A DNA stretch of 64,000 nucleotides, taken from contig CM059431.1 in the NCBI GenBank assembly GCA_030390025.1, forward strand, positions 149,360,001-149,424,000. Reading direction: 5' to 3'. Made by a program: the position numbers and the translations under genes. Source of the stretch: Squalus acanthias. Taxonomy: Eukaryota. The stretch's first letter is position 1. Every line of letters begins with the position of its first letter. Shown piece after piece: positions 1-64,000 of the stretch. The notes under the pieces are model-generated. The model searched no databases and was not told where the DNA came from. It saw nothing but the letters and a program-made list of their open reading frames with translations.

Positions 1-825
1 GTCTTTACTCCTATACTCAAATCCTCTATTAATAATGGTCAACATAGCATTTGCTTTCCTAATTGTTTGCTGTACCTTCATGTTATCTTTCAATGATTCG
101 TGTACGAGGACACCCAGATCACTCTGAACCGCATCATTCCCCAATCTAGCACCATTTAAAAAATATTTCTGCTTTTCTATGTTTCCTACCAAAATGGATA
201 ATTTCACATTTCTCCACATTTTGCCATGTACTTGCCCAATAACTTAGCTTGCCTATATCCCCTTGAAGCCTCCTTGCGACCTCCTCACAGCTTACATTCC
301 CACCTTACTTATATCATCAGCAAACTTGGATATATTACATTTGGTCCCTCATTCAAATCATTGTTGTAGATTGGGAATAGCTGAAGCCCAAGCACTGCTT
401 CTTGCGGTAACCCACTAGTTACAGCCTGCCAACCCGAAAATGACCCTTTTAATCCTGCTCTCTGTTTTCTGTCCGTTAATCAATCCTCAATATTTCCCCC
501 AATCCCATGAGACCTAATTTTATTTAATATCCTGTTTGGCGGCACCTTAGCGAATGCTTTCAGAAAATCCAAATACACCATATCCACTGGTTCCCCCTTA
601 TTTTTTCTGCTAGTTACAACCTCAGAAAATTCTAACAGATTTGGCAAAAACGGTTTCCCTTTCATAAATCAGCATTGACTCTGCCCAATCCTATTATTAT
701 TTTCTAAGTGCACAGTTACCACGTCCTTAATAATAGATTCTAGCATTTTCCAACTAACTGTCAGGCGAACTGCTCAGTAGTTCGATGTTTTCTCTCTCCC
801 TCCTTCCTTAACTAGTGGGGTTACA
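1..825 (-). mobile_element. CR1 LINE RT fragment, degraded
   Basis: Minus-strand translation contains NLLEF..GEPVD.VYLDF.KAF.KVP, a CR1 RT motif; has frameshifts. Confidence 0.9.
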
Positions 826-829
826 TTTC

Positions 830-1300
830 CTCTCTCTGTCGGGCCCAGGGTTCAATGAACAGTGATAAGGAGCAGTAGCCCTGGCTGATTTTCCCCTCTC
901 TCGGACCCAGGGGTCACTGGTCAGTGCTCAGGAGCAGGAAATCTGGCTGATTTCCCCAGCTCTTTAACCCAGGGACGATTGGACAATGATCAGGAGCAGG
1001 AACCCTTGCTCAATCCCACCCTTGCAAACTCAGGCGTCACTGGAAAGTGATCAGGAGCATGAAAATAGGCTGATTTCCACTTTAAATAAACCGGGGCCCA
1101 GTGGAAAGTGATCAGTTTCAGGAACTCTGTTTGATTTCCGCTCTCTATAAACCAGGGCTCACTGGACAGTGATAAGGAGCAACAACCCTGGCTGATTTCC
1201 ATTCTCTATAAACCAGGACTCACTGGACAGCGATCAGGAGGCGGAACCATGGCTTGTTTCACCTCTATCTAAACGAGGGTTCACTGGACAGTGATCAGAA
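830..1300. repeat. ~61 bp minisatellite, ~8 copies
   Basis: Recurrent CCAGGG..CACTGGACAGTGATCAGGAGCAGGAACCCTGGCTGATTTCC at ~61 bp spacing. Confidence 0.9.
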
Positions 1301-1666
1301 GGGTTTTTATTATAATCCGATTGGTTCATGATCCCCCTTACTGATACTAGCTTTTTATTCCAGATTTATTGCGTGGCTCCGGGCGATGTTGTGACGAGAA
1401 TGGAGCTGCATCTCCCAGCATGCCCAGCGAATTGAACTCCTCTGCAAAGTCAAGGAAGCCGGCTCCAGCGGTGCAACTTAAAGGGATCATAACCAATAAC
1501 TCGCCCCTGACAGAGTTTTGCAGTTGGAGTGGCTGTGTGATAATTCCTGCCACTGCAAGAGCTTTCCTTAGTTATTTCAAGGTTATTTAGTAGCAGGGAA
1601 TATTCTGGCAATTCCAAATTGTTCTCATTATTTTTCAGGCGCTTCAAACTACAATTGCTATAAGTC

Positions 1667-2744
1667 ATGGGGACTGTACTGACAGTCGAGCTCGCCCTCC
1701 AGCATCTACAGCGTAGGGAGCGAGAAAGACAGGACCATGTGCGCAGAGGGAGGAGGAGGAGGGCCAGCAGGGCTCTCAACAGGAGGCCTTAACCAACTAG
1801 GGTCTTCCGACATCAGTTCTCCTACCTTCAATTAAGCGAGGGGCTGTGTATTAGGAGGCTTCGTTTCACCAAGGAGGTGGTCACAGAACTCTGCCCCCCT
1901 CCTGCAACCAGACCTCCAGCCTCAGACCATGGCATCCGCGACTCTCCCAATGGCAGTCAATGTCACCGTGGAATTCAATCTCTTCGCCAGAGGATCCTTC
2001 CAGGCTAGGAGCAGGAGACGAAGCTAACAATGCACAGTTCGCCGACCATCGCTGTATCCGGGAGGTCACTGAAGATCTCTACAACAGGAGAAGGGAATAC
2101 ATTGTCTTTCTGATCACCAGGATAGAGGGCTTCCCCAAGGTTTTGCAGGCACCGCATAACAATCCTAGGATCTTCCGTAACCGCAAAGTGCGACCACACA
2201 CCGCGAATACTCTCTGTCAATTCCTGCTACTCTGTCAGCAGCTATTTGCTTTCAACCTGCGCCAGATTGGTGAGCCAGCACTCTTCCAGCCACCACGTCA
2301 AGCTCGAGGGTGGATGCTGGGAGACAAGGGCTAGCCGATCTCCACCCGGCTTATGACTTCCCTCCACAAACCCAACATCCATGCTCGCACTCATATTATG
2401 GAAGCCGTGCTACCACCAGGAACATCATCGAGCAGACCATCGGCTTATTGAAGCAACGGTTCTCCTGCCTTGGCCGCTCGGGAGGAGCCCTCCAGTACTC
2501 CGCTGAGTGGGTGTCTCACTTGAAGGTGGTCAGCTGCATGCTTCACAACTTGGTATTCAAGAAGGCGCAGCCCTTGCCAGCAGGGATTGCAGAACCACCT
2601 CAGGAGGTGGTAGAGGGAGAGAAGGAGGAGGAGGACGAGGAGGAGAAGGAAGAGGAACAGGAGGGAGGGAGGAGGCAGTCAGACAATTGGTCTTTTGGAT
2701 GGGCGTCCATGACCAGCTCATCAGACTCCGATTCGCATGAATGA
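1667..2744 (+). pseudogene. PIF/Harbinger (HARBI1-like) DDE transposase remnant
   Basis: ATG at 1667. Across frames: RRLRFTKEVVTELC, GSFQ, HRCIREVT, WMLGDKG*P, TRNIIEQTIGLLKQRFSCL, CMLHNL and an acidic tail. Contains stops and frameshifts; the GAIDxTH motif appears deleted. Confidence 0.88.
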
Positions 2745-3269
2745 AACCTCAGATCCCCGTAGTTCACCACATCCCCTTCATACATTCACTTTCTTATTGC
2801 GGATAACATCGTCCTCCTGGGCGCAAGGATGAAATGAGAGACAACACAAAAGATTCCCAAAGACAAATTATCTATATATATATCGCACATATTTGCATAA
2901 ATACTATGAACGAATCACCCATGCGCAATCCCTTAATGCATGTCATTCGTGTGCCTTTTCCTACACTGATTCACCTGCTCAGTTCGACACCAGTGGCTGC
3001 AGCACGGCTGGTGGAAGGCGGGAGAATTCAGATGGCCTTGTTGGACGACCTCGATCAGCTGTGGACCTAGAGGGCCCGGCTGTAGACTTCGCTAGCTCGG
3101 TATGGGTGCCGGCATTCTGGGCTGGCTGGCTGATGTGCAGCGTAAATGGCAAGGCCAAAGGCGGAGTTGCAGTGATGGGAGCAGGTATGCTCTCAGCCTG
3201 AGAGAGGACAGCAGGTTGCTGCTACACTGAAATACTCCTGTTCCCATTTCTTATGCTATTATGTACTTA

Positions 3270-3920
3270 TGATAAAGAAGGAAGAGAAAAAGGATGAAGT
3301 GAGAGTTAGAGAGTCATAGAGGGGGGGACAGTGAGAGGGATAGACAGACAGGGAGTGCTAGACATAGAATGGAGAGCGAGAGAGACAAAGAGAGAAACAG
3401 CCAGTGAGAGACAGAGAAAGCGATACATAAAGAGACAGAGACAGATAAAGACAGAGGGAGAGACAGAGAGGAGTGAGAGAGAGAGAGGCAGTGAAAGAGA
3501 GGCTGAGGCAGAAAGACAGAGACAGACAGAGAGATAAACAGAGATTACGTGCTGTGAAATAGACTAGCAGAGACTGAGAGAGAGACAGAGTGAGTGAGAG
3601 GGACAGACAGTGAGTGAAAGAGACAGACAGTGAGTGAGAGACAGCGAGCGAGTGAGAGAGAAAGCGAGTGAGTGAGAGAGACAGAGAGTGAGTGACAGAG
3701 ACAGAGTGAGTGAGTTAGAAGAGGCAGAGACTGAGATAGAGTGAGCACAACAGAAAGGGAGTAAGACGGACAGAGTGACAGAAATATTTAGTAGAGATAG
3801 ACAAGGTAGAGAGAGGTGATATTATTAGATATAGATAGGGAGAGAGAGGTTGTAACAGAGATAGAGGAGAGATCGATGATAGTGGACAAACACGGAGTGA
3901 GTAGCAGATTACAGACAGAG
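3270..3920. repeat. GA-rich low-complexity tract
   Basis: GAGA/GACA/GAGT purine-rich simple repeats. Confidence 0.9.
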
Positions 3921-4269
3921 GGAGATGTGTTTCCCTCTTGGTTCTGTAAAAATCTGTGTGCTGTGGGCCCTTTGAGCTGTTAATGATCAATTGACATAAT
4001 GTGCTTTATTACTCGGTGTGATACCAGATTTTTTATCTCCAAAAATTGCACAGAACTGAGCTGTTGCCAGCTAAACAAAACCCACTTGTTGGAAGGACAG
4101 TAGAGTTATTCCAGGAAGAAAGTGGATTAGTTTAAATACACTGAGACGAAAGAAGCAGGAATTGATATCTCGACACTGATCTGACCGCGAGACTGGAGCT
4201 GAGCATCCCAGGGAGGGGCATCACTGAGAGTGTGGGTAGGCAATAATCAATGGGAAAGGCCAATGCTCC

Positions 4270-4500
4270 ATCCCGGCCTGTGTTGAGTTGGCCTGATCTC
4301 ACACCCGGTGTGTTACGGAGACCCACATACACACAGAGCAGGCGAGACCCAGGCTCCATCGCTGTTCTGTACTGAGTTATGCTGATCTCACCCGGTGTCG
4401 GACTGAACCCCTCACACACAGAAAAGCAAGGACGAGGCTCCATCTCCGTACTGTTCTGAGTGAGCTGATCTCACATCAGCTGTGGTGTTGACCCCCACAC
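4270..4500 (+). repeat. Outlier units of the 80 bp satellite (~3)
   Basis: GCTGATCTCACCCGGTGT..CACACAGAGCAGG..GGCTCCATC, as in 17845-37016. Confidence 0.85.
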
Positions 4501-4509
4501 ATGCGTACA

Positions 4510-5115
4510 CACACAGAATGGGGCAGTGCAGAGGGAGCTTTAATCTGCATTTCACTCATGCTGTATCTGCCATGAGCGAGTTTGAGGGGGCAGCGCAGAG
4601 GGCGCTTTACTCTTTATCTAACCCCGTGCTGTTCCTGTCCTGGGAGGGTTTGATGGGACAGTGAAGAGTGAGATTTACTCTGTATCTATCCGTGCTGTTC
4701 CTGCCCTTTGAGTGTTTGATGTGCCAGTGCAGAGGGAGAGTTACTCCGTATCTAACCCCGTGCTGTAGCTGCCCTGTGAGTGTTTCATGGGACAGTGTAG
4801 AGGGAGATTTACTCTGTATCTAACGCCGTGATGTACCTGCCCTGGGAGTGCTTGATTGACCAGTTCAGAGGGAGAGTCAGTGTGTATCTAACATGCGCTG
4901 TACCAGCCCTGGGTTCGTCCGGTAGTGCATTGAAAACGGAGATTTACTCTGTATCTAATCCGTTCTGTACCTGCCCTGGGAGTGTTTGAAGGACAGGGTA
5001 ACGAGAGCTTTACTCTGTCTCTAACCCATGCTGCACCTGCCTGGGTGTGTTTGATGGCGATGTGCAGAGTGAGATTTACTCTGTAGCTAACCCCGTGCTG
5101 TACCTTCCGAGGGAA
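4510..5115. repeat. ~68 bp minisatellite, ~9 copies
   Basis: GGACAGTGTAGAGGGAGATTTACTCTGTATCTAACCCCGTGCTGTACCTGCCCTGGGAGTGTTTGAT repeats. Confidence 0.92.
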
Positions 5116-5369
5116 CAGTTTAAACTAAGATTGCTGTCATTCCCCACGCCTCACATTTCTGCGTATTATTCTGAGAACGTGTTTGTATTGGTCTGTCCTG
5201 TTATTACAAAACGTCCACTGTTCAACCTGTACGGGTCTGTCTCTCGCTGGGGTCCGGGTTCCTCGAGCAGTTCATTCATGGAGTACTGCTGAGTGCTGTT
5301 ATTGAACCGTGGGAGGCGTCAAGGTCAGTCTCCATCGTGATTTGCGCTTTCATAACAACAGCCATTACA

Positions 5370-6570
5370 TGACATAAAATGTAAAGCACAGAATCAGGCC
5401 AGTCAGTCCAACTGCTTTATGCCAGTGTTTATGCGCCACACGGACCTCCACCCAGCACTCTTCATCTTACACTATCAGCATAACCTTCTAATATTTTCCG
5501 CTTCATGTGTTTGTAATGCTTCCCCTTAAATGGATCAATACCATTCACCTCAACCAATCTCTGTGTTAGCGAGTTCCACTTTCTCACCACTCTCTGGGTA
5601 AAGAGGTTTCTCCTGAATACCTTATTGGATTTATTGGTGACTATCTTATATTCATGGTCCGCTGGAGTATTGTGTACAAATTCTTGGCAACACACTTTCG
5701 GAAAGATCAGTCATAGATTTATATAGCGCAGAAAGAGGCCCTTCGGGCCATCGTGTCCGCGCCGTCTATCAAACCCTATCTATTCTAATCCCATTTTCCA
5801 GCACTTGGTCCGTAGCCTTGTCTGCTACGGCGTTTCAATTGCTCATCTAAACGCTTCTTCAATATTGTGAGGGTTCCTGGCCCTACCACCCTTTCAGGCA
5901 GTGAGTTCCAGATTCCAACGAACCTCTGGATGAAAAAGTTTTTCCTCAAATTCCCTAGAATCCTCCTGCCTTTTTCCTTGAAACTATGCCCCCTGGTTAT
6001 TGTCCCCTCTACTAAGGGGAAAAGTTCCTTTCTATCTATCCAATCTACGCCTTTCATAATTGTGTACACCTCAATCAGGTCCCCCCTCAGCCTTCGCTGC
6101 TTCAAGGAAAACAACCCCAGCCTGTCCAATCTCTCTTCATAGCTGAAGCGCTCCAGCCCAGTAACATCCTGGTTAATCTCCTCTGCACCCTCTCCAATGC
6201 AATCACATCGTTCCTATAGTGTGGCGACCTGAACTGCACCCAGTATTCCAGCTGTGAACTAACTCGCGTTTTGTACAGCTCCATTATAACCTTCCTGCTC
6301 TTATATTCTGTGCCTCGGCTAATGAATGCAAGTATCCCATATGGCTTTTTAACCACCTCATCTATCTGTCCTGCTGCCTTCAGGGATCTATGTACATGCA
6401 CACCAAGGTCCGTCTGATCCTCTGTCCTTCCGAGGGTCCTACTATTCATTGTTTATTCCGTTGCCTTGTTAGTCCTCCAAAAATACATCACCTCAAACTT
6501 TTCAGGGTTAAATTCCATTTGCCACTGTTCTGCCCATCTGACCAACCGTTCCATATCGTCCTGTAGCCTG
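5370..6570 (-). mobile_element. Two adjacent CR1 3' fragments
   Basis: FTQRVV..WNSL, RRLRGDLIEVY, GYGPSAGKWD and LEY.VQF.SPHYR.D motifs. Confidence 0.92.
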
Positions 6571-7218
6571 CTTCTCTCTCTGTCTCCTCCCTACACATCT
6601 ACTTGCCATCTGTCTCCCATATATCACTGTCTCTGTCTCTGTCTCTGTCTCCACCTCATCAGCCTCTTCTCTTTTTCTCCCCATCTGCCACCGCATCTCT
6701 CTCCCTCTCTGACAGTCCCGTCTGTCTCCATTCCATCAGTCCCACCCGTCTGCCTTCTTAAGTCTACTTCCTCCCATCTGTCTACCACCTGTCTCTCTCC
6801 ATCCATCTCACTCCCCATCAGTGTGTCTCTCCGCTACGCGTCTGTCACTCTCTCTCGAACTCCCACCTGGCCTTTTCTCTCTGTGTCTCTCCCAGTCTGT
6901 CTCATCTGCATCTCTCTCCCACGTCTGTCTCTCTCCCTGTCTTCCCTCAACTGTACGCCGCATTTTTCTCCATCCACTCTGTTTCTCTCTCTGTTTCTCA
7001 CCACCGTCTTTCTCTACCATTTTATGCCCACGAATAACCCCTTCTTTCTCCACCCGTCTGTCTCTCCCGTCTGTCTTTACCCGTCTGTCTCCCCCGTCCA
7101 GCTCTCTGTGTCTCATTTCATCTGTGTTGTCGTCTGTTTCTCATCTCTCTCTCTCTGCCTCCCCACCACCTGTCTCCCCCTCTGACTCCCCAGATCTCTT
7201 TCTTTCCCTGTCTCCCGC

Positions 7219-7274
<56 letters not shown>

Positions 7275-8750
7275 GCCATCCCCCATCTGTCTGTCTCTCA
7301 ATCTCTCTCCTCCATCTCTCTCCAATTGTCTCTCTCTCCCATCCTTGTACCCAAGGGTCTGTCACAGGCTCTGTTTCGCCCATATATCTCCCTCGCTCTC
7401 TCTCACCTGTCTGTCTCCACCATTCTGATTCCCCATGTCTGCTTCCTCCTGCCTATGTCCCCCTGTCTGCCTCTCTCTCTGTCTCCTCCCTATCCGTCAC
7501 CCTGCAGTCCATCTCCCACCATCTGTCTCTCTCTCTCTCTCTGTCTCCACCCCTTCGGCCTCTAACTCTTTTTCTCCCCATCTACCTCCCCGTCTACCTC
7601 CCCGTCTGCCTCCTCCCGTCTGCTTCCTCCGATCTCTCAACAATGTGTGTCTCACCCATTTGACTCTCTCTGTGTCACCCACCATCTGTCTCTCTCCTCA
7701 GCAGTGTGTCACCCCCCTGTCGGTCTGTCACTCTCTCTCTATCTTCCAGCTGTCGGTCTCTCACTGTCCTCCCGAGTCTGTCTCATCCCCAGCTCTCAGC
7801 CCCATCTCTCTCTCTCTCTCTGTCCCCCTCACCTGCACTCCGCATCTGTCTGGTTCCATTGTCTGTCTCTCTCTGTTTCTCTCCACCGTCTCTCTCTCTT
7901 GTGTATCCCCACGTCTGTCTCTCCCTGCATCCACCCGTCTTTCTCCACCGTCCATCGCTCTCTATCTCTCTGATTCCCCCGTCTGTCTCACCACCCTGTG
8001 CATCTCTCTCTCTCTCTCTCTCTGACTCCGCCGTCTGTCTCACCACCCTGTGCATCTCTCTATCTCTCTGTCTCAATCCGTCTGTCTCGCCACCATCTGT
8101 CACGTTGCCTGTCTCCTCCTTCTGTCTCGCCGTCTGCTTCCCATCTCTCTCTCCCTCTCTCTCTCCACTCCGGCTGTGTCCTCCTCTAACTCTCCTTATC
8201 TCTCTCTTTCTCACTACCGTAATTCTCTCTCTGTGTCTCTCTCTATCTATCTATCTGTCTTGCGCATTGTTCTCTCCCGAGTCTGCTACTCGCACTGTCT
8301 CCCAGATATGTCACTCTCGCTGTCTCCACTGTCTGTCTACCCAGTCTGTCTTACGCTCTCTGTCTCTCCCGCATCTCTCTCAACCCATCTGTCTACATCT
8401 TTGTCTCAGCAATCCCCCGTCTCTCTCCCCCACATCCGGCCGGTCTCTCTCTCCCTCTCTGTCTCAACCCCGTCTGTTCTCTTTCTGTCTCCCAACCCCC
8501 CACCCACGACTTGCTCTATTCCTCTCTGTCTATCTCCCACCGTACATCTCTATCTCTCTGTCTCCACCAATCTTTCACCTCCCCGTCTCTCCTTAATTAT
8601 CATCGTTTTTCTCTCTTTCACCCGACGTCTGTCTCCCCCACACCCCGCCGGTCTGACCCTCACTCTCTCTCTGTCTCCTCCCATCTGTATCCCCGTCTGC
8701 CTCTCTCTCTGTCTCCTCTCCAACCACTTCCACCTCGTCTGTCTGATAAA
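6570..8750. repeat. CT-rich polypyrimidine tract with a pure (CT)n run near 7220-7271
   Basis: Cryptic CTCCCCGTCTGTCT repeats. Confidence 0.95.
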
Positions 8751-10810
8751 ACATAAGAAAATAAGAAATAAGAGCAGGAGTAGGCCATACGACACCTCGA
8801 GCCTGCTTCGAAATTCAATGAGATCATGGCTGATCATTGAACTCAAATCCACTTTCCCGCCCGATCTTCATATCCCTTGATTCATATGGAGTCCAAATAT
8901 CTATCTAACTCAGCCTTGAATATACTCAAAGCCTCAGGTTTAACAGCCCTCTGTTGCAGATAATTCCAAAGATTCACAACCAACTGATTGTAGAAATTCT
9001 TCCTCATCTCAGTCTTAAATGGCTTATCCCTTATCCTTTGTCTCTGCCCCCTAGTTATTGACACTGTAGCCAGGGGAAACACCCTATCACCATCAATCCT
9101 GTCAATCCCCTTCAGAATCTTGTATTTTTCAAAGAGATCACCTCTCATTCTTCTAATCTCCAGAGAGTATAGGCCCATTCTACACAATCTCTCATCATCG
9201 GACAATCCTCTTTTCCCAGGAATCAATCTAGTGAACATTCGTTGGTCACCTCCAATGCAAGCATATCGTTCCTTAGATCAGGAGACCAAAGCTTTTCACA
9301 GTACTCCAGGTGGGTTCTCACTAAGGCACTGTACAATTGCAGCAAAACTTCCCTACTCTTATACTCCAACACCCTTGCAATAAATGCCAACATGTCATAT
9401 GCCATCCTTATTGCTAGCTGTACCTGCATGCTAGCTTTCTGTGTTTCTTGCACAAGGACACGCAAATCTCTCTGAACACCAACATTTGAAATTTTCCAAC
9501 CATTTAAAAAGCATTTTGCTTTTCTATTCTTCCGTCCAATGTGAATAACCTCACATTTCCCTGCATTATACTCCATCTGCCAACGTTTTTTTTATTCGTT
9601 TATGGGATCAGGGCATCGCTGGCAATGGCAGCATTTATTGCCCATCACTATTTGTCCTTGAGGAGGTGATGGTGAACAGCCTTCTTGAACCGCTGCAGTC
9701 CTTTTGGTGATGGTACTCCCAAAGTGCTGTTAGGTAGGGAGTTCCAGGATTTTGATCCTGCGACGATGAAGGATCGGCGATATACCTCTAAGTCAGGATG
9801 GTATGTGACTTGGAGAGGAACTTGGAGGTGATGGTGTTCCCATGCGCCTTCTGCCCTTTTCCTTCTAGGTGGAAGAGGCTGCGGGTTTGGGAGGTGCTGC
9901 CGAAGAAGCATTGGCGAGTAGCTGCAGTGCATTCCGTAGATGGTGCACACTGCAGCCAATATACCCAAGTGTTGGTGGGAGTAAATGTTTAAGGTGGTGG
10001 ATTGGGTGCCAATCAAGCGGGCTGCTTTGTCCTGGATGGTGTCGAGCTTCTTGAGTGTTGTTGGAGCTGCACTCATCCAGGACCACTCACTTTGTCTTGT
10101 TATTACGCTTTGCAGACTCTTTTTGTTCGCCTCACAGCTAACTGTCCCACCTAGCTTTGTATCATCAGCAAGCTTAGATACATTGCACTCGTTCTCTTCA
10201 TCTGGGTCATTAATATAGATTGCAAATAATTGAGGCCCCAACACTGATCCTTGTGGCACCCCACTAATTACAGCTTTCGAACTTGTAAAAGATGTGTTTA
10301 TCCCATCTCTCTCTTTTCTGTCCGTTAAACAATCCTCTATCCATGCTATTATATTACCCTCAACTCCGTGAGCCCTATCTTGCATGATAAACTTTTATGT
10401 GAGTACTTATCGAATGCCTTTTTGAAATCCAAAAATAGTACATCTACTGTTCCCTTTCTAAAAACCATGTTGACTGTGCGTAATCATGTTTGATTTTCTA
10501 ACTGCCCTGATAGCACTTCCTTAACAATGGATTCCATCATTTTACCAACGCCTGATGTCAGGCCTATAGTTCTGCCTCCTTTCTTGCATAGTGCTGTTAC
10601 TTTTGCGACCTTCCAATCCGGTGGGACCATTACACAATCTAGGGAATTTTGGAGGATGAAAACCAATGCATCCACTATCTCTTCAGCCTCCTCTTTTAGA
10701 ACCCTAGGATGTAAGCCTTCAGATCTCAGCGGTTTTGTTGGCTTTTAATCCCATTCGTTTCTCGAGTAATTTTTGTCTACTTATAATAATTACGTTAATT
10801 TCCTCAGCCT
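8751..10810 (-). mobile_element. CR1 LINE 3' half, interrupted by another LINE
   Basis: 3' tail at 8751 (ACATAAGAAAATAAGAAATAAGAGCAGGAGTAGGCC) and RT motifs [13 protein letters not shown] and ADDTKLGG. Confidence 0.92.
9586..10080 (-). mobile_element. 3' fragment of a second CR1-clade LINE family nested in CR1
   Basis: Poly-T tail at 9586; encodes WMSAAPTTLKKLDTIQDKAARLIG..SWNSLPN; the host CR1 resumes at 10081. Confidence 0.85.
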
Positions 10811-10814
10811 CATT

Positions 10815-12475
10815 AAAACCTTGGAGTGAAAGAAGAAGCTTATGATGTTGCAAATAATAACAGTAAGACTTAGAATTGGGAGAGTTTCAGAAACCAGCAA
10901 ATGTTGACCCAAAAATTGAAAAAAAGGAAAACAATGAATATGAGAGAAAACTAGCAAGAAATATCGAAGCAGATTGTAAGAGTTTTTACAAGTATGTAAA
11001 AAGGTAAAGTGTAGCAAAGGTAAACGTTGGTCCCTTAGAGGCTGAGACAGGAGAAAATATTATGGGGAATATGTAATTGGCAGAAAATGTAAACATATAT
11101 TTTGTATCTGTCTTCACAGTAGAAAACACAAAAAGCATACCAAAAATTGTGGGCAACGAAGGGTCCAATGACGGTGAGGAACTTAACGTATATAATATAA
11201 GTAGAGCAAAATTAATAGAGAAATTAATGGGACTAAAAGCTGACAAATCCCCTGGACCTGACGGCTTGCATACTTGGGCTTTAAAAGAGGTGGTTGAAGA
11301 GATAGTGGATGCATTGGCTTTGATCTTCCAAAATTCCCTAGAATATGGAATGGTCCCAGCGGATTGGAAGTTCACAAATGTAACACTGCTATTCAAGAGA
11401 GGAGGGACAAAACAATCAGGGAACCAGTTAGCCTGACATCAGTCGACGTGAAAATGCTGGAATCCATTGTTACGGAAGTGGTAACAAGTCATTCATAAAA
11501 TCATAACCGTGTTTGACAAATTTATTATTGCTTTTGGAGGGGAACCTGTGGGTGTAGTATATTTGGATTTCCAAAAGGCATTGCATAAAGTGCCATATAA
11601 AAGGTTATTGCACAAGATTAGGACTCATGGGGTTGTTGTTCTCTAACAGCATGGATAAAGGATTAGTTAACGGACATAAAAAATAGAGTAGGGATAAACG
11701 GATCTTTCTCACTTTGGCAGGATTTAACTATTGGGGTGCCGCAAGGTTCAGTTTTGGGTACTCAGCTATTTACAATCTTTATTAATGACCTAGATGAAGG
11801 AACCGAGTGTAATGTATCCAAGTTTGCTGATGATACCAACGCTTGGTGGGACAGTATGCTGTGAGGAGAACACAAAGAGTCTGCAAAGGCATATAGATAT
11901 GCTAAGAGAATGGGCAGTAAGATGGCAGATGGAGTATAATGTTGGGAAATGTGAGGTTATTGATTTTGGTAGGAAGATTGGAAAAACAGAATCATTTTTA
12001 AATGGAGATAAACTTTCAGATGTTGGTGTTCAGAGAGGTTTGGGTGTCCTCGTGCGAGAAACACAGAAAGCTAGCATACAGGTACAGCAAGCAATAAGGA
12101 AGGCAAATGGCATGTTGCCCTTTATCGCAAGGGATTGGAGTATACGTGTAAGGATGTCTTGCTATAATTGTACTTGGCCTTGGTGTGACTACACCTAGAC
12201 TACTCTGCACATATTTGGTCTCCTTATCTAAGGAGGGTTATACTTGCAATGGAGACAGTATTACGAAGGTACGCTAGATTGATTCCTGGGATGAGAGGGC
12301 TGTCCTTTTTGAGAGATTGTGCAGAATGGGCCACAACTCTCTGGAGTTTAGAAGAATGAGGTGTGATCTCATTGAAACATACAAGATTCTGAAGGGGATA
12401 GACAGGGTAGCTGCTGAGAGGTTGTTCTCCTGGCTGGAGTTTCAGGAACTAGGGCACATAGTCTCGGGATAATGT
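10815..12475 (+). mobile_element. CR1 ORF2 fragment, degraded
   Basis: GLKADKSPGPDGLH and WQMEYNVGKCEV motifs; has frameshifts. Confidence 0.92.
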
Positions 12476-12479
12476 CCAG

Positions 12480-14195
12480 GATCCCTCCCCTGACTCTCTA
12501 TCTCTCTCTTACCCCTTCAACAGTAATCTGCGTCTGTCTTCAACCCGGCTGTTCCCCCGGTCTGTTTCTTTATTTTTCTCTCCATAATCTGCCTCTCTCT
12601 GTTTATGCCTACGTCTGTCTCCCCCGTCTGTTTCTAACCATCTGTCTCTCTCTGTCTTCCCCGTCTGTCTCCCCGTCTGTTACCCACCTCACTCTCGCTC
12701 TATTCCCCTACAATTTCCTCCCCCACTGACCCTCCGTGACTTTCTATTTCTCTGTCACACACGTTTATCTCTCTCTCTCACTGTCTCACTATATCTGTCT
12801 CCCCCGGTCTGTCGCTCCTCTGTCTGTCAGTCGGTTTATTTGTCTCCCCGTCTCACTCTCTCTCTCTCTGTCTCCCCACTTCCGTCTCACTGTCTCCCTC
12901 CCCGTTCGTCTCTCTCCCTCTCTGTCTCACTCCATCTTTCTTCACGGTCTGTCTATTTTTCTGCTCCGTATTTCTCTCTGTCAGATTCTATCTCCCTGCA
13001 TCAGTCTCCCCGCCGTTCTCTGCTGATATCTCACCCATCTGTCTCTCTGTCTTTGTTTCCCCTATTCATATCTCCGCCGTCTGTCTCCCCGTCTGACTCA
13101 CCCTGTCATTGTGTTTCTCTGTCTCCCGCATTTCTCTCCCTCTCTCTGCCTCACCCCGTCTGTCTACCCTCATCTATCTCCATCAGTCTCTCATCCCCGC
13201 GGTCAGTCTCTCACTCTGTCTCCCCCATATTTCTCTCTCACTCTGTCTCCCCAGCCTATCTCCTAAGTCTATCTCCCCCGTCTTTCTCCCCTCTCTGTCT
13301 CCCCAGTCTGTCTCCCATAATTCCTGCTCATCTGTCTCCCCCTTCTGTCTCCCTCATCTGTCTCACCTGGCTGTCTTCCCGTCTGTCTCTCTAGCTCTGT
13401 CTCTCCCATATGTGAATCTCACGTCTATCCCCCCTGTCTGTCTCCCGACACTGTCTCCCACACCTGTCTCCAGCTGCTTCCCCCTTCTGTCTCCCCAATC
13501 TCGCACCTGTCTCACCCCATCTGTCTCCCTTTATCTGTTACACCCCACCATCTGTCTCTCTCTCTCTCTGCCTCAATACCGTCTGTTCACTTTCTTTCTT
13601 CCTCTGTCTGTCTCTCCATCTGTCTATTTCTGTGTCACCCACCATCTGCCTCCCCCCAGTCTGTCTCCATCAGTCTCTCACACCGCTGGTCTGTCTCTCC
13701 ACTCCCGGGACTGTTGGTCTCTCTCTATCTCACGCTGCATATATCTCCCTCTCTCATGCACCATCTATCGACCACCCCCTTGCCGCCCACACCCGCCGGT
13801 TTCTCTCTCTCTCTCTCTGTCACCGACCGTCTGTTTCCCCCAACCGTCTCTGTCCGTCTGCCTCAAGCCTGCTTTGTCCCCCGTGTCTGTCACACTCTGT
13901 CCCCCCTCATATGCTTCCCCACCTGCCTCCCTCTCTGTCTCGTCCCATCCATCCCACCGTATTTCTCTCTCTCTCACACTGTCATCGCTGTAAGTCTCTC
14001 TCTCTCTGTCACCCTCATCTTTCTCCCTTCGTCTGTCATCCCCATCTCTCTATTAGTCTCGCCCCCATGTGTGTCTCTCTCTCTGTCTCCAAACTGTCCC
14101 CAAATATACGTCTCCCCCGTCTATCTCCACACTGTCTGTCTCTCTTCAGTCTGCCGCCCAACTGTCTCTTTCTGTGTCTCCAGATCTGTCACCTC
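12480..14195. repeat. CT-rich tract
   Basis: Same cryptic CTCCCCGTCTGTCT motif as 6570-8750. Confidence 0.95.
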
Positions 14196-14199
14196 TACA

Positions 14200-14339
14200 A
14201 TGTCAGGGAGACAGAGAGAGTTACAGACGGTGAAGACTTTCACCAGTGAGATGGACGGCCAGGGACCAAGAAAGAGACAGACTGGTGGAGACATGGGTTT
14301 AGCGAGAGAGAGGGAGACACGGTGTGAGTTAGCGAGAGA

Positions 14340-14376
<37 letters not shown>

Positions 14377-16107
14377 TCAGATGAGTGTGATATCGGCCAG
14401 GGGGTGGGAGTGGGGTGGAGAGACGAATGGAGACACAAGGGGGGAGACAGACAGTTTCTTTTAGAGAGACAAACGAGCACACAGAGAGTGAGAAACAGGG
14501 GTGCCAGAGAAAGAGAGACATACCTGTAGAGGGAGACATATGTTTGGAGACAGGGAGAGCATCAGACCGGGTGCGGGAGATATGAATGGAGATAAACGAG
14601 GTTAAGAGACAGACAACGGATGTCAGTGAGAGAGACAGAGAGAGAGATAGAGAGAGAGCGAGACAGAGTGAGAGACGACGTTGGGAGATAGAGAGAGAGA
14701 CAGATGACGGGATACTGATGGAGACGAAGCAGATTGGGGGAAAGTGAGAGAGAGAGACAGAAGGGGAGACAGATATGTGGCTGAGAGGATGAGAGAGATA
14801 GGGAGACAGAAGGAGCGGATACAGATCGGGCGACAGAGAGAGAAATTGATGGGAGAGCAGCAAGAGAGAAACTGACGGTGGGTGTAATCGAGAGAGAGAC
14901 GGGGTAGGAGACACAAGGTTGTGAGAGAGACGCGGGGAGACAGAGAGAATCACAGACGGGGAGACAGAGAGAGACAGACGGGTGAGATTGATAGAGATAG
15001 AGATTGGGGGAGGCACGACAGAGAGACAGAGACGGTGGCGACTGATGGGGGAGACAGATGGAGTAGACAAGCGAGGGCGACAGAGAGAGTGAGAGATGGG
15101 GGGACAGATCGAGAGACAGACGGCGGGAGTAGAGAGAGAGAGATGGAGGGGAGGCAGACGGGTGGACACAGATGGGGAGAGAAAGAGAAAGACAGACGGG
15201 GAGACAGACGGGCGGAGGCAGAGAGAGACACTGATTGGGGGTGACAGACGGACAGGAGGCTGATTGAGTGACAAAGAAAGAGACTGATTGTGAGGGAGAC
15301 AGAGAGAGGGAGAGAGGTTGTAGACTAACTGAGAGGTGACAGATCGAGGGTCAGACAGTGAGCCTGACGGATGGACAGAGAGAGAAAGACTGTCGATGGG
15401 GTTGATAGAGAGAGAGAAGTGTGAGCAGACTGACGGTGTTAGACAGACGGGGTGAGTCAGAGAGAATCACAGAAGAGAGAGACAAAGATAGATGTGGGAG
15501 ACAGACGGCGGAGACCGACGGCAGTAGACAGGCAGGCGAGTCAGAAAGTGTCAGATGGTGAGATAGAGATGGAGACACGGAGAGAAAGACAGGGGAGGCA
15601 GATGGGGGAGACAGAGAGCGAGAGAGTGAGAGAGACTGGGGCGACAGACTGGGGAGACAGACGGGGCAACAAAGAGAGAGAAATAGATGCGAGACAGGGA
15701 GAGAAATACAGGGAGCGACAGACGGAGGATATAGACATAGAGACAGAAAAAGAGAGACAGACGAGCATTGATGGAGGGAGAGATAGAGATAGACGGAGGA
15801 GACAGATGGGTTAGACTGACATGGCAGACAGAAACTGGGAGACAGAGGGAAAGACAGGCGGGCAAAAGATGAAGTGAGACAGTCGGAATGCAGATAGACA
15901 TGGAACGGAGATGGGGGAAAGAGAGAGGACAACCTGGGGCAATTGAATGAGAGAGACAGTCAGAAGGGAAAGTAAGGGGGAAGACAGATGGGGGTCTGAC
16001 ATAGAGATAGAGACACAGAGACAGATGGTGGACAACAGAAAGAGAGAGATGGGTTCAGACGGGTGGGGGAGGCAGACCGGGAGAAAGAAAGAGAGAGAGA
16101 TAGAGCG

Positions 16108-16155
<48 letters not shown>

Positions 16156-17160
16156 TGGGGAGGCAGAGAGAGAGGGATACGGTGGAGACAGACAGGTAGA
16201 TGGAGAGAGAGGCAGATGGGGCAGAGAGTGTTCTTGGAGATGGATCGGGGGAGACCTAGGGAGAGAGCGCCAGACCCGGGGAGAGAGCGGGTGGAGAGAG
16301 AGAGATTGATGCGATGGGAGCCAGAGAGAGAGTGACAGATGAGGGTGAGACAGACCGGGTTGAGTGGGGAGAGATGAATGGACAAACATTAGGGGAGACA
16401 GATGGTGTACGACAGAGAGGGATAGGGACCGATTGGAGAGACAGACGGCAGGGAGACAGACGGGGCCAAGAGAGAGAGAGCGAGAGAGGGAGATAGAGAG
16501 ACAGTCAGGGGAATAGGGAGAAAAAGACGCGGATGACAGACAGGGGCACAGAAAGAGAGAGACAGACATCGGGAGACAGTCAGGGGAGTCAGACATGGGG
16601 AGATTTCGGGAGAGAGAGAGACAGACGGGATGAGATGGAGAGAGAAAACGGAGTGAAACGGATCAGGGAATCAGAAGAGGGTAAGTGATAGACAGAGGGG
16701 AAAGAGAGAATGAGAGAAACAGGGCGAGACAGAAGGGGAGACAGAGAGAGAGAGAGACGCGGCAGTCGACAGACAAAGAGGCACAAATGTGGGTGCTGAG
16801 AGAGGGAGACAGACACGGGAACAGGCGGGGAAGACAAAGAGAAGACAGACCGGGAAGACCGAGAGCGATATAGAAGTTGGGGGACAGATGGCAGTGAAAC
16901 GTTTGGAGAACAGAAACGAATTGAAATAAATAAGGTTGGGGAGGTGATGGTAAGTCTGTTGGTAACAGAGAGAGTGATGGGGAAGTTAAACGGGGAGGAG
17001 AGAGACTGGGGTTACAGAGAGAGACAGAGACAGACCGGGGGAGACAGACTGGGGGCACAAGAGCCGGATGGAGACAGGCGGGGGCGGGAGACAGGCGGTG
17101 CGTGACAGAGAGAGACAGACGGGGGAGACAGACGGAGAGGAGACAGACCAAGGAAACAGG
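14200..17160. repeat. GA-rich tract, opposite polarity to the preceding tract
   Basis: AGACAGACGGGGAG motif. Confidence 0.95.
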
Positions 17161-17169
17161 AAGAACGAC

Positions 17170-17845
17170 TGGTAACGGGGAAATGAACCATCATCCAAAA
17201 ACTGACCAAATCACCATCAATTAATCAGCCGATGCAAAAAACCCAGTTCCCGGAAACTGAACAGTTGGCCACTACCTTTCTGAAAAGATGCAAACTGTTC
17301 CACCACCCAGAATATGACCAATTCACCATCACCTAAACAAATACAGGTAAACTGGCCCTTCACCCGGAAACTGACCAATTGACCATGTCCGAACATGACA
17401 CGTGTAAGCTGAACCCGCTCCGATAAATTGACCAATGAACAACAACTAACCCAGCACAGGTAAATGGCACAGTTCCCAGAAGCTGACCAAGTCTACGTCA
17501 CTTAAGCCTTTCAAATAAATGGCACAATTCCAAAAAACTGACCAGGTAGCAATCATCAACGCTAATACACGTAAACTGACCCAGCACACAGAAACTGACC
17601 GATGAGCAACATCTTCCCCAGCACATGTAAATTGACAGAGTTCCCACAAACTGACCAATTCACGATCACCTAACCTGGCACAGGCAAACTGACCCCGCAC
17701 CAAGAAACTGAACAATTAACCATCTCCTAACCGAACACGTGTAAACTGATCATGCACCGATAAATTGACCAAGTGAGAATCAACTAACCCATGCAGATGC
17801 AAAGCGGCCCAGTAACCGGAAAGTGATTAAGAAATCACGAAGTAA
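17170..17845. repeat. ~56 bp minisatellite, ~12 copies
   Basis: AAACTGACCAA recurs at ~56 bp spacing, with a second GTAAACTGACC inside each unit. Confidence 0.85.
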
Positions 17846-20800
17846 CCCAGTGTGGTGCGAAGCACCACACAGAGCGGGATGAGCCCAGGATCATTTCCAG
17901 GCCACTGGTGTGTTAGCTGATCTCACCCGGTGTGGTACTGAGCCCTACGCAAAGCACGATGCGCCCAGGATAATTTCCAGGCCAGTGGTGTGTTAGCTGA
18001 TCTCATCCGGTGTGGTACGGCGCACCACACAGAGCAGGATGCGCCCAGGATCATTTCCAGGCCAGTGGTGTGTTAGCTGATCTCACCCGGTGTGGGAATG
18101 AGCATGATGGGACCAGGATCATTCCGCAGACTGTGGCGTGTTAGCTAATACCCCACATTGTGTTACTGAGCCACACATTGAGTAGGATGTGCCCAGGATG
18201 ATTCCCAAGTCTGTGGTGGGTTAGCAGATCCCACCCAGTGTGCAACTGAGCACAACAATGAGCAGGATAGGCCCAGAATCATTCCCCGGCTTGTGGTGTG
18301 TTTCCCGAACGCACCCGGTGTGGTACTGAGCCCCACACAGAGCAGGATAGCCCCTGGCTCCATTCAAGGCCTGTGATGTGTTTGTTATTCTCATTTGCTG
18401 ATTATCTGAGCCCCAAACACAGAGGACGATGGGCCCGGGTGCCATTCGTGTCCTGCGGTAATTCTGTTGTTCTCATTTGGTGAGGTACTGAGCCCGACAC
18501 ACAGAAGAGGAATGGGCCTGGCTCCATCCCAGGCCTGTGGAATGTTAGTTGTTATCCTTTGGTGGGCAACTGAGCCCCACACACAGAGCAGGAAAAGGCT
18601 CAGTTTCTGTTAACAGATCTGAACCGGTGCAATACTCAACCCAACAGAGCAGGAAAGACACAGGAACTATCCCTGCTTGTCGTGTGTTAGCTGAGCTCCC
18701 CCGTGTGGCACGGAGGCACAAACAGGGAAGGAAGATCGCAGGCCTCATTCCCGGCCTGTGCTGATTGAGCTGCACCCGGCCGGTGTGGTACGGAGCCCCG
18801 CACACAGTGCAGGATTGGTCCAGCATCATTCCCCGGTCTTTCGTGAGTTTACTGAAAACACCCGGTTTAAACTGATTCCAACACACAGTGCAGGATAGGC
18901 CCAGGATCATTCCACGGCATGTGGTGCGTTAGCTGAAACCACCCGGTGTGGTACTGAGTCCCACAAAAACAGGATGGGCCTTGGAGCATTCCCAGGCTTG
19001 TGGTGCGTTTGCAGATATCAGCCAGTGTGGCACTCAGCCCCACAAAGAGCTGGATGGCCCAGGATCATTACGCGGCCTCTGGTGTGTTAGCTGATCTCAC
19101 CCAGTGTGGTAATGAGTCCCACACAGAGCTGGATGGGCTCAGGATCATTGCCGGCCTTTTGTATGTCAGTCGTTCACAGTCGGTGAGTTACATAGCCCCA
19201 CACAGAGCAGGAAGGGCCCAGACTCCATTCCCGGCCTATTGTATGTCAGCTGTTCACAGTCGGTGAGTTACTGAGCCCCACACAGAGCAGGAAGGGCCCA
19301 GACTTCATTCCTGGCATGTTGTATGTCAGATGTTCATTGTCGGTGAGTTACTGAGACCCACACAGAGCAGGAAAGGCACAGGCTTCATTTCCGTCCTGTG
19401 GTATTTCATTTATTCTCATTCGATGAGGTACTGACCAGGAAGGGACTAGGCTCCATTCTCTTCCCTAAGGTGTTTTCCCTGATCTCACCAGATGTGATAC
19501 TGAGCACCATACACAGAGCAGGTAGTGCACAGGCTTCTTTCCTGACCTGAGGTTTATCTGTTATTCTCACTCGCTGAGGTACTGAGCCCAACACACAGGG
19601 TAGGATGGGCCCAGGCTCCATTCCTGGCCTGTAGTAAGTCCGTTGTTCTCATTCGCTGAGTTACTGAGACCCACGCGGAGAGATGGAAGGTCCTAGGCTC
19701 CATGCCCTGTGCTGTGGTGCTTTCCCTGATCTCAACCAGTGTGATACTGAGAACCTCACAGAGAGCAGGAAGGGCAGAGGCTCCATTCCCGGTGTGTTAT
19801 ATGTTAGTTGTTCTCATTTAGAGAGGGCTGAGGCCCACACAGAGCAGGAAGGGCCCAGGCTCTATGTTAATTGTTCTCATAGTGGTATGTCTGTTATTCT
19901 CATCCGGTGAGATACTGTTCTCCACACCGTACAGGTAGGGCTCAGGATTATTCCTGGCCTGTTGTATATCAGTCGTTCACAGTCAGTGAGGTACTGAGCC
20001 CCACACAGAGCAGCAAGTCCCCAACCTCAATACCGGCCTATGGTATGTCAGTTGGTCACTTTCGGTGAGGTACTGAGCCCCACACAGAGCAGGAAGGGCC
20101 CAGGCTGCATCCCCGGCCTATGGTATGTCAGATGGTCACTTTCGGTGAGGTATTGATCCCCGCACGGAGCAGGAAGGGCCCAGGCTCCATTTCCGGCCTA
20201 TGGTAGGCATTTATTCACATTCGCTGAGGTACTGAGCTCCACACAGTGTAGCAAGGGCCCCGGATCGTTCCTGGCGTCTGGTATTTTTACCTGATCCCAC
20301 CCGTTGTGATACTGAGCAACACCCACAGAGCAGGATGGGCCCAGTCTCCATTCCCGGATTGTGGTATGTGAATTGTTGTCATTCGGTGATGTACGGATCA
20401 CCACACAGAGAGCAGGAATGGCCCAGACTTTGTTAAAAGTTCTGAACTGGTTTAGTGCTAAGCCCCACAGAGCAGGAAAGAAGCAGGTTCCATTCGGGCC
20501 TTTCCTGTGTTAGCTGATCTGAACCGATGTGGTAATGAGTCCTACAGAGAGTTGGATGGACCTTGGATCATTCCCAGGCCTGTGGTGCGTTAGCAGATGT
20601 CACCCAGTGTGGCACTGAGCCCGACCCAAAGCTGAATGGGCCCAGGAACATTCCGCGGCCTGTGGTGTGTTAGCTGATCTCACCAATGTGTTACTGAGTG
20701 CAACAAGAGCAGGATGGGCTCAGGATCATTTTTTGGCTGTTGTATGTCAGACGTTCGCAGTCGGAAAGGTACTGAGCCCCACACAGAGCAGGAAGGGCCT

Positions 20801-22571
20801 AGGCTACATTTCCGGCATTTGGTATGTCATTCATTCTCGTTCAGTGAGGTACTGAGCCCCACACACAGTGCAGGAATGGCCCAGGTTCCATTCCCGGCAT
20901 GTGGTGTGTCATTTATTCTCATTCGGTGAGGTACTGAGCTTTACACATAGAGAAGAAGGGCCGAGGCTTCATTCCCGGCCTGTGGTATATCAGTGATTCT
21001 CATTCGGTGAGGTACTGAGCTCTACACATTGAGCAGGAAGGGCCTAGTCTCCATTCCTGGCCTTTGGTATGTCAGTGATTCTCATTCGGTGAGGTACTGA
21101 GCCCTACAAACAGAGCAGGAACGACCGATGCTCCATTCCCTGAACTGAGGTGTTTTCCCTGATCTCAATCGGTGTGATACGGAGCATCAAAAACAGAGCA
21201 GGAAGGACAAAGGCTCCAGTCCCAGCCTATGGTATGCCTATTATTCTCATTCGGTGAGTTACGGAGCCCCACACATAGAGCAGGATGAGCCCAGGCTCCA
21301 TTCCTGTCCTTTGGTATGTTCGTTGTTCTCAATCAGAGAGGGTTGAGCCTCACACAAAGCAGGAAATACCAAGGTTCCATTCCCAGACTGTGGCATGTCA
21401 GTTATTCTCATTCGGTGAGGTACTGAGCTCCACACAGTGCAGCAAGGGCCCACGATCATTCCTGGTCTGCTGTGCTTTCCCTGGTCTCACCCGGTGTGAT
21501 ACTGAGCAACACACACAGAGAAGGATGGGCCCAGGCGCCATTAACGACCTGTGGTACATCAGTTGTTCTCATTCAGTGAGGTACTGATCCCAACGTACAG
21601 AGCAGGAATGGCCCAGGCTCTGTTAACAGATCTGAACTGGTGTAGTGCTCAGCCCCACAGAACAGGAATGATGCAGGATCCATTTGGGTCAGTGCTGTGT
21701 TAGCTAATCTCACCCGGTATGGAACTGTGACCCACAGAGAGCAGAATGGGCCCTGGATCATTCCACAGCCTATGCTTTGTTACCCGATCGCACACGATGT
21801 GGTAATCAAGCCCACACAGAGCAGGATGACCCCAGGCTCCATTCCCGGCCTGTGGTATGTCTGTTATTCTCATTCGGTGAGGTACTGAGATCCACACCGT
21901 GCAGAAAGTTCACAGGATCATTCCCTGTCCTGTGGTGTTTTCCCTGATCTCACCCGGTGTGATACTGAGCACCACACACAGAGCAGAAACGGCCCACGCT
22001 CCATTCCTGGCCAGTCGTTATCAGTTGTTCTCATTCGTAGAGTTACTGAGCCCCACACAAAGAGCAGGAAGTGCCCAGGTTCATTCCCTGTCCTGTTGAT
22101 GTTTTCCCTGATCACAACCCGTATGATACTGAGCACCGAACACAGAGCAGGAAAGGGCGTGGCTCCATTCCCGGCATGTGGTATATCAGTTGTTCTCATT
22201 CGGTGAGGTACTGATCCACACACACAGAACATGAATTGTCCAGGCTCTTTTAACAGATCAGAACGGGTGCAGTACTCAGCCCCACAGAACACGAAAGAGG
22301 CGGGATCCATACCGGCCTGTGCTGTGTGAGCTGATCTCACAGAATCAGCCCCACACACAGTGCAGGATGGGCTCAGGATCAATCCACCGAATTGGTGTGT
22401 AAGCAGATTTCACCCGGTGTGCTACTGAGTCCCATACATAGTTCAGGATGAGCCCAGGATCATTCCACGACCTGTGGTGTGTTAGGTGATCTCACCTGGT
22501 GTGGTACTGAGCCCCACACAGAGCAGGATATGCCCAGGATCATTCCCAGGCCTGTGGTGTGTTAGCAGATA

Positions 22572-22950
22572 TCGGGAACGATGGCATAGTGGTTATGTTA
22601 CTGGACAAGTAATTCAGAGGCCTAGAATAATGATCGAGAGACGTGAGTTCAACTTCCACCATGGCAGCTGTGGAATTTAAATTCAGTGAATTATGTAAAT
22701 GTGGAATAAAAATTTAATATCAATAATGGTGACTACAAAACTAACAGATTTTCATAAAAACCCATCTGGTTCACTAATGTCCTTCAGGGCAGGAAATCTG
22801 CAAAACTTACCTGGTCTGTCCTATATGTGACTCCAGACCGACAGCAATGTGGTTGACTCTTAACTGCCCGCTGAAATGGCAATTTGGGATGGGCCATAAA
22901 TGCTGGCCTTGCCACTAACGCCCATCCCGTGAACGAATAAAGAAAAAAAA
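22572..22950 (+). mobile_element. tRNA-derived SINE (LF-SINE-like) inserted in the satellite
   Basis: A box TGGCATAGTGG, B-box-like GAGTTCAACTTCC, body CTGGTTCACTAATGTCCTTCAGGG and A-rich tail; it interrupts a satellite unit. Confidence 0.85.
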
Positions 22951-23099
22951 TCACACCCAGTGTGACTGAGTCCCACACGAAGCAATATGTGCCTAGGATC
23001 ATTCCCAGTGCTGACGTGTGTTTGCACATATCAACCTGTGTGGTACTGAGTCCCAAACAGAGCATGGGTGGTTTCAGGATCATACCATGGCCTGGTGAG

Positions 23100-24000
23100 T
23101 TACTGAGGTTCAAAGAACAGGACAGTTGCATGCATCCTCTCGTGTCTATGCTGAACTATCGCATGTCACCTGCTGTGTGGACCTAACACAACATAGGTAA
23201 ACTGACCAACCACTCAGATTCTGCTCCATAATAAATTAACTTAACCTGAAACCTTAAAGGTAGCCATTTCCCGAAAGCGATGCCAGGGCACGGCCTGATT
23301 CAGGGATCATTAATTGTTGGTAAAAACTTCAACCCGATTACATTACTGATGCCAGAGTTTCAAAGAGTATTCTCGGCTGAGTAAAGCAATCAGATGTAAT
23401 CAACAGTAAAAGTTAAAAGCCCAGCATTCTCGGCACTGACATCACTAATCAACCACCTGTGTAAGTAACATTTCAGTACAATGGGGCTGAATCATCAAAC
23501 AGCGTTGCGAAAAGCAGGCATACAGTGGATTACATATCTTCACAGTTAGGGACTGTCCAGAAACACTCACTGAACACACAGTTTGATGACGTAAGGTAAA
23601 AATCAACTTCTGTCCGAATAACGATTAAATATGCACGCACTTTCTGCGAGAAGTGGTGATTTATGTTGTTCTTGGAGTAGCTGCTGTTCGCTTGACTGGA
23701 TGCTTGATTTGCACACAAAGGAAATCTGCACTGAGACGCTCAAATTACATGATCCTATTAGTGCCAGTCAGGTGGGCACAGCAGCGTGAGATACTATTCC
23801 CACTCATGGCTAATATATTTAAATAGAGGTATTGAGGATGAACACTCAAAGCAATCCAAAAATTCAATCAATGTCACTTCACTCATTAAACTCCCTGACT
23901 GGACAACCCTAACAAATGTAGATCAGACTATGACAGGTAAACTGACCTGTTTAACTGCGGGAGGCAGTCTCAGTAAAGAAGATTCGATTCCCTGCAGTAA
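23100..24000. repeat. Non-satellite cassette, copy 1
   Basis: Aligns with 29620-30530, 34170-34775 and 35440-36115. Confidence 0.9.
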
Positions 24001-27000
24001 TGGCTCCATACCCGGCCTGTTGTATTCCAGTTGTTCTCAAACGGTGAGGTACTGAGCCCCAAGCAATGAGTTAGAAGGGCCCAGGCTCCATTCCCGGCCT
24101 GTGATATGGCTATTGTTCTCAATTGGAGATGGACTGTGCCCCGCACACAGAGCAGCAAGTTCCCAGGTTCATTCCCTCTCCTGTGATATGTTAGATGATC
24201 GCATCCGGGGTGATACTGGGCACCACACACAGAGCAAGATGGGTCAAGGCTCCAAACCAGTCCTGCGGAATGTAAGTTGTTCTCATTTGATGAGGAACTG
24301 AACACACACACAGTGCTGGAAGGACCCAGTCTCCATTCCCGGCCTGTGTTATTTCTGTTGTTCTCATTCAGTGTGGTACTGAGCCCCACACACAGTGCAG
24401 GATAGGCCCAGGATCATTCCACGACCTGTGGTGTGTCAGCTGATCTCACCCAGTGTTGTACTGAGCACCACACAGAGCAGGATGGGCACAGGATATTTCT
24501 ACGGCCTGTGGTATGTTAGCTGATATAAATCAGATTGGAACGGTACCCCACACAGAGCAGGATGGGCCGAGAATGATTTTCAAGCCTTTGATGTGCTCGC
24601 TGATCTCATCCGGTGTTGTACTGAGCACCACACTGAGCTGGATTAGCCCAGGTTACATTTCCGGCCTCTGCTGTGCCAGTTATTCTCATTTGTTGAGCAA
24701 CTGAACCCCATACACAGAGGACGAAGTGCCCAGGTTCCATTCCTGGCATGTGGTATTCTGTTGTTCTCATTTGGTGAGGTACTGAGCCACACACACAGAG
24801 CAGGATGGGCCCAAGATCATTCCACGACCTGTTCTGGGTTAGCTGGTCCCACCCAGTGTTGTACTGAGTCCCACACAGAGCAGGGTTGGCCCGGGATCAT
24901 TCCAGTGCTGTTGGGGTGTTAGCCGATGTCACCCGGTGTGTTACTGAGCCCCTCATAGTGCAGGATAGGACAACTCTCCTTTACTGGCCTGGGCTGTGTC
25001 AGTTCTTCTCATTTGGTGAGGAACTGAAACTCACCCAGAGAGAAGGGAGGCCCCAGGCTCCATTCCCTGCCCTTGTTATGTCTGTTATTCTCATTTGGTG
25101 AGGTACTGAGCTCCACACAGTGCAGGAAGGCCACAGGATCATTCCCTCTCCTGTGGTATGTTATCTGATCTGACATGGTGTGATACTGAGCACCACACAC
25201 AGAGCAGGATGTGCCCAGTTTACATTCCCGGCCTGTACTGTGCCAGTTATTCTCATTTGTTGAGGAACTGAGCCCCACACACAGAAGACGAAGGGCCTAA
25301 GTTATATTTCTGGCCTATGGTTTTCTGTTGATCGCATTTGTTGAGGAACTGAGCCCCACACAAAAATGATGAAGGTCACAGCTTCAATTCCTCTCCTGTG
25401 GTATTCTCTTGTTCTCATCCGCTGAGGTACTGAGCACCACAAACAGATGAGGAATGACCCAGGCTCTGTTAACAGATTCGAATCGGTGCAGTGCTCAGCC
25501 CCGCAGAACAGGGGAAAGAGGCAGGATCCATCCAGGCCATACCTGTTTTAACTGATGTCCCGCGTGTGGTACCGAGTCATACACCGAGCAGGAAGATCCC
25601 AGGCTCCATCCACGGCCTGTGCTGTGTGAGCTGCTCTCACTCAGTGTGGTACTGAGACAAAAATATAGCAGGGTTGGTCCAGCAGCAATGCCCGGCCAAT
25701 GGTGTTTTATCTGATCACACCCGGTGTGGTACTGAGCCTGACACAAATCAGGATAGGGCCAGGATCATCCCCCGGCCTGTGGTGTGTTAGCTGATCACAA
25801 CCTGTGTGGGACTGAGACCCACACAGAGCAGGATAGGCCCAGGATCATTCCGCATCCTGTGGTGTGTTAGCTGATCACAACCTGTGTGGGACTGAGACCC
25901 TTAGAGTGCAGGATGGGCCCATGATCATTCCCTCTCCTGTGGTGTGTTAGCTGCTCACACCCGGTGTGGTACTGAGCCCGACAATGAGCAGGATGGGACC
26001 AGGATCATTCCCGTGGCTTTGGTGTATTGCTGATCGCACCTGGTGTGGTACTGAGTCCCACACAGAGCAGGATGTGCCCAGGATCATTTCCAGGCCTGTG
26101 GTGTGTCTCCTGAACTTACCCGGTGTGCTATTGAGACCAAAACAGAGACAGTTGGGCCCAGGATCATTCCGCAGCCCTTACCTTTTCAGCTGATACCCCC
26201 ACTGTGGTACTTAGCCCCAGATTGAGCAGGAACTGTCCAGGATCATACACCGGCCTGTGGTGGGTTAGCTGATCCCACCCAGTGTTCTACTGAGCCACAA
26301 ACTGCGCACGATATGCCCAGGATCTTTCCGAGGCCTGTGGTGTAGTTCGTGAACTCACCCTGTGTGGTAGTGTGCCCCACACAGAGCAAGATGGGCCCAG
26401 AATCTTTCTCTGGCATTTGCTGTGCCGCTAATCGCACCCGGTGTGGTACTGAGTCCCACAGAGCGCGTAATAGTCCCAGGATCCATTTCCGGCCTGTGCT
26501 CTGTCAGTTATTCTTATTTGGTGAGGTACTGAACACAATCCAGAGAGAAGGGAGATCGCAGTATCCATTCCCGGCCAAAGGTATGTCTGTATTCTCATTT
26601 GATGAATTACTGAGCTACACAAAGTGGACGAAGGGCGCAGGATCATGCCCTGTTCTGTGGTATGTTAGCTGATCTGAACCGGTGCGATACTGAGCACCAC
26701 ACACAGAGGACGATGGACCCAGCCTCCATTCGTTGCATTTGCTCATTCTGTTGTTCTCATTTGGTGAGGTACTGAGCGCCATACAGTGCAAGAAGGGCCC
26801 AGTCTCCATTCCCGGCCTAATTTTTGTCAGTTATTCTCATGCAGTGAGGTACTGAGCCCCAAACACAGAGCATGAGGGGCCCAGGAGCAAACCCTCTCCT
26901 GTGGTATGTCAGTTGTTCTCATTTGGAGCTGGACTGTGCCCAGTATACACAGCAGACGGGCCCAGGATCATTCCCTGTCCTGAGGTTTTTTCCCTGAACT

Positions 27001-29619
27001 CAGCCGGTGGGAGACGGAGGTCCACACACAGAGCAGGATGCGCCCAGGCTCCATTCTCGGCTTGTGGTATATTACTTGCTCTTATTCGGTGAGGCTCCGA
27101 TCCCCACACACAGAGCAGGAATGGCCCAGGCTCTGTTAACAGATCTCAACCGGTGCAGTTCTCATCCCCACACAACAGGAAAGAGGCAGGAACCATCCCG
27201 GCCTGTGGTGAGTGAGCTGATCTAACCCAGTGAGCCCCACAGAGAGTGCAGGATAAGCCGAGGAGCAGTAACCGGTCTCTGGTTTTTAGCTGATCTCACC
27301 CAGTGTGGTACTGAGCAACACAAAGTGCACGATGGGCTCAGGATTAATCCACCGAATTGGTGTGGTCCTGAGCCCCACCAGAGCAGGATGGGACAGAACC
27401 ATTCACCAGCCTTTGGTAGGTTAGCTGATAGCACCCAGTGTGGAACTCAGCCCTACACAGAGCAGTATGGGCCGAGGATCAACACACGGCCTGTGGTGTG
27501 TTAGCAAATATCAAACAGTGTGGTACTGAGTCCCATATAGAGCAGTATGGGCCGAGGATCATTCGCAGGACTGTGGTGTGATCGCAGATATCAACCAGTG
27601 TGCGACAGATTCCGACACAGAGCAGGATGGGCCCACCACATTCCCATGCCTGTGGTGTGTTTGCTGATCTCACCTGGTGTGCTAGTCAGCCCCACACAGA
27701 GCAGGATGGGCCCAGGAACATTCCCACGCCTGTGTTGTGTTAGGTGATCTCACCCAGCGTGATACTGAGCACGACACACAGAGCAGGATGTTTCCAGGCT
27801 CCATTCCAGGCCTGTGATATGTTAGTTGCTCTCATTTGCTGAGAAATGAGCACGCATACCCAGCAGGAAGGACCCATTCTCTATTCACGGCCTGTCGATT
27901 TTCTGTTGTACTCATTCAGTGTGGTACTGAGCCCCACACATAGTGCAGGATAGGCCCAGGATCATTTCACTGACTGTACTCTGTTAGCTGAACTCACCCG
28001 GCGTGGTGCTGAGGCCCACACAGAGCAGGATGGGCAGAGAATCTTTCCAATGACTGTGGTGTGTTATCAGAACTCGGCCGGTGCTGTACCGAGACACAGA
28101 CAGAGCAGGGTGAGCCTAGGATTATCCTACGCTTGTGGTGTGTTAGCTGATCTCACCCGGTGTGTTAATGCGCACTAGAGAGAGCACAATCGGCCCAGGA
28201 TCATTCTAGTGCTGTGGTATGTGAACTGATATCACTTAGTCTGGTATTGAACACCACGCAGAGCCGAATGTGACCAGGCTCCATTCCCGGCCTATGATTT
28301 CTCAGTTGTTCACATTCGGTGAGTTACTGAGCTCCACATACAGAGCAGGAAGGGCCCAGGCTCCATTCTCGGCCTGTGTTATTTCTGTTAATCTCAATAG
28401 GTGTGGTACTGAGCTCTACACAGTGCAGGAAGTGCCCAGGATCAGTTCCTGTCCTTTGGCGTTTTCCCGATCTCAACCAGTGTGATACTGAGCACCACAC
28501 ACAGAGCAGGAGTAGGCCCAGGCTCCATTCCCGGAGTTGGTGTGTTAGTTATTCTCATTCTATGAGGTATGAGCCCCATTCACAGAGCAGGAGGAACCAA
28601 GGCTCCATTCCCGACCTGCAATGTGTTAGTTGTTCACATTCTGTGAGGTACTGGACCCCACACACAGAGCAGGATTGACACAGGCTCCATTCCCGGCCTG
28701 CAATGTGTTAGTTGTTCACATTCTGTGAGGTACTGAGCACCACACACAGAGCAGGAAGGGCCCAGGAGCAAACCCTCTCCTGTGGTATGTCAGTTGTTCT
28801 CATTTGGAGCTGGACTATGCCCTGTATACAGAGCAGAAGGGCCCAGGATTTTTACCAGTCCTGTGGTCTTTTCCCTGATCTCTCCCGGTGTGAGACTGAG
28901 GTCCACACACAGAGCAGGATGCGACCAGGCTCCATTCTCGGCCTGTGGTATATTACTTGCTCTTATTCGGTAAGGCTCTAATCCCCACACACAGAACAGG
29001 AATGTCCTAGGCTCTGTTAACACATCTCAACCGGTGTAGTGCTCAGCCCCACACAACAGGAAAGAGGCGGGAACCATCCCGGCCTGTGCTGAGTGAGCTG
29101 CTCTAACCCAATGAGCCCCACAGAGTATGCAGGATAAGCCGAGGATCATTACCCGGTCTCTGGTTTTTAGCTGATCTCACCCAGTGTGGTACTGAGCAAA
29201 ACAAAGTGCACGATGGGCTCAGGATCAATCCACCGAATTGGTGTGGAACTTTAGCACACCCAAAGCAGGATGGGCCCAGAAACGACCGGCCTTTGGTGGG
29301 TTAGCTGATAGCACCCAGTGTGGTACTCAGCCCTGCACAGAGCAGTATGGTCCGAGGATCAATACACGGCCTGTGGTGTGTTAGCACATATCAACCAGTG
29401 TGGTACTGAGTCCCATATAGAGAAGTATGGGCCGAGGATCATTCCCAGGCCTGTGGTGTGTTCGCAGTTATCAACCAGTGTGGTACTGATTCCTGCACAT
29501 AGCAGCTGGGCCCAGTAACATTCCCAGGCCTGTGGTGTGTTAGCTGATCTCACCTGGTGTGCTAGTTAGCCCCACACAAAGCAGGATGGTCCCAAGAACA
29601 TTCCATGGCCTGGCGTTTT

Positions 29620-30530
29620 ACTGAGCCACAAATAACAGGACAGTTCCAGGCATCCACTCGGCTCTATGCTGAACTATTGCATATCAACTGCTGTCTGGAA
29701 CTAAAACAAAACGTGTAAACTGAACCAACACCAAGACACTGCTCCAGTATCAAGAAGCTCAAACAGAAACATTAAAGGTAGCCTTTGCCCGAAAGTGTTG
29801 CCAGTGCTCGGCCTGATTCAGGGATCATTATTTGTTTGATGAAAACATTAACCCGGTTACATTATTGATGCCAGAGAGTCAAAGAAAACTTCATTCTTAA
29901 TAAAGCAATCACAAGGAATAAATATTAAAACGTAGAAGCACGGCATTCTCGGCACTGACATCACTAAGCAGCCACCTGTGTAAGTAAGAGCTCAGAACAA
30001 TGGGGCTGTATCCACAAAAAGCCGGGAGAAAAGCAGTCATACAGTGGATTACATATTTACACAGTTAAGAACTGTCCAGAAACAATCACTGAACAAACAG
30101 GTTGATGGCATAAGGTAGAAATCATCTTCTAAATATGACTAAATATGCCCGCACTTTGTGTGAGAAGTGGTGATTTCTGTTGTTCTTGGAGCAGCTGCTG
30201 TTCGCTTGACTGGATGCCTGATTTGCAACCAAAGAAAATCTGCACTGAGACGCTCAAATTACATGATCCTATTAGTGCCAGTCAGGTGGGCACAGCAGCG
30301 TGACACACTATTCCCACTCATGGTTAATACATGGTTAATACATTTAAATAGAGATATTGAGAATGAACAGTCAAAGCAATGCAACAATTCAATCAATGTC
30401 ACTTCAATCATAAAACTCGCAGACGGGACAACCCTAAGAAATGTATATCAGACTATGACAGGTAAACTGTCCTGATTTACTGCGGGAGGCAGGCTCAGTA
30501 ATGAAGATTCGATTCTCTGTATTACTGGTT
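29620..30530. repeat. Non-satellite cassette, copy 2
   Basis: Colinear with copy 1. Confidence 0.9.
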
Positions 30531-33500
30531 CCATTCTCAGCCTGTTGTATTTCCGTTTTTCTCATTCAGTGTGGTACTGTGCCCCACACACAGAGAAGAA
30601 AGGCCCAAGGTAACATTCCCGGCCTGTGGTATGTCAGATGTTCACATTACGTGAGGTACTGAGCCCACCATGCGAGAAGAATAGGCCAAGGTACCATTCC
30701 CGGCCTGTGGTATGTCTGTTATTCTCATTCGCTGATGTAGTCAGCTCCACAAAGTGCAGGAAGGGCCCACGATCATTCCCTGCCCTGTGGTATGTCAGTT
30801 CTTCCCATTTGAAGTTGGACTGTGACCCGCACACAGAGCAGCAGTTGCGCAGGAGCGTCCCCTCTCCTGTTAGCTGCTCTCACCCGTGGGATACTGAGCA
30901 CCACACACAGAGAAGAATGTGTCAAGGCTCCATTCAGGCCTGAGATATGCTAGTTGTTCTCATTTGGTGAGGAACTGAGCTCCACACACACAGCAGGATG
31001 AACCCAGTCTCCATACCCGGCCTGTCGTGTTTCTGTTGTTCTTTTTCAGTGTGGTACTGAGCCCCACACAGAATGCCGGATAGGCCGAGGAACATTCCAC
31101 GGCATGTGGTCTGTTAGCTGATCTCACCCGGCGTGGTACTGAGACCCACACGAAGCAGAATGGGGAGAGGATCATTCCAGTTACTGTGGTGTGTTATCTA
31201 ATCTTGCCCACTGAGGTACTGAGCCACACACAGAGCAGGATGAGCCTAGGACCATCGTAATCTTTTGGTGTGTTAGCTGATCTCACCCGGTGTGGTACTG
31301 CTCACCACAGAGAGCAGGATGGGCCCAGGATCATTCTAGTCCTGGTGGTGTGTTGCTGATATCACTCAGTGAGTTATTGAACCCCACGCAGTGCAGAATT
31401 GGACGAGGCCCCATTCTCGGCCTGTGGTATGTCAGTTGTTCTCATTCAGTGAGATACAGAGCACTACACAGAGCAGGAAGGGCCCAAGCACCATTCCCGG
31501 CCGTCGGTATGTCAGTTGTTATCATTCGGTGAGGTGATGCACAGCTCACAGAGAGAAGGATGGGCCCAGGCTCCAGTTGCAGCCGGCGGTGTGTCAGTTA
31601 TTCTCATTCGGTGAGATACTGAGCTCCAACAGTACAGCAAAGACCCAGGCTCATTCCCTGTCCTATAGTGTGTCAGTTATTCTCATGTGGAGATGTACTG
31701 TCCCCTCACATGGAGTAGCAAGGATCCAGGATCATTCCCTGTCCTGTGGAGTGTTTCCTCATCTCAACCGGTGAGATACTGAGCACCACACACAGTGCAG
31801 GATGGGCCCAGACTCCAATGCCGGCCTGTGGGTGTCAGTTAATCGCATTTGGTGAGGAACAGATCCTGTCAAACAGAGCAGAAAGAGCCAGGTCCCCATT
31901 CCCGGGCTGTGGTATATCAGTAATTCTCATTTTCTGACGTAAGGAGTCCCACACAGAGGGAAGGGAGACCCTAGGATGTATTACCGGCCTGTGGTATGTC
32001 TGTTATTCTCATTTGGCGTGGTACCGAGCCCCACACACAGAGTAGGAAGGGCCCATGCTCCATTCCCGAACTTTGGTAATTCTATTATTCTCATTCGGTG
32101 AGTTACTGCACTCCACAAACTGCAGGAAGGACCCAGGAGCATTCCTCCTCCTATGGTATGTCAGTTGTTCTCATTTGGAGATGGACTTTGCACAGCACAC
32201 AGAGCAGGAAGGGAACAGGATCATTCCCTGTTCCGTGGTGTTCTCCATGATCTCACTTGGTGTGATACTGAGCACCACACACATAACAGGTTGGGCTCAG
32301 GTCCATTCCCGCCCTGTGGTCTGTCGGTTTTTCTCATTCAGAGAGATACTGAGGCCCACCCACAAATCAGGATGCGCCCAGGCTCCATTCCCGCACTGTG
32401 GTGTGTCAGTTATTCTAATTTGATGAGGTACAGTGCCCCACGCTTTGCACGTTGGGCCCAGGATTATTCCACGGCCTGTGTTGGGTTAGCAGATTTAAGC
32501 TGTTTTGGTACTGAGCCCCACACAGAGCAGGATGGGCCCAAAATCATTCTGCATCCAGTCTTGGCTTGCTGATCTGATCCAGTTTGGTACAGAGTCCAAC
32601 ACAGTGCAGGATGGGCCCAGCCTCCATGCCGGCCTGTTTTATGTTAGTTATTCTCTTTCAGTGAAGGACTGAGCCCCACAGAGAGCAGGAATGGGCCAGA
32701 ATGTATTACCGGCCTTTGGTATGTGAGTTTTTCTCAATAGTTGAGGTACTGATGAAGGCCAAGAGAGAAGCAAGGTCGCAGGTACCATTTCCGGCCGGCG
32801 GTATGTCAGTTGTTATCATTCGGTGAGGTACTGAACAGCACACAGAGAGCAGGATCGGCCCAGGCTCCATTTCCAGTCTGTGGTGTGTCAATTATTCTCA
32901 TTCGGTGAGATACTGAGCTCCAACAGTGCAGAAAAGGCCCTTACAAGGAGCAGCAAGGGCCCAGGATCAGTCCCTGTCCTGTGGAGTGTTTCCTCATCTC
33001 CACCGGTGTGATACCGAGCAGCATACAACGAGCAGGCTGGGCCCGGTCTCCAATGCCGGCCTGTGGTGCGTCAGTAAATCTCATTTGGTGAGGAACAGAG
33101 CCCCTCAAACAGAGCAGGAAGAGCCAGCTCCCCATTCCCGGGCTGTGTTATGTCAGTAATTCTAATTTGCTGACGTAATGAGCACCACACAGAGGGAAGG
33201 AAGACCCAAGGCTCCCGTCCCGGCCTCTGGTATTTCAGTTATTCTAATTTGGTGAGGAAATGAGCCCCACACACACAGCAGGAAGGGCCCAGGATCTTTT
33301 TCTGTCCTCTGGTGTTTTCCCCTATCTCACCCGGTGTGATACTGAGCACCACACACAGTGCAGGATGTGCCCAGACTTCATTCCCGCCATGTAGTCTGTC
33401 GGTTGTTCTCATTCAGAGAGTTACTGAGCCCCACACATACATCAGTATGCGCCCAGGCTCCATTCCCGGCCTGTGGTGTGTCAGTTATTCAAATTTGTTG

Positions 33501-34169
33501 AGGAACTGGGCCTCACACACAGAGCAGGAGGGGCCCAGGGTAATTCGCTGTTCTCTGGTGTTTCCCCCTATCTCACCAGGTGTGATACTGAGCACCGCTC
33601 ACAGAGCTGGAATGGGCCCAGACTCCATTCCCGGCCTGTGTTATATAAGTTATTCTCATTCAGTGAGGTACTGGCCAAACACACAGAACAGGAATGTCCC
33701 AGGCTCTGTTAGCAGATCTGAACAGGTGTAGTGCTCAGCCCCACACAACAGGAAAGAGGCAGGATCCATCCTGGCCAGTGCTGAGTGAGATGTTCTCACA
33801 CAGTGAGCCCCACACACAGTGCAGGATAGGCCGAGGAGCATTCATAGTTGTAGCTGATCACATATAGCGAGGTACTGAGCCCCACACAGAGCAGGATGTC
33901 CCCAGGAGAATTCCCAGAGCTGTGGTGTGTCAGCTGATCTCATCCAGTTTGGTAATGAGCCCCACACAGAGGACAGGCCCAGTATACATCTCAGACCTGT
34001 GGTGTGTCAGCTAATCTCACCTGGTGTGCTACTTATTCCCACACAGAGCAGGATGGGTCTAGTATCATTCCCTGGCCTGTGATGTGTTAGCAGATATCAA
34101 CCAGTGCGGTACTGAGTCCCACATAGTGCTATATGGTCCTCGGTTCATTCCACAGCCTGTGTGTGTATG

Positions 34170-34775
34170 TAATCCCAATCACATTGAATAAATAATAAAA
34201 GGTAAAAGCCCGGCATTCTCGGCACTGACATCACTAACCAGCCACCTGTGTAAGAAACAGCTCAGAACAATGGGGCTGATTCCTCAAACAGACGGGAGAA
34301 AAGCATTCATACCATGCAATATATATTTACACTGTTAGGGTCTGGCCAGAAACATTCACTGACAACAAAAGTTGACGGCATAAGGCAAAAAACATCCTGG
34401 GTCCCAATAGCGATTAAATATATCCGCACTTTCTTCGAGAAGTGGTGATTTCTGTTGTTGGAGTAGCTGCTGGTCGCTTGACTGAATGGCTGATTTGCAA
34501 ACAAAGGAAACCTGCACTGAGACGCTCAAATTTCATGATCCTATTAGTGCCAGTCAGGTGGGCAAAGCATATTGAGACACTATTACCACTCATGGTTAAT
34601 ATATTTAAATAGAGATATTGAGGATGAACACTCAAAGCAATGCAACAATCAATCAATGGCACTTCAATGACTGGACACCCCTAAGAAACGTAGATCAGAC
34701 TAGGACAGGTAAACTGACCCGTTTAATTGCGGGAGGCAGACTCAGTAATGAAGATTCGATTCTCTGTAGTAATGG
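34170..34775. repeat. Non-satellite cassette, copy 3 (left-truncated)
   Basis: Matches the right two-thirds of copy 1. Confidence 0.88.
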
Positions 34776-35439
34776 CTCAATTCGCGGCCTGTAGTATTTC
34801 ATTTGTTCTCATTCGGTGAGGTACTGAGCCCCACCCAGTGAGAAGGCAGTGCCCAAGAGCATTGCCTGTCCTGCGGTATATCTGTTATTCTCATTTGGAA
34901 ATGGACTGTGCCCCGCACACAGAGCAGCAAGTGTCCAGTATCATACGATCTCCTGTGGTATCTTAGTTGTTCTAATTTGCTAAGGAACTGAGCCCACACA
35001 AAGCAGGAAAGTCCCAGTCTCCATTTCCGGCCTCTGGTATTGCTGTTTTTCTCATTCAGTGTGATACTGTGCCCCACACAGAGCAGGATGGGCCTCGGAT
35101 CATTCCCCGGACTGTGATGTGTTAGCTGAACTCACCCAGTGTGGTACTGAGCCCCACACAGAGCAGGATGTGACCAGGATCATTCCACGGCCTGTGGTGT
35201 GTTTGCAGGTATCAACCAGTGTGGTACTGAGCACCACACAGAGCAGGATAGGCTCAGTATCATCCCACGGCCTGTGGTGAGTTAACTGCTCTCACCCAGT
35301 GTGGTACTGAGCCCCAGACAGAGCAAGATGGGCCCAGGATCATTGGCAGGCCTGTGGTGTGTTAGTAGGTATCAACCAGGGTGGGACTGAGCCCGACACT
35401 GAGCAGGATGGTCCCAGGATCATTCCATGGTCCGGTGAG

Positions 35440-36115
35440 TTACTGAGCAACAAAGAACGGAACAGTTCCAGCAATCCTCTCTGGTCTCTGCTGAACTATC
35501 GCATCTCATCTGCTGTCTGTATTTAACACAAAACATGTAAACTGATCCATCACAAAGAAACTGCTCCAGTATCAATTAACTCAACGAGAATCCTTAAAGG
35601 TAGACATTGCCCGAAAGTGATGCCATAGCTCGGCCTGATTCAGGGATCATTAATTGTTGGATTAAAACATTAACCCAATGGCCTTACTGATGCCACAGAT
35701 TCAAAGAATATTCCAGTCTGAATATAGCAATCACATTGAATAAATAATTAAAACGTAAAAGCACGGCATTCTCGGCACTGACATCACTAAACAGCCAACT
35801 GTGTAAGATACAGCTCAGAACAATGGGGCTGATTCCTCATAAAGACTATAGAAAAGCAGTCATACCGTGAAATACATATTTACACAGTTCGGGACTGTCC
35901 AGAAACATTCAGTCACCACACAAGTTGACGGTGTAAGATATAAATCAACTTCGGTCCTAATAACGATTACATATGCCCGCACTTTCTGTGAGAAGTGGCG
36001 ATTTCTGTTCTTCTTGGAGTAGTTGCTGTAGGCTTGATTGGATGACTGATTTGCACACAAAATAAACCTACACTGAGAAGCTCTATTCACATGATCCGAT
36101 TAGTGTCAGTAAGGT
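35440..36115. repeat. Non-satellite cassette, copy 4 (right-truncated)
   Basis: Matches the left three-quarters of copy 1. Confidence 0.88.
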
Positions 36116-37019
36116 GAGTAAGTGTCAAGCATCATGCCCTCTCCTGTAGCATCTTAGTTGTTCACATTTGGTAAGGTCTGAGGCCCACACAAAGCTTGAA
36201 GGACCAAGTCTCCATTCCCCGCCTGTGTTATTTATGTTGTCATCATTCAGTGTGGTACTGAGCACCACACACAGTGCAGGATAGGCCCAGGATCATTCCA
36301 CGGCATGTGGTGCGCTGGCTGATCTCACCCGGCGTGGTACTGAGCCCCACACAGAGCAGCATGGGTCCAGGTTCATTCCACGGCCTGTGGTGTGTTAGCT
36401 GATCTTGTGCAGTGTGGGATTGAGCCCGACACAGAGCAGCATGGGCCTAGGAGCAGCCCCAGCTTCTGGTGTGTTAACTGAACTCACCCCGTGTGATGCT
36501 GAGCAGCACACAGAGAAGGATGGACCCAAGATCATTCCAGTGCTTTTGGTGTGTTAGCTGATATGACCCAGTGTGCTACTCAACAACACATGGAGCAGCA
36601 TGGGACCAGGCTTCATTACCGGCCCGTCGTCTATCAGTTGTTCACATTCGGTGAGGCACTGAGCCCCACATGCAGATCAGGAAGGGCTCAGGCTCCATGT
36701 CCAGCCGGTGTAATACTTGTTATTCACATTCAGTGAGGTACTGAGCTCCACACAGTGCAGGAAGGGCCCAGGATCATTCCCTGTTCCGTGATATTTTGCC
36801 TGATCGCACCCGGTGTGAAACTGAGCAGCACACATAGAGTAGGTTTGGGCCCAGGCTCATTCCCGACCAGTGGTGTGTCAGTTATTCTCATTCTTTGAGG
36901 TATGAGCCCCACACACAGAATAGGATGGGCGCAAGCTCCATTCCCGGCCTGTAGTATGTTAGTTGTTCACATCCCGTGAGGTACTGAACCCCACACACAG
37001 AACAGGGAGTGCCCAGTTT

Positions 37020-37760
37020 TGTGTCATCCGCAAATTTTGAAATAATGCCCTGTACACCTCAGTCCATATGATTAATATATATCAAGAAAAACAGTGGTCC
37101 GAGTACCGAAACATGTGAAATACCGCTCTCTACCTTCCTCCAGTCCGAAAAAACACCGTTCAACAAGACACTTTATTTCCTGTCACTTAGCCAATTACGT
37201 ATCCATGCTGCCACCGGCCCTTTTCTTCCATGGGCTTCAACTTTGCTGGCAAGCCTATTATGTGGCACTTTATCAAATGCCTTTCGTCAGACCTTCTACA
37301 CCACATCAAACACGTTACCCTTATCAACCCTCTCTGTTACCTCATCAGAAAATTCAAACAAGTTGTTTAAACAAGATATGCCATTAGCAAATTCGTGCTG
37401 GATTCACTTAATTAATCCATACTTGTCCAAGTAACTGTTAATCTTGTCCCGGATTATCTTTCTTTAAACCTTCACTAACATCGAGGTTAAGCTGACTGGT
37501 CCTTACACGCATTTTTGAACAAGTGTGTAACATTTGCAATTCTCCAGTCGTCTGGCACCACCCCCGTAACCAAGGAGGATTGGAAGATTATGACCACAGT
37601 ACCTACACAATTTCCACCTTTACTTCCTTCAGCATCCTAGGATGCATCCCCTCCGGTCCTAGTGACTTATCTAATTTAAGTACAGCTAGCCTTTCCAGTA
37701 CCTGCTCTTTATCAATTTTTAATTCCATCTAATATCTCAACTACCTCCACATTCTCTATG
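37020..37760 (-). mobile_element. Old CR1 RT fragment
   Basis: Reverse-complement CR1 signatures (GTCATCCGCAAATTT, TCAAATGCCTTT, GGATGCATCCC..GGTCC). Confidence 0.8.
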
Positions 37761-37764
37761 ACAA

Positions 37765-38980
37765 TAGGGAGAGCGGAACAGAGAAGGGAAGAGAGAGTTA
37801 GACTGGGCGAGAGAAGAGGAGATTGGCAGCGTGAGAGAGACAGCCAGAGTAATAGATACAGAGAGATAGAGATATATAGAGTGAGGCAGAGAGAGCGAAG
37901 GAGACAGGGAGAAAGATGCAGAGAGGTGAACAGAGCCAGAGAGGCACAGAGAGTGACAGAGAGTGAGAGGGAGACAGAGAGAAAGAGACAGAGATAGAGT
38001 GATCTGAGCAGAGGTAGGGGAGAGAGAGAGAGAGACCAAGAGAGGAAGGGAGGGAGAGACAGAGCGACATAAAGAGAGACAGAGAGGGAGAGGCAGACAG
38101 TGGCGAAGACAGAGAGAGAGAGGGCGGGAATTACCGACAGAGATACTGGCACTAAGAGACAGAGAGAGAGATGGACGCATAGTGGGAGTGAACACTAGAG
38201 AAAGACTTGGAAAGACTGCGAGAGCGAGAACAAGTAAGAGATTTAGAGGAAGTTAAAGAAAATATGGAAAGACACAGACATGGTGAGGGAGCCAGAGACC
38301 GAGACAAGAGGTCAAGAGCGAGAGGGAGAGACAAAACGAGGCAGAGACAGACAGCTGAGCAAAGATTATGGGCTGAGAAATAAACCAACAGAGACAGAGA
38401 GGAACAGAGAGCGATACACATCGTCAGAGTGACAGGGAGGCTGAGAGAGAGAGGCTGAGAGAGAGAGAGGCGGAAACAGATAGGCTGAGGCAGAGAGTCA
38501 GAGACAGAGAGATACAAAGAGATTATGTGCTGTGAAATAGACTAACAGGGACAGAGAGAGAGAAAGTGATTGAGAGGGACAGCGAGTGAGTGAGAGAGAC
38601 AGAAAGTGAGTGAGAGACAGCGAGTGAGGAAGCGAGAAAGCGAGTGAGTGAGAGAGACAGAGAGTGAGTGACAGAGACAGAGTGAGTGACATAGACAGAG
38701 TGAGTGAGTGAGAGAGACAGAGAGTGAGTGACAGACAGAGTGAGTGACAGAGACAGAGTGAGTGAGTGAGAGAGAGGCGGAGACTGAGAGAGAGTGAGCA
38801 CAACAGAAAGGGAGTAAGATGGACAGAGTGACAGAAATATTTAGGAGAGATAGACGGAGATAGAGAGAGGTGATATTATTAGATATAGAAAGCGAGAGAG
38901 AGGGTATAACAGAGATATAGCAGAGATCGATGATAGTGGACAAACACGGAGTGAGAAGCAGATTATAGACAGAGGGAGAT
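37765..38980. repeat. GA-rich tract
   Basis: Purine-rich simple repeats. Confidence 0.92.
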
Positions 38981-41610
38981 GAGTTTCCCTCTTGCTTCTG
39001 TAAAATTCTGTGTGCTGTGGGCCGTTTGAGCGGTTAATGATCCACTGACCGAATGTGCTTTATTACTGGGTGTGATCCCAATTTTTTTATCTCTAAAAAT
39101 AGCACAGAACTAAGCTGTTGCCGGATAAACAAAACCCACGTGTTGGAAGGACAGTAGAGTTATTCCAGGAAGAAAGTGGATTAGTTTAAATACACTGGTA
39201 GGACGGAAGCAGGAATTGATATCTCGACACTGATATGACCGAGAGACAGGATCTGAGCATCCCAGGGAGAGGAATCACTGAGTGTGTGGTCGGCAATGAT
39301 CATTGGGAAAGGACAAGCCTCCATCCCCAGCCTGTGTTGAGTTGGCCTGATCTCACACCCGGTGTGGTACGGAGAATACATTCACACACAGCAGGCGATA
39401 CCCATGCTCCATCCCTGATCTGTACTGAGTTATGCTGATATCACCCGGTGTCGTACTGTGCCCCTCACACACAGCGCGGGAAAGTCCCAGGCTCCATCTC
39501 CGGGCTGTGCTGAGTGAGCTGATCTCAGACCCGCTGTGGTATTGAGCTCCACAAATGCACTCACACAAAGAATGGGACAGTGCAGAGGGAGCTTTAATTT
39601 GCATCTCAGCCATGCTGTATATGCATGGGGGAGTTTGAGTGGCCAGTGCAGAGTGAGCTTTACTCTGTGTTTAACCCAGTGCTGTACCTGTCCTGGGAGT
39701 GTTTGATGCGACAGTGTAGAGTGAGATTTACTCTGTATCTAACCCGTGCTGTACCTGCCCTATGAGTGTTTGATGGGCCAGTGTAGAGGGAACTTTACTC
39801 TATATCTAACCCCGTCCTGTAGCTGCCCTGAGAGTGTTTCATGGGGCAGTGTAGAGGGAGATTTGCACTGTATCGAACGTCGTGCTGTACCTGCCCTGGG
39901 AGAGTTGGAGGGCCAGTTCAGAGGCAGAGTCACTCGGTATCTAACATGTGCTGTACCTGTCCTGGGTGCGTCTGATGGGACAGTGAAAAGGGAGATTTAC
40001 TCTCTATCTAACCCGTTCTCTACCTGCCCTGGGAGTGTGAGAAGGGTCAGGGGGACGAGAGCTTTACTCTGTATCTAACCCATGCTGTACCTGCCTGGGA
40101 GTGTTTGATGGGGATGTGTAGAGGGAGATTAACTCTGTATCTAACCCCGTGCTTTACCTTCCGAGGGAGCAGTTTAAACTAAGATGGCTGTCATTCCCCA
40201 CGCCTCACATTCCTGAGTATTATTCTGAGACAGTGTTTGTGTTGGTTTGTCCTGTTATTACAGAACTTCTTCTGTTCACCCTCTACGATTCTGTCTCTCG
40301 CTGGGGTCAGGGTTCCTTGGGCAGTTCCTTCAGGGAACACTGCTGAGTGTTGGTATTGAAACGTAGGAGTCGTCACGGTCAGTCTCTATTGTGATTTCCG
40401 CTTCCATAACAACAGCCGTTACATTACATAAAATGTAAAGCACAGAAACAGGCCAGTCAGTTCAATTGCTGTATGCCAGTCTTTATGCGCCACATGTACC
40501 TCCATCCACCATTCTTCATCTCACACTTTCAGCATAACCTTCTAATCATTTCTGCTATTAGTGTTTATAATGCTTCCCCTTAAATGGATCAATATCATCC
40601 ACCTCAACCAATCTCTGTGTTAGCGAGTTCCACATTCTCACCACTCTCTGGGTAAAGAGCTTTCTCCTGACTTCCTTATTGTATTTATTGGTGACTATCT
40701 TATATTCATGGTCCGGCTGGAGTATTGTGTCCCATTCTTGGCGGCACACTTTAGGAGAGATGTCAGTCATAGAGTTATACAGCACAGAAAGAGGCCTTTC
40801 GGCACATCCTGTCCGCGCTGGCTATCCAGCCCTGTCTATTCTAATCCCAATTTCCAGCCCTTGTTCCGTAGCCTTGTCTGCTTTGGCGTTTCAAGTGATC
40901 ATCTAAATGCTTCTTGAATGTTGTGAGGGTTCCTGCCTCTACCACCCTTTCAGGCAGTGCGTTCCAGATTCCACCCACAATTTGGGTGAGAAAATATTTA
41001 CTCAAATTCCCGTTAAACCTCCTGCCCCTTACCTTGAAACTATGCCCCCTGGTTATTGAACCCTCTACTAAGGGGTAAAGTTCATTTCTATCTACACTAT
41101 CTATGCCTCTCATAATTGTGTACTCGTAAATCAGCTCCCCCCTCAGCCTTCTATGCTCTAAGGAAACCAACCCCAGCCTGTCTCCTCATAGCTGACGCAC
41201 TCCAGCCCAGGTAACATCCTGGTTAATCCCCCTGCACCCTCTCCAATGTAATCACATCGTTCCTATAGTGTGGCGACCAGAACTTCACACAGTATTCCAG
41301 CTGTGCCCTAACTCGCGTTTTGTACAGTTCCTTCATAAACTCCCTGCTCTTATATTCTATGCCTCGGCTAATGAATGCAAGTATCCCATATGCCTTTTTC
41401 AACACCTTATCTAGCTGTCCTGCTGCCTTCAGGGATCTATGTAAATGCACACTAAGGTCCGTTTGATCCTCTATCCTTCCGAGTGTCCTACTATTCATTG
41501 TTTATTCCCTTGCCTTGTTAGTCCTCCAAAATGCATCACCTCACACTTTTCAGGGTTAAATTCCATTTGCCACTGTTCTACCCATCTGACCAACCAATCT
41601 ATATCGTCCT
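38500..41610 (+). repeat. Segmental duplication, copy B (includes 80 bp units at 39320-39560 and the 68 bp minisatellite at 39570-40170)
   Basis: Colinear with 3520-6570. Confidence 0.92.
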
Positions 41611-42110
41611 GTATCCTAAGGCTTCTCTCCTCGCTATTTACCACTCCACCAATTTTCGTGTCATCTCCGAACTTACTGATCATACCTCTTACATTCATAT
41701 CTAAATCATTATTGTACACTACAAACAGCAAGAGACCCAGCACCGATCCCTGCGTTACACCGCTGGACACAGGCTTCCAGTCACAAAAACAACCTTCGAC
41801 CATCACCCTCTGCAACCTGCCACTAAGCCAATTTTGAATACAATGTGCCAAATTGCCCTGGATCCCATGGGCTCTTAACTTCTTATAAAGGTTCAGCATA
41901 ACGTCCTTGCTCTTGTACTCTGCCAGTATTTATAAAGCTGCGGATCCCATGTGTTATTTTCAACAATCTTGTCAACTTCTCCTGCCATCTTGAAAGGCTT
42001 GTTTATGTAAACACCCAGGTGTCTCTCTGCCTGCGCCCCCTTTAAAATTGTACCATTATTAATACAGTTAAAATTTATCAAAATCCATTTTGCTGCATTC
42101 CACATTACCT
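40430..42110 (-). mobile_element. Stacked CR1 fragments
   Basis: QGSVLG.LLF, KFGDDTKIGG, LEYCVKFWSPHYR and FTQRVVRMWNSL motifs. Confidence 0.9.
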
Positions 42111-42239
42111 GTAAACCGAAATGAAGACGTGTCCAACTTTTTTAGTGTCACGTTTTGTTGTATTTTCTCTCTGCTTCTCCTCATTTTCCTCCCAGATTTA
42201 TCCTTCACACCTCTCTGCAATAAATTTCATCTGTTTTTT

Positions 42240-43570
42240 TTATCATTTTGCTTAATTCATGGTATGTGGCCATGGCTGGCACGGCCAGCAATTATTACTC
42301 ATCCCTAACTAATCTTGAGAAGGTGTAGTTAAGCCGCCTTCTTGAACCGCTGCAGTCCGTGAGGCGAAGGTACACCTACAGTGCTGTTACGGAGTGAGTT
42401 GCATGATCTTGACCAGCGAAAATTAAGGAAAGGCGATAAACTTCTAAGTTTGGAAGGTGTGTTATTTGGAATGGAACTTGGAGGTGATGATGTTTCCATG
42501 CGCCTGCTGCCGTTGTCTTTCTAGGTGGTAAATGTCGCGGGTTTGGGAGGTGCTGTCGAAGAATCCTTGGCGAGTTGCTGCAACGCATCTTCTACATGTT
42601 ACACACTGCAGCCACGGTGCAACGACGATGAAAGGAGTGAACGTTTAAGGTGCTGGATGTGTTGCCAATCAAGCGGGCTGCTTTGTCCAGAAGGATGTCC
42701 AGCATCTTGAATGTTGTTGGAGCTGCCCTCATCCAGACAAGTGAAGAGTATTCCATCACACACCTTAGTTGTGCCTTAAGATGGTGGAAAGTCTTTGGGT
42801 TGTCAGGAGCTGAGAAATCGCCCCAGAATATCCAGGCTCTCACCTGCTCCTGTAGCTACAATGTTATGTGGCTAGTCCTGGTCCAGTTATGTTTTTGGTG
42901 AATGTTGACCTCAGGATATTGAAGATGGGGTATTTGGCGATAGTCATGCCATTGAATGTCACGGGGAGGTGGCTCTTATTGGAGATCGTCATTGGCTGGC
43001 ACATGTGTGGTGCGAGTGTTACTTGCCACTTATCAGCTCAAGCCTGAAAGTTGTCCTGGTCGTGCTGCATGCGGGCACAGACTGCTTCCTTATATGAGGA
43101 GTAACGAATTGAAGTGAATATAGCAATCTTAAGCGAACATCATCAGTTCTGACCTTATGGTGAAGAGAATATCATTGATGAAATAGCTGAACATGGGTGA
43201 GAATCGGACACTGCACTGAGCAACTCCTGCAGCGCTGTCCTGGGGCTGAAATTATTGTCTTCCAACAACCACAACCATCTTTCTGTGCTAGATATGACTC
43301 CAGCCAATGGAGAGTTTTCCCCTCATTATCAATGACTTCAATTTTACGAGAGCTCATTGATGGCACACTTGGTCAAATGCTGCATTGATGTCGAGGGCAT
43401 TACTCTCACCACAGCTCTCGAATTTAGCTGTTTGTCCATGTCTCGACAAAGGCTGTAATGAAGCCTGGAGCCGAATGGTCCTGGCTGCACCCAAACTTAG
43501 CGTCAGTGAGCAGCTTATTGGTGAGAAAGTACCACTTAATTGCACTGTCGACGACACCTTTCATCACTTT
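42240..43570 (-). mobile_element. Second-family CR1-clade LINE, degraded 3' portion
   Basis: ALDINAAFDQV, EGKTLHWLESYL and MEYSSLVWMRAAPTT motifs; same family as 9586-10080. Confidence 0.85.
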
Positions 43571-43579
43571 ACTCATTTC

Positions 43580-44270
43580 ACTAGTCTGCTTATGTTCTCC
43601 TGAAGCCTACTACTTTCCAACTCAGTGTTTACTACACTTCCTAGTTTTCTGTCATCGGCAAACGTTCAATTTATGCCCTTTATATAAGACTATATGATTA
43701 ATATTCATCAAAAAGATCAGTGGTCCGAATAGCGAACCTGGGGGACACCACTGTATTCTTCCCTTCAGTGTGAACAACATTCATTTAACAATTCGCTTTG
43801 TTCTCTGAAGCTTAGCCAATGTAAGATCCCCACTGCCATTGCCCCATTTGTCCTAACAAGTTTATGCAATGGACTTATTAAATGACTTTCTAAAGTCCAT
43901 ATACACAACATCAACCACACTACACTCATTAACCCTATACGTTAGTTCATCAAAAACTAAATCAAGATTGTCAGACACACCTTGCCGTTAACATATCCGT
44001 GCTGGTTGTCATTTATTAATCCATGTTTTTTCCAAGTGACAGATAATTATCTCCGAGAATATGGCCTCTAGAAGTGTCCCCACAACCTTCGTTAGCCTTA
44101 CTGGCCTTCAGTTACAGGGTTTATCCCTCTATTCTTTTTTTAAAAAGAGTGTAATTTTTGCAACAGTTAAATTCTCCGGCACCATTCCCATAACCAAGGA
44201 GGATTGAAAGAGTCTGGCTAATCCTGCGCTATTTCCATCATTCCATCCCTCAGTAACCCTCATACATCCC
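43580..44270 (-). mobile_element. Old CR1 RT fragment
   Basis: LFQSSL..GMVPE...VAKIT.F.KK and reverse-complement VDVVYMDF.KSF. Confidence 0.75.
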
Positions 44271-44329
44271 AAATCGGACTGCGGAATTGTTCTGCTTCTC
44301 TGGAGTACAAAACTTGTTGGATTGAAAGG

Positions 44330-44475
44330 CGTTAACTGAAGCTGCTTGTTCACTGACTGTAATTAATGCCAGTCTCCATGGGTTAACTGAAGCTGTTTGT
44401 TCAGTGACTGTAATTAATGTTCATCTCCATGGACCATAATTGCATCAGTGCAGGGTTTCCCTCTTCTATTTATGA
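44330..44475 (+). promoter_or_regulatory. Putative GPCR promoter: two 51 bp repeats with TAATTAA, plus TATA-like CTATTTAT
   Basis: TGTTCAnTGACTGTAATTAATG at 44347 and 44398, ~200-260 bp upstream of the ATG; the motif recurs at 63941. Confidence 0.55.
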
Positions 44476-44603
44476 GGTATTCCTTTCAATGTGTTATCCA
44501 GCAGTGACATGAGAGCATCACCTCCGGCACTAACAGGGATCAGCACGCTGCCTTACAGAGAGGGAGTCGGAATGTTAGAACAGTAGATTGGAATGTTACA
44601 ACA

Positions 44604-44784
44604 ATGGATCAGAAGCTGAGAACAATAGATTGGAATGATACAACAATGGGCAGGAGTTTCATGTGGGAGTTTAACATACTTTCTGCAGCTTATGATGGAC
44701 TATCATTACAATTGCGGATCAATTTCGCACTTAAGATTATTCAACACTTTTACTATCCGCTCCTTGCTGTTGTTGGTGTTCCTG
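44604..44784 (+). CDS. Coding exon 1 of a GPR139/GPR142-like class A GPCR (N-terminus plus first half of TM1)
   Basis: MDQK..WNDT..KIIQHFYYPLLAVVGVP then G|GTAAGT (phase 1). This resembles GPR139 YYSLLLCLGLP, where that gene's intron falls. Strong Kozak context ACAATGG and an N-glycosylation sequon. Exon 2 not found in the window. Confidence 0.8.
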
Positions 44785-45019
44785 GTAAGTCTTTCTGTCC
44801 AGCTATTCTATTCACCATATTTAACTGCATTAATGTTCTTGTCATTTACTCTCCCCTCGTTGTTGTTATTGTTGTTCCCGGTAAGTCTCTGCATCCAACT
44901 ATTAACTCTGCAACATTTGATAACTGCATTACTGTTCTTGTAATTTACTCTGTCATCTTTGCTCTGTTCATTCTTTATATCCAGCAATTAGATCTGTAAT
45001 CCTCGGAATAACCACCACC

Positions 45020-45310
45020 ATAACATCACCCGTCTTCGCCCCGTCTCAGACATTCCGCTGCAATAACCCCATTTGTGAAATCCAGAATCGACTATTCCAA
45101 TGCTTTCCTGGCCCGCCTCTCAGTTACAAGCCTCCATAAAATAGAGCTCATCCAAAACTCTTCTGTCCATATCCTAACACGCATCGTGACCCGTTCACGC
45201 ATCACTTTTGTGTTCGCTGAGCTACATTTGCTCCCGATCTGGCAACACCTCGAACTTAATATTCTCCTCCTTGTGTTCAAATCCCATCATGGCCTCACCC
45301 CTCCAAATTT
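45020..45310 (+). mobile_element. L2 LINE 3' ORF fragment
   Basis: SRIDYSNAFLA..LIQNS..ILTR..IT.V..LH.LP..ILLLVFK..GL.P. Confidence 0.85.
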
Positions 45311-45489
45311 GTCCCATTCCCCTGCTCTTTTCCCATAGTCCTGCAAATTGCTTTCCTTCAAGTATTTATCCAATTCCACTTTAAAAGGTATTTTATTTTT
45401 TCACTGTACCTCTACCAGTCTTTCAGTCTCTATTTTTCTTTCTCTCTTTCTCTTGCTCTCTCCATCTTCTCTCTCTCTGTGTCTCATGC

Positions 45490-45860
45490 TCGTAGAACCA
45501 TTAAATGGTATAGCACAGAAGGAGGCCATTCGATCGGTTGTGTCCATGCCGTCTCTTTGAAAGGGCTATCTAATTAGTCCTAATCTTTAGCCAGATCCCT
45601 GTAATAAATTCCCCTTCAATTACTAATCTAATTCCCAGTCGAGACGTGAATTTGCTAACATCAGGTTCTCAGACAGTGCATTGCTGATCACAACAACTCA
45701 CTGCATAAGAACATTCTCCTCAGCTCTCCTCTGTTTTTTTCCCAATTACCTTAAATCTGTGACCACTGGTTCCCCATCCTTCTGCCACTGGAAACAGTTT
45801 CGACTTATGTACTCGATCAAAACCCATCATGATATTTATCATCATTATTAAAACTCCCAT
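45490..45860 (-). mobile_element. CR1 3' fragment
   Basis: GFDRV...KLFP.AEG..T.GHRFKVIGK. Confidence 0.75.
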
Positions 45861-46701
45861 TATGTTAAAGGACATGGATAGAAGATGTGTAAAATGTCTC
45901 AACTGCAGGAAGCCTAATTTTACTCAGCTGCGACTTCATTTATCAAAAGTAGATTGGAAACAGTTAATTTAAGGGAAATCAGTGGCAGCAGTGGGAAGCA
46001 TTCAAGAAGTAGATAGTGAGGTTTCGGAGCAAATATGTTTCCACAACGAAATAGGATGAGAACCCAATTCTAGAGACCCCTGGATGTCAAGAATCATAGG
46101 TGGTAGGATAAGGAGAAAAAGGGAAGCATTTGACAGATACCGATAGCTCAATACTACAGACAGCCCAGAGGAGTGTAGAAAGTGTAGGGGTGAAATTACA
46201 AATGAAATTAGGAAGGCAAAGAAAGGGCAGGAAAAATATTGCCAAGGTGATTTTGTGACTGGAAGGCTGTTTCCAGTGCGATTCCGCAGAGCTCCGTTGT
46301 AAGTACCCTTGCCTTTTGTGGTATATATCAATGATCAATACGTCAATGCTGAGGCCATGATTAAGAAGTTTGTAGATGATACAAAAATTGTCCGTGTAGT
46401 TGATAGTGAGGAAGATAGTTGTAAACTGCAGGAAGATGTCAATGGACTGGTTAGAGGGGCAGAAAAGTTTAAAATGGAATTCAATCCAGTGAAGTGTGCG
46501 GTGATACATTTGGGAAGGGTTAACAAGGCAAGGGAATACACAGTAAATGCTGGGGAAATGAAAAGTGTAGAGCAACAGAGGGACCTTCGAGTGCATGTCC
46601 ACAGATCCCTAAAAGTTGCAGGACATGTAGATGGGGAGGTTAAGAAGGCATATGGGATTATTTCGTTCATTAGACAAGGCACAGAACATAAGAGCAGGGA
46701 A

Positions 46702-47284
46702 CACCTCCGTTCAGTCCGTAAGGGGGACCCCGAGCTCCCGGTGGCCTGTCACTTTAATTCACCGCTTCACTCCCACTCTGACCTCACCGTCCTCGGCCTA
46801 TTACACTGTTCCACGGAAGCTCAGCGTAAGCTCGAGGAACAGCACCTCATCTTTCGTTTAGGCACGCTACAGCCCTCTGGACTCAATATCGAGTTCAACA
46901 ATTTTAGATCATAACCTCAGCTCCAATCACATTTATATTTTATTTTATCCACCCTTTTATTTGTCCCCCCCCCCCCACCTTTTTTTTTCCTCCTAGAAGC
47001 TGGCAGCTGTCCTTCATTCTGCCAGTGGATTTCACACTTAATTCAGCCTTAATCTGTCACGTTAACACCACCTCTAGCCTTGCATATCTCTTAATGTCTC
47101 TTCATCTCCCCCTTTGTTCCTTTATCCCCTCCCCCTTTTCCCAGCTTTACCCTGGCCTTAAATCTATTTGATTTCCGGCTCTTCCCAGTTCTGATGAAAG
47201 GTCATCGACCTGAAACGTTAACTCTCTTTCTCTCTCCACGGATGTTGCCTGGCCTGCTGAGTTTTTCCAGCGTTTTCTGTTGTT
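46702..47284 (+). mobile_element. Penelope-like element 3' fragment (GIY-YIG C-terminus plus 3' repeat region)
   Basis: EHLRSV..LPVACHFN..H..RKLEEQHLIFRLGTLQPSGLN; flanked by a direct repeat ATAAGAGCAGGGAA (46688-46701 and 47285-47298). Confidence 0.9.
47187..47223 (+). ncRNA. Minimal hammerhead ribozyme (Penelope type)
   Basis: AGTT-CTGATGA-A-AGGTC atc GACCT-GAAAC-GTT-AACT: conserved core, stem II, palindromic stem III and a 4 bp stem I. Confidence 0.8.
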
Positions 47285-47460
47285 ATAAGAGCAGGGAAGT
47301 TGTGCTAGAACTGTATAAAACACTAGTTAGGCCACAGCTAAGAGTAATGCATACAATTCTGGTCACCACATTAAAGCAAAGATGTGACTTCACTCGATAG
47401 TTTACAGAAGAGATTCACGAGGATGTTGCCAGGACTGGTTGAATTTTAGCTATGAGGAAA

Positions 47461-47920
47461 GGGAGGCCCGAGGCTCAGGTAGGCCTCAGACCAGCGTCGA
47501 CAGCGGGGGAGGAGGAGCCTTTCTTTCTTTCTCTCTCCCACAGAGCGGTCGGCAGCGGGGAAGGAGGGGCGGACCTGGTTGGAGCGGCAGAGGCCTGAGG
47601 TGAGTCATTAAAGGGAGGCCCGAGGCTCAGGTAGGCCTCAGACCAGCGTCGACAGCGGGGGAGGAGGAGCCTTTCTTTCTTTCTTTCTCTCTCCCACAGA
47701 GCGGTCGGCAGCGGGGAAGGAGGGGCGGACCTGGTTGGAGCGGCAGAGGCCTGAGGTGAGTCATTAAAGGGAGGCCCGAGGCTCAGGTAGGCCTCAGACC
47801 AGCGTCGACAGCGGGGGAGGAGGAGCCTTTCTTTCTTTCTCTCTCCCACAGAGCGGTCGGCAGCGGGGAAGGAGGGGCGGACCTGGTTGGAGCGGCAGAG
47901 GCCTGAGGTGAGTCATTAAA
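47461..47920 (+). repeat. Three near-identical 152-156 bp CR1 5'UTR monomers
   Basis: Units start at 47461, 47613 and 47769; they differ by one TTTC unit. Confidence 0.95.
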
Positions 47921-47980
47921 CTCACCTACGTGGCCTTTTTCCCCAGCGGGGAAAGAGCTTCGCGGGCTTTTTCAAAGGCA

Positions 47981-48014
47981 GGGGGCGGGGCCAATTCATT
48001 GGTACCCGTATATA
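47981..48014 (+). promoter_or_regulatory. Putative internal Pol II promoter of CR1
   Basis: GC box GGGGCGGGG, CCAAT at 47991, inverted ATTGG, TATATA at 48009. Confidence 0.45.
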
Positions 48015-48205
48015 GGTGGAGCGGTTGCTAAACCCGAGACACTACACTAGTAGTGACTCCCACCCTCCCACCTCCTCTAACCTTTAGGGGTAGAGGGAAT
48101 TTAAAAGGTAGGTTCGATTTTATATTTTGTTTTCAGGGACTTAACTCCTGGACCTAAGATAAATAAGTTTAAATTTTAGTAAGAAAGTAACATAAGGGTT
48201 AAGTC

Positions 48206-49150
48206 ATGACAGGAAGTCTCGGACCCGTTTCATGCTCCTCCTGTGCCATGTGGGAAACCAGGGACACTTCCAGTGTCCCTGACAACTATGTGTGCGGGAA
48301 GTGTGTCCAGCTGCAGCTCCTGACAGCCCGCATGGCGGTGCTGGAGCTGCGGGTGGACTCACTCTGGAGCATGCACGATGCCGAGAACTCGGTGAATCGC
48401 TCATTTAGTGAGTTGTCCACACCGCAGGTAAAGGCTAGGACAGACAGTGAATGGGTGACCAAGAAGCAGGGCAATATCAGGAAGGTAGTGCAGGAGCCCC
48501 CTGTGGTCATCTCCCTCCAAAACAGGTATGCCGCTTTGGATACTGTTGGGGGAGATGGCCTACCAGGGGAAGGCACCAGCAGCCAGGTTCATGGCACCAT
48601 GGCTGGCTCTGCTGCACAGCAGGGCGGGAAAAAGAGTGGTAGGGCTATAGTGATAGGGGACTCAATTGTAAGGGGAATAGACAGGAGTTTCTGTGGCCGC
48701 AACCGAGATTCCAGGATGGTATGTTGCCTCCCTGGTGCAAGGGTCAAGGATGTCTCGGAGCGGCTGCAGAACATTCTGAAGAGGGAGGGTGAACAGCCAG
48801 CTGTCGTGGTGCATGTAGTTACCAACGATATAGGTAAAAAGCGGGAAGAGGTCCTACAAGCAGAATTTAGGGAGCTAGGAGCTAAATTAAAAAGTAGGAC
48901 CTCTAAGGTAGTAATCTCTGGATTGCTACCAGGGCCACGTGCTAATCAGAATAGAGAAAACAGGATAGTGAGATTGAATACGTGGCTTGAGCAGTGGTGC
49001 AGGAGGGAGGGATTCAAATTCCTGAGGCATTGGAACCAGTTCTGGGGGAAGTGGGACCTGTACAAAAGGGACGGTCTGCACTTGGGCAGGATTGGAACCG
49101 ATGTCCTCGGGGTAATATTTGCTAAAGCAGTTCGGGAGGATTTAAACTAA
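48206..49150 (+). CDS. CR1 ORF1p (zinc finger/leucine zipper plus SGNH esterase)
   Basis: CSSC..CGKC, heptad leucine repeat, IVIGDS, CLPGA, HVVTND (usually GTND) and DGLH. Confidence 0.93.
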   Translation: MTGSLGPVSCSSCAMWETRDTSSVPDNYVCGKCVQLQLLTARMAVLELRVDSLWSMHDAENSVNRSFSELSTPQVKARTDSEWVTKKQGNIRKVVQEPPVVISLQNRYAALDTVGGDGLPGEGTSSQVHGTMAGSAAQQGGKKSGRAIVIGDSIVRGIDRSFCGRNRDSRMVCCLPGARVKDVSERLQNILKREGEQPAVVVHVVTNDIGKKREEVLQAEFRELGAKLKSRTSKVVISGLLPGPRANQNRENRIVRLNTWLEQWCRREGFKFLRHWNQFWGKWDLYKRDGLHLGRIGTDVLGVIFAKAVREDLN

Positions 49151-49197
49151 TATGGCAGGGGAATGGGAACCTATGTAGCGAAACAGGGGGAAGTAAT

Positions 49198-52134
49198 ATG
49201 CAGTCAGAAACAAATGTTAGAAGGGTGAGAAACAATAGGGGAAGGCCGAGTAAACAAAGGCAAGAAACACAAAGGGCCATACTAAATCATAAGTCTAAAA
49301 GGACAAAGGATGTTAATAAAACAAGCCTAAAGGCTCTGTGTCTTAATGCAAGGAGTATCCGTAATAAGGTGGATGAATTGACTGTGCAAATAGATGTTAA
49401 CGGATACGATGTGATTGGGATTACAGAGACGTGGCTCCAGAACAATCAAGGCTGGGAACTGAACATCCAGGGGTATTCAACATTCAGAAAGGATAGAATA
49501 AAAGGAAAAGGGGGTGGGGTAGCATTGCTGGTTAAAGAGGAGATTAATGCAATAGCTAGGAAGGACATCAGCTTGGAGGATGTGGAATCAATATGGGTTG
49601 AGCTGCAGAACACCAAAGGGCAGAAAACGTTAGTGGGAGTTGTGTACAGACCTCCAAACAGCAGTAGTGAGGTGGGGGAGGGTATGAAACAGGAAATCAG
49701 AGGTGCGTGCAAAAAAGGCACGGCAGTTATTATGGGTGACTTTAATATGCATATAGATTGGGCTACTCAAACTGGAAGCAGTACGGTGGAGGAGGATTTC
49801 CTGGAGTGTTTAAGGGATGGTTTCCTAAACCAATATGTTGAGGAACCAACTCGAGGGGAGGCCATCCTGGACTGGGTGTTGTGTAATGAGGAGGGACTAA
49901 TCAGCAATCTTGTGGTACGAGGCCCCCTGGGGAAGAGTGACCATAGTATGGTGGAGTTCTACATTAGGATGGAGAAGGAAACAGTAAAGTCAGAGACCAT
50001 GGTCCAGAACTTAAATAAGGGCAACTTTGAGGGTATGAGGCGTGAATTGGCGAGGTTAAATTGGCAAGCGATATTTAAGGGGCTATCAGTGGAAGGGCAA
50101 TGGCAGACATTTAGAGATCGCATGGATGAACTACAACAATTGTACATCCCGGTCTGGCATAAAAATAAAAAAGGGAAGGTGGCTCAACCATGGCTAACAA
50201 GGGAAATCAGGGATAGTATTAAAACCAAGGAAGTTGCATACAAATTGGCCAGAAGTAGCAGCAAACCCGGGGACTGGGAGAACTTCAAAACTCAGCAGAG
50301 GAGGACGAAGGGTTTGATTAGGGCAGGGAAAATAAAATATGAAAGGAAGCTTGCAGAGAACATTTAAATGGACTGCAAAAGCTTCTATAAATATGTAAAA
50401 AGAAAGAGGTTAGTAAAAACAAACGTAGGTCCCCTGCAGTCGGAAACAGGGGAAGTCGTAATGGGGAACAAGGAAATGGCAGATCAATTGAACAAGTACT
50501 TTGGTTCGGTGTTTACTGTGGAGGACACACACAACCTGCCGGAAATAAAAGGGGTCAGAGGATCTGGTAAGAGGGAGGAGCTGAGGGAAATCCTTATTAG
50601 TCAGGAAAAGGTATTGGGGAAATTGATGGGACTGAAGGCTGAAAAATCCCCGGGGCCTGATGGTCTGCATCCCAGAGTACTTAAGGAGCTGGCCTTGGAA
50701 ATAGTGGATGCATTGACGATCATTTTCCAACATTCCTTAGACTCTGGATCAGTTCCGATGGAGTGGAGGGTGGCCAATGTAACCCCTCTTTTTAAAAAAG
50801 GAGGGAGGGAGAAAGCAGGGAATTATAGACCGGTCAGCCTGACATCGGTCGTGGGTAAAATGATGGAAGCAATTATTAAAGATGTCATAACAGACCATTT
50901 GGAAAGTGGCGACATGATAGGTCCAAGTCAGCATGGATTTGTGAAAGGGAAATCATGCTTGACAAATCTTCTGGAATTTTTTGAGGATGTTTCCAATAGG
51001 GTGGACAGGGGGGAACCAGTAGATGTGGTGTATTTGGACTTTCAGAAGGCCTTCGACAAGGTCCCACACAAGAGATTGGTGAGCAAAGTTAAAGCACATG
51101 GGATTGGGGGTAATGTGTTGACGTGGATTGAGAACTGGTTGGCACACAGGAAACAAAGAGTAGGAGTAAATGGGTACTTTTCAGAATGGCAGGCAGTGAC
51201 CAGCGGGGTACCGCAGGGTTCGGTGCTGGGACCCCAGCTGTTTACATTATATATTAATGATTTGGACGAAGGGATTAAATGTAATATCTCCAAATTTGCG
51301 GATGACACTAAATTGGGAGGCAGTGTGAACAATGAGGAGGATGCTAGGAGGCTACAGAGTGACTTGGACAGGTTGGGTGAATGGGCAAATGTATGGCAGA
51401 TGAAGTACAATGTGGATAAATGTGAGGTTATCCACTTTGGTGGTAAAAATAGAGAGGCAGACTATTACCTGAATGGTGGCAGATTAGGGAAAGGGGAGGT
51501 GCAACGAGACCTGGGCGTCATGGTACATCAGTCACTGAAGGTGGGAATGCAAGTGCAGCAGGCAGTCAAGAAAGCAAACGGAATGATGGCCTTCATAGCA
51601 AGGGGATTTGAGTACAGGAGTAGGGAGGTGATGCTACAGTTGTACAGGGCCTTGGTGAGGCCACACCTGGAGTATTGTGCGCAGTTTTGGTCTCCTAACT
51701 TAAGGAAGGACATTCTTGCTATTGAGGGAGTGCAGCGAAGGTTCACTAGAATGATTCCTGGGATGGCCAGACTGACATATCAAGAAAGATTGGGTCAACT
51801 GAACTTGTATCCTCTGGAGTTCAGAAGAATGAGGGGGGATCTTATAGAGACATTTAAAATCCTGACTGGTTTAGACAAATTAGATGCGGGCAGAATGTTC
51901 CCAATGGTAGGGGAAACTAGAACCAGGGGTCACAGTCTAAGGATTAAGGGGAAGCCATTTAGGACTGAGCTGAGGAGGAACTTCTTCACCCAGAGAGTGG
52001 TGAATCTATGGAATTCTCTTCCACAGAAGGTTGTTGAGGCCAGTTCGCTAAATATATTCAAAAGGGAGTTAGATATAACACTCACAACTAAGGGGATCAA
52101 GGGGTATGGCGAGAAAGCAGGAATGGGGTACTGA
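49198..52134 (+). pseudogene. CR1 ORF2 (APE endonuclease plus RT) with one in-frame TAA at 50365-50367
   Basis: LNARS, ITETW, YRPP, MGDFN, SDH; QGSVLGP, FADD. Both halves are in the same frame. Confidence 0.93.
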
Positions 52135-52539
52135 GGTAGCATGTTCAGCCATGAACGCATTGAATGGCGGTGCAAGATCGAAGGACCGAATGGTCTATTC
52201 CTGTACCTATTTTCTATGTTTCTATGTTTCTATGAAAGATTGGATAGGATGGGGCTGTTACTTTGGAACAGAGGAGGCTGAGCGGAGATTTAATTAAGCA
52301 GTATAAATTTATGAGCGACCTCGATAGAGTGGATAGACAGCATCAATTTCTCTTAGCCGTGCGGTCAATAACCAGCGGGCATAGAGTAAAATGTAATTGT
52401 TAGAAGGATTAGAGGGGAGATGAGGTGATTTTTTTTCAACAAGGGTGCGGATCTGGAAAGTGGGATTAGGCTGGATCGCTTTTTCAATCGGCGCACACAC
52501 GATGGGCCTAATGGACTACTTCTGTGCAGGAAAATTTCT

Positions 52540-53335
52540 ATGATTCTATGTTTCTGTTTTTCTAACCTTCCCGGCTCTAAAATGAATAATCCCTGCTTCG
52601 CCAGTTTCTCCACCTAACTGACGTCACAGATCGCTGGAACCTTTCTGGTAAATCCCAACACCTTCTCTAATCATTGACATGCTTCCCAAAGTTTGGCGCC
52701 CAGAATTGGACACAATGCTCCAGCTGGGGCTTAACCAGTGATTTATGAAATGTTAGCATTTTTTCCTGGATTTTGTTACATTGTGTCTCTGTTTTAAACC
52801 CAAGGAATCAGTATGTTCTTTTATTTGCCGTTGCAACTTGTCCTGCCACCCTCACCAATTTGTGTAAGTACAGCCCAGGTCACACAGATCGTACACCGGC
52901 TTTAAAATTGAACCATTTAATTTAAATTGCCTCTGCTCATACCTCCTACCAAAATGTTACAATTCACTCTTCTCTGTATTAAATTGTATCTTCCATGTAT
53001 CGGCCCATCTCTTCAGTCTGTCTGTGTCCTCCTCAAGACTGTTGCTACCCTTCTGATTGTTTATTAAGATTGCTGACATCAGCAAACGATTAAATTATGC
53101 GTTGAATACCCATGTCTATGGCATTGATGTACATGGAAAGAGCAATGCCCCCAACAAGGACAGCTGGTGAACACCACTGAATACTTCCAACCAGTCTGAA
53201 CAACAACCGTTAACCACTACTCTCTGCTTTCTGTCTCTTAGCCAAAATCCGAGCCATGTTGCCACTGCCACTTCAATCACTTGGACTTCAATTTTGTTTT
53301 CATGTGATACTTCATCAAAAACCTTTTGAAAGGAT
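52540..53335 (-). mobile_element. Old CR1 fragment
   Basis: FQKVFDEVSH and WLRDRKQRVVVNG motifs. Confidence 0.8.
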
Positions 53336-53636
53336 AGCGAAATTGGGAAAGTGTGGGCAAGTAGAATCATAGAATTGGTGAGACAAGATGTGTTGACGCC
53401 CCGCTCTGATCACAGGCCTCATTCCCATTTTATTATTGAAATTCATTTATTCTCAGGGTATTGTAAAGCTTTCAAGGCAGGTATTACTTGCCCTTTCCTA
53501 GAAACCCATGAGAAAATGGTGGACTTTCTTCTTGAACCGCTGCAGTCCGTGTGGTGAAGGTTCTCCCACAAAACGGTTACGGAAGGAATTTTAGGCTTTT
53601 GATGCTGTGACTATAAAGGAATGGCGATATGTTTGA

Positions 53637-54045
53637 AGGGTACGGTAGCATAGTGGTTATGCTGCTGGACTAGTAAACCAGATACCTGGACAGATGATCC
53701 AAAGTCCACCAGCTGGGGAATTTAAATTAAATTAATTAAACAATTCAGTTTGAAAAAGTGAGTGTCGATAATGGTGAGCATGACACTACCAGATTGTCGT
53801 AAAACCAATCTGGTTCACTGATGTCCTTCCCGGAAGAAAATCTGCTGTCCTTACCCATTCTTGACGAAATGTGCTCCAGACCCAAATCAATGTGCTTGAG
53901 TATTAACAGCTCCTCTGAAATGGCCTAGCAAGCCTCTCAGTTGTATACGCTGGCTCATCATAACATTCTCAATGGCAGTTAGGGAAGGGAAATAAATGCT
54001 GGCCTTGCCAGCGACGCCCACACCCAAGAATGATTTTTATTTTAA
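53637..54045 (+). mobile_element. tRNA-derived SINE, same family as 22572-22950
   Basis: GGTAGCATAGTGGTTATG head, CTGGTTCACTGATGTCC body and ATAAATGCTGGCCTTGCCAGCGACGCCCAC tail. Confidence 0.85.
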
Positions 54046-54289
54046 GTGCATTACTGGATGCTGTGTGAGTTGAAGGGAGTAATTGGAGGTGGTGCTCGTT
54101 TGAGCTACAGTCTGGCCGAATTCTGCTCCCTCGCCTGTGCCTCCTCCACCTGATGCCAGTTGTAGGAATCCAGCTGCAGCCCTGCGGGTGAAAGGTACTT
54201 ACGGTAATATACTAAACAGAAACAATCTAACGTTTGGCATTTTCGGGATACAAGTCCTTTACTGGACACTTGTAAATGATTTGGGGCTG

Positions 54290-54425
54290 AACACGAGAGG
54301 AGAATTTTATAATCGAGGCATTGCCGAACCGGTAGACAATGTAAGTCAGCGAGCAGAGGGGTGATGTTTGAACGGGACTTGGTCCGAGTTAGGACAGGGA
54401 CAGCAGAGCTTTGGATCAGAAAGAA
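54290..54425 (-). mobile_element. L2 LINE fragment
   Basis: LIQSSA..VLTRTKSRSNITPLLADLHCLPVRQCLDYKILL. Confidence 0.8.
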
Positions 54426-54664
54426 ATGATTGGTATTTATGTTAGATATAACCTTATATCTCTGCACGCCTGGAGCTTCTGTCACGGAAGATAACAAATA
54501 ACTCTGAATGGGATCAAGCTGAAACTTTGAGAGGCAAAGTCTAAGCCGAATTCCTCAGCATGCTGTGACATTTGATATGTGCCGATGTCGGAAGACAAGG
54601 GCCGAGATATTCGTCTCGGGCGGTGCCGCTAAATGTGTGGTGGCGCTAAACGGGCGGTATTCGA

Positions 54665-56092
54665 TCATAACAACATAAGAATTAGGAGCAGCGGTAGACC
54701 GTTTGGCCCTTCAAGCCTGCTCCGCCATCAAGTTTGATCATGGCTGATCTTGTACCTCATCTCCACTTTCCTGCACTATCCCCATAATCCTTGATTCCCT
54801 TAATATTCAAAAATCTATCGAACTCTGTCTCGAATATACTCAACGACTGAGCCTCCACAGCCCTCTGCGGTAGAGAATTCCAAAGATTCACCACCCTCTG
54901 AGTGAATAAATGTCTCCTCATCTCAGTCCTAATTGGCCGACCCCTTATTCTGAGACTGTGACCCCTGGGTCTAGGTCCCCGAGCCAGGGGAAATATCCTC
55001 TGTGCATCTACCCTGTCAAACACTTTAAGAATTGTGTATGTTTCAATGAGATCACCTGTCATTCTTCTAAACTCTAGAGAATATAGGCGTAGTTTACTCA
55101 ATCGCTCCTCATAGGTCAATCCCCAATCCCAGGAACCAGTGTGGTGAACCTTCTTTGAACTACATCAATGACAAGTATATCCTTCATTAGTTAAGAAGAC
55201 CAAAACTGCACACAGCATTCCAGGTATGGTCTCGCCAGGGCTCTATATTTGCAGTATGACGTCTTTACTCGTATACAGGAATCCTCTTGTAATAAATGCC
55301 AAAATACCATTTGCTTTCCTAATTGCTTCCTGTACCTGCATGTTAACTTTCAGTGATTCGTGTACGAGGACACCCAAATTCCCAATGAACAGCAACACTT
55401 CCCAATCTCTCACCATTTGAAAAATGCTCTGCATTTCTATTTTTCCTACCAAAATTGATAACATCATATTTCTCCATGTTGTAGATCATTTGCCATGTTC
55501 TTGCACACTCACTTAGCCTATCTATATCCCCTTGAAGCCTTTTTGCATCCTCTTCACAACTTACATTCCCACCCAGCTTTGAATCACCAGCAAACTTGGA
55601 TATATTACATTTGGTCCCCTCTTCCAAATCATTGACGCAGATTGTGAATAGCTGAGGCCCAAGCAGTATTCCTTGCGGTTCCCCACTAGTTGCAGCCTGC
55701 CAACAGGAAAATGACCCATTTATTCTTACTCTTTGATTTCTGTCCGTTAACCAATCCTAAATTCATGTTAGTATATTATCCCCAATCCTAAATTTGTTTA
55801 AAAATTTCTTGTGTGGCACTTTATCGAATGCCTTCTGAAGATCCAAATACACCACATCCATGATCCCCTTGTCTATACCGCTAGTTACAATCTCAAGATC
55901 TGTCAAACACAATTTCAATGTTATAAATCCGTGTTGACGCTGCCCAATTCTGTTACAATTTTCTAAGTGCCCTGTTATGAAGTCCTTAAAAATAGATTCA
56001 AGCATTTCCCTAATACTGATGTCAGGCTAACTGGTCCGTGGTTCCCGTTTTCTCTCTCCCTCCATTCTTAAATAGTGGGGTTACATTTGTTA
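54665..56092 (-). mobile_element. CR1 3' half
   Basis: Tail at 54665; YSLEFRRM.GDLIETY, CNISKFA and VYLD.QKAFDKVPH motifs. Confidence 0.92.
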
Positions 56093-56339
56093 CCTGCGTT
56101 ACACGCAGCTCCTTATATTCAGTTCCACCGCAGTCAATGAAGGATTTCTAGGCGAAGGTCTTCAATTCTTAACACTAATATTCCAGCAAAGGTGTCTCCG
56201 TAGCTCTTTGAAGCCACTTCTGTGTCAAAGAACTAGTCTCTGTAATCCTGCAACATCAGCACCACTGTGGTCCCAAACCGCATGGTTCCCTGTTTAAAAA
56301 AAACAATATCCATTCCGGCTCTTCTTAACATTCAATGAG

Positions 56340-58065
56340 CTTCTAGACAAAAGGGAGGAGTCACAGCCAGTGACACAGAAACATTGATAATGGCTTTTTA
56401 AAGAGACTACCAGTAAAACAGGTTTTCTAAAGAGCCAAGCCAGTCAGGCTTTTTGAAGAGAGAGGACCAGAGACACAGGCTTTTTAAAGGGACAGAACAC
56501 TTCACACAGGCTTTGTAAAGAGACAAGATCAGTCACACGGACGCTTTAAGGAGACAGGACCAGTCACATAGCCTTTTTAAAGAGAGAGGAGCAGTCACAC
56601 TTGCTTTTAAAAGAGACTGGAGCTGTCAATCAAGAATTTTTAAGAGAAAAGACCAGTCACACAGGCTTTTTAAATAGACTGGACCTGTCACTCAAGAATT
56701 TTAACAGAAAAGTCCAATCACACATGGTTTTTAAAGAGAAAGAACCGGTGACACAGGCTTTCATAGAATCATAGAATAGTTACAGCAGGGATGAAGAACA
56801 TTCGGCCCGTCGAGCCCACGTCGGCTCTGTGCAAGACCACGTCAGCTAGTCCACTCCCCTGCTGTTTCCCCCTGCATTGTTTTCATCCAGGTACTTATCT
56901 AACTCTCTTTTGAAAGCCTTGATTACTACGCCTGCACCCCCATTTTAGGCAGTGCTTTCCAGATCCTAACCACTTGCTGTGTAAAAAGTTTTTTTTCCTG
57001 ATGTCGCCTTTGGTTCTTTTGCCAATCACCTTAATTCTGTATCCTCTGGTCCTCGACCCATCTGCCAATGGGAACAGTTTCTCCTTATCTGTTCTGTCCA
57101 GACCCATCATGTTTTGAACACCGCTATCAAATCTCCTCTCAAACGTTTCTGCTTCAAGGAGAACAACGCCAGGTTCTCCAAACTATCTACGTACCTGAAG
57201 TCCCCCATCCCTGGAATCATTCTCGTAAATCTTTCCTGCACTCTCTAAAAAGGTCTTCACATCCATCCTGAAGTGCGGTGCCAAGAATTGAACACAATAC
57301 TCCAGTTGAGGCCAAACCAGTGTTTTATAATGGTTCATCACAATTTCCACGCTTTTGTACTCTATACCTCTATTCATGAATCACAGGATCCTGTAAGCTT
57401 TTTTAACTGCTTTCTCAAACAGCCCTGCCAACTTCAATGATTTGTGCACATATACCCCGCTGGTATCTCTGTTCATTCACAACCTTTAGGATTGTATGCT
57501 TTCGTTTATATTTCCTCTCCTCACTGTTTCTACCAAGATGTATCACTTCCCTTTTTTCTGCGTTAAATTTCATCTGTCACGTGTCAGCCCATTCCACGAG
57601 CATGTCTATTTACTCTAGAATTCTATCGCTATACTACTTACTGTTTACTATATTATTAAAGACACAGGACCAGTCACAGAGATTTTTTAAAGAGACATAA
57701 TCAGCCTTACAGGCTATTAAACAGACATAACCAGTCACACAGATGTTTAAAGTTCCAGGGTAGTCACACAGGTTCTATACAGAGACAAAACCATTCGCAG
57801 AGGCCTTTTAAAGTGAAAGGAACACTCACAAAGGCATTTTCAAGGAACATGATCAGACACACAGGCTTTTTAAAGAGACAGGACCAGACACACAGGCTTT
57901 TTAAAGAGACAGGAACAGTCACATGGCTTTTGAAAGAGACATGGCCTGTCACGCAGGCTTTTTAAACAGACAAGACCAGTCACCGAGGCTTTTTGAACAG
58001 ACATGGCCAATGTCACAGGTTTTTAAATGAGAAATGACCAGTCACACAGGCTTTTCAAAGAGAAA
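56340..58065. repeat. 31 bp minisatellite split by a CR1 insertion
   Basis: ACACAGGCTTTTTAAAGAGACAGGACCAGTC units at 56340-56761 and 57655-58065. Confidence 0.9.
56762..57655 (-). mobile_element. CR1 3' fragment
   Basis: CATAGAATCATAGAAT tail; GIEYKS..YKTLV.PQLEYCVQF.APHFR motif. Confidence 0.9.
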
Positions 58066-58082
58066 AAATAGTATCAGCAAAA

Positions 58083-58149
58083 GGGCCTAGAAATTCCTTC
58101 TCTGGCGATTGCACAAAACACATGTTTTTTTATCGGAAATTCTAGGCCC
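58083..58149. mobile_element. 67 bp MITE-like remnant with 15 bp terminal inverted repeats
   Basis: GGGCCTAGAAATTCC ... GGAAATTCTAGGCCC (one mismatch). Confidence 0.6.
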
Positions 58150-58269
58150 CCATAGCTGTCCTTACAGATTATTAGATCATTAATGTTCGTTCACAAAATC
58201 TAATCTGGTCCTGAATATGACCCCTTACAATCTGCTTATTTTGCAGACTATTAATTTTAATATGTTTAG

Positions 58270-58725
58270 TTCATGGAAAGTGGGTAATGCTGGCAACACC
58301 AGCCAATCCCTAATTGTCCTTGAGAAGGTGGTGCTGAAACAATACCTTGAACCGCTGCAGTCCTTGTGGTGAAGATACTGCCCAGTCTCTGACTTTTGTA
58401 CAACTGAGTGTCTTGCTAGGCCATGTCAGAGTGCAGTTAAGATTCAACCGCATATGGGCAGCCCAAGTAAGGATGGCAGGTTTCCATCCTTAAAGAACGT
58501 TATCGAACCATTTGGGTTTTTCCTGACAATCCTGTAGTTTCATGATCTGCATTACTGATACTAGATTTTTTATTCCAAATGTATTTAATTAACTGAATTT
58601 AAATTCCCCTGCTGTCGAAGTGCGATTGAACTCAAGTCTCATAGTTTATTAGTCCAGGTCTCTGGATTACTAAGATAGCAAAATACTGCAGATGCTGGAA
58701 ATCCGAAAACATAACTACCATGCTG
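58270..58725 (-). mobile_element. tRNA-derived SINE, reverse copy
   Basis: Reverse complement of the 53637-54045 family. Confidence 0.8.
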
Positions 58726-59267
58726 ATGTACTCGGTGTCTACAAATAGTACCCCATAACACTATTGACTTCTCGGTGTTGGAGATGCTTTGGGGATTCAG
58801 GAGGTGAGTTACTCAACGCAGAATACCCAGCCTCTGACCTGCTGTAGTAGCCGTGGCATTTATGTGGCTGGTCCAGTTGATTTTCTGATCAATGGCTGCC
58901 CCTCGGGATTTGATGTTGGAGGATTCGGTGATTGCAATGCCAATGACTGTCAAGTTTAGATTATGTCTTGTTGGAGGTTGTCATCGTCTGGCGCTTGTGT
59001 GGAGAGAAGGTATCATGAATTACACCAGGGATGAGGGATTTCAGTTATGTGGAGAGACTGGAGAAGCAGGGATTCTTCGCCGTGGAGCAAAGAAGTCTAG
59101 GGGGAGATTGAATAGAAGTGCTCAAAATGTTGAGGGTTTTTAAAGAATAATTAAGGAGAAACTGTTTCCACTGACTGTCTTGTCATTAGCAAAAGGACGA
59201 ACCTTGATCGCGCAATAAGATAATCTGGAATGAACTCTCTGAAAGGTTGGTGGAAGCAGATTCAATC

Positions 59268-59777
59268 GGTTCAGTGGGTAGCAAACTCACCACTAAATCA
59301 TAAGGTTATGGTTTCAAGTCCCTTTCCAGCGACGTGAGTCCAAAAATCTAGTCTCAAACTCTCGTGCAGTACTTAGGAAGCACTGTACTCTCAGAGGGGC
59401 CGCACGAAGGGTGCGCTGAACTGACAGAGGCTCAGTACTGAGAGACCAATGCACTGTCGGAGGGGCAGTTCTGAGCGAGCGCTGCACTGTCGGAGGGGCA
59501 ACTCTGAGCGAGCGCTGCACTGTCGGAGGGGCAGTACTGACCGAGCGCTGCACTGTCGCAGGGGCGTTACTGAGCGAGCGCCTGCACTGTCGCAGGGGCG
59601 TTACTGAGGGAGTACTGTGTTGTCGGAGGGGTCGTCATTCGGATGCGACTTTAAACCAAAGCCATGTCTGCTCTCTTAAGTGGATGTATAAGATCCCAGG
59701 GCAACATATGAAGAAGAGCAGTGGAGTTATCCCCAGTGTTCTGGCCAATATTTATCTCAATCAACATCACTAAAACA
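59268..59777 (+). mobile_element. Deu-domain tRNA SINE (SacSINE1-like), 5' part, with expanded ~33 bp internal repeats
   Basis: GGTTCAGTGGGTAGC head, GTTTCAAGTCCC B box and GTACTGAGnGAGCGCTGCACTGTCGGAGGGGCA repeats; continues at 62853. Confidence 0.8.
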
Positions 59778-62700
59778 GGAACTAAGTGCCACAAAGCATA
59801 TTTGAAAGTTCTCTATCTGAATGCACGTAGCATTCGTAACAAAATAGTCAAGTTAATGGCACAAATAACTACATATGGTTATGATATTGTGGCCATTACA
59901 GAAACATGGCTGCCGGGTGACAATGCCTGGGAATTAAACATACCAGGTTATTTAACGATCAGGAAGGACAGGCAGGAATGAAGGGGAGGTGGGGTGGCTA
60001 TGTTAATAAAGGAAGGAATCACTGTAATACAGAGTAATGATATTGGGTTAAAAAATCATGATAATGAAACAGTTTGGGTGGAGATAAGGAATAATAAGGG
60101 GAAAAAAAACACTAGTTGGCGTAGTCTATAGGCCTCCGAACAGTTGCAACTCTGTTGGACGGAGTATCAATCAGAAAATAGTTGAGGCATGCAATAAGGG
60201 AAGATCTATAATTATGGGGGATTTTAACTATCATATTAATTGGACAAATCAAATGGGGCAGGGCTGCCTTGAGGATGAGTTCATTGAGTGTATTAGGGAT
60301 GGGTTTCTTGAGCAGTATGTAACTGAACCGACCAGGGGGCAAGCAACCTTAGATCTGGTCCTGTGTAACGAGACAGGATTAATTAAAAATGTCCTAGTAA
60401 AGGATCCCCTTGGAATGAGTGACCATAACATGGTTGAATTCCATATTCAATTAGAGGGTGAGAAGGTTGGATCTCAAACAAGCGTGCTAAGCTTGAATAA
60501 AGGATACTATGAAGGTATGCGAGCGGAATTGAGTAGAGTGGATTGGGAAAATAGATTAAAGGGTAAGAAGACACATGATCAGTGGTGTACATTCAAGGAG
60601 TTATTTTACAACTGCAAAAAATATATATTCCACTGAAAAGAAAAGGGTGTAAAAGAAAGGACAGTCATCCGTGGCTAAGTAAAGAAATTAAATATAGTAT
60701 TCGACTAAAAACAAGGGCATATAAGGTAGCGAAATCTAGTGGGAGGACAGAGGATTGGGACAAATTTAAAAGGCAGCAAAAAATAACAAAAAGATTGATT
60801 AAGAAAGGGAAGATAGATTATGAAAGTAAATTAGCAAAAAATATAAAAACAGATAGTAAGAGTTTTTATAGTTATATAAAAAGAAAAAGGGTGGCTAAAG
60901 TAAATGCTGGTCCCTTAGAGGATGAGACCGGGAAATTAATGGTGGGAAATATGGAGATGGCAAAAACACTGAATGAATATTTTGTAACAGTCTTTACAGT
61001 AGAGGACACTAAGAATATCCCAACACTGGACAAACAGGGGGCTATAGGGGGAGAGGAGCTAAACACGATCAAAATCACTAAGGAAGTGGTACTCGGTAAA
61101 ATAATGGGACTCAAGGCGGATAAATCACCTGGACCTGATGGCTTACATCCTAGAGTCTTGAAGGAAGTGGCGGTAGGGATTGTAGATGCATTGGTAATAA
61201 TTTTTCAAAACTCCCTGGATTCCGCTAAGGTCCCGGCAGACTGGAAAACTGCTAATGTAACACCCTTATTTAAAAAGGGCAGTAGACAGAAGGCTGGTAA
61301 CTATAGACCGGTTAGCCTAACATCTGTGGTAGGTAAAATTTTGGAGTCCATTATTAAGGAAACAGTAACAGGACATTTGGATAATCATAATTTAATAGGA
61401 CAAAGTCAGCATGGTTTTACGAAGGGGAAGTCATGTTTGACAAATTTGCTGGAGTTCTTTGAGGAAGTAACATATAGAGTGGATAAAGGGGAACCAGTGG
61501 ACGTAGTGTTTTTAGACTTCCAAAAGGCATTTGACAAGGTGCCACACAAAAGATTATTGCTTAAGGTAAAAAATCTCAGGATTGGGGGTAATATTCTGGC
61601 ATGGATAGAGGATTGGCTATCTAACAGAAAGCAAAGAGTTGGGATAAATGGTTCATTCTCAGACTGGCAATCAGTAACTAGTGGTGTTCCACAGGGGTCA
61701 GTGCTGGGTCCCCAACTCTTTACAATCTATATTAACGATTTGGAGGAAGGGACCAAGTGTAACATATCAAAATTTGCAGATGATACAAAGATGGGAGGGA
61801 AAGTAGTGAGTGAGGAGGACATAAAAAACCTGCAAGGGGACATAGACAGGCTAATTAAGTGGGCAGAGATTTGGCAGATGGAATACAACACTGGAAAGTG
61901 TGAGGTGATGCACTTTGGCAGGAAAAATCCTAGAGCAATTTATTATCTTAATGGCAAGAAACTGGAGAGTACTGAAGTGCAAAGGGATCTGGGGGTCCTG
62001 GTGCACGAAACTCAAAAGGTTAGTATGCAGGTGCAGCAAGTGATTAAGAAGGCAAATGGAATGTTGGCTTTCATTGCTAGGGGGATAGAATATAAAAATA
62101 GGGAGGTATTGCTTCAGTTGTACAAGGTATTGGTGAGACCGCACCTGGAATACTGCATACAGTTTTGGTGTACTTACTTAAGGAAAGACATCCTTGCTCT
62201 CGAGGCAGTGCAAAAAAGGTTCACTCGGTTAATCCCTGGGATGAGGGGGTGGTCATATGAGGAGAGGTTGGGTAGATTGGGACTCTACTCATTGGAGTTC
62301 AGAAGAATGAGAGGCGATCTTATTGAAACATATAAGATTGTGAAGGGGTTGGATCGGTTGGATGCGGGGAGGATGTTCCCGATGACGGGTGAGACTAGAA
62401 CTAGGGGACATAGTCTTAGAATAAGGGGCTGCTCTTTCAAAACTGAGATGAGGAGGAACTACTTCACTCAGAGGGTGGTAGGTCCATGGAATATGCTGCC
62501 ACAAAAAGCTGTAGAAGCTACATCATTAAATAAATTTAAAACAGAAATAGACAGTTTCCTAGAAGTAAAGGGCATTAAGGGTTACGGGGAGCGGGCAGGA
62601 ATTTGGACATGAGTCTAGGTTCGGATCCGGTCATGGCCCTGTGGGTAGTGGAGCGGGCCCAGGGACCGTGTAGCCTGATTCTGCTCCTATTTCGTGTGTG

Positions 62701-62852
62701 CATTTCTGTTAGATGCAGGAGACGGTTCTGTGATAGATAGTAGATTGGCGGTTAGGATCAGATCAGCCATGATCTTATTGAATGGCGGAGCAGGCTCGAG
62801 GGGCCGATTGGCCTACTCCTGCTCCTATTTCTTATGTTCTTATGTTCTTATG
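59778..62852 (+). mobile_element. 5'-truncated CR1 with disrupted endonuclease and open RT region
   Basis: TGA at 59979 and frameshifts near 60110 and 60620; open frame to 62612; (TTCTTATG)n tail. Confidence 0.95.
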
Positions 62853-63012
62853 TAGATGAACTGGTCGTTATTTCAACACTGTTTGTGGGAACTTGCTGTG
62901 CACAAATTGGCTGCCGTGTTTACTACAGTACAACAACTGACTTCAATTCAACCGTACTTATTTGGCTGTGAAGTGCTTTCGGGTCATCCCAAGTTCGTGA
63001 AAGGCGCTCTTT
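62853..63012 (+). mobile_element. Deu-domain SINE, 3' part
   Basis: TTGCTGTGCACAAATTGGCTGCCGTGTTT ... GTGAAAGGCGCT. Confidence 0.8.
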
Positions 63013-63129
63013 CTTAGTAATAAGTTTCAAAAGGTAATACGATATATACGTGAAAAGGAGAAATTTTCAGGACTTTGAGGAAACTGTTTAATTATTTACT
63101 ACCATTCACGAAAGGATATGACAGCTTTG

Positions 63130-63430
63130 AAATAATCATATCGGTTGCCTGAAGATGTGCTGATTCATCAGCTGAATGATGGCGGTCGGTGGTAATCAGC
63201 AGGAAGTGACCTTGCCCATGTCTGAATGGAAGCCATGAGACTTCATTATGTCCTTAGGCAAATTTGAGGCCTCGCAGGATCTCTCCCAGTCGACTGTATA
63301 CCCCTGTCCACCCAACTCTGTTGGGTCTGTCCTACTTTAGGAACAGGATATACCCTGAGATGGTGATGGAGGAGTCGGGAATGTTGAATGATAGGTATGG
63401 TTCTGTGACTATTATTGTGCGAGAATTCAA
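63130..63430 (-). mobile_element. LINE endonuclease fragment
   Basis: Reverse complement resembles the CR1-clade endonuclease N-terminal region (..RQDRPNR.GG.). Confidence 0.5.
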
Positions 63431-63699
63431 TGTTTCCAGAGCGATTCATTGAGTATTGAGACAGTGACAGGGTATGTATGTCATTGGTTAATATTTTAAG
63501 CAGTACCCTTTGATTACTTGGTGTAAAACCATTTATCGTTTGATTATGTTCTCTCCCTCTGTAAAGCACCATTATAGGATTGGCTTTTTGAGGTCAATCA
63601 TTAGAAACACCATGTTGTACTTGTTCTAGATTCAGGCAAATTGAATGCCCTGGGAATCAACTTGTTGGACAAAGACGGGAACATGAAATCCTGGCAGCC

Positions 63700-63830
63700 C
63701 TGGGAATGAAATTCCTGTATTGAGGCGGGAGCTGTGTAATCTAGGGGTTGCTGGGAATAGAATTCCTGGAGTGAGGCAGGAACAGTTTAATCTAGGCGGC
63801 GCTGAGCATAACATTCCTGGACTGAGGACG
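63700..63830. repeat. ~51 bp tandem repeat, ~2.5 copies
   Basis: TGGGAAT..AATTCCTG..TGAGGC.GGA...GT.TAATCTAGG units. Confidence 0.75.
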
Positions 63831-63940
63831 GGTGAAATGTTGTGCATACGCTCACTTTTAATTTAAAGCTGTGTACAATAATGTGAGCTAGGTTGAGTTG
63901 CAGTGAAGTTTTGGGGTGACAATGGATAAATGAGTCTGGG

Positions 63941-64000
63941 TGTTCAATGACTGTAATTAATGCCAGTTGCAGTGAGGCCTAATGATGTCACTCGGGGATT
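63941..64000 (+). promoter_or_regulatory. Paralogous copy of the GPCR upstream motif
   Basis: TGTTCAATGACTGTAATTAATGCCAGT matches 44347-44373 at 26 of 27 bases. Confidence 0.6.

Follow-up and report, generated by a model that had tools for sequence, protein, structure and literature searches.

The data suggest that the coding exon at positions 44604-44784 of the 64-kb stretch of Squalus acanthias DNA analysed here (the window) is the orphaned first exon of a GPR139-like receptor gene in a birth-and-death cluster, with the element at 63941 being the promoter of the next paralog, a reading to which we give slightly better than even credence. In this scenario, positions 44284-45004 would represent the 5' half of one shark GPR139-like gene (promoter, 5' UTR, exon 1 and the start of intron 1), and its own seven-transmembrane (7TM) exon would be gone. 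The simplest cause would be a deletion that joined repeats of intron 1 to repeats behind the gene, so recent that exon 1 has not yet acquired a lesion. The 63941 element would drive a more distant paralog with its own exons past 64000. Should the orphan promoter fire, the donor of exon 1 would presumably meet cryptic acceptors or polyadenylation signals in two sense LINEs, which are more probable partners for it than a receptor exon more than 19 kb away. Against the orphan reading, exon 1, its donor and its promoter are all intact, as they would be in a live gene, and no deletion breakpoint was identified in the window. The original prediction had left open an orphan exon or a cluster of variable first exons; the orphan fits better, with a single canonical exon 1 and no exon-2 remnant in the window.

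Exon 1 lies on the + strand, begins with an ATG at 44604-44606 and comprises 60 codons plus one nucleotide. It ends CCT G/GTAAGT, the G at 44784 being the last coding nucleotide (phase 1) and the GT at 44785-6 opening a phase-1 splice donor (44785-44790, +). Its product consists of a 14-residue N-terminal repeat with an N-x-T sequon, a variable ectodomain and the first half of TM1. The exon belongs to a shark GPR139-like class A GPCR because: (i), a family profile built from 120 exon-1 peptides matched it over profile positions 1-60 with 109.6 bits (iE 2.2e-33); (ii), a protein search with the exon-1 peptide retrieved P0001 (E 3e-18); (iii), the consensus residue is kept at all 12 of the 12 columns conserved in more than 80% of 184 family proteins; and (iv), the phase-1 intron that the family requires in the codon preceding the TM1 Asn is present at 44784/5, the matching junction being exactly where the N-terminus of RefSeq isoforms P0257 and P0279 switches. 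The predicted GPR139-like assignment, with two coding exons split in TM1, is thus supported by the profile, the P0001 match and the junction. A search for an annotated protein that begins with this exon gave one match among 16 candidates, 63% identical, which is weak evidence. Judged from its sequence, exon 1 encodes 60 residues typical of the N-termini in the 'probable GPR139' receptor expansion of sharks: like shark and ray models bearing the automatic NCBI/UniRef name 'probable G-protein coupled receptor 139' (e.g. P0001 of Pristiophorus japonicus, P0004 of Heptranchias perlo and P0092 of Heterodontus francisci), it has a first exon of 60 residues with the 14-residue N-terminal repeat, the YYP..G.P end and the junction before the TM1 Asn. 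The closest exon-1 core among the 184 family proteins is 67% identical to it.

The 3' end of the exon and its donor are repeated in a 96-bp tandem duplicate (44845-44951, +; TRF; 79% over 107 bp), which provides another phase-1 donor at 44880/1, in frame and 32 codons further on, that had been overlooked at first. This duplicate is common to paralogous contigs (X3 record 22, X1 record 8), and a peptide reading through it was absent from the 216 proteins searched. The final stretch of intron 1 with paralog likeness is 44952-45004 (+), as delimited by the loose end of one paralog, which matches 44975-45004 at 24/30, and by repeat contigs, which set in from 45012 on; the DNA after 45004 is repeat-derived.

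Upstream, the promoter adjoins an old CR1-type LINE fragment (43655-44283, - strand, right end approximate), detected by tBLASTn with the window's reverse transcriptase (RT) as query (43655-44221, 35% identity). Next comes a 51-bp tandem duplication (44331-44432, +; TRF period 51, 2.0 copies; motif scan) that holds two copies of a conserved upstream motif with a TAATTA core, at 44347-44373 and 44398-44424, the second copy having five mismatches and having been missed in the original prediction. A TATA-like element (44467-44474, +) is a putative core promoter, and an out-of-frame upstream ATG opens a 25-codon uORF (44509-44586, +) in the probable 5' UTR. When contigs from three same-label runs (X1, X2 and X3) were compared with 44260-45060 at 80% likeness (40, 21 and 7 contigs), contigs mostly 80-95% alike piled up on 44305-44477 in all three runs, and only 2/68 were at least 99% alike. 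These contigs cross the donor into the intron and cover the promoter, and therefore behave as DNA of paralogs; among the loose-end rows listed (18 of 29) none showed a joint at 44784, which has no bearing on splicing. Two run-X3 contigs on 44275-44338 continue into similar LINE-like letters, so that the LINE/promoter junction is not private to the 44604 copy, and a 5' truncation of the promoter by a private LINE insertion was rejected. X3 record 19 spans 44315-44469 gap-free and so includes the 51-bp duplication. As the motif, the doubled motif and the doubled donor are all common to paralogous contigs, neither doubling could be retained as a mark of decay. In one contig each of X1 and X2, a difference at 44507 and an additional base after 44509 abolish the uORF ATG; its absence from these two paralogous contigs is the only hint, and a weak one, that the exon-1 gene is decaying.

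The family requires an exon 2 of about 300 codons downstream, and, unlike the shark and ray models, the 44784 donor has no 7TM exon within 19.2 kb nor elsewhere in the window. Neither an intact nor a moderately decayed 7TM exon 2 turned up in the 64 kb: tBLASTn of the window with P0001 returned no exon 2, 120 exon-2 sequences set against the six frames (stops as X) gave at best an iE of 1.1 by HMM and an E of 0.044 by tBLASTn, and an HMM from 23 divergent relatives found none (best iE 1.9). The domain search was carried by these family-specific HMMs, a whole-frame Pfam scan being without result. In sensitivity controls (iE<0.01), 80-residue fragments of exon 2 were recovered in 60/60 cases at 40% randomisation and 53/60 at 60%, 40-residue fragments in 48/60 at 40%, and 25-residue fragments in 15/60 at 40% and 0/60 at 60%. 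Acceptors followed by x-N occur at 20 sites in the gap, none of them like a TM1 continuation. The predicted absence of exon 2 between 44785 and 63940 is thus borne out by tBLASTn and two HMM searches with controls. The accompanying claim that only repeats lie downstream of the donor is largely correct, LINE protein matches or self-repeats covering at least 71% of 44785-63940. The two sense LINEs alone contribute about 7.9 kb. One is young and nearly full-length (47458-52234, +, ends approximate), with 152-bp 5' tandem repeats containing acceptor-like sites, an open ORF1 and an ORF2 with a single in-frame stop; its features suggest that it is of CR1 type. The other (59769-62852, +), also CR1-type, consists of endonuclease pieces and a 677-codon RT frame. 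The + strand of the gap further contains acceptor-like sites, 47544 and 47947 in LINE sequence among them, and 12 AATAAA hexamers.

The original prediction also held that the 27-bp motif of 44347-44373 recurs at 63941-63967 with one mismatch and in the same orientation. Motif comparison confirmed this (chance expectation ~6e-10 under a uniform base model), and BLASTN extended the match to 41 bp at 85% but no further. Given that the motif is common to many paralogous contigs, the recurrence most likely marks the next gene, which is consistent with the proposed paralogous promoter element: 63927-64000 (+) would be a second family-motif unit, which the window edge truncates and which probably serves as promoter to a more distant paralog, and we infer a second exon 1 behind it. 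In run X1, loose ends agree with 63968-63997 in 29/30 positions and with 63917-63935 in 17/19. Just upstream lies a short tandem array (63650-63832, +; TRF; 51-bp period, 3.6 copies), the like of which was not found upstream of the 44347 unit. A period scan of this array gives 51 only, and the similarity of its half-units was reached by 2/1000 shuffles; since the halves are weakly related, each 51-bp period may have arisen from a 25-26-bp unit that doubled and then diverged.

An unlikely alternative is an ordinary two-exon gene with a LINE-inflated intron 1 and an exon 2 past 64000; the 63941 element would then be the relic of a promoter, inside intron 1 and lacking an exon 1. The intact exon 1 and donor and the LINE-derived length agree with it, and so does the X1 contig on the 63941 element, which continues for at least 255 letters with no second piece listed on 44374-45060 at 80% likeness. 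However, some divergent subfamilies have short first exons and likewise would not match the 44604 exon 1 at 80%, and the 63941 element has an upstream array of its own.

How the family is built was examined in the annotated proteins of other sharks. Among 8000 candidates scored, 2151 clusters reached E<=1e-20, and all 120 clusters among the matches listed were from sharks. Exon 2 is itself multiplied, with 220 distinct sequences in 228 usable proteins (of 285). In the six groups with identical exon 2, exon 1 differs by only 0-4 of 46 residues, and over 16,836 pairs from 184 proteins mean exon-1 identity is 0.89 where exon 2 is 95-99% identical and 0.46 where it is 70-80% identical. Of the two exons, the first varies more (mean pairwise identity 0.47, against 0.72 for exon 2), a point in favour of a variable-first-exon cluster. 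The comparisons of exon 2 with exon 1 nevertheless suggest that the family grows by duplication of whole two-exon genes, with the proviso that the sample is biased towards top matches and chosen clusters, comes from annotated relatives rather than the Squalus acanthias genome, and rests on automatic gene models, which are blind to extra first exons without RNA support. Exon 2 occurs without a canonical exon 1 in 14/214 models, as loose halves or failed gene models would give. P0431, a peptide from a 2-kb JGI/IMG contig that has exon 1 alone and continues into the intron, was considered as an orphan in another shark and not counted, because it is probably an unspliced ORF call. Discordant pairs, few of which were inspected, indicate that the two exons are sometimes reshuffled or mis-modelled: 32 pairs combine an exon 2 at least 93% identical with an exon 1 below 80%, and two show the reverse.

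Such reshuffled pairs, for example P0042/P0104 (exon-1 core 52%, exon 2 95% identical), lend some weight to an improbable reading in which the locus has come by accident to hold two promoters. Exon 1, having lost its own exon 2, would skip the promoter and first exon of the neighbouring gene, an exon with no acceptor, and splice to that gene's 7TM exon, so that one receptor body had two N-termini. The two units lie on the same strand, the phase-1 donor fits a family exon 2, there is no lesion, and in RefSeq isoforms P0257 and P0279 the acceptor of exon 2 is joined to different upstream leaders. Against this, splicing would have to skip more than 19 kb with two sense LINEs, acceptor-like sites and poly(A) hexamers; the two units share only 41 bp, so that the neighbour's body would be of another subfamily; and a second paralogous first exon served as the alternative N-terminus in 0/3 RefSeq isoform sets compared (P0224, P0412/P0435 and P0432 left out). 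If true, these two N-termini would both be glycosylated and would stem from different subfamilies. This would be an early stage of a variable-first-exon cluster within a huge, uncharacterised shark GPCR family, and would show how a deletion in a tandem array can set off protocadherin/UGT1-style architecture, in this case in a class A GPCR. It is doubtful to a greater degree that a misjoin in repeat-dense DNA parted exon 1 from exon 2: satellite and LINE sequence makes up the gap and a large share of the window as a whole, but there is no N in the window and no positive sign of a misjoin.

Least of all do we believe in an evolved cluster of the protocadherin/UGT1 type, with tandem promoter-exon-1 cassettes and one shared 7TM exon. 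Clustered protocadherins, UGT1 and GCNT2 are described as tandem variable exons with one common set of constant exons, and UGT1 clusters also contain pseudogene and relic first exons (PMC1885805). The Squalus exon resembles these in having a putative promoter of its own, a donor that could splice to a body downstream and a variable N-terminus in exon 1. The motif recurs ahead of each putative unit, which a cluster and independent family genes predict alike. Unlike them, the window holds no tandem array of similar first exons: the profile of 120 exon-1 peptides found no further exon 1 across the 64 kb, including the 44 kb upstream of 44604. The 'constant' exon is multiplied together with exon 1 across the sampled sharks, subject to the same annotation bias, and is identical only under near-identical first exons. 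The predicted variable-first-exon cluster therefore fails on both features.

Judged from pairwise scores, the shark family appears to form a lineage of its own rather than to be the ortholog of GPR139. Human GPR139 (PDB 7VUG, 9M42) is its only solved relative at E<=1e-10, and the TM1 segment 'YY..L...G.P.N..T..ILS' aligns between the two. There is no one-to-one likeness: the family has very many paralogs, and P0004, used because the window is without a 7TM exon, scored only 56.5 bits (E 2.3e-14) against human GPR139, whereas coelacanth and salamander proteins are nearer to the shark family (E 2e-34 to 3e-36). Fish and coelacanth orphans that may be related are named GPR210A/B in PMC6504862, and the ESM Atlas gives an automatic family name only. 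The literature covered, which lacked most subscription papers and supplements, yielded no paper on a shark GPR139-like expansion, and a term search of the available text of PMC10620051 returned no mention of GPCR or GPR. An orphaned exon 1 is in itself of little weight, half-genes being expected in tandem families with fast turnover. The shark GPR139-like family may be more interesting than the orphan exon, its 2151 clusters standing against the relative poverty in GPCRs that PMC8455134 describes for cartilaginous fishes.

The window exon is a real fragment of an already annotated receptor family, and the original prediction described it correctly: on the forward strand (44604-44784) it starts with ATG 44604, runs for 60 codons to the end YYPLLAVVGVP and is followed by G|GTAAGT, a phase 1 donor whose last exonic G is 44784. 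A TATA-like element is presumed in its promoter, and splice sites were read by the usual conventions. A search with the exon-1 peptide returned a single full-length relative, P0001 of Pristiophorus japonicus (63%, E 3e-18). Scoring 8000 candidates against P0001 gave 2151 clusters at E<=1e-20. The 120 of these that were listed come from sharks without exception, and most are auto-annotated as "probable G-protein coupled receptor 139". First exons of the family are built alike: 14-residue repeats bearing an N-x-T sequon are followed by a variable stretch and then by YYP..G.P. The window exon scores 109.6 bits against a profile built from 120 exon-1 peptides and keeps the consensus residue at 12 of the 12 columns conserved >80% in 184 proteins. 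Human GPR139 is only a distant relative of the family (56.5 bits) and coelacanth and salamander proteins are nearer, so the earlier label "GPR139-like" fits the family, but not necessarily "GPR139".

When three same-label runs (X1-X3) were aligned to 44260-45060 at 80% likeness, 68 contigs were obtained. They are mostly 80-95% alike and continue past the donor, and are thus paralogous DNA. They span the upstream motif, its 51-bp doubling, the junction of LINE and promoter, and the donor with its 96-bp doubling. Since all of these recur in the paralogous contigs, they are traits of the subfamily and not damage. The duplicated exon end (44845-44951), also common to these contigs, holds a second in-frame phase 1 donor 96 nt downstream that would add 32 mostly hydrophobic codons, and the peptide of this read-through was found in 0 of 216 annotated proteins. 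Two paralogous contigs lack the upstream ATG 44509, which hints weakly at decay of the window copy.

Exon 2, the ~300-codon 7TM exon of family genes, is absent from the window, as had been claimed for the 19 kb downstream: tBLASTn with P0001 matched exon 1 only. Six-frame searches for 120 exon-2 sequences, with stops read as X, gave at best iE 1.1 (HMM) and E 0.044 (tBLASTn), and an HMM of 23 divergent relatives reached at best iE 1.9 in the window. Sensitivity controls recovered 80-residue fragments in 60/60 cases at 40% randomisation and 53/60 at 60%, and 25-residue fragments in 15/60 at 40%; only small, heavily decayed relics could have escaped. The claim that the gap (44785-63940) contains only repeats stands for 71% of its length, covered by LINE protein matches or self-repeats. 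Paralog intron likeness stops near 45004. A young, nearly full-length sense LINE, presumably CR1-type like the second LINE at 59769-62852, occupies ~47458-52234 (+), with three 5' repeats of 152 bp each (97% match), an open ORF1 of 315 codons, an ORF2 interrupted once, by an in-frame stop that separates its endonuclease part from its RT part, and donor- and acceptor-like sites in its 5' region. A simple scan of the gap found acceptor-like sites and 12 AATAAA hexamers, which could end or divert a transcript from exon 1. A frame at 46700-46914 ends in what may be the GIY-YIG part of a retroelement of Penelope-like type, and a 31-bp satellite forms two blocks (56392-56761 and 57656-58063) with a LINE fragment between them. 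Elsewhere in the window lie ~19 kb of satellite (17800-37000), whose 79-82-bp units have diverged and form higher-order blocks, and a frame (2274-2744) that may be a fragment of a Harbinger/PIF-like transposase.

The repetition of the 27-mer at 44347 at 63941, on the same strand with one mismatch, was confirmed (chance expectation ~6e-10 under a uniform model); a third copy, with five mismatches, lies at 44398. BLASTN extended the 44347/63941 match to 41 bp at 85% only. When the flanks were aligned locally under looser settings, the score of 177 barely exceeded the highest value of 200 shuffles (169); similarity beyond the motif is faint at most. Two X1 loose ends, contig parts running off the match, fit the flanks of the 63941 copy (29/30 and 17/19) and probably represent one contig. 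Its tail would be at least 255 letters long, with no joint back to 44374-45060 listed; the 5' UTR and N-terminal repeats of the 44330 unit fall inside 255 letters of the motif. The missing joint despite so long a tail argues against a close sister relationship between the 63941 and 44330 units. The 63941 unit belongs to another subfamily, and subfamilies with a short exon 1 exist, or is a relic. About 110 bp upstream of the 63941 copy lies an array of 51-bp period, its unit halves weakly related (2/1000 shuffles reach their likeness), which may fit a gene start there; no comparable array was found near the 44347 unit.

PMC1885805 describes a variable-first-exon cluster as tandem variable first exons each spliced to a single common set of constant exons, and divergent N-termini on identical bodies are therefore expected. 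We compared relatives from a biased protein sample with automatic gene models, which would not show first exons that lack expression or support (184 usable of 216 proteins for identity, 228 of 285 for exon-2 distinctness). Exon-1 identity follows exon-2 identity (mean 0.89 at exon 2 95-99%, 0.46 at 70-80%; 184 proteins), and in the 10 exon-2-identical pairs exon 1 is at least 91% identical. The 228 proteins hold 220 distinct exons 2; in the 6 groups with identical exon 2, exon 1 differs at 0-4 of 46 residues. Exon 2 lacks a canonical exon 1 in 14/214 models. The label "isoform" occurs in none of 120 and 106 listed family rows and in 3/120 of another listing; in the three isoform sets with both forms to compare, the other N-terminus comes either from a shorter version of the same exon or from an unrelated short leader joined where exon 2 begins, and a further paralogous exon 1 is used in none. 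Among the 184 proteins, 32 pairs combine an exon-2 identity of 93% or more with an exon-1 identity <80%, the reverse holding in 2. In P0042/P0104 exon 1 is 52% identical vs 95% for exon 2; separate contigs and 14 differing exon-2 residues rule out alternative exons of one locus. P0028/P0079 are also discordant (98% vs 81%). Both pairs suggest that paralogs have exchanged sequence across the intron, or that the gene models are in error. Thus both testable features of the proposed cluster fail: the 64 kb hold a single exon 1, the profile of 120 exon-1 peptides finding no second, and in the annotated relatives sampled the 7TM exon is itself multiplied.

We consider birth-and-death turnover somewhat the best-favoured account: whole two-exon genes would have duplicated, the window copy would have lost exon 2 by deletion, and its promoter and exon 1 would have been left standing before the next gene. 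No breakpoint of this putative deletion was found. The intact exon 1 is equally compatible with a long-intron gene enclosing a promoter relic, which we regard as unlikely, and with accidental splicing onto the neighbour's exon 2, slightly less likely still. A misjoin of the assembly is improbable. An evolved variable-first-exon cluster is very improbable; at most, such an architecture would be a local feature. Among the papers listed in a literature search for tandem receptor genes whose first exons are alternative or shared, none was relevant.

Paralogs differ in how many 14-residue N-x-T repeats they carry (0-8 in 216 proteins, counted with a rough pattern), and N-terminal length and predicted glycosylation would therefore be diversified inside ordinary genes. 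Among the articles listed in our literature search, none dealt with a shark GPR139-like expansion, though supplementary tables may name such genes. According to PMC8455134, GPCRs are relatively few in cartilaginous fishes, a statement that fits poorly with a family of >2000 sequence clusters of class A GPCRs in sharks.
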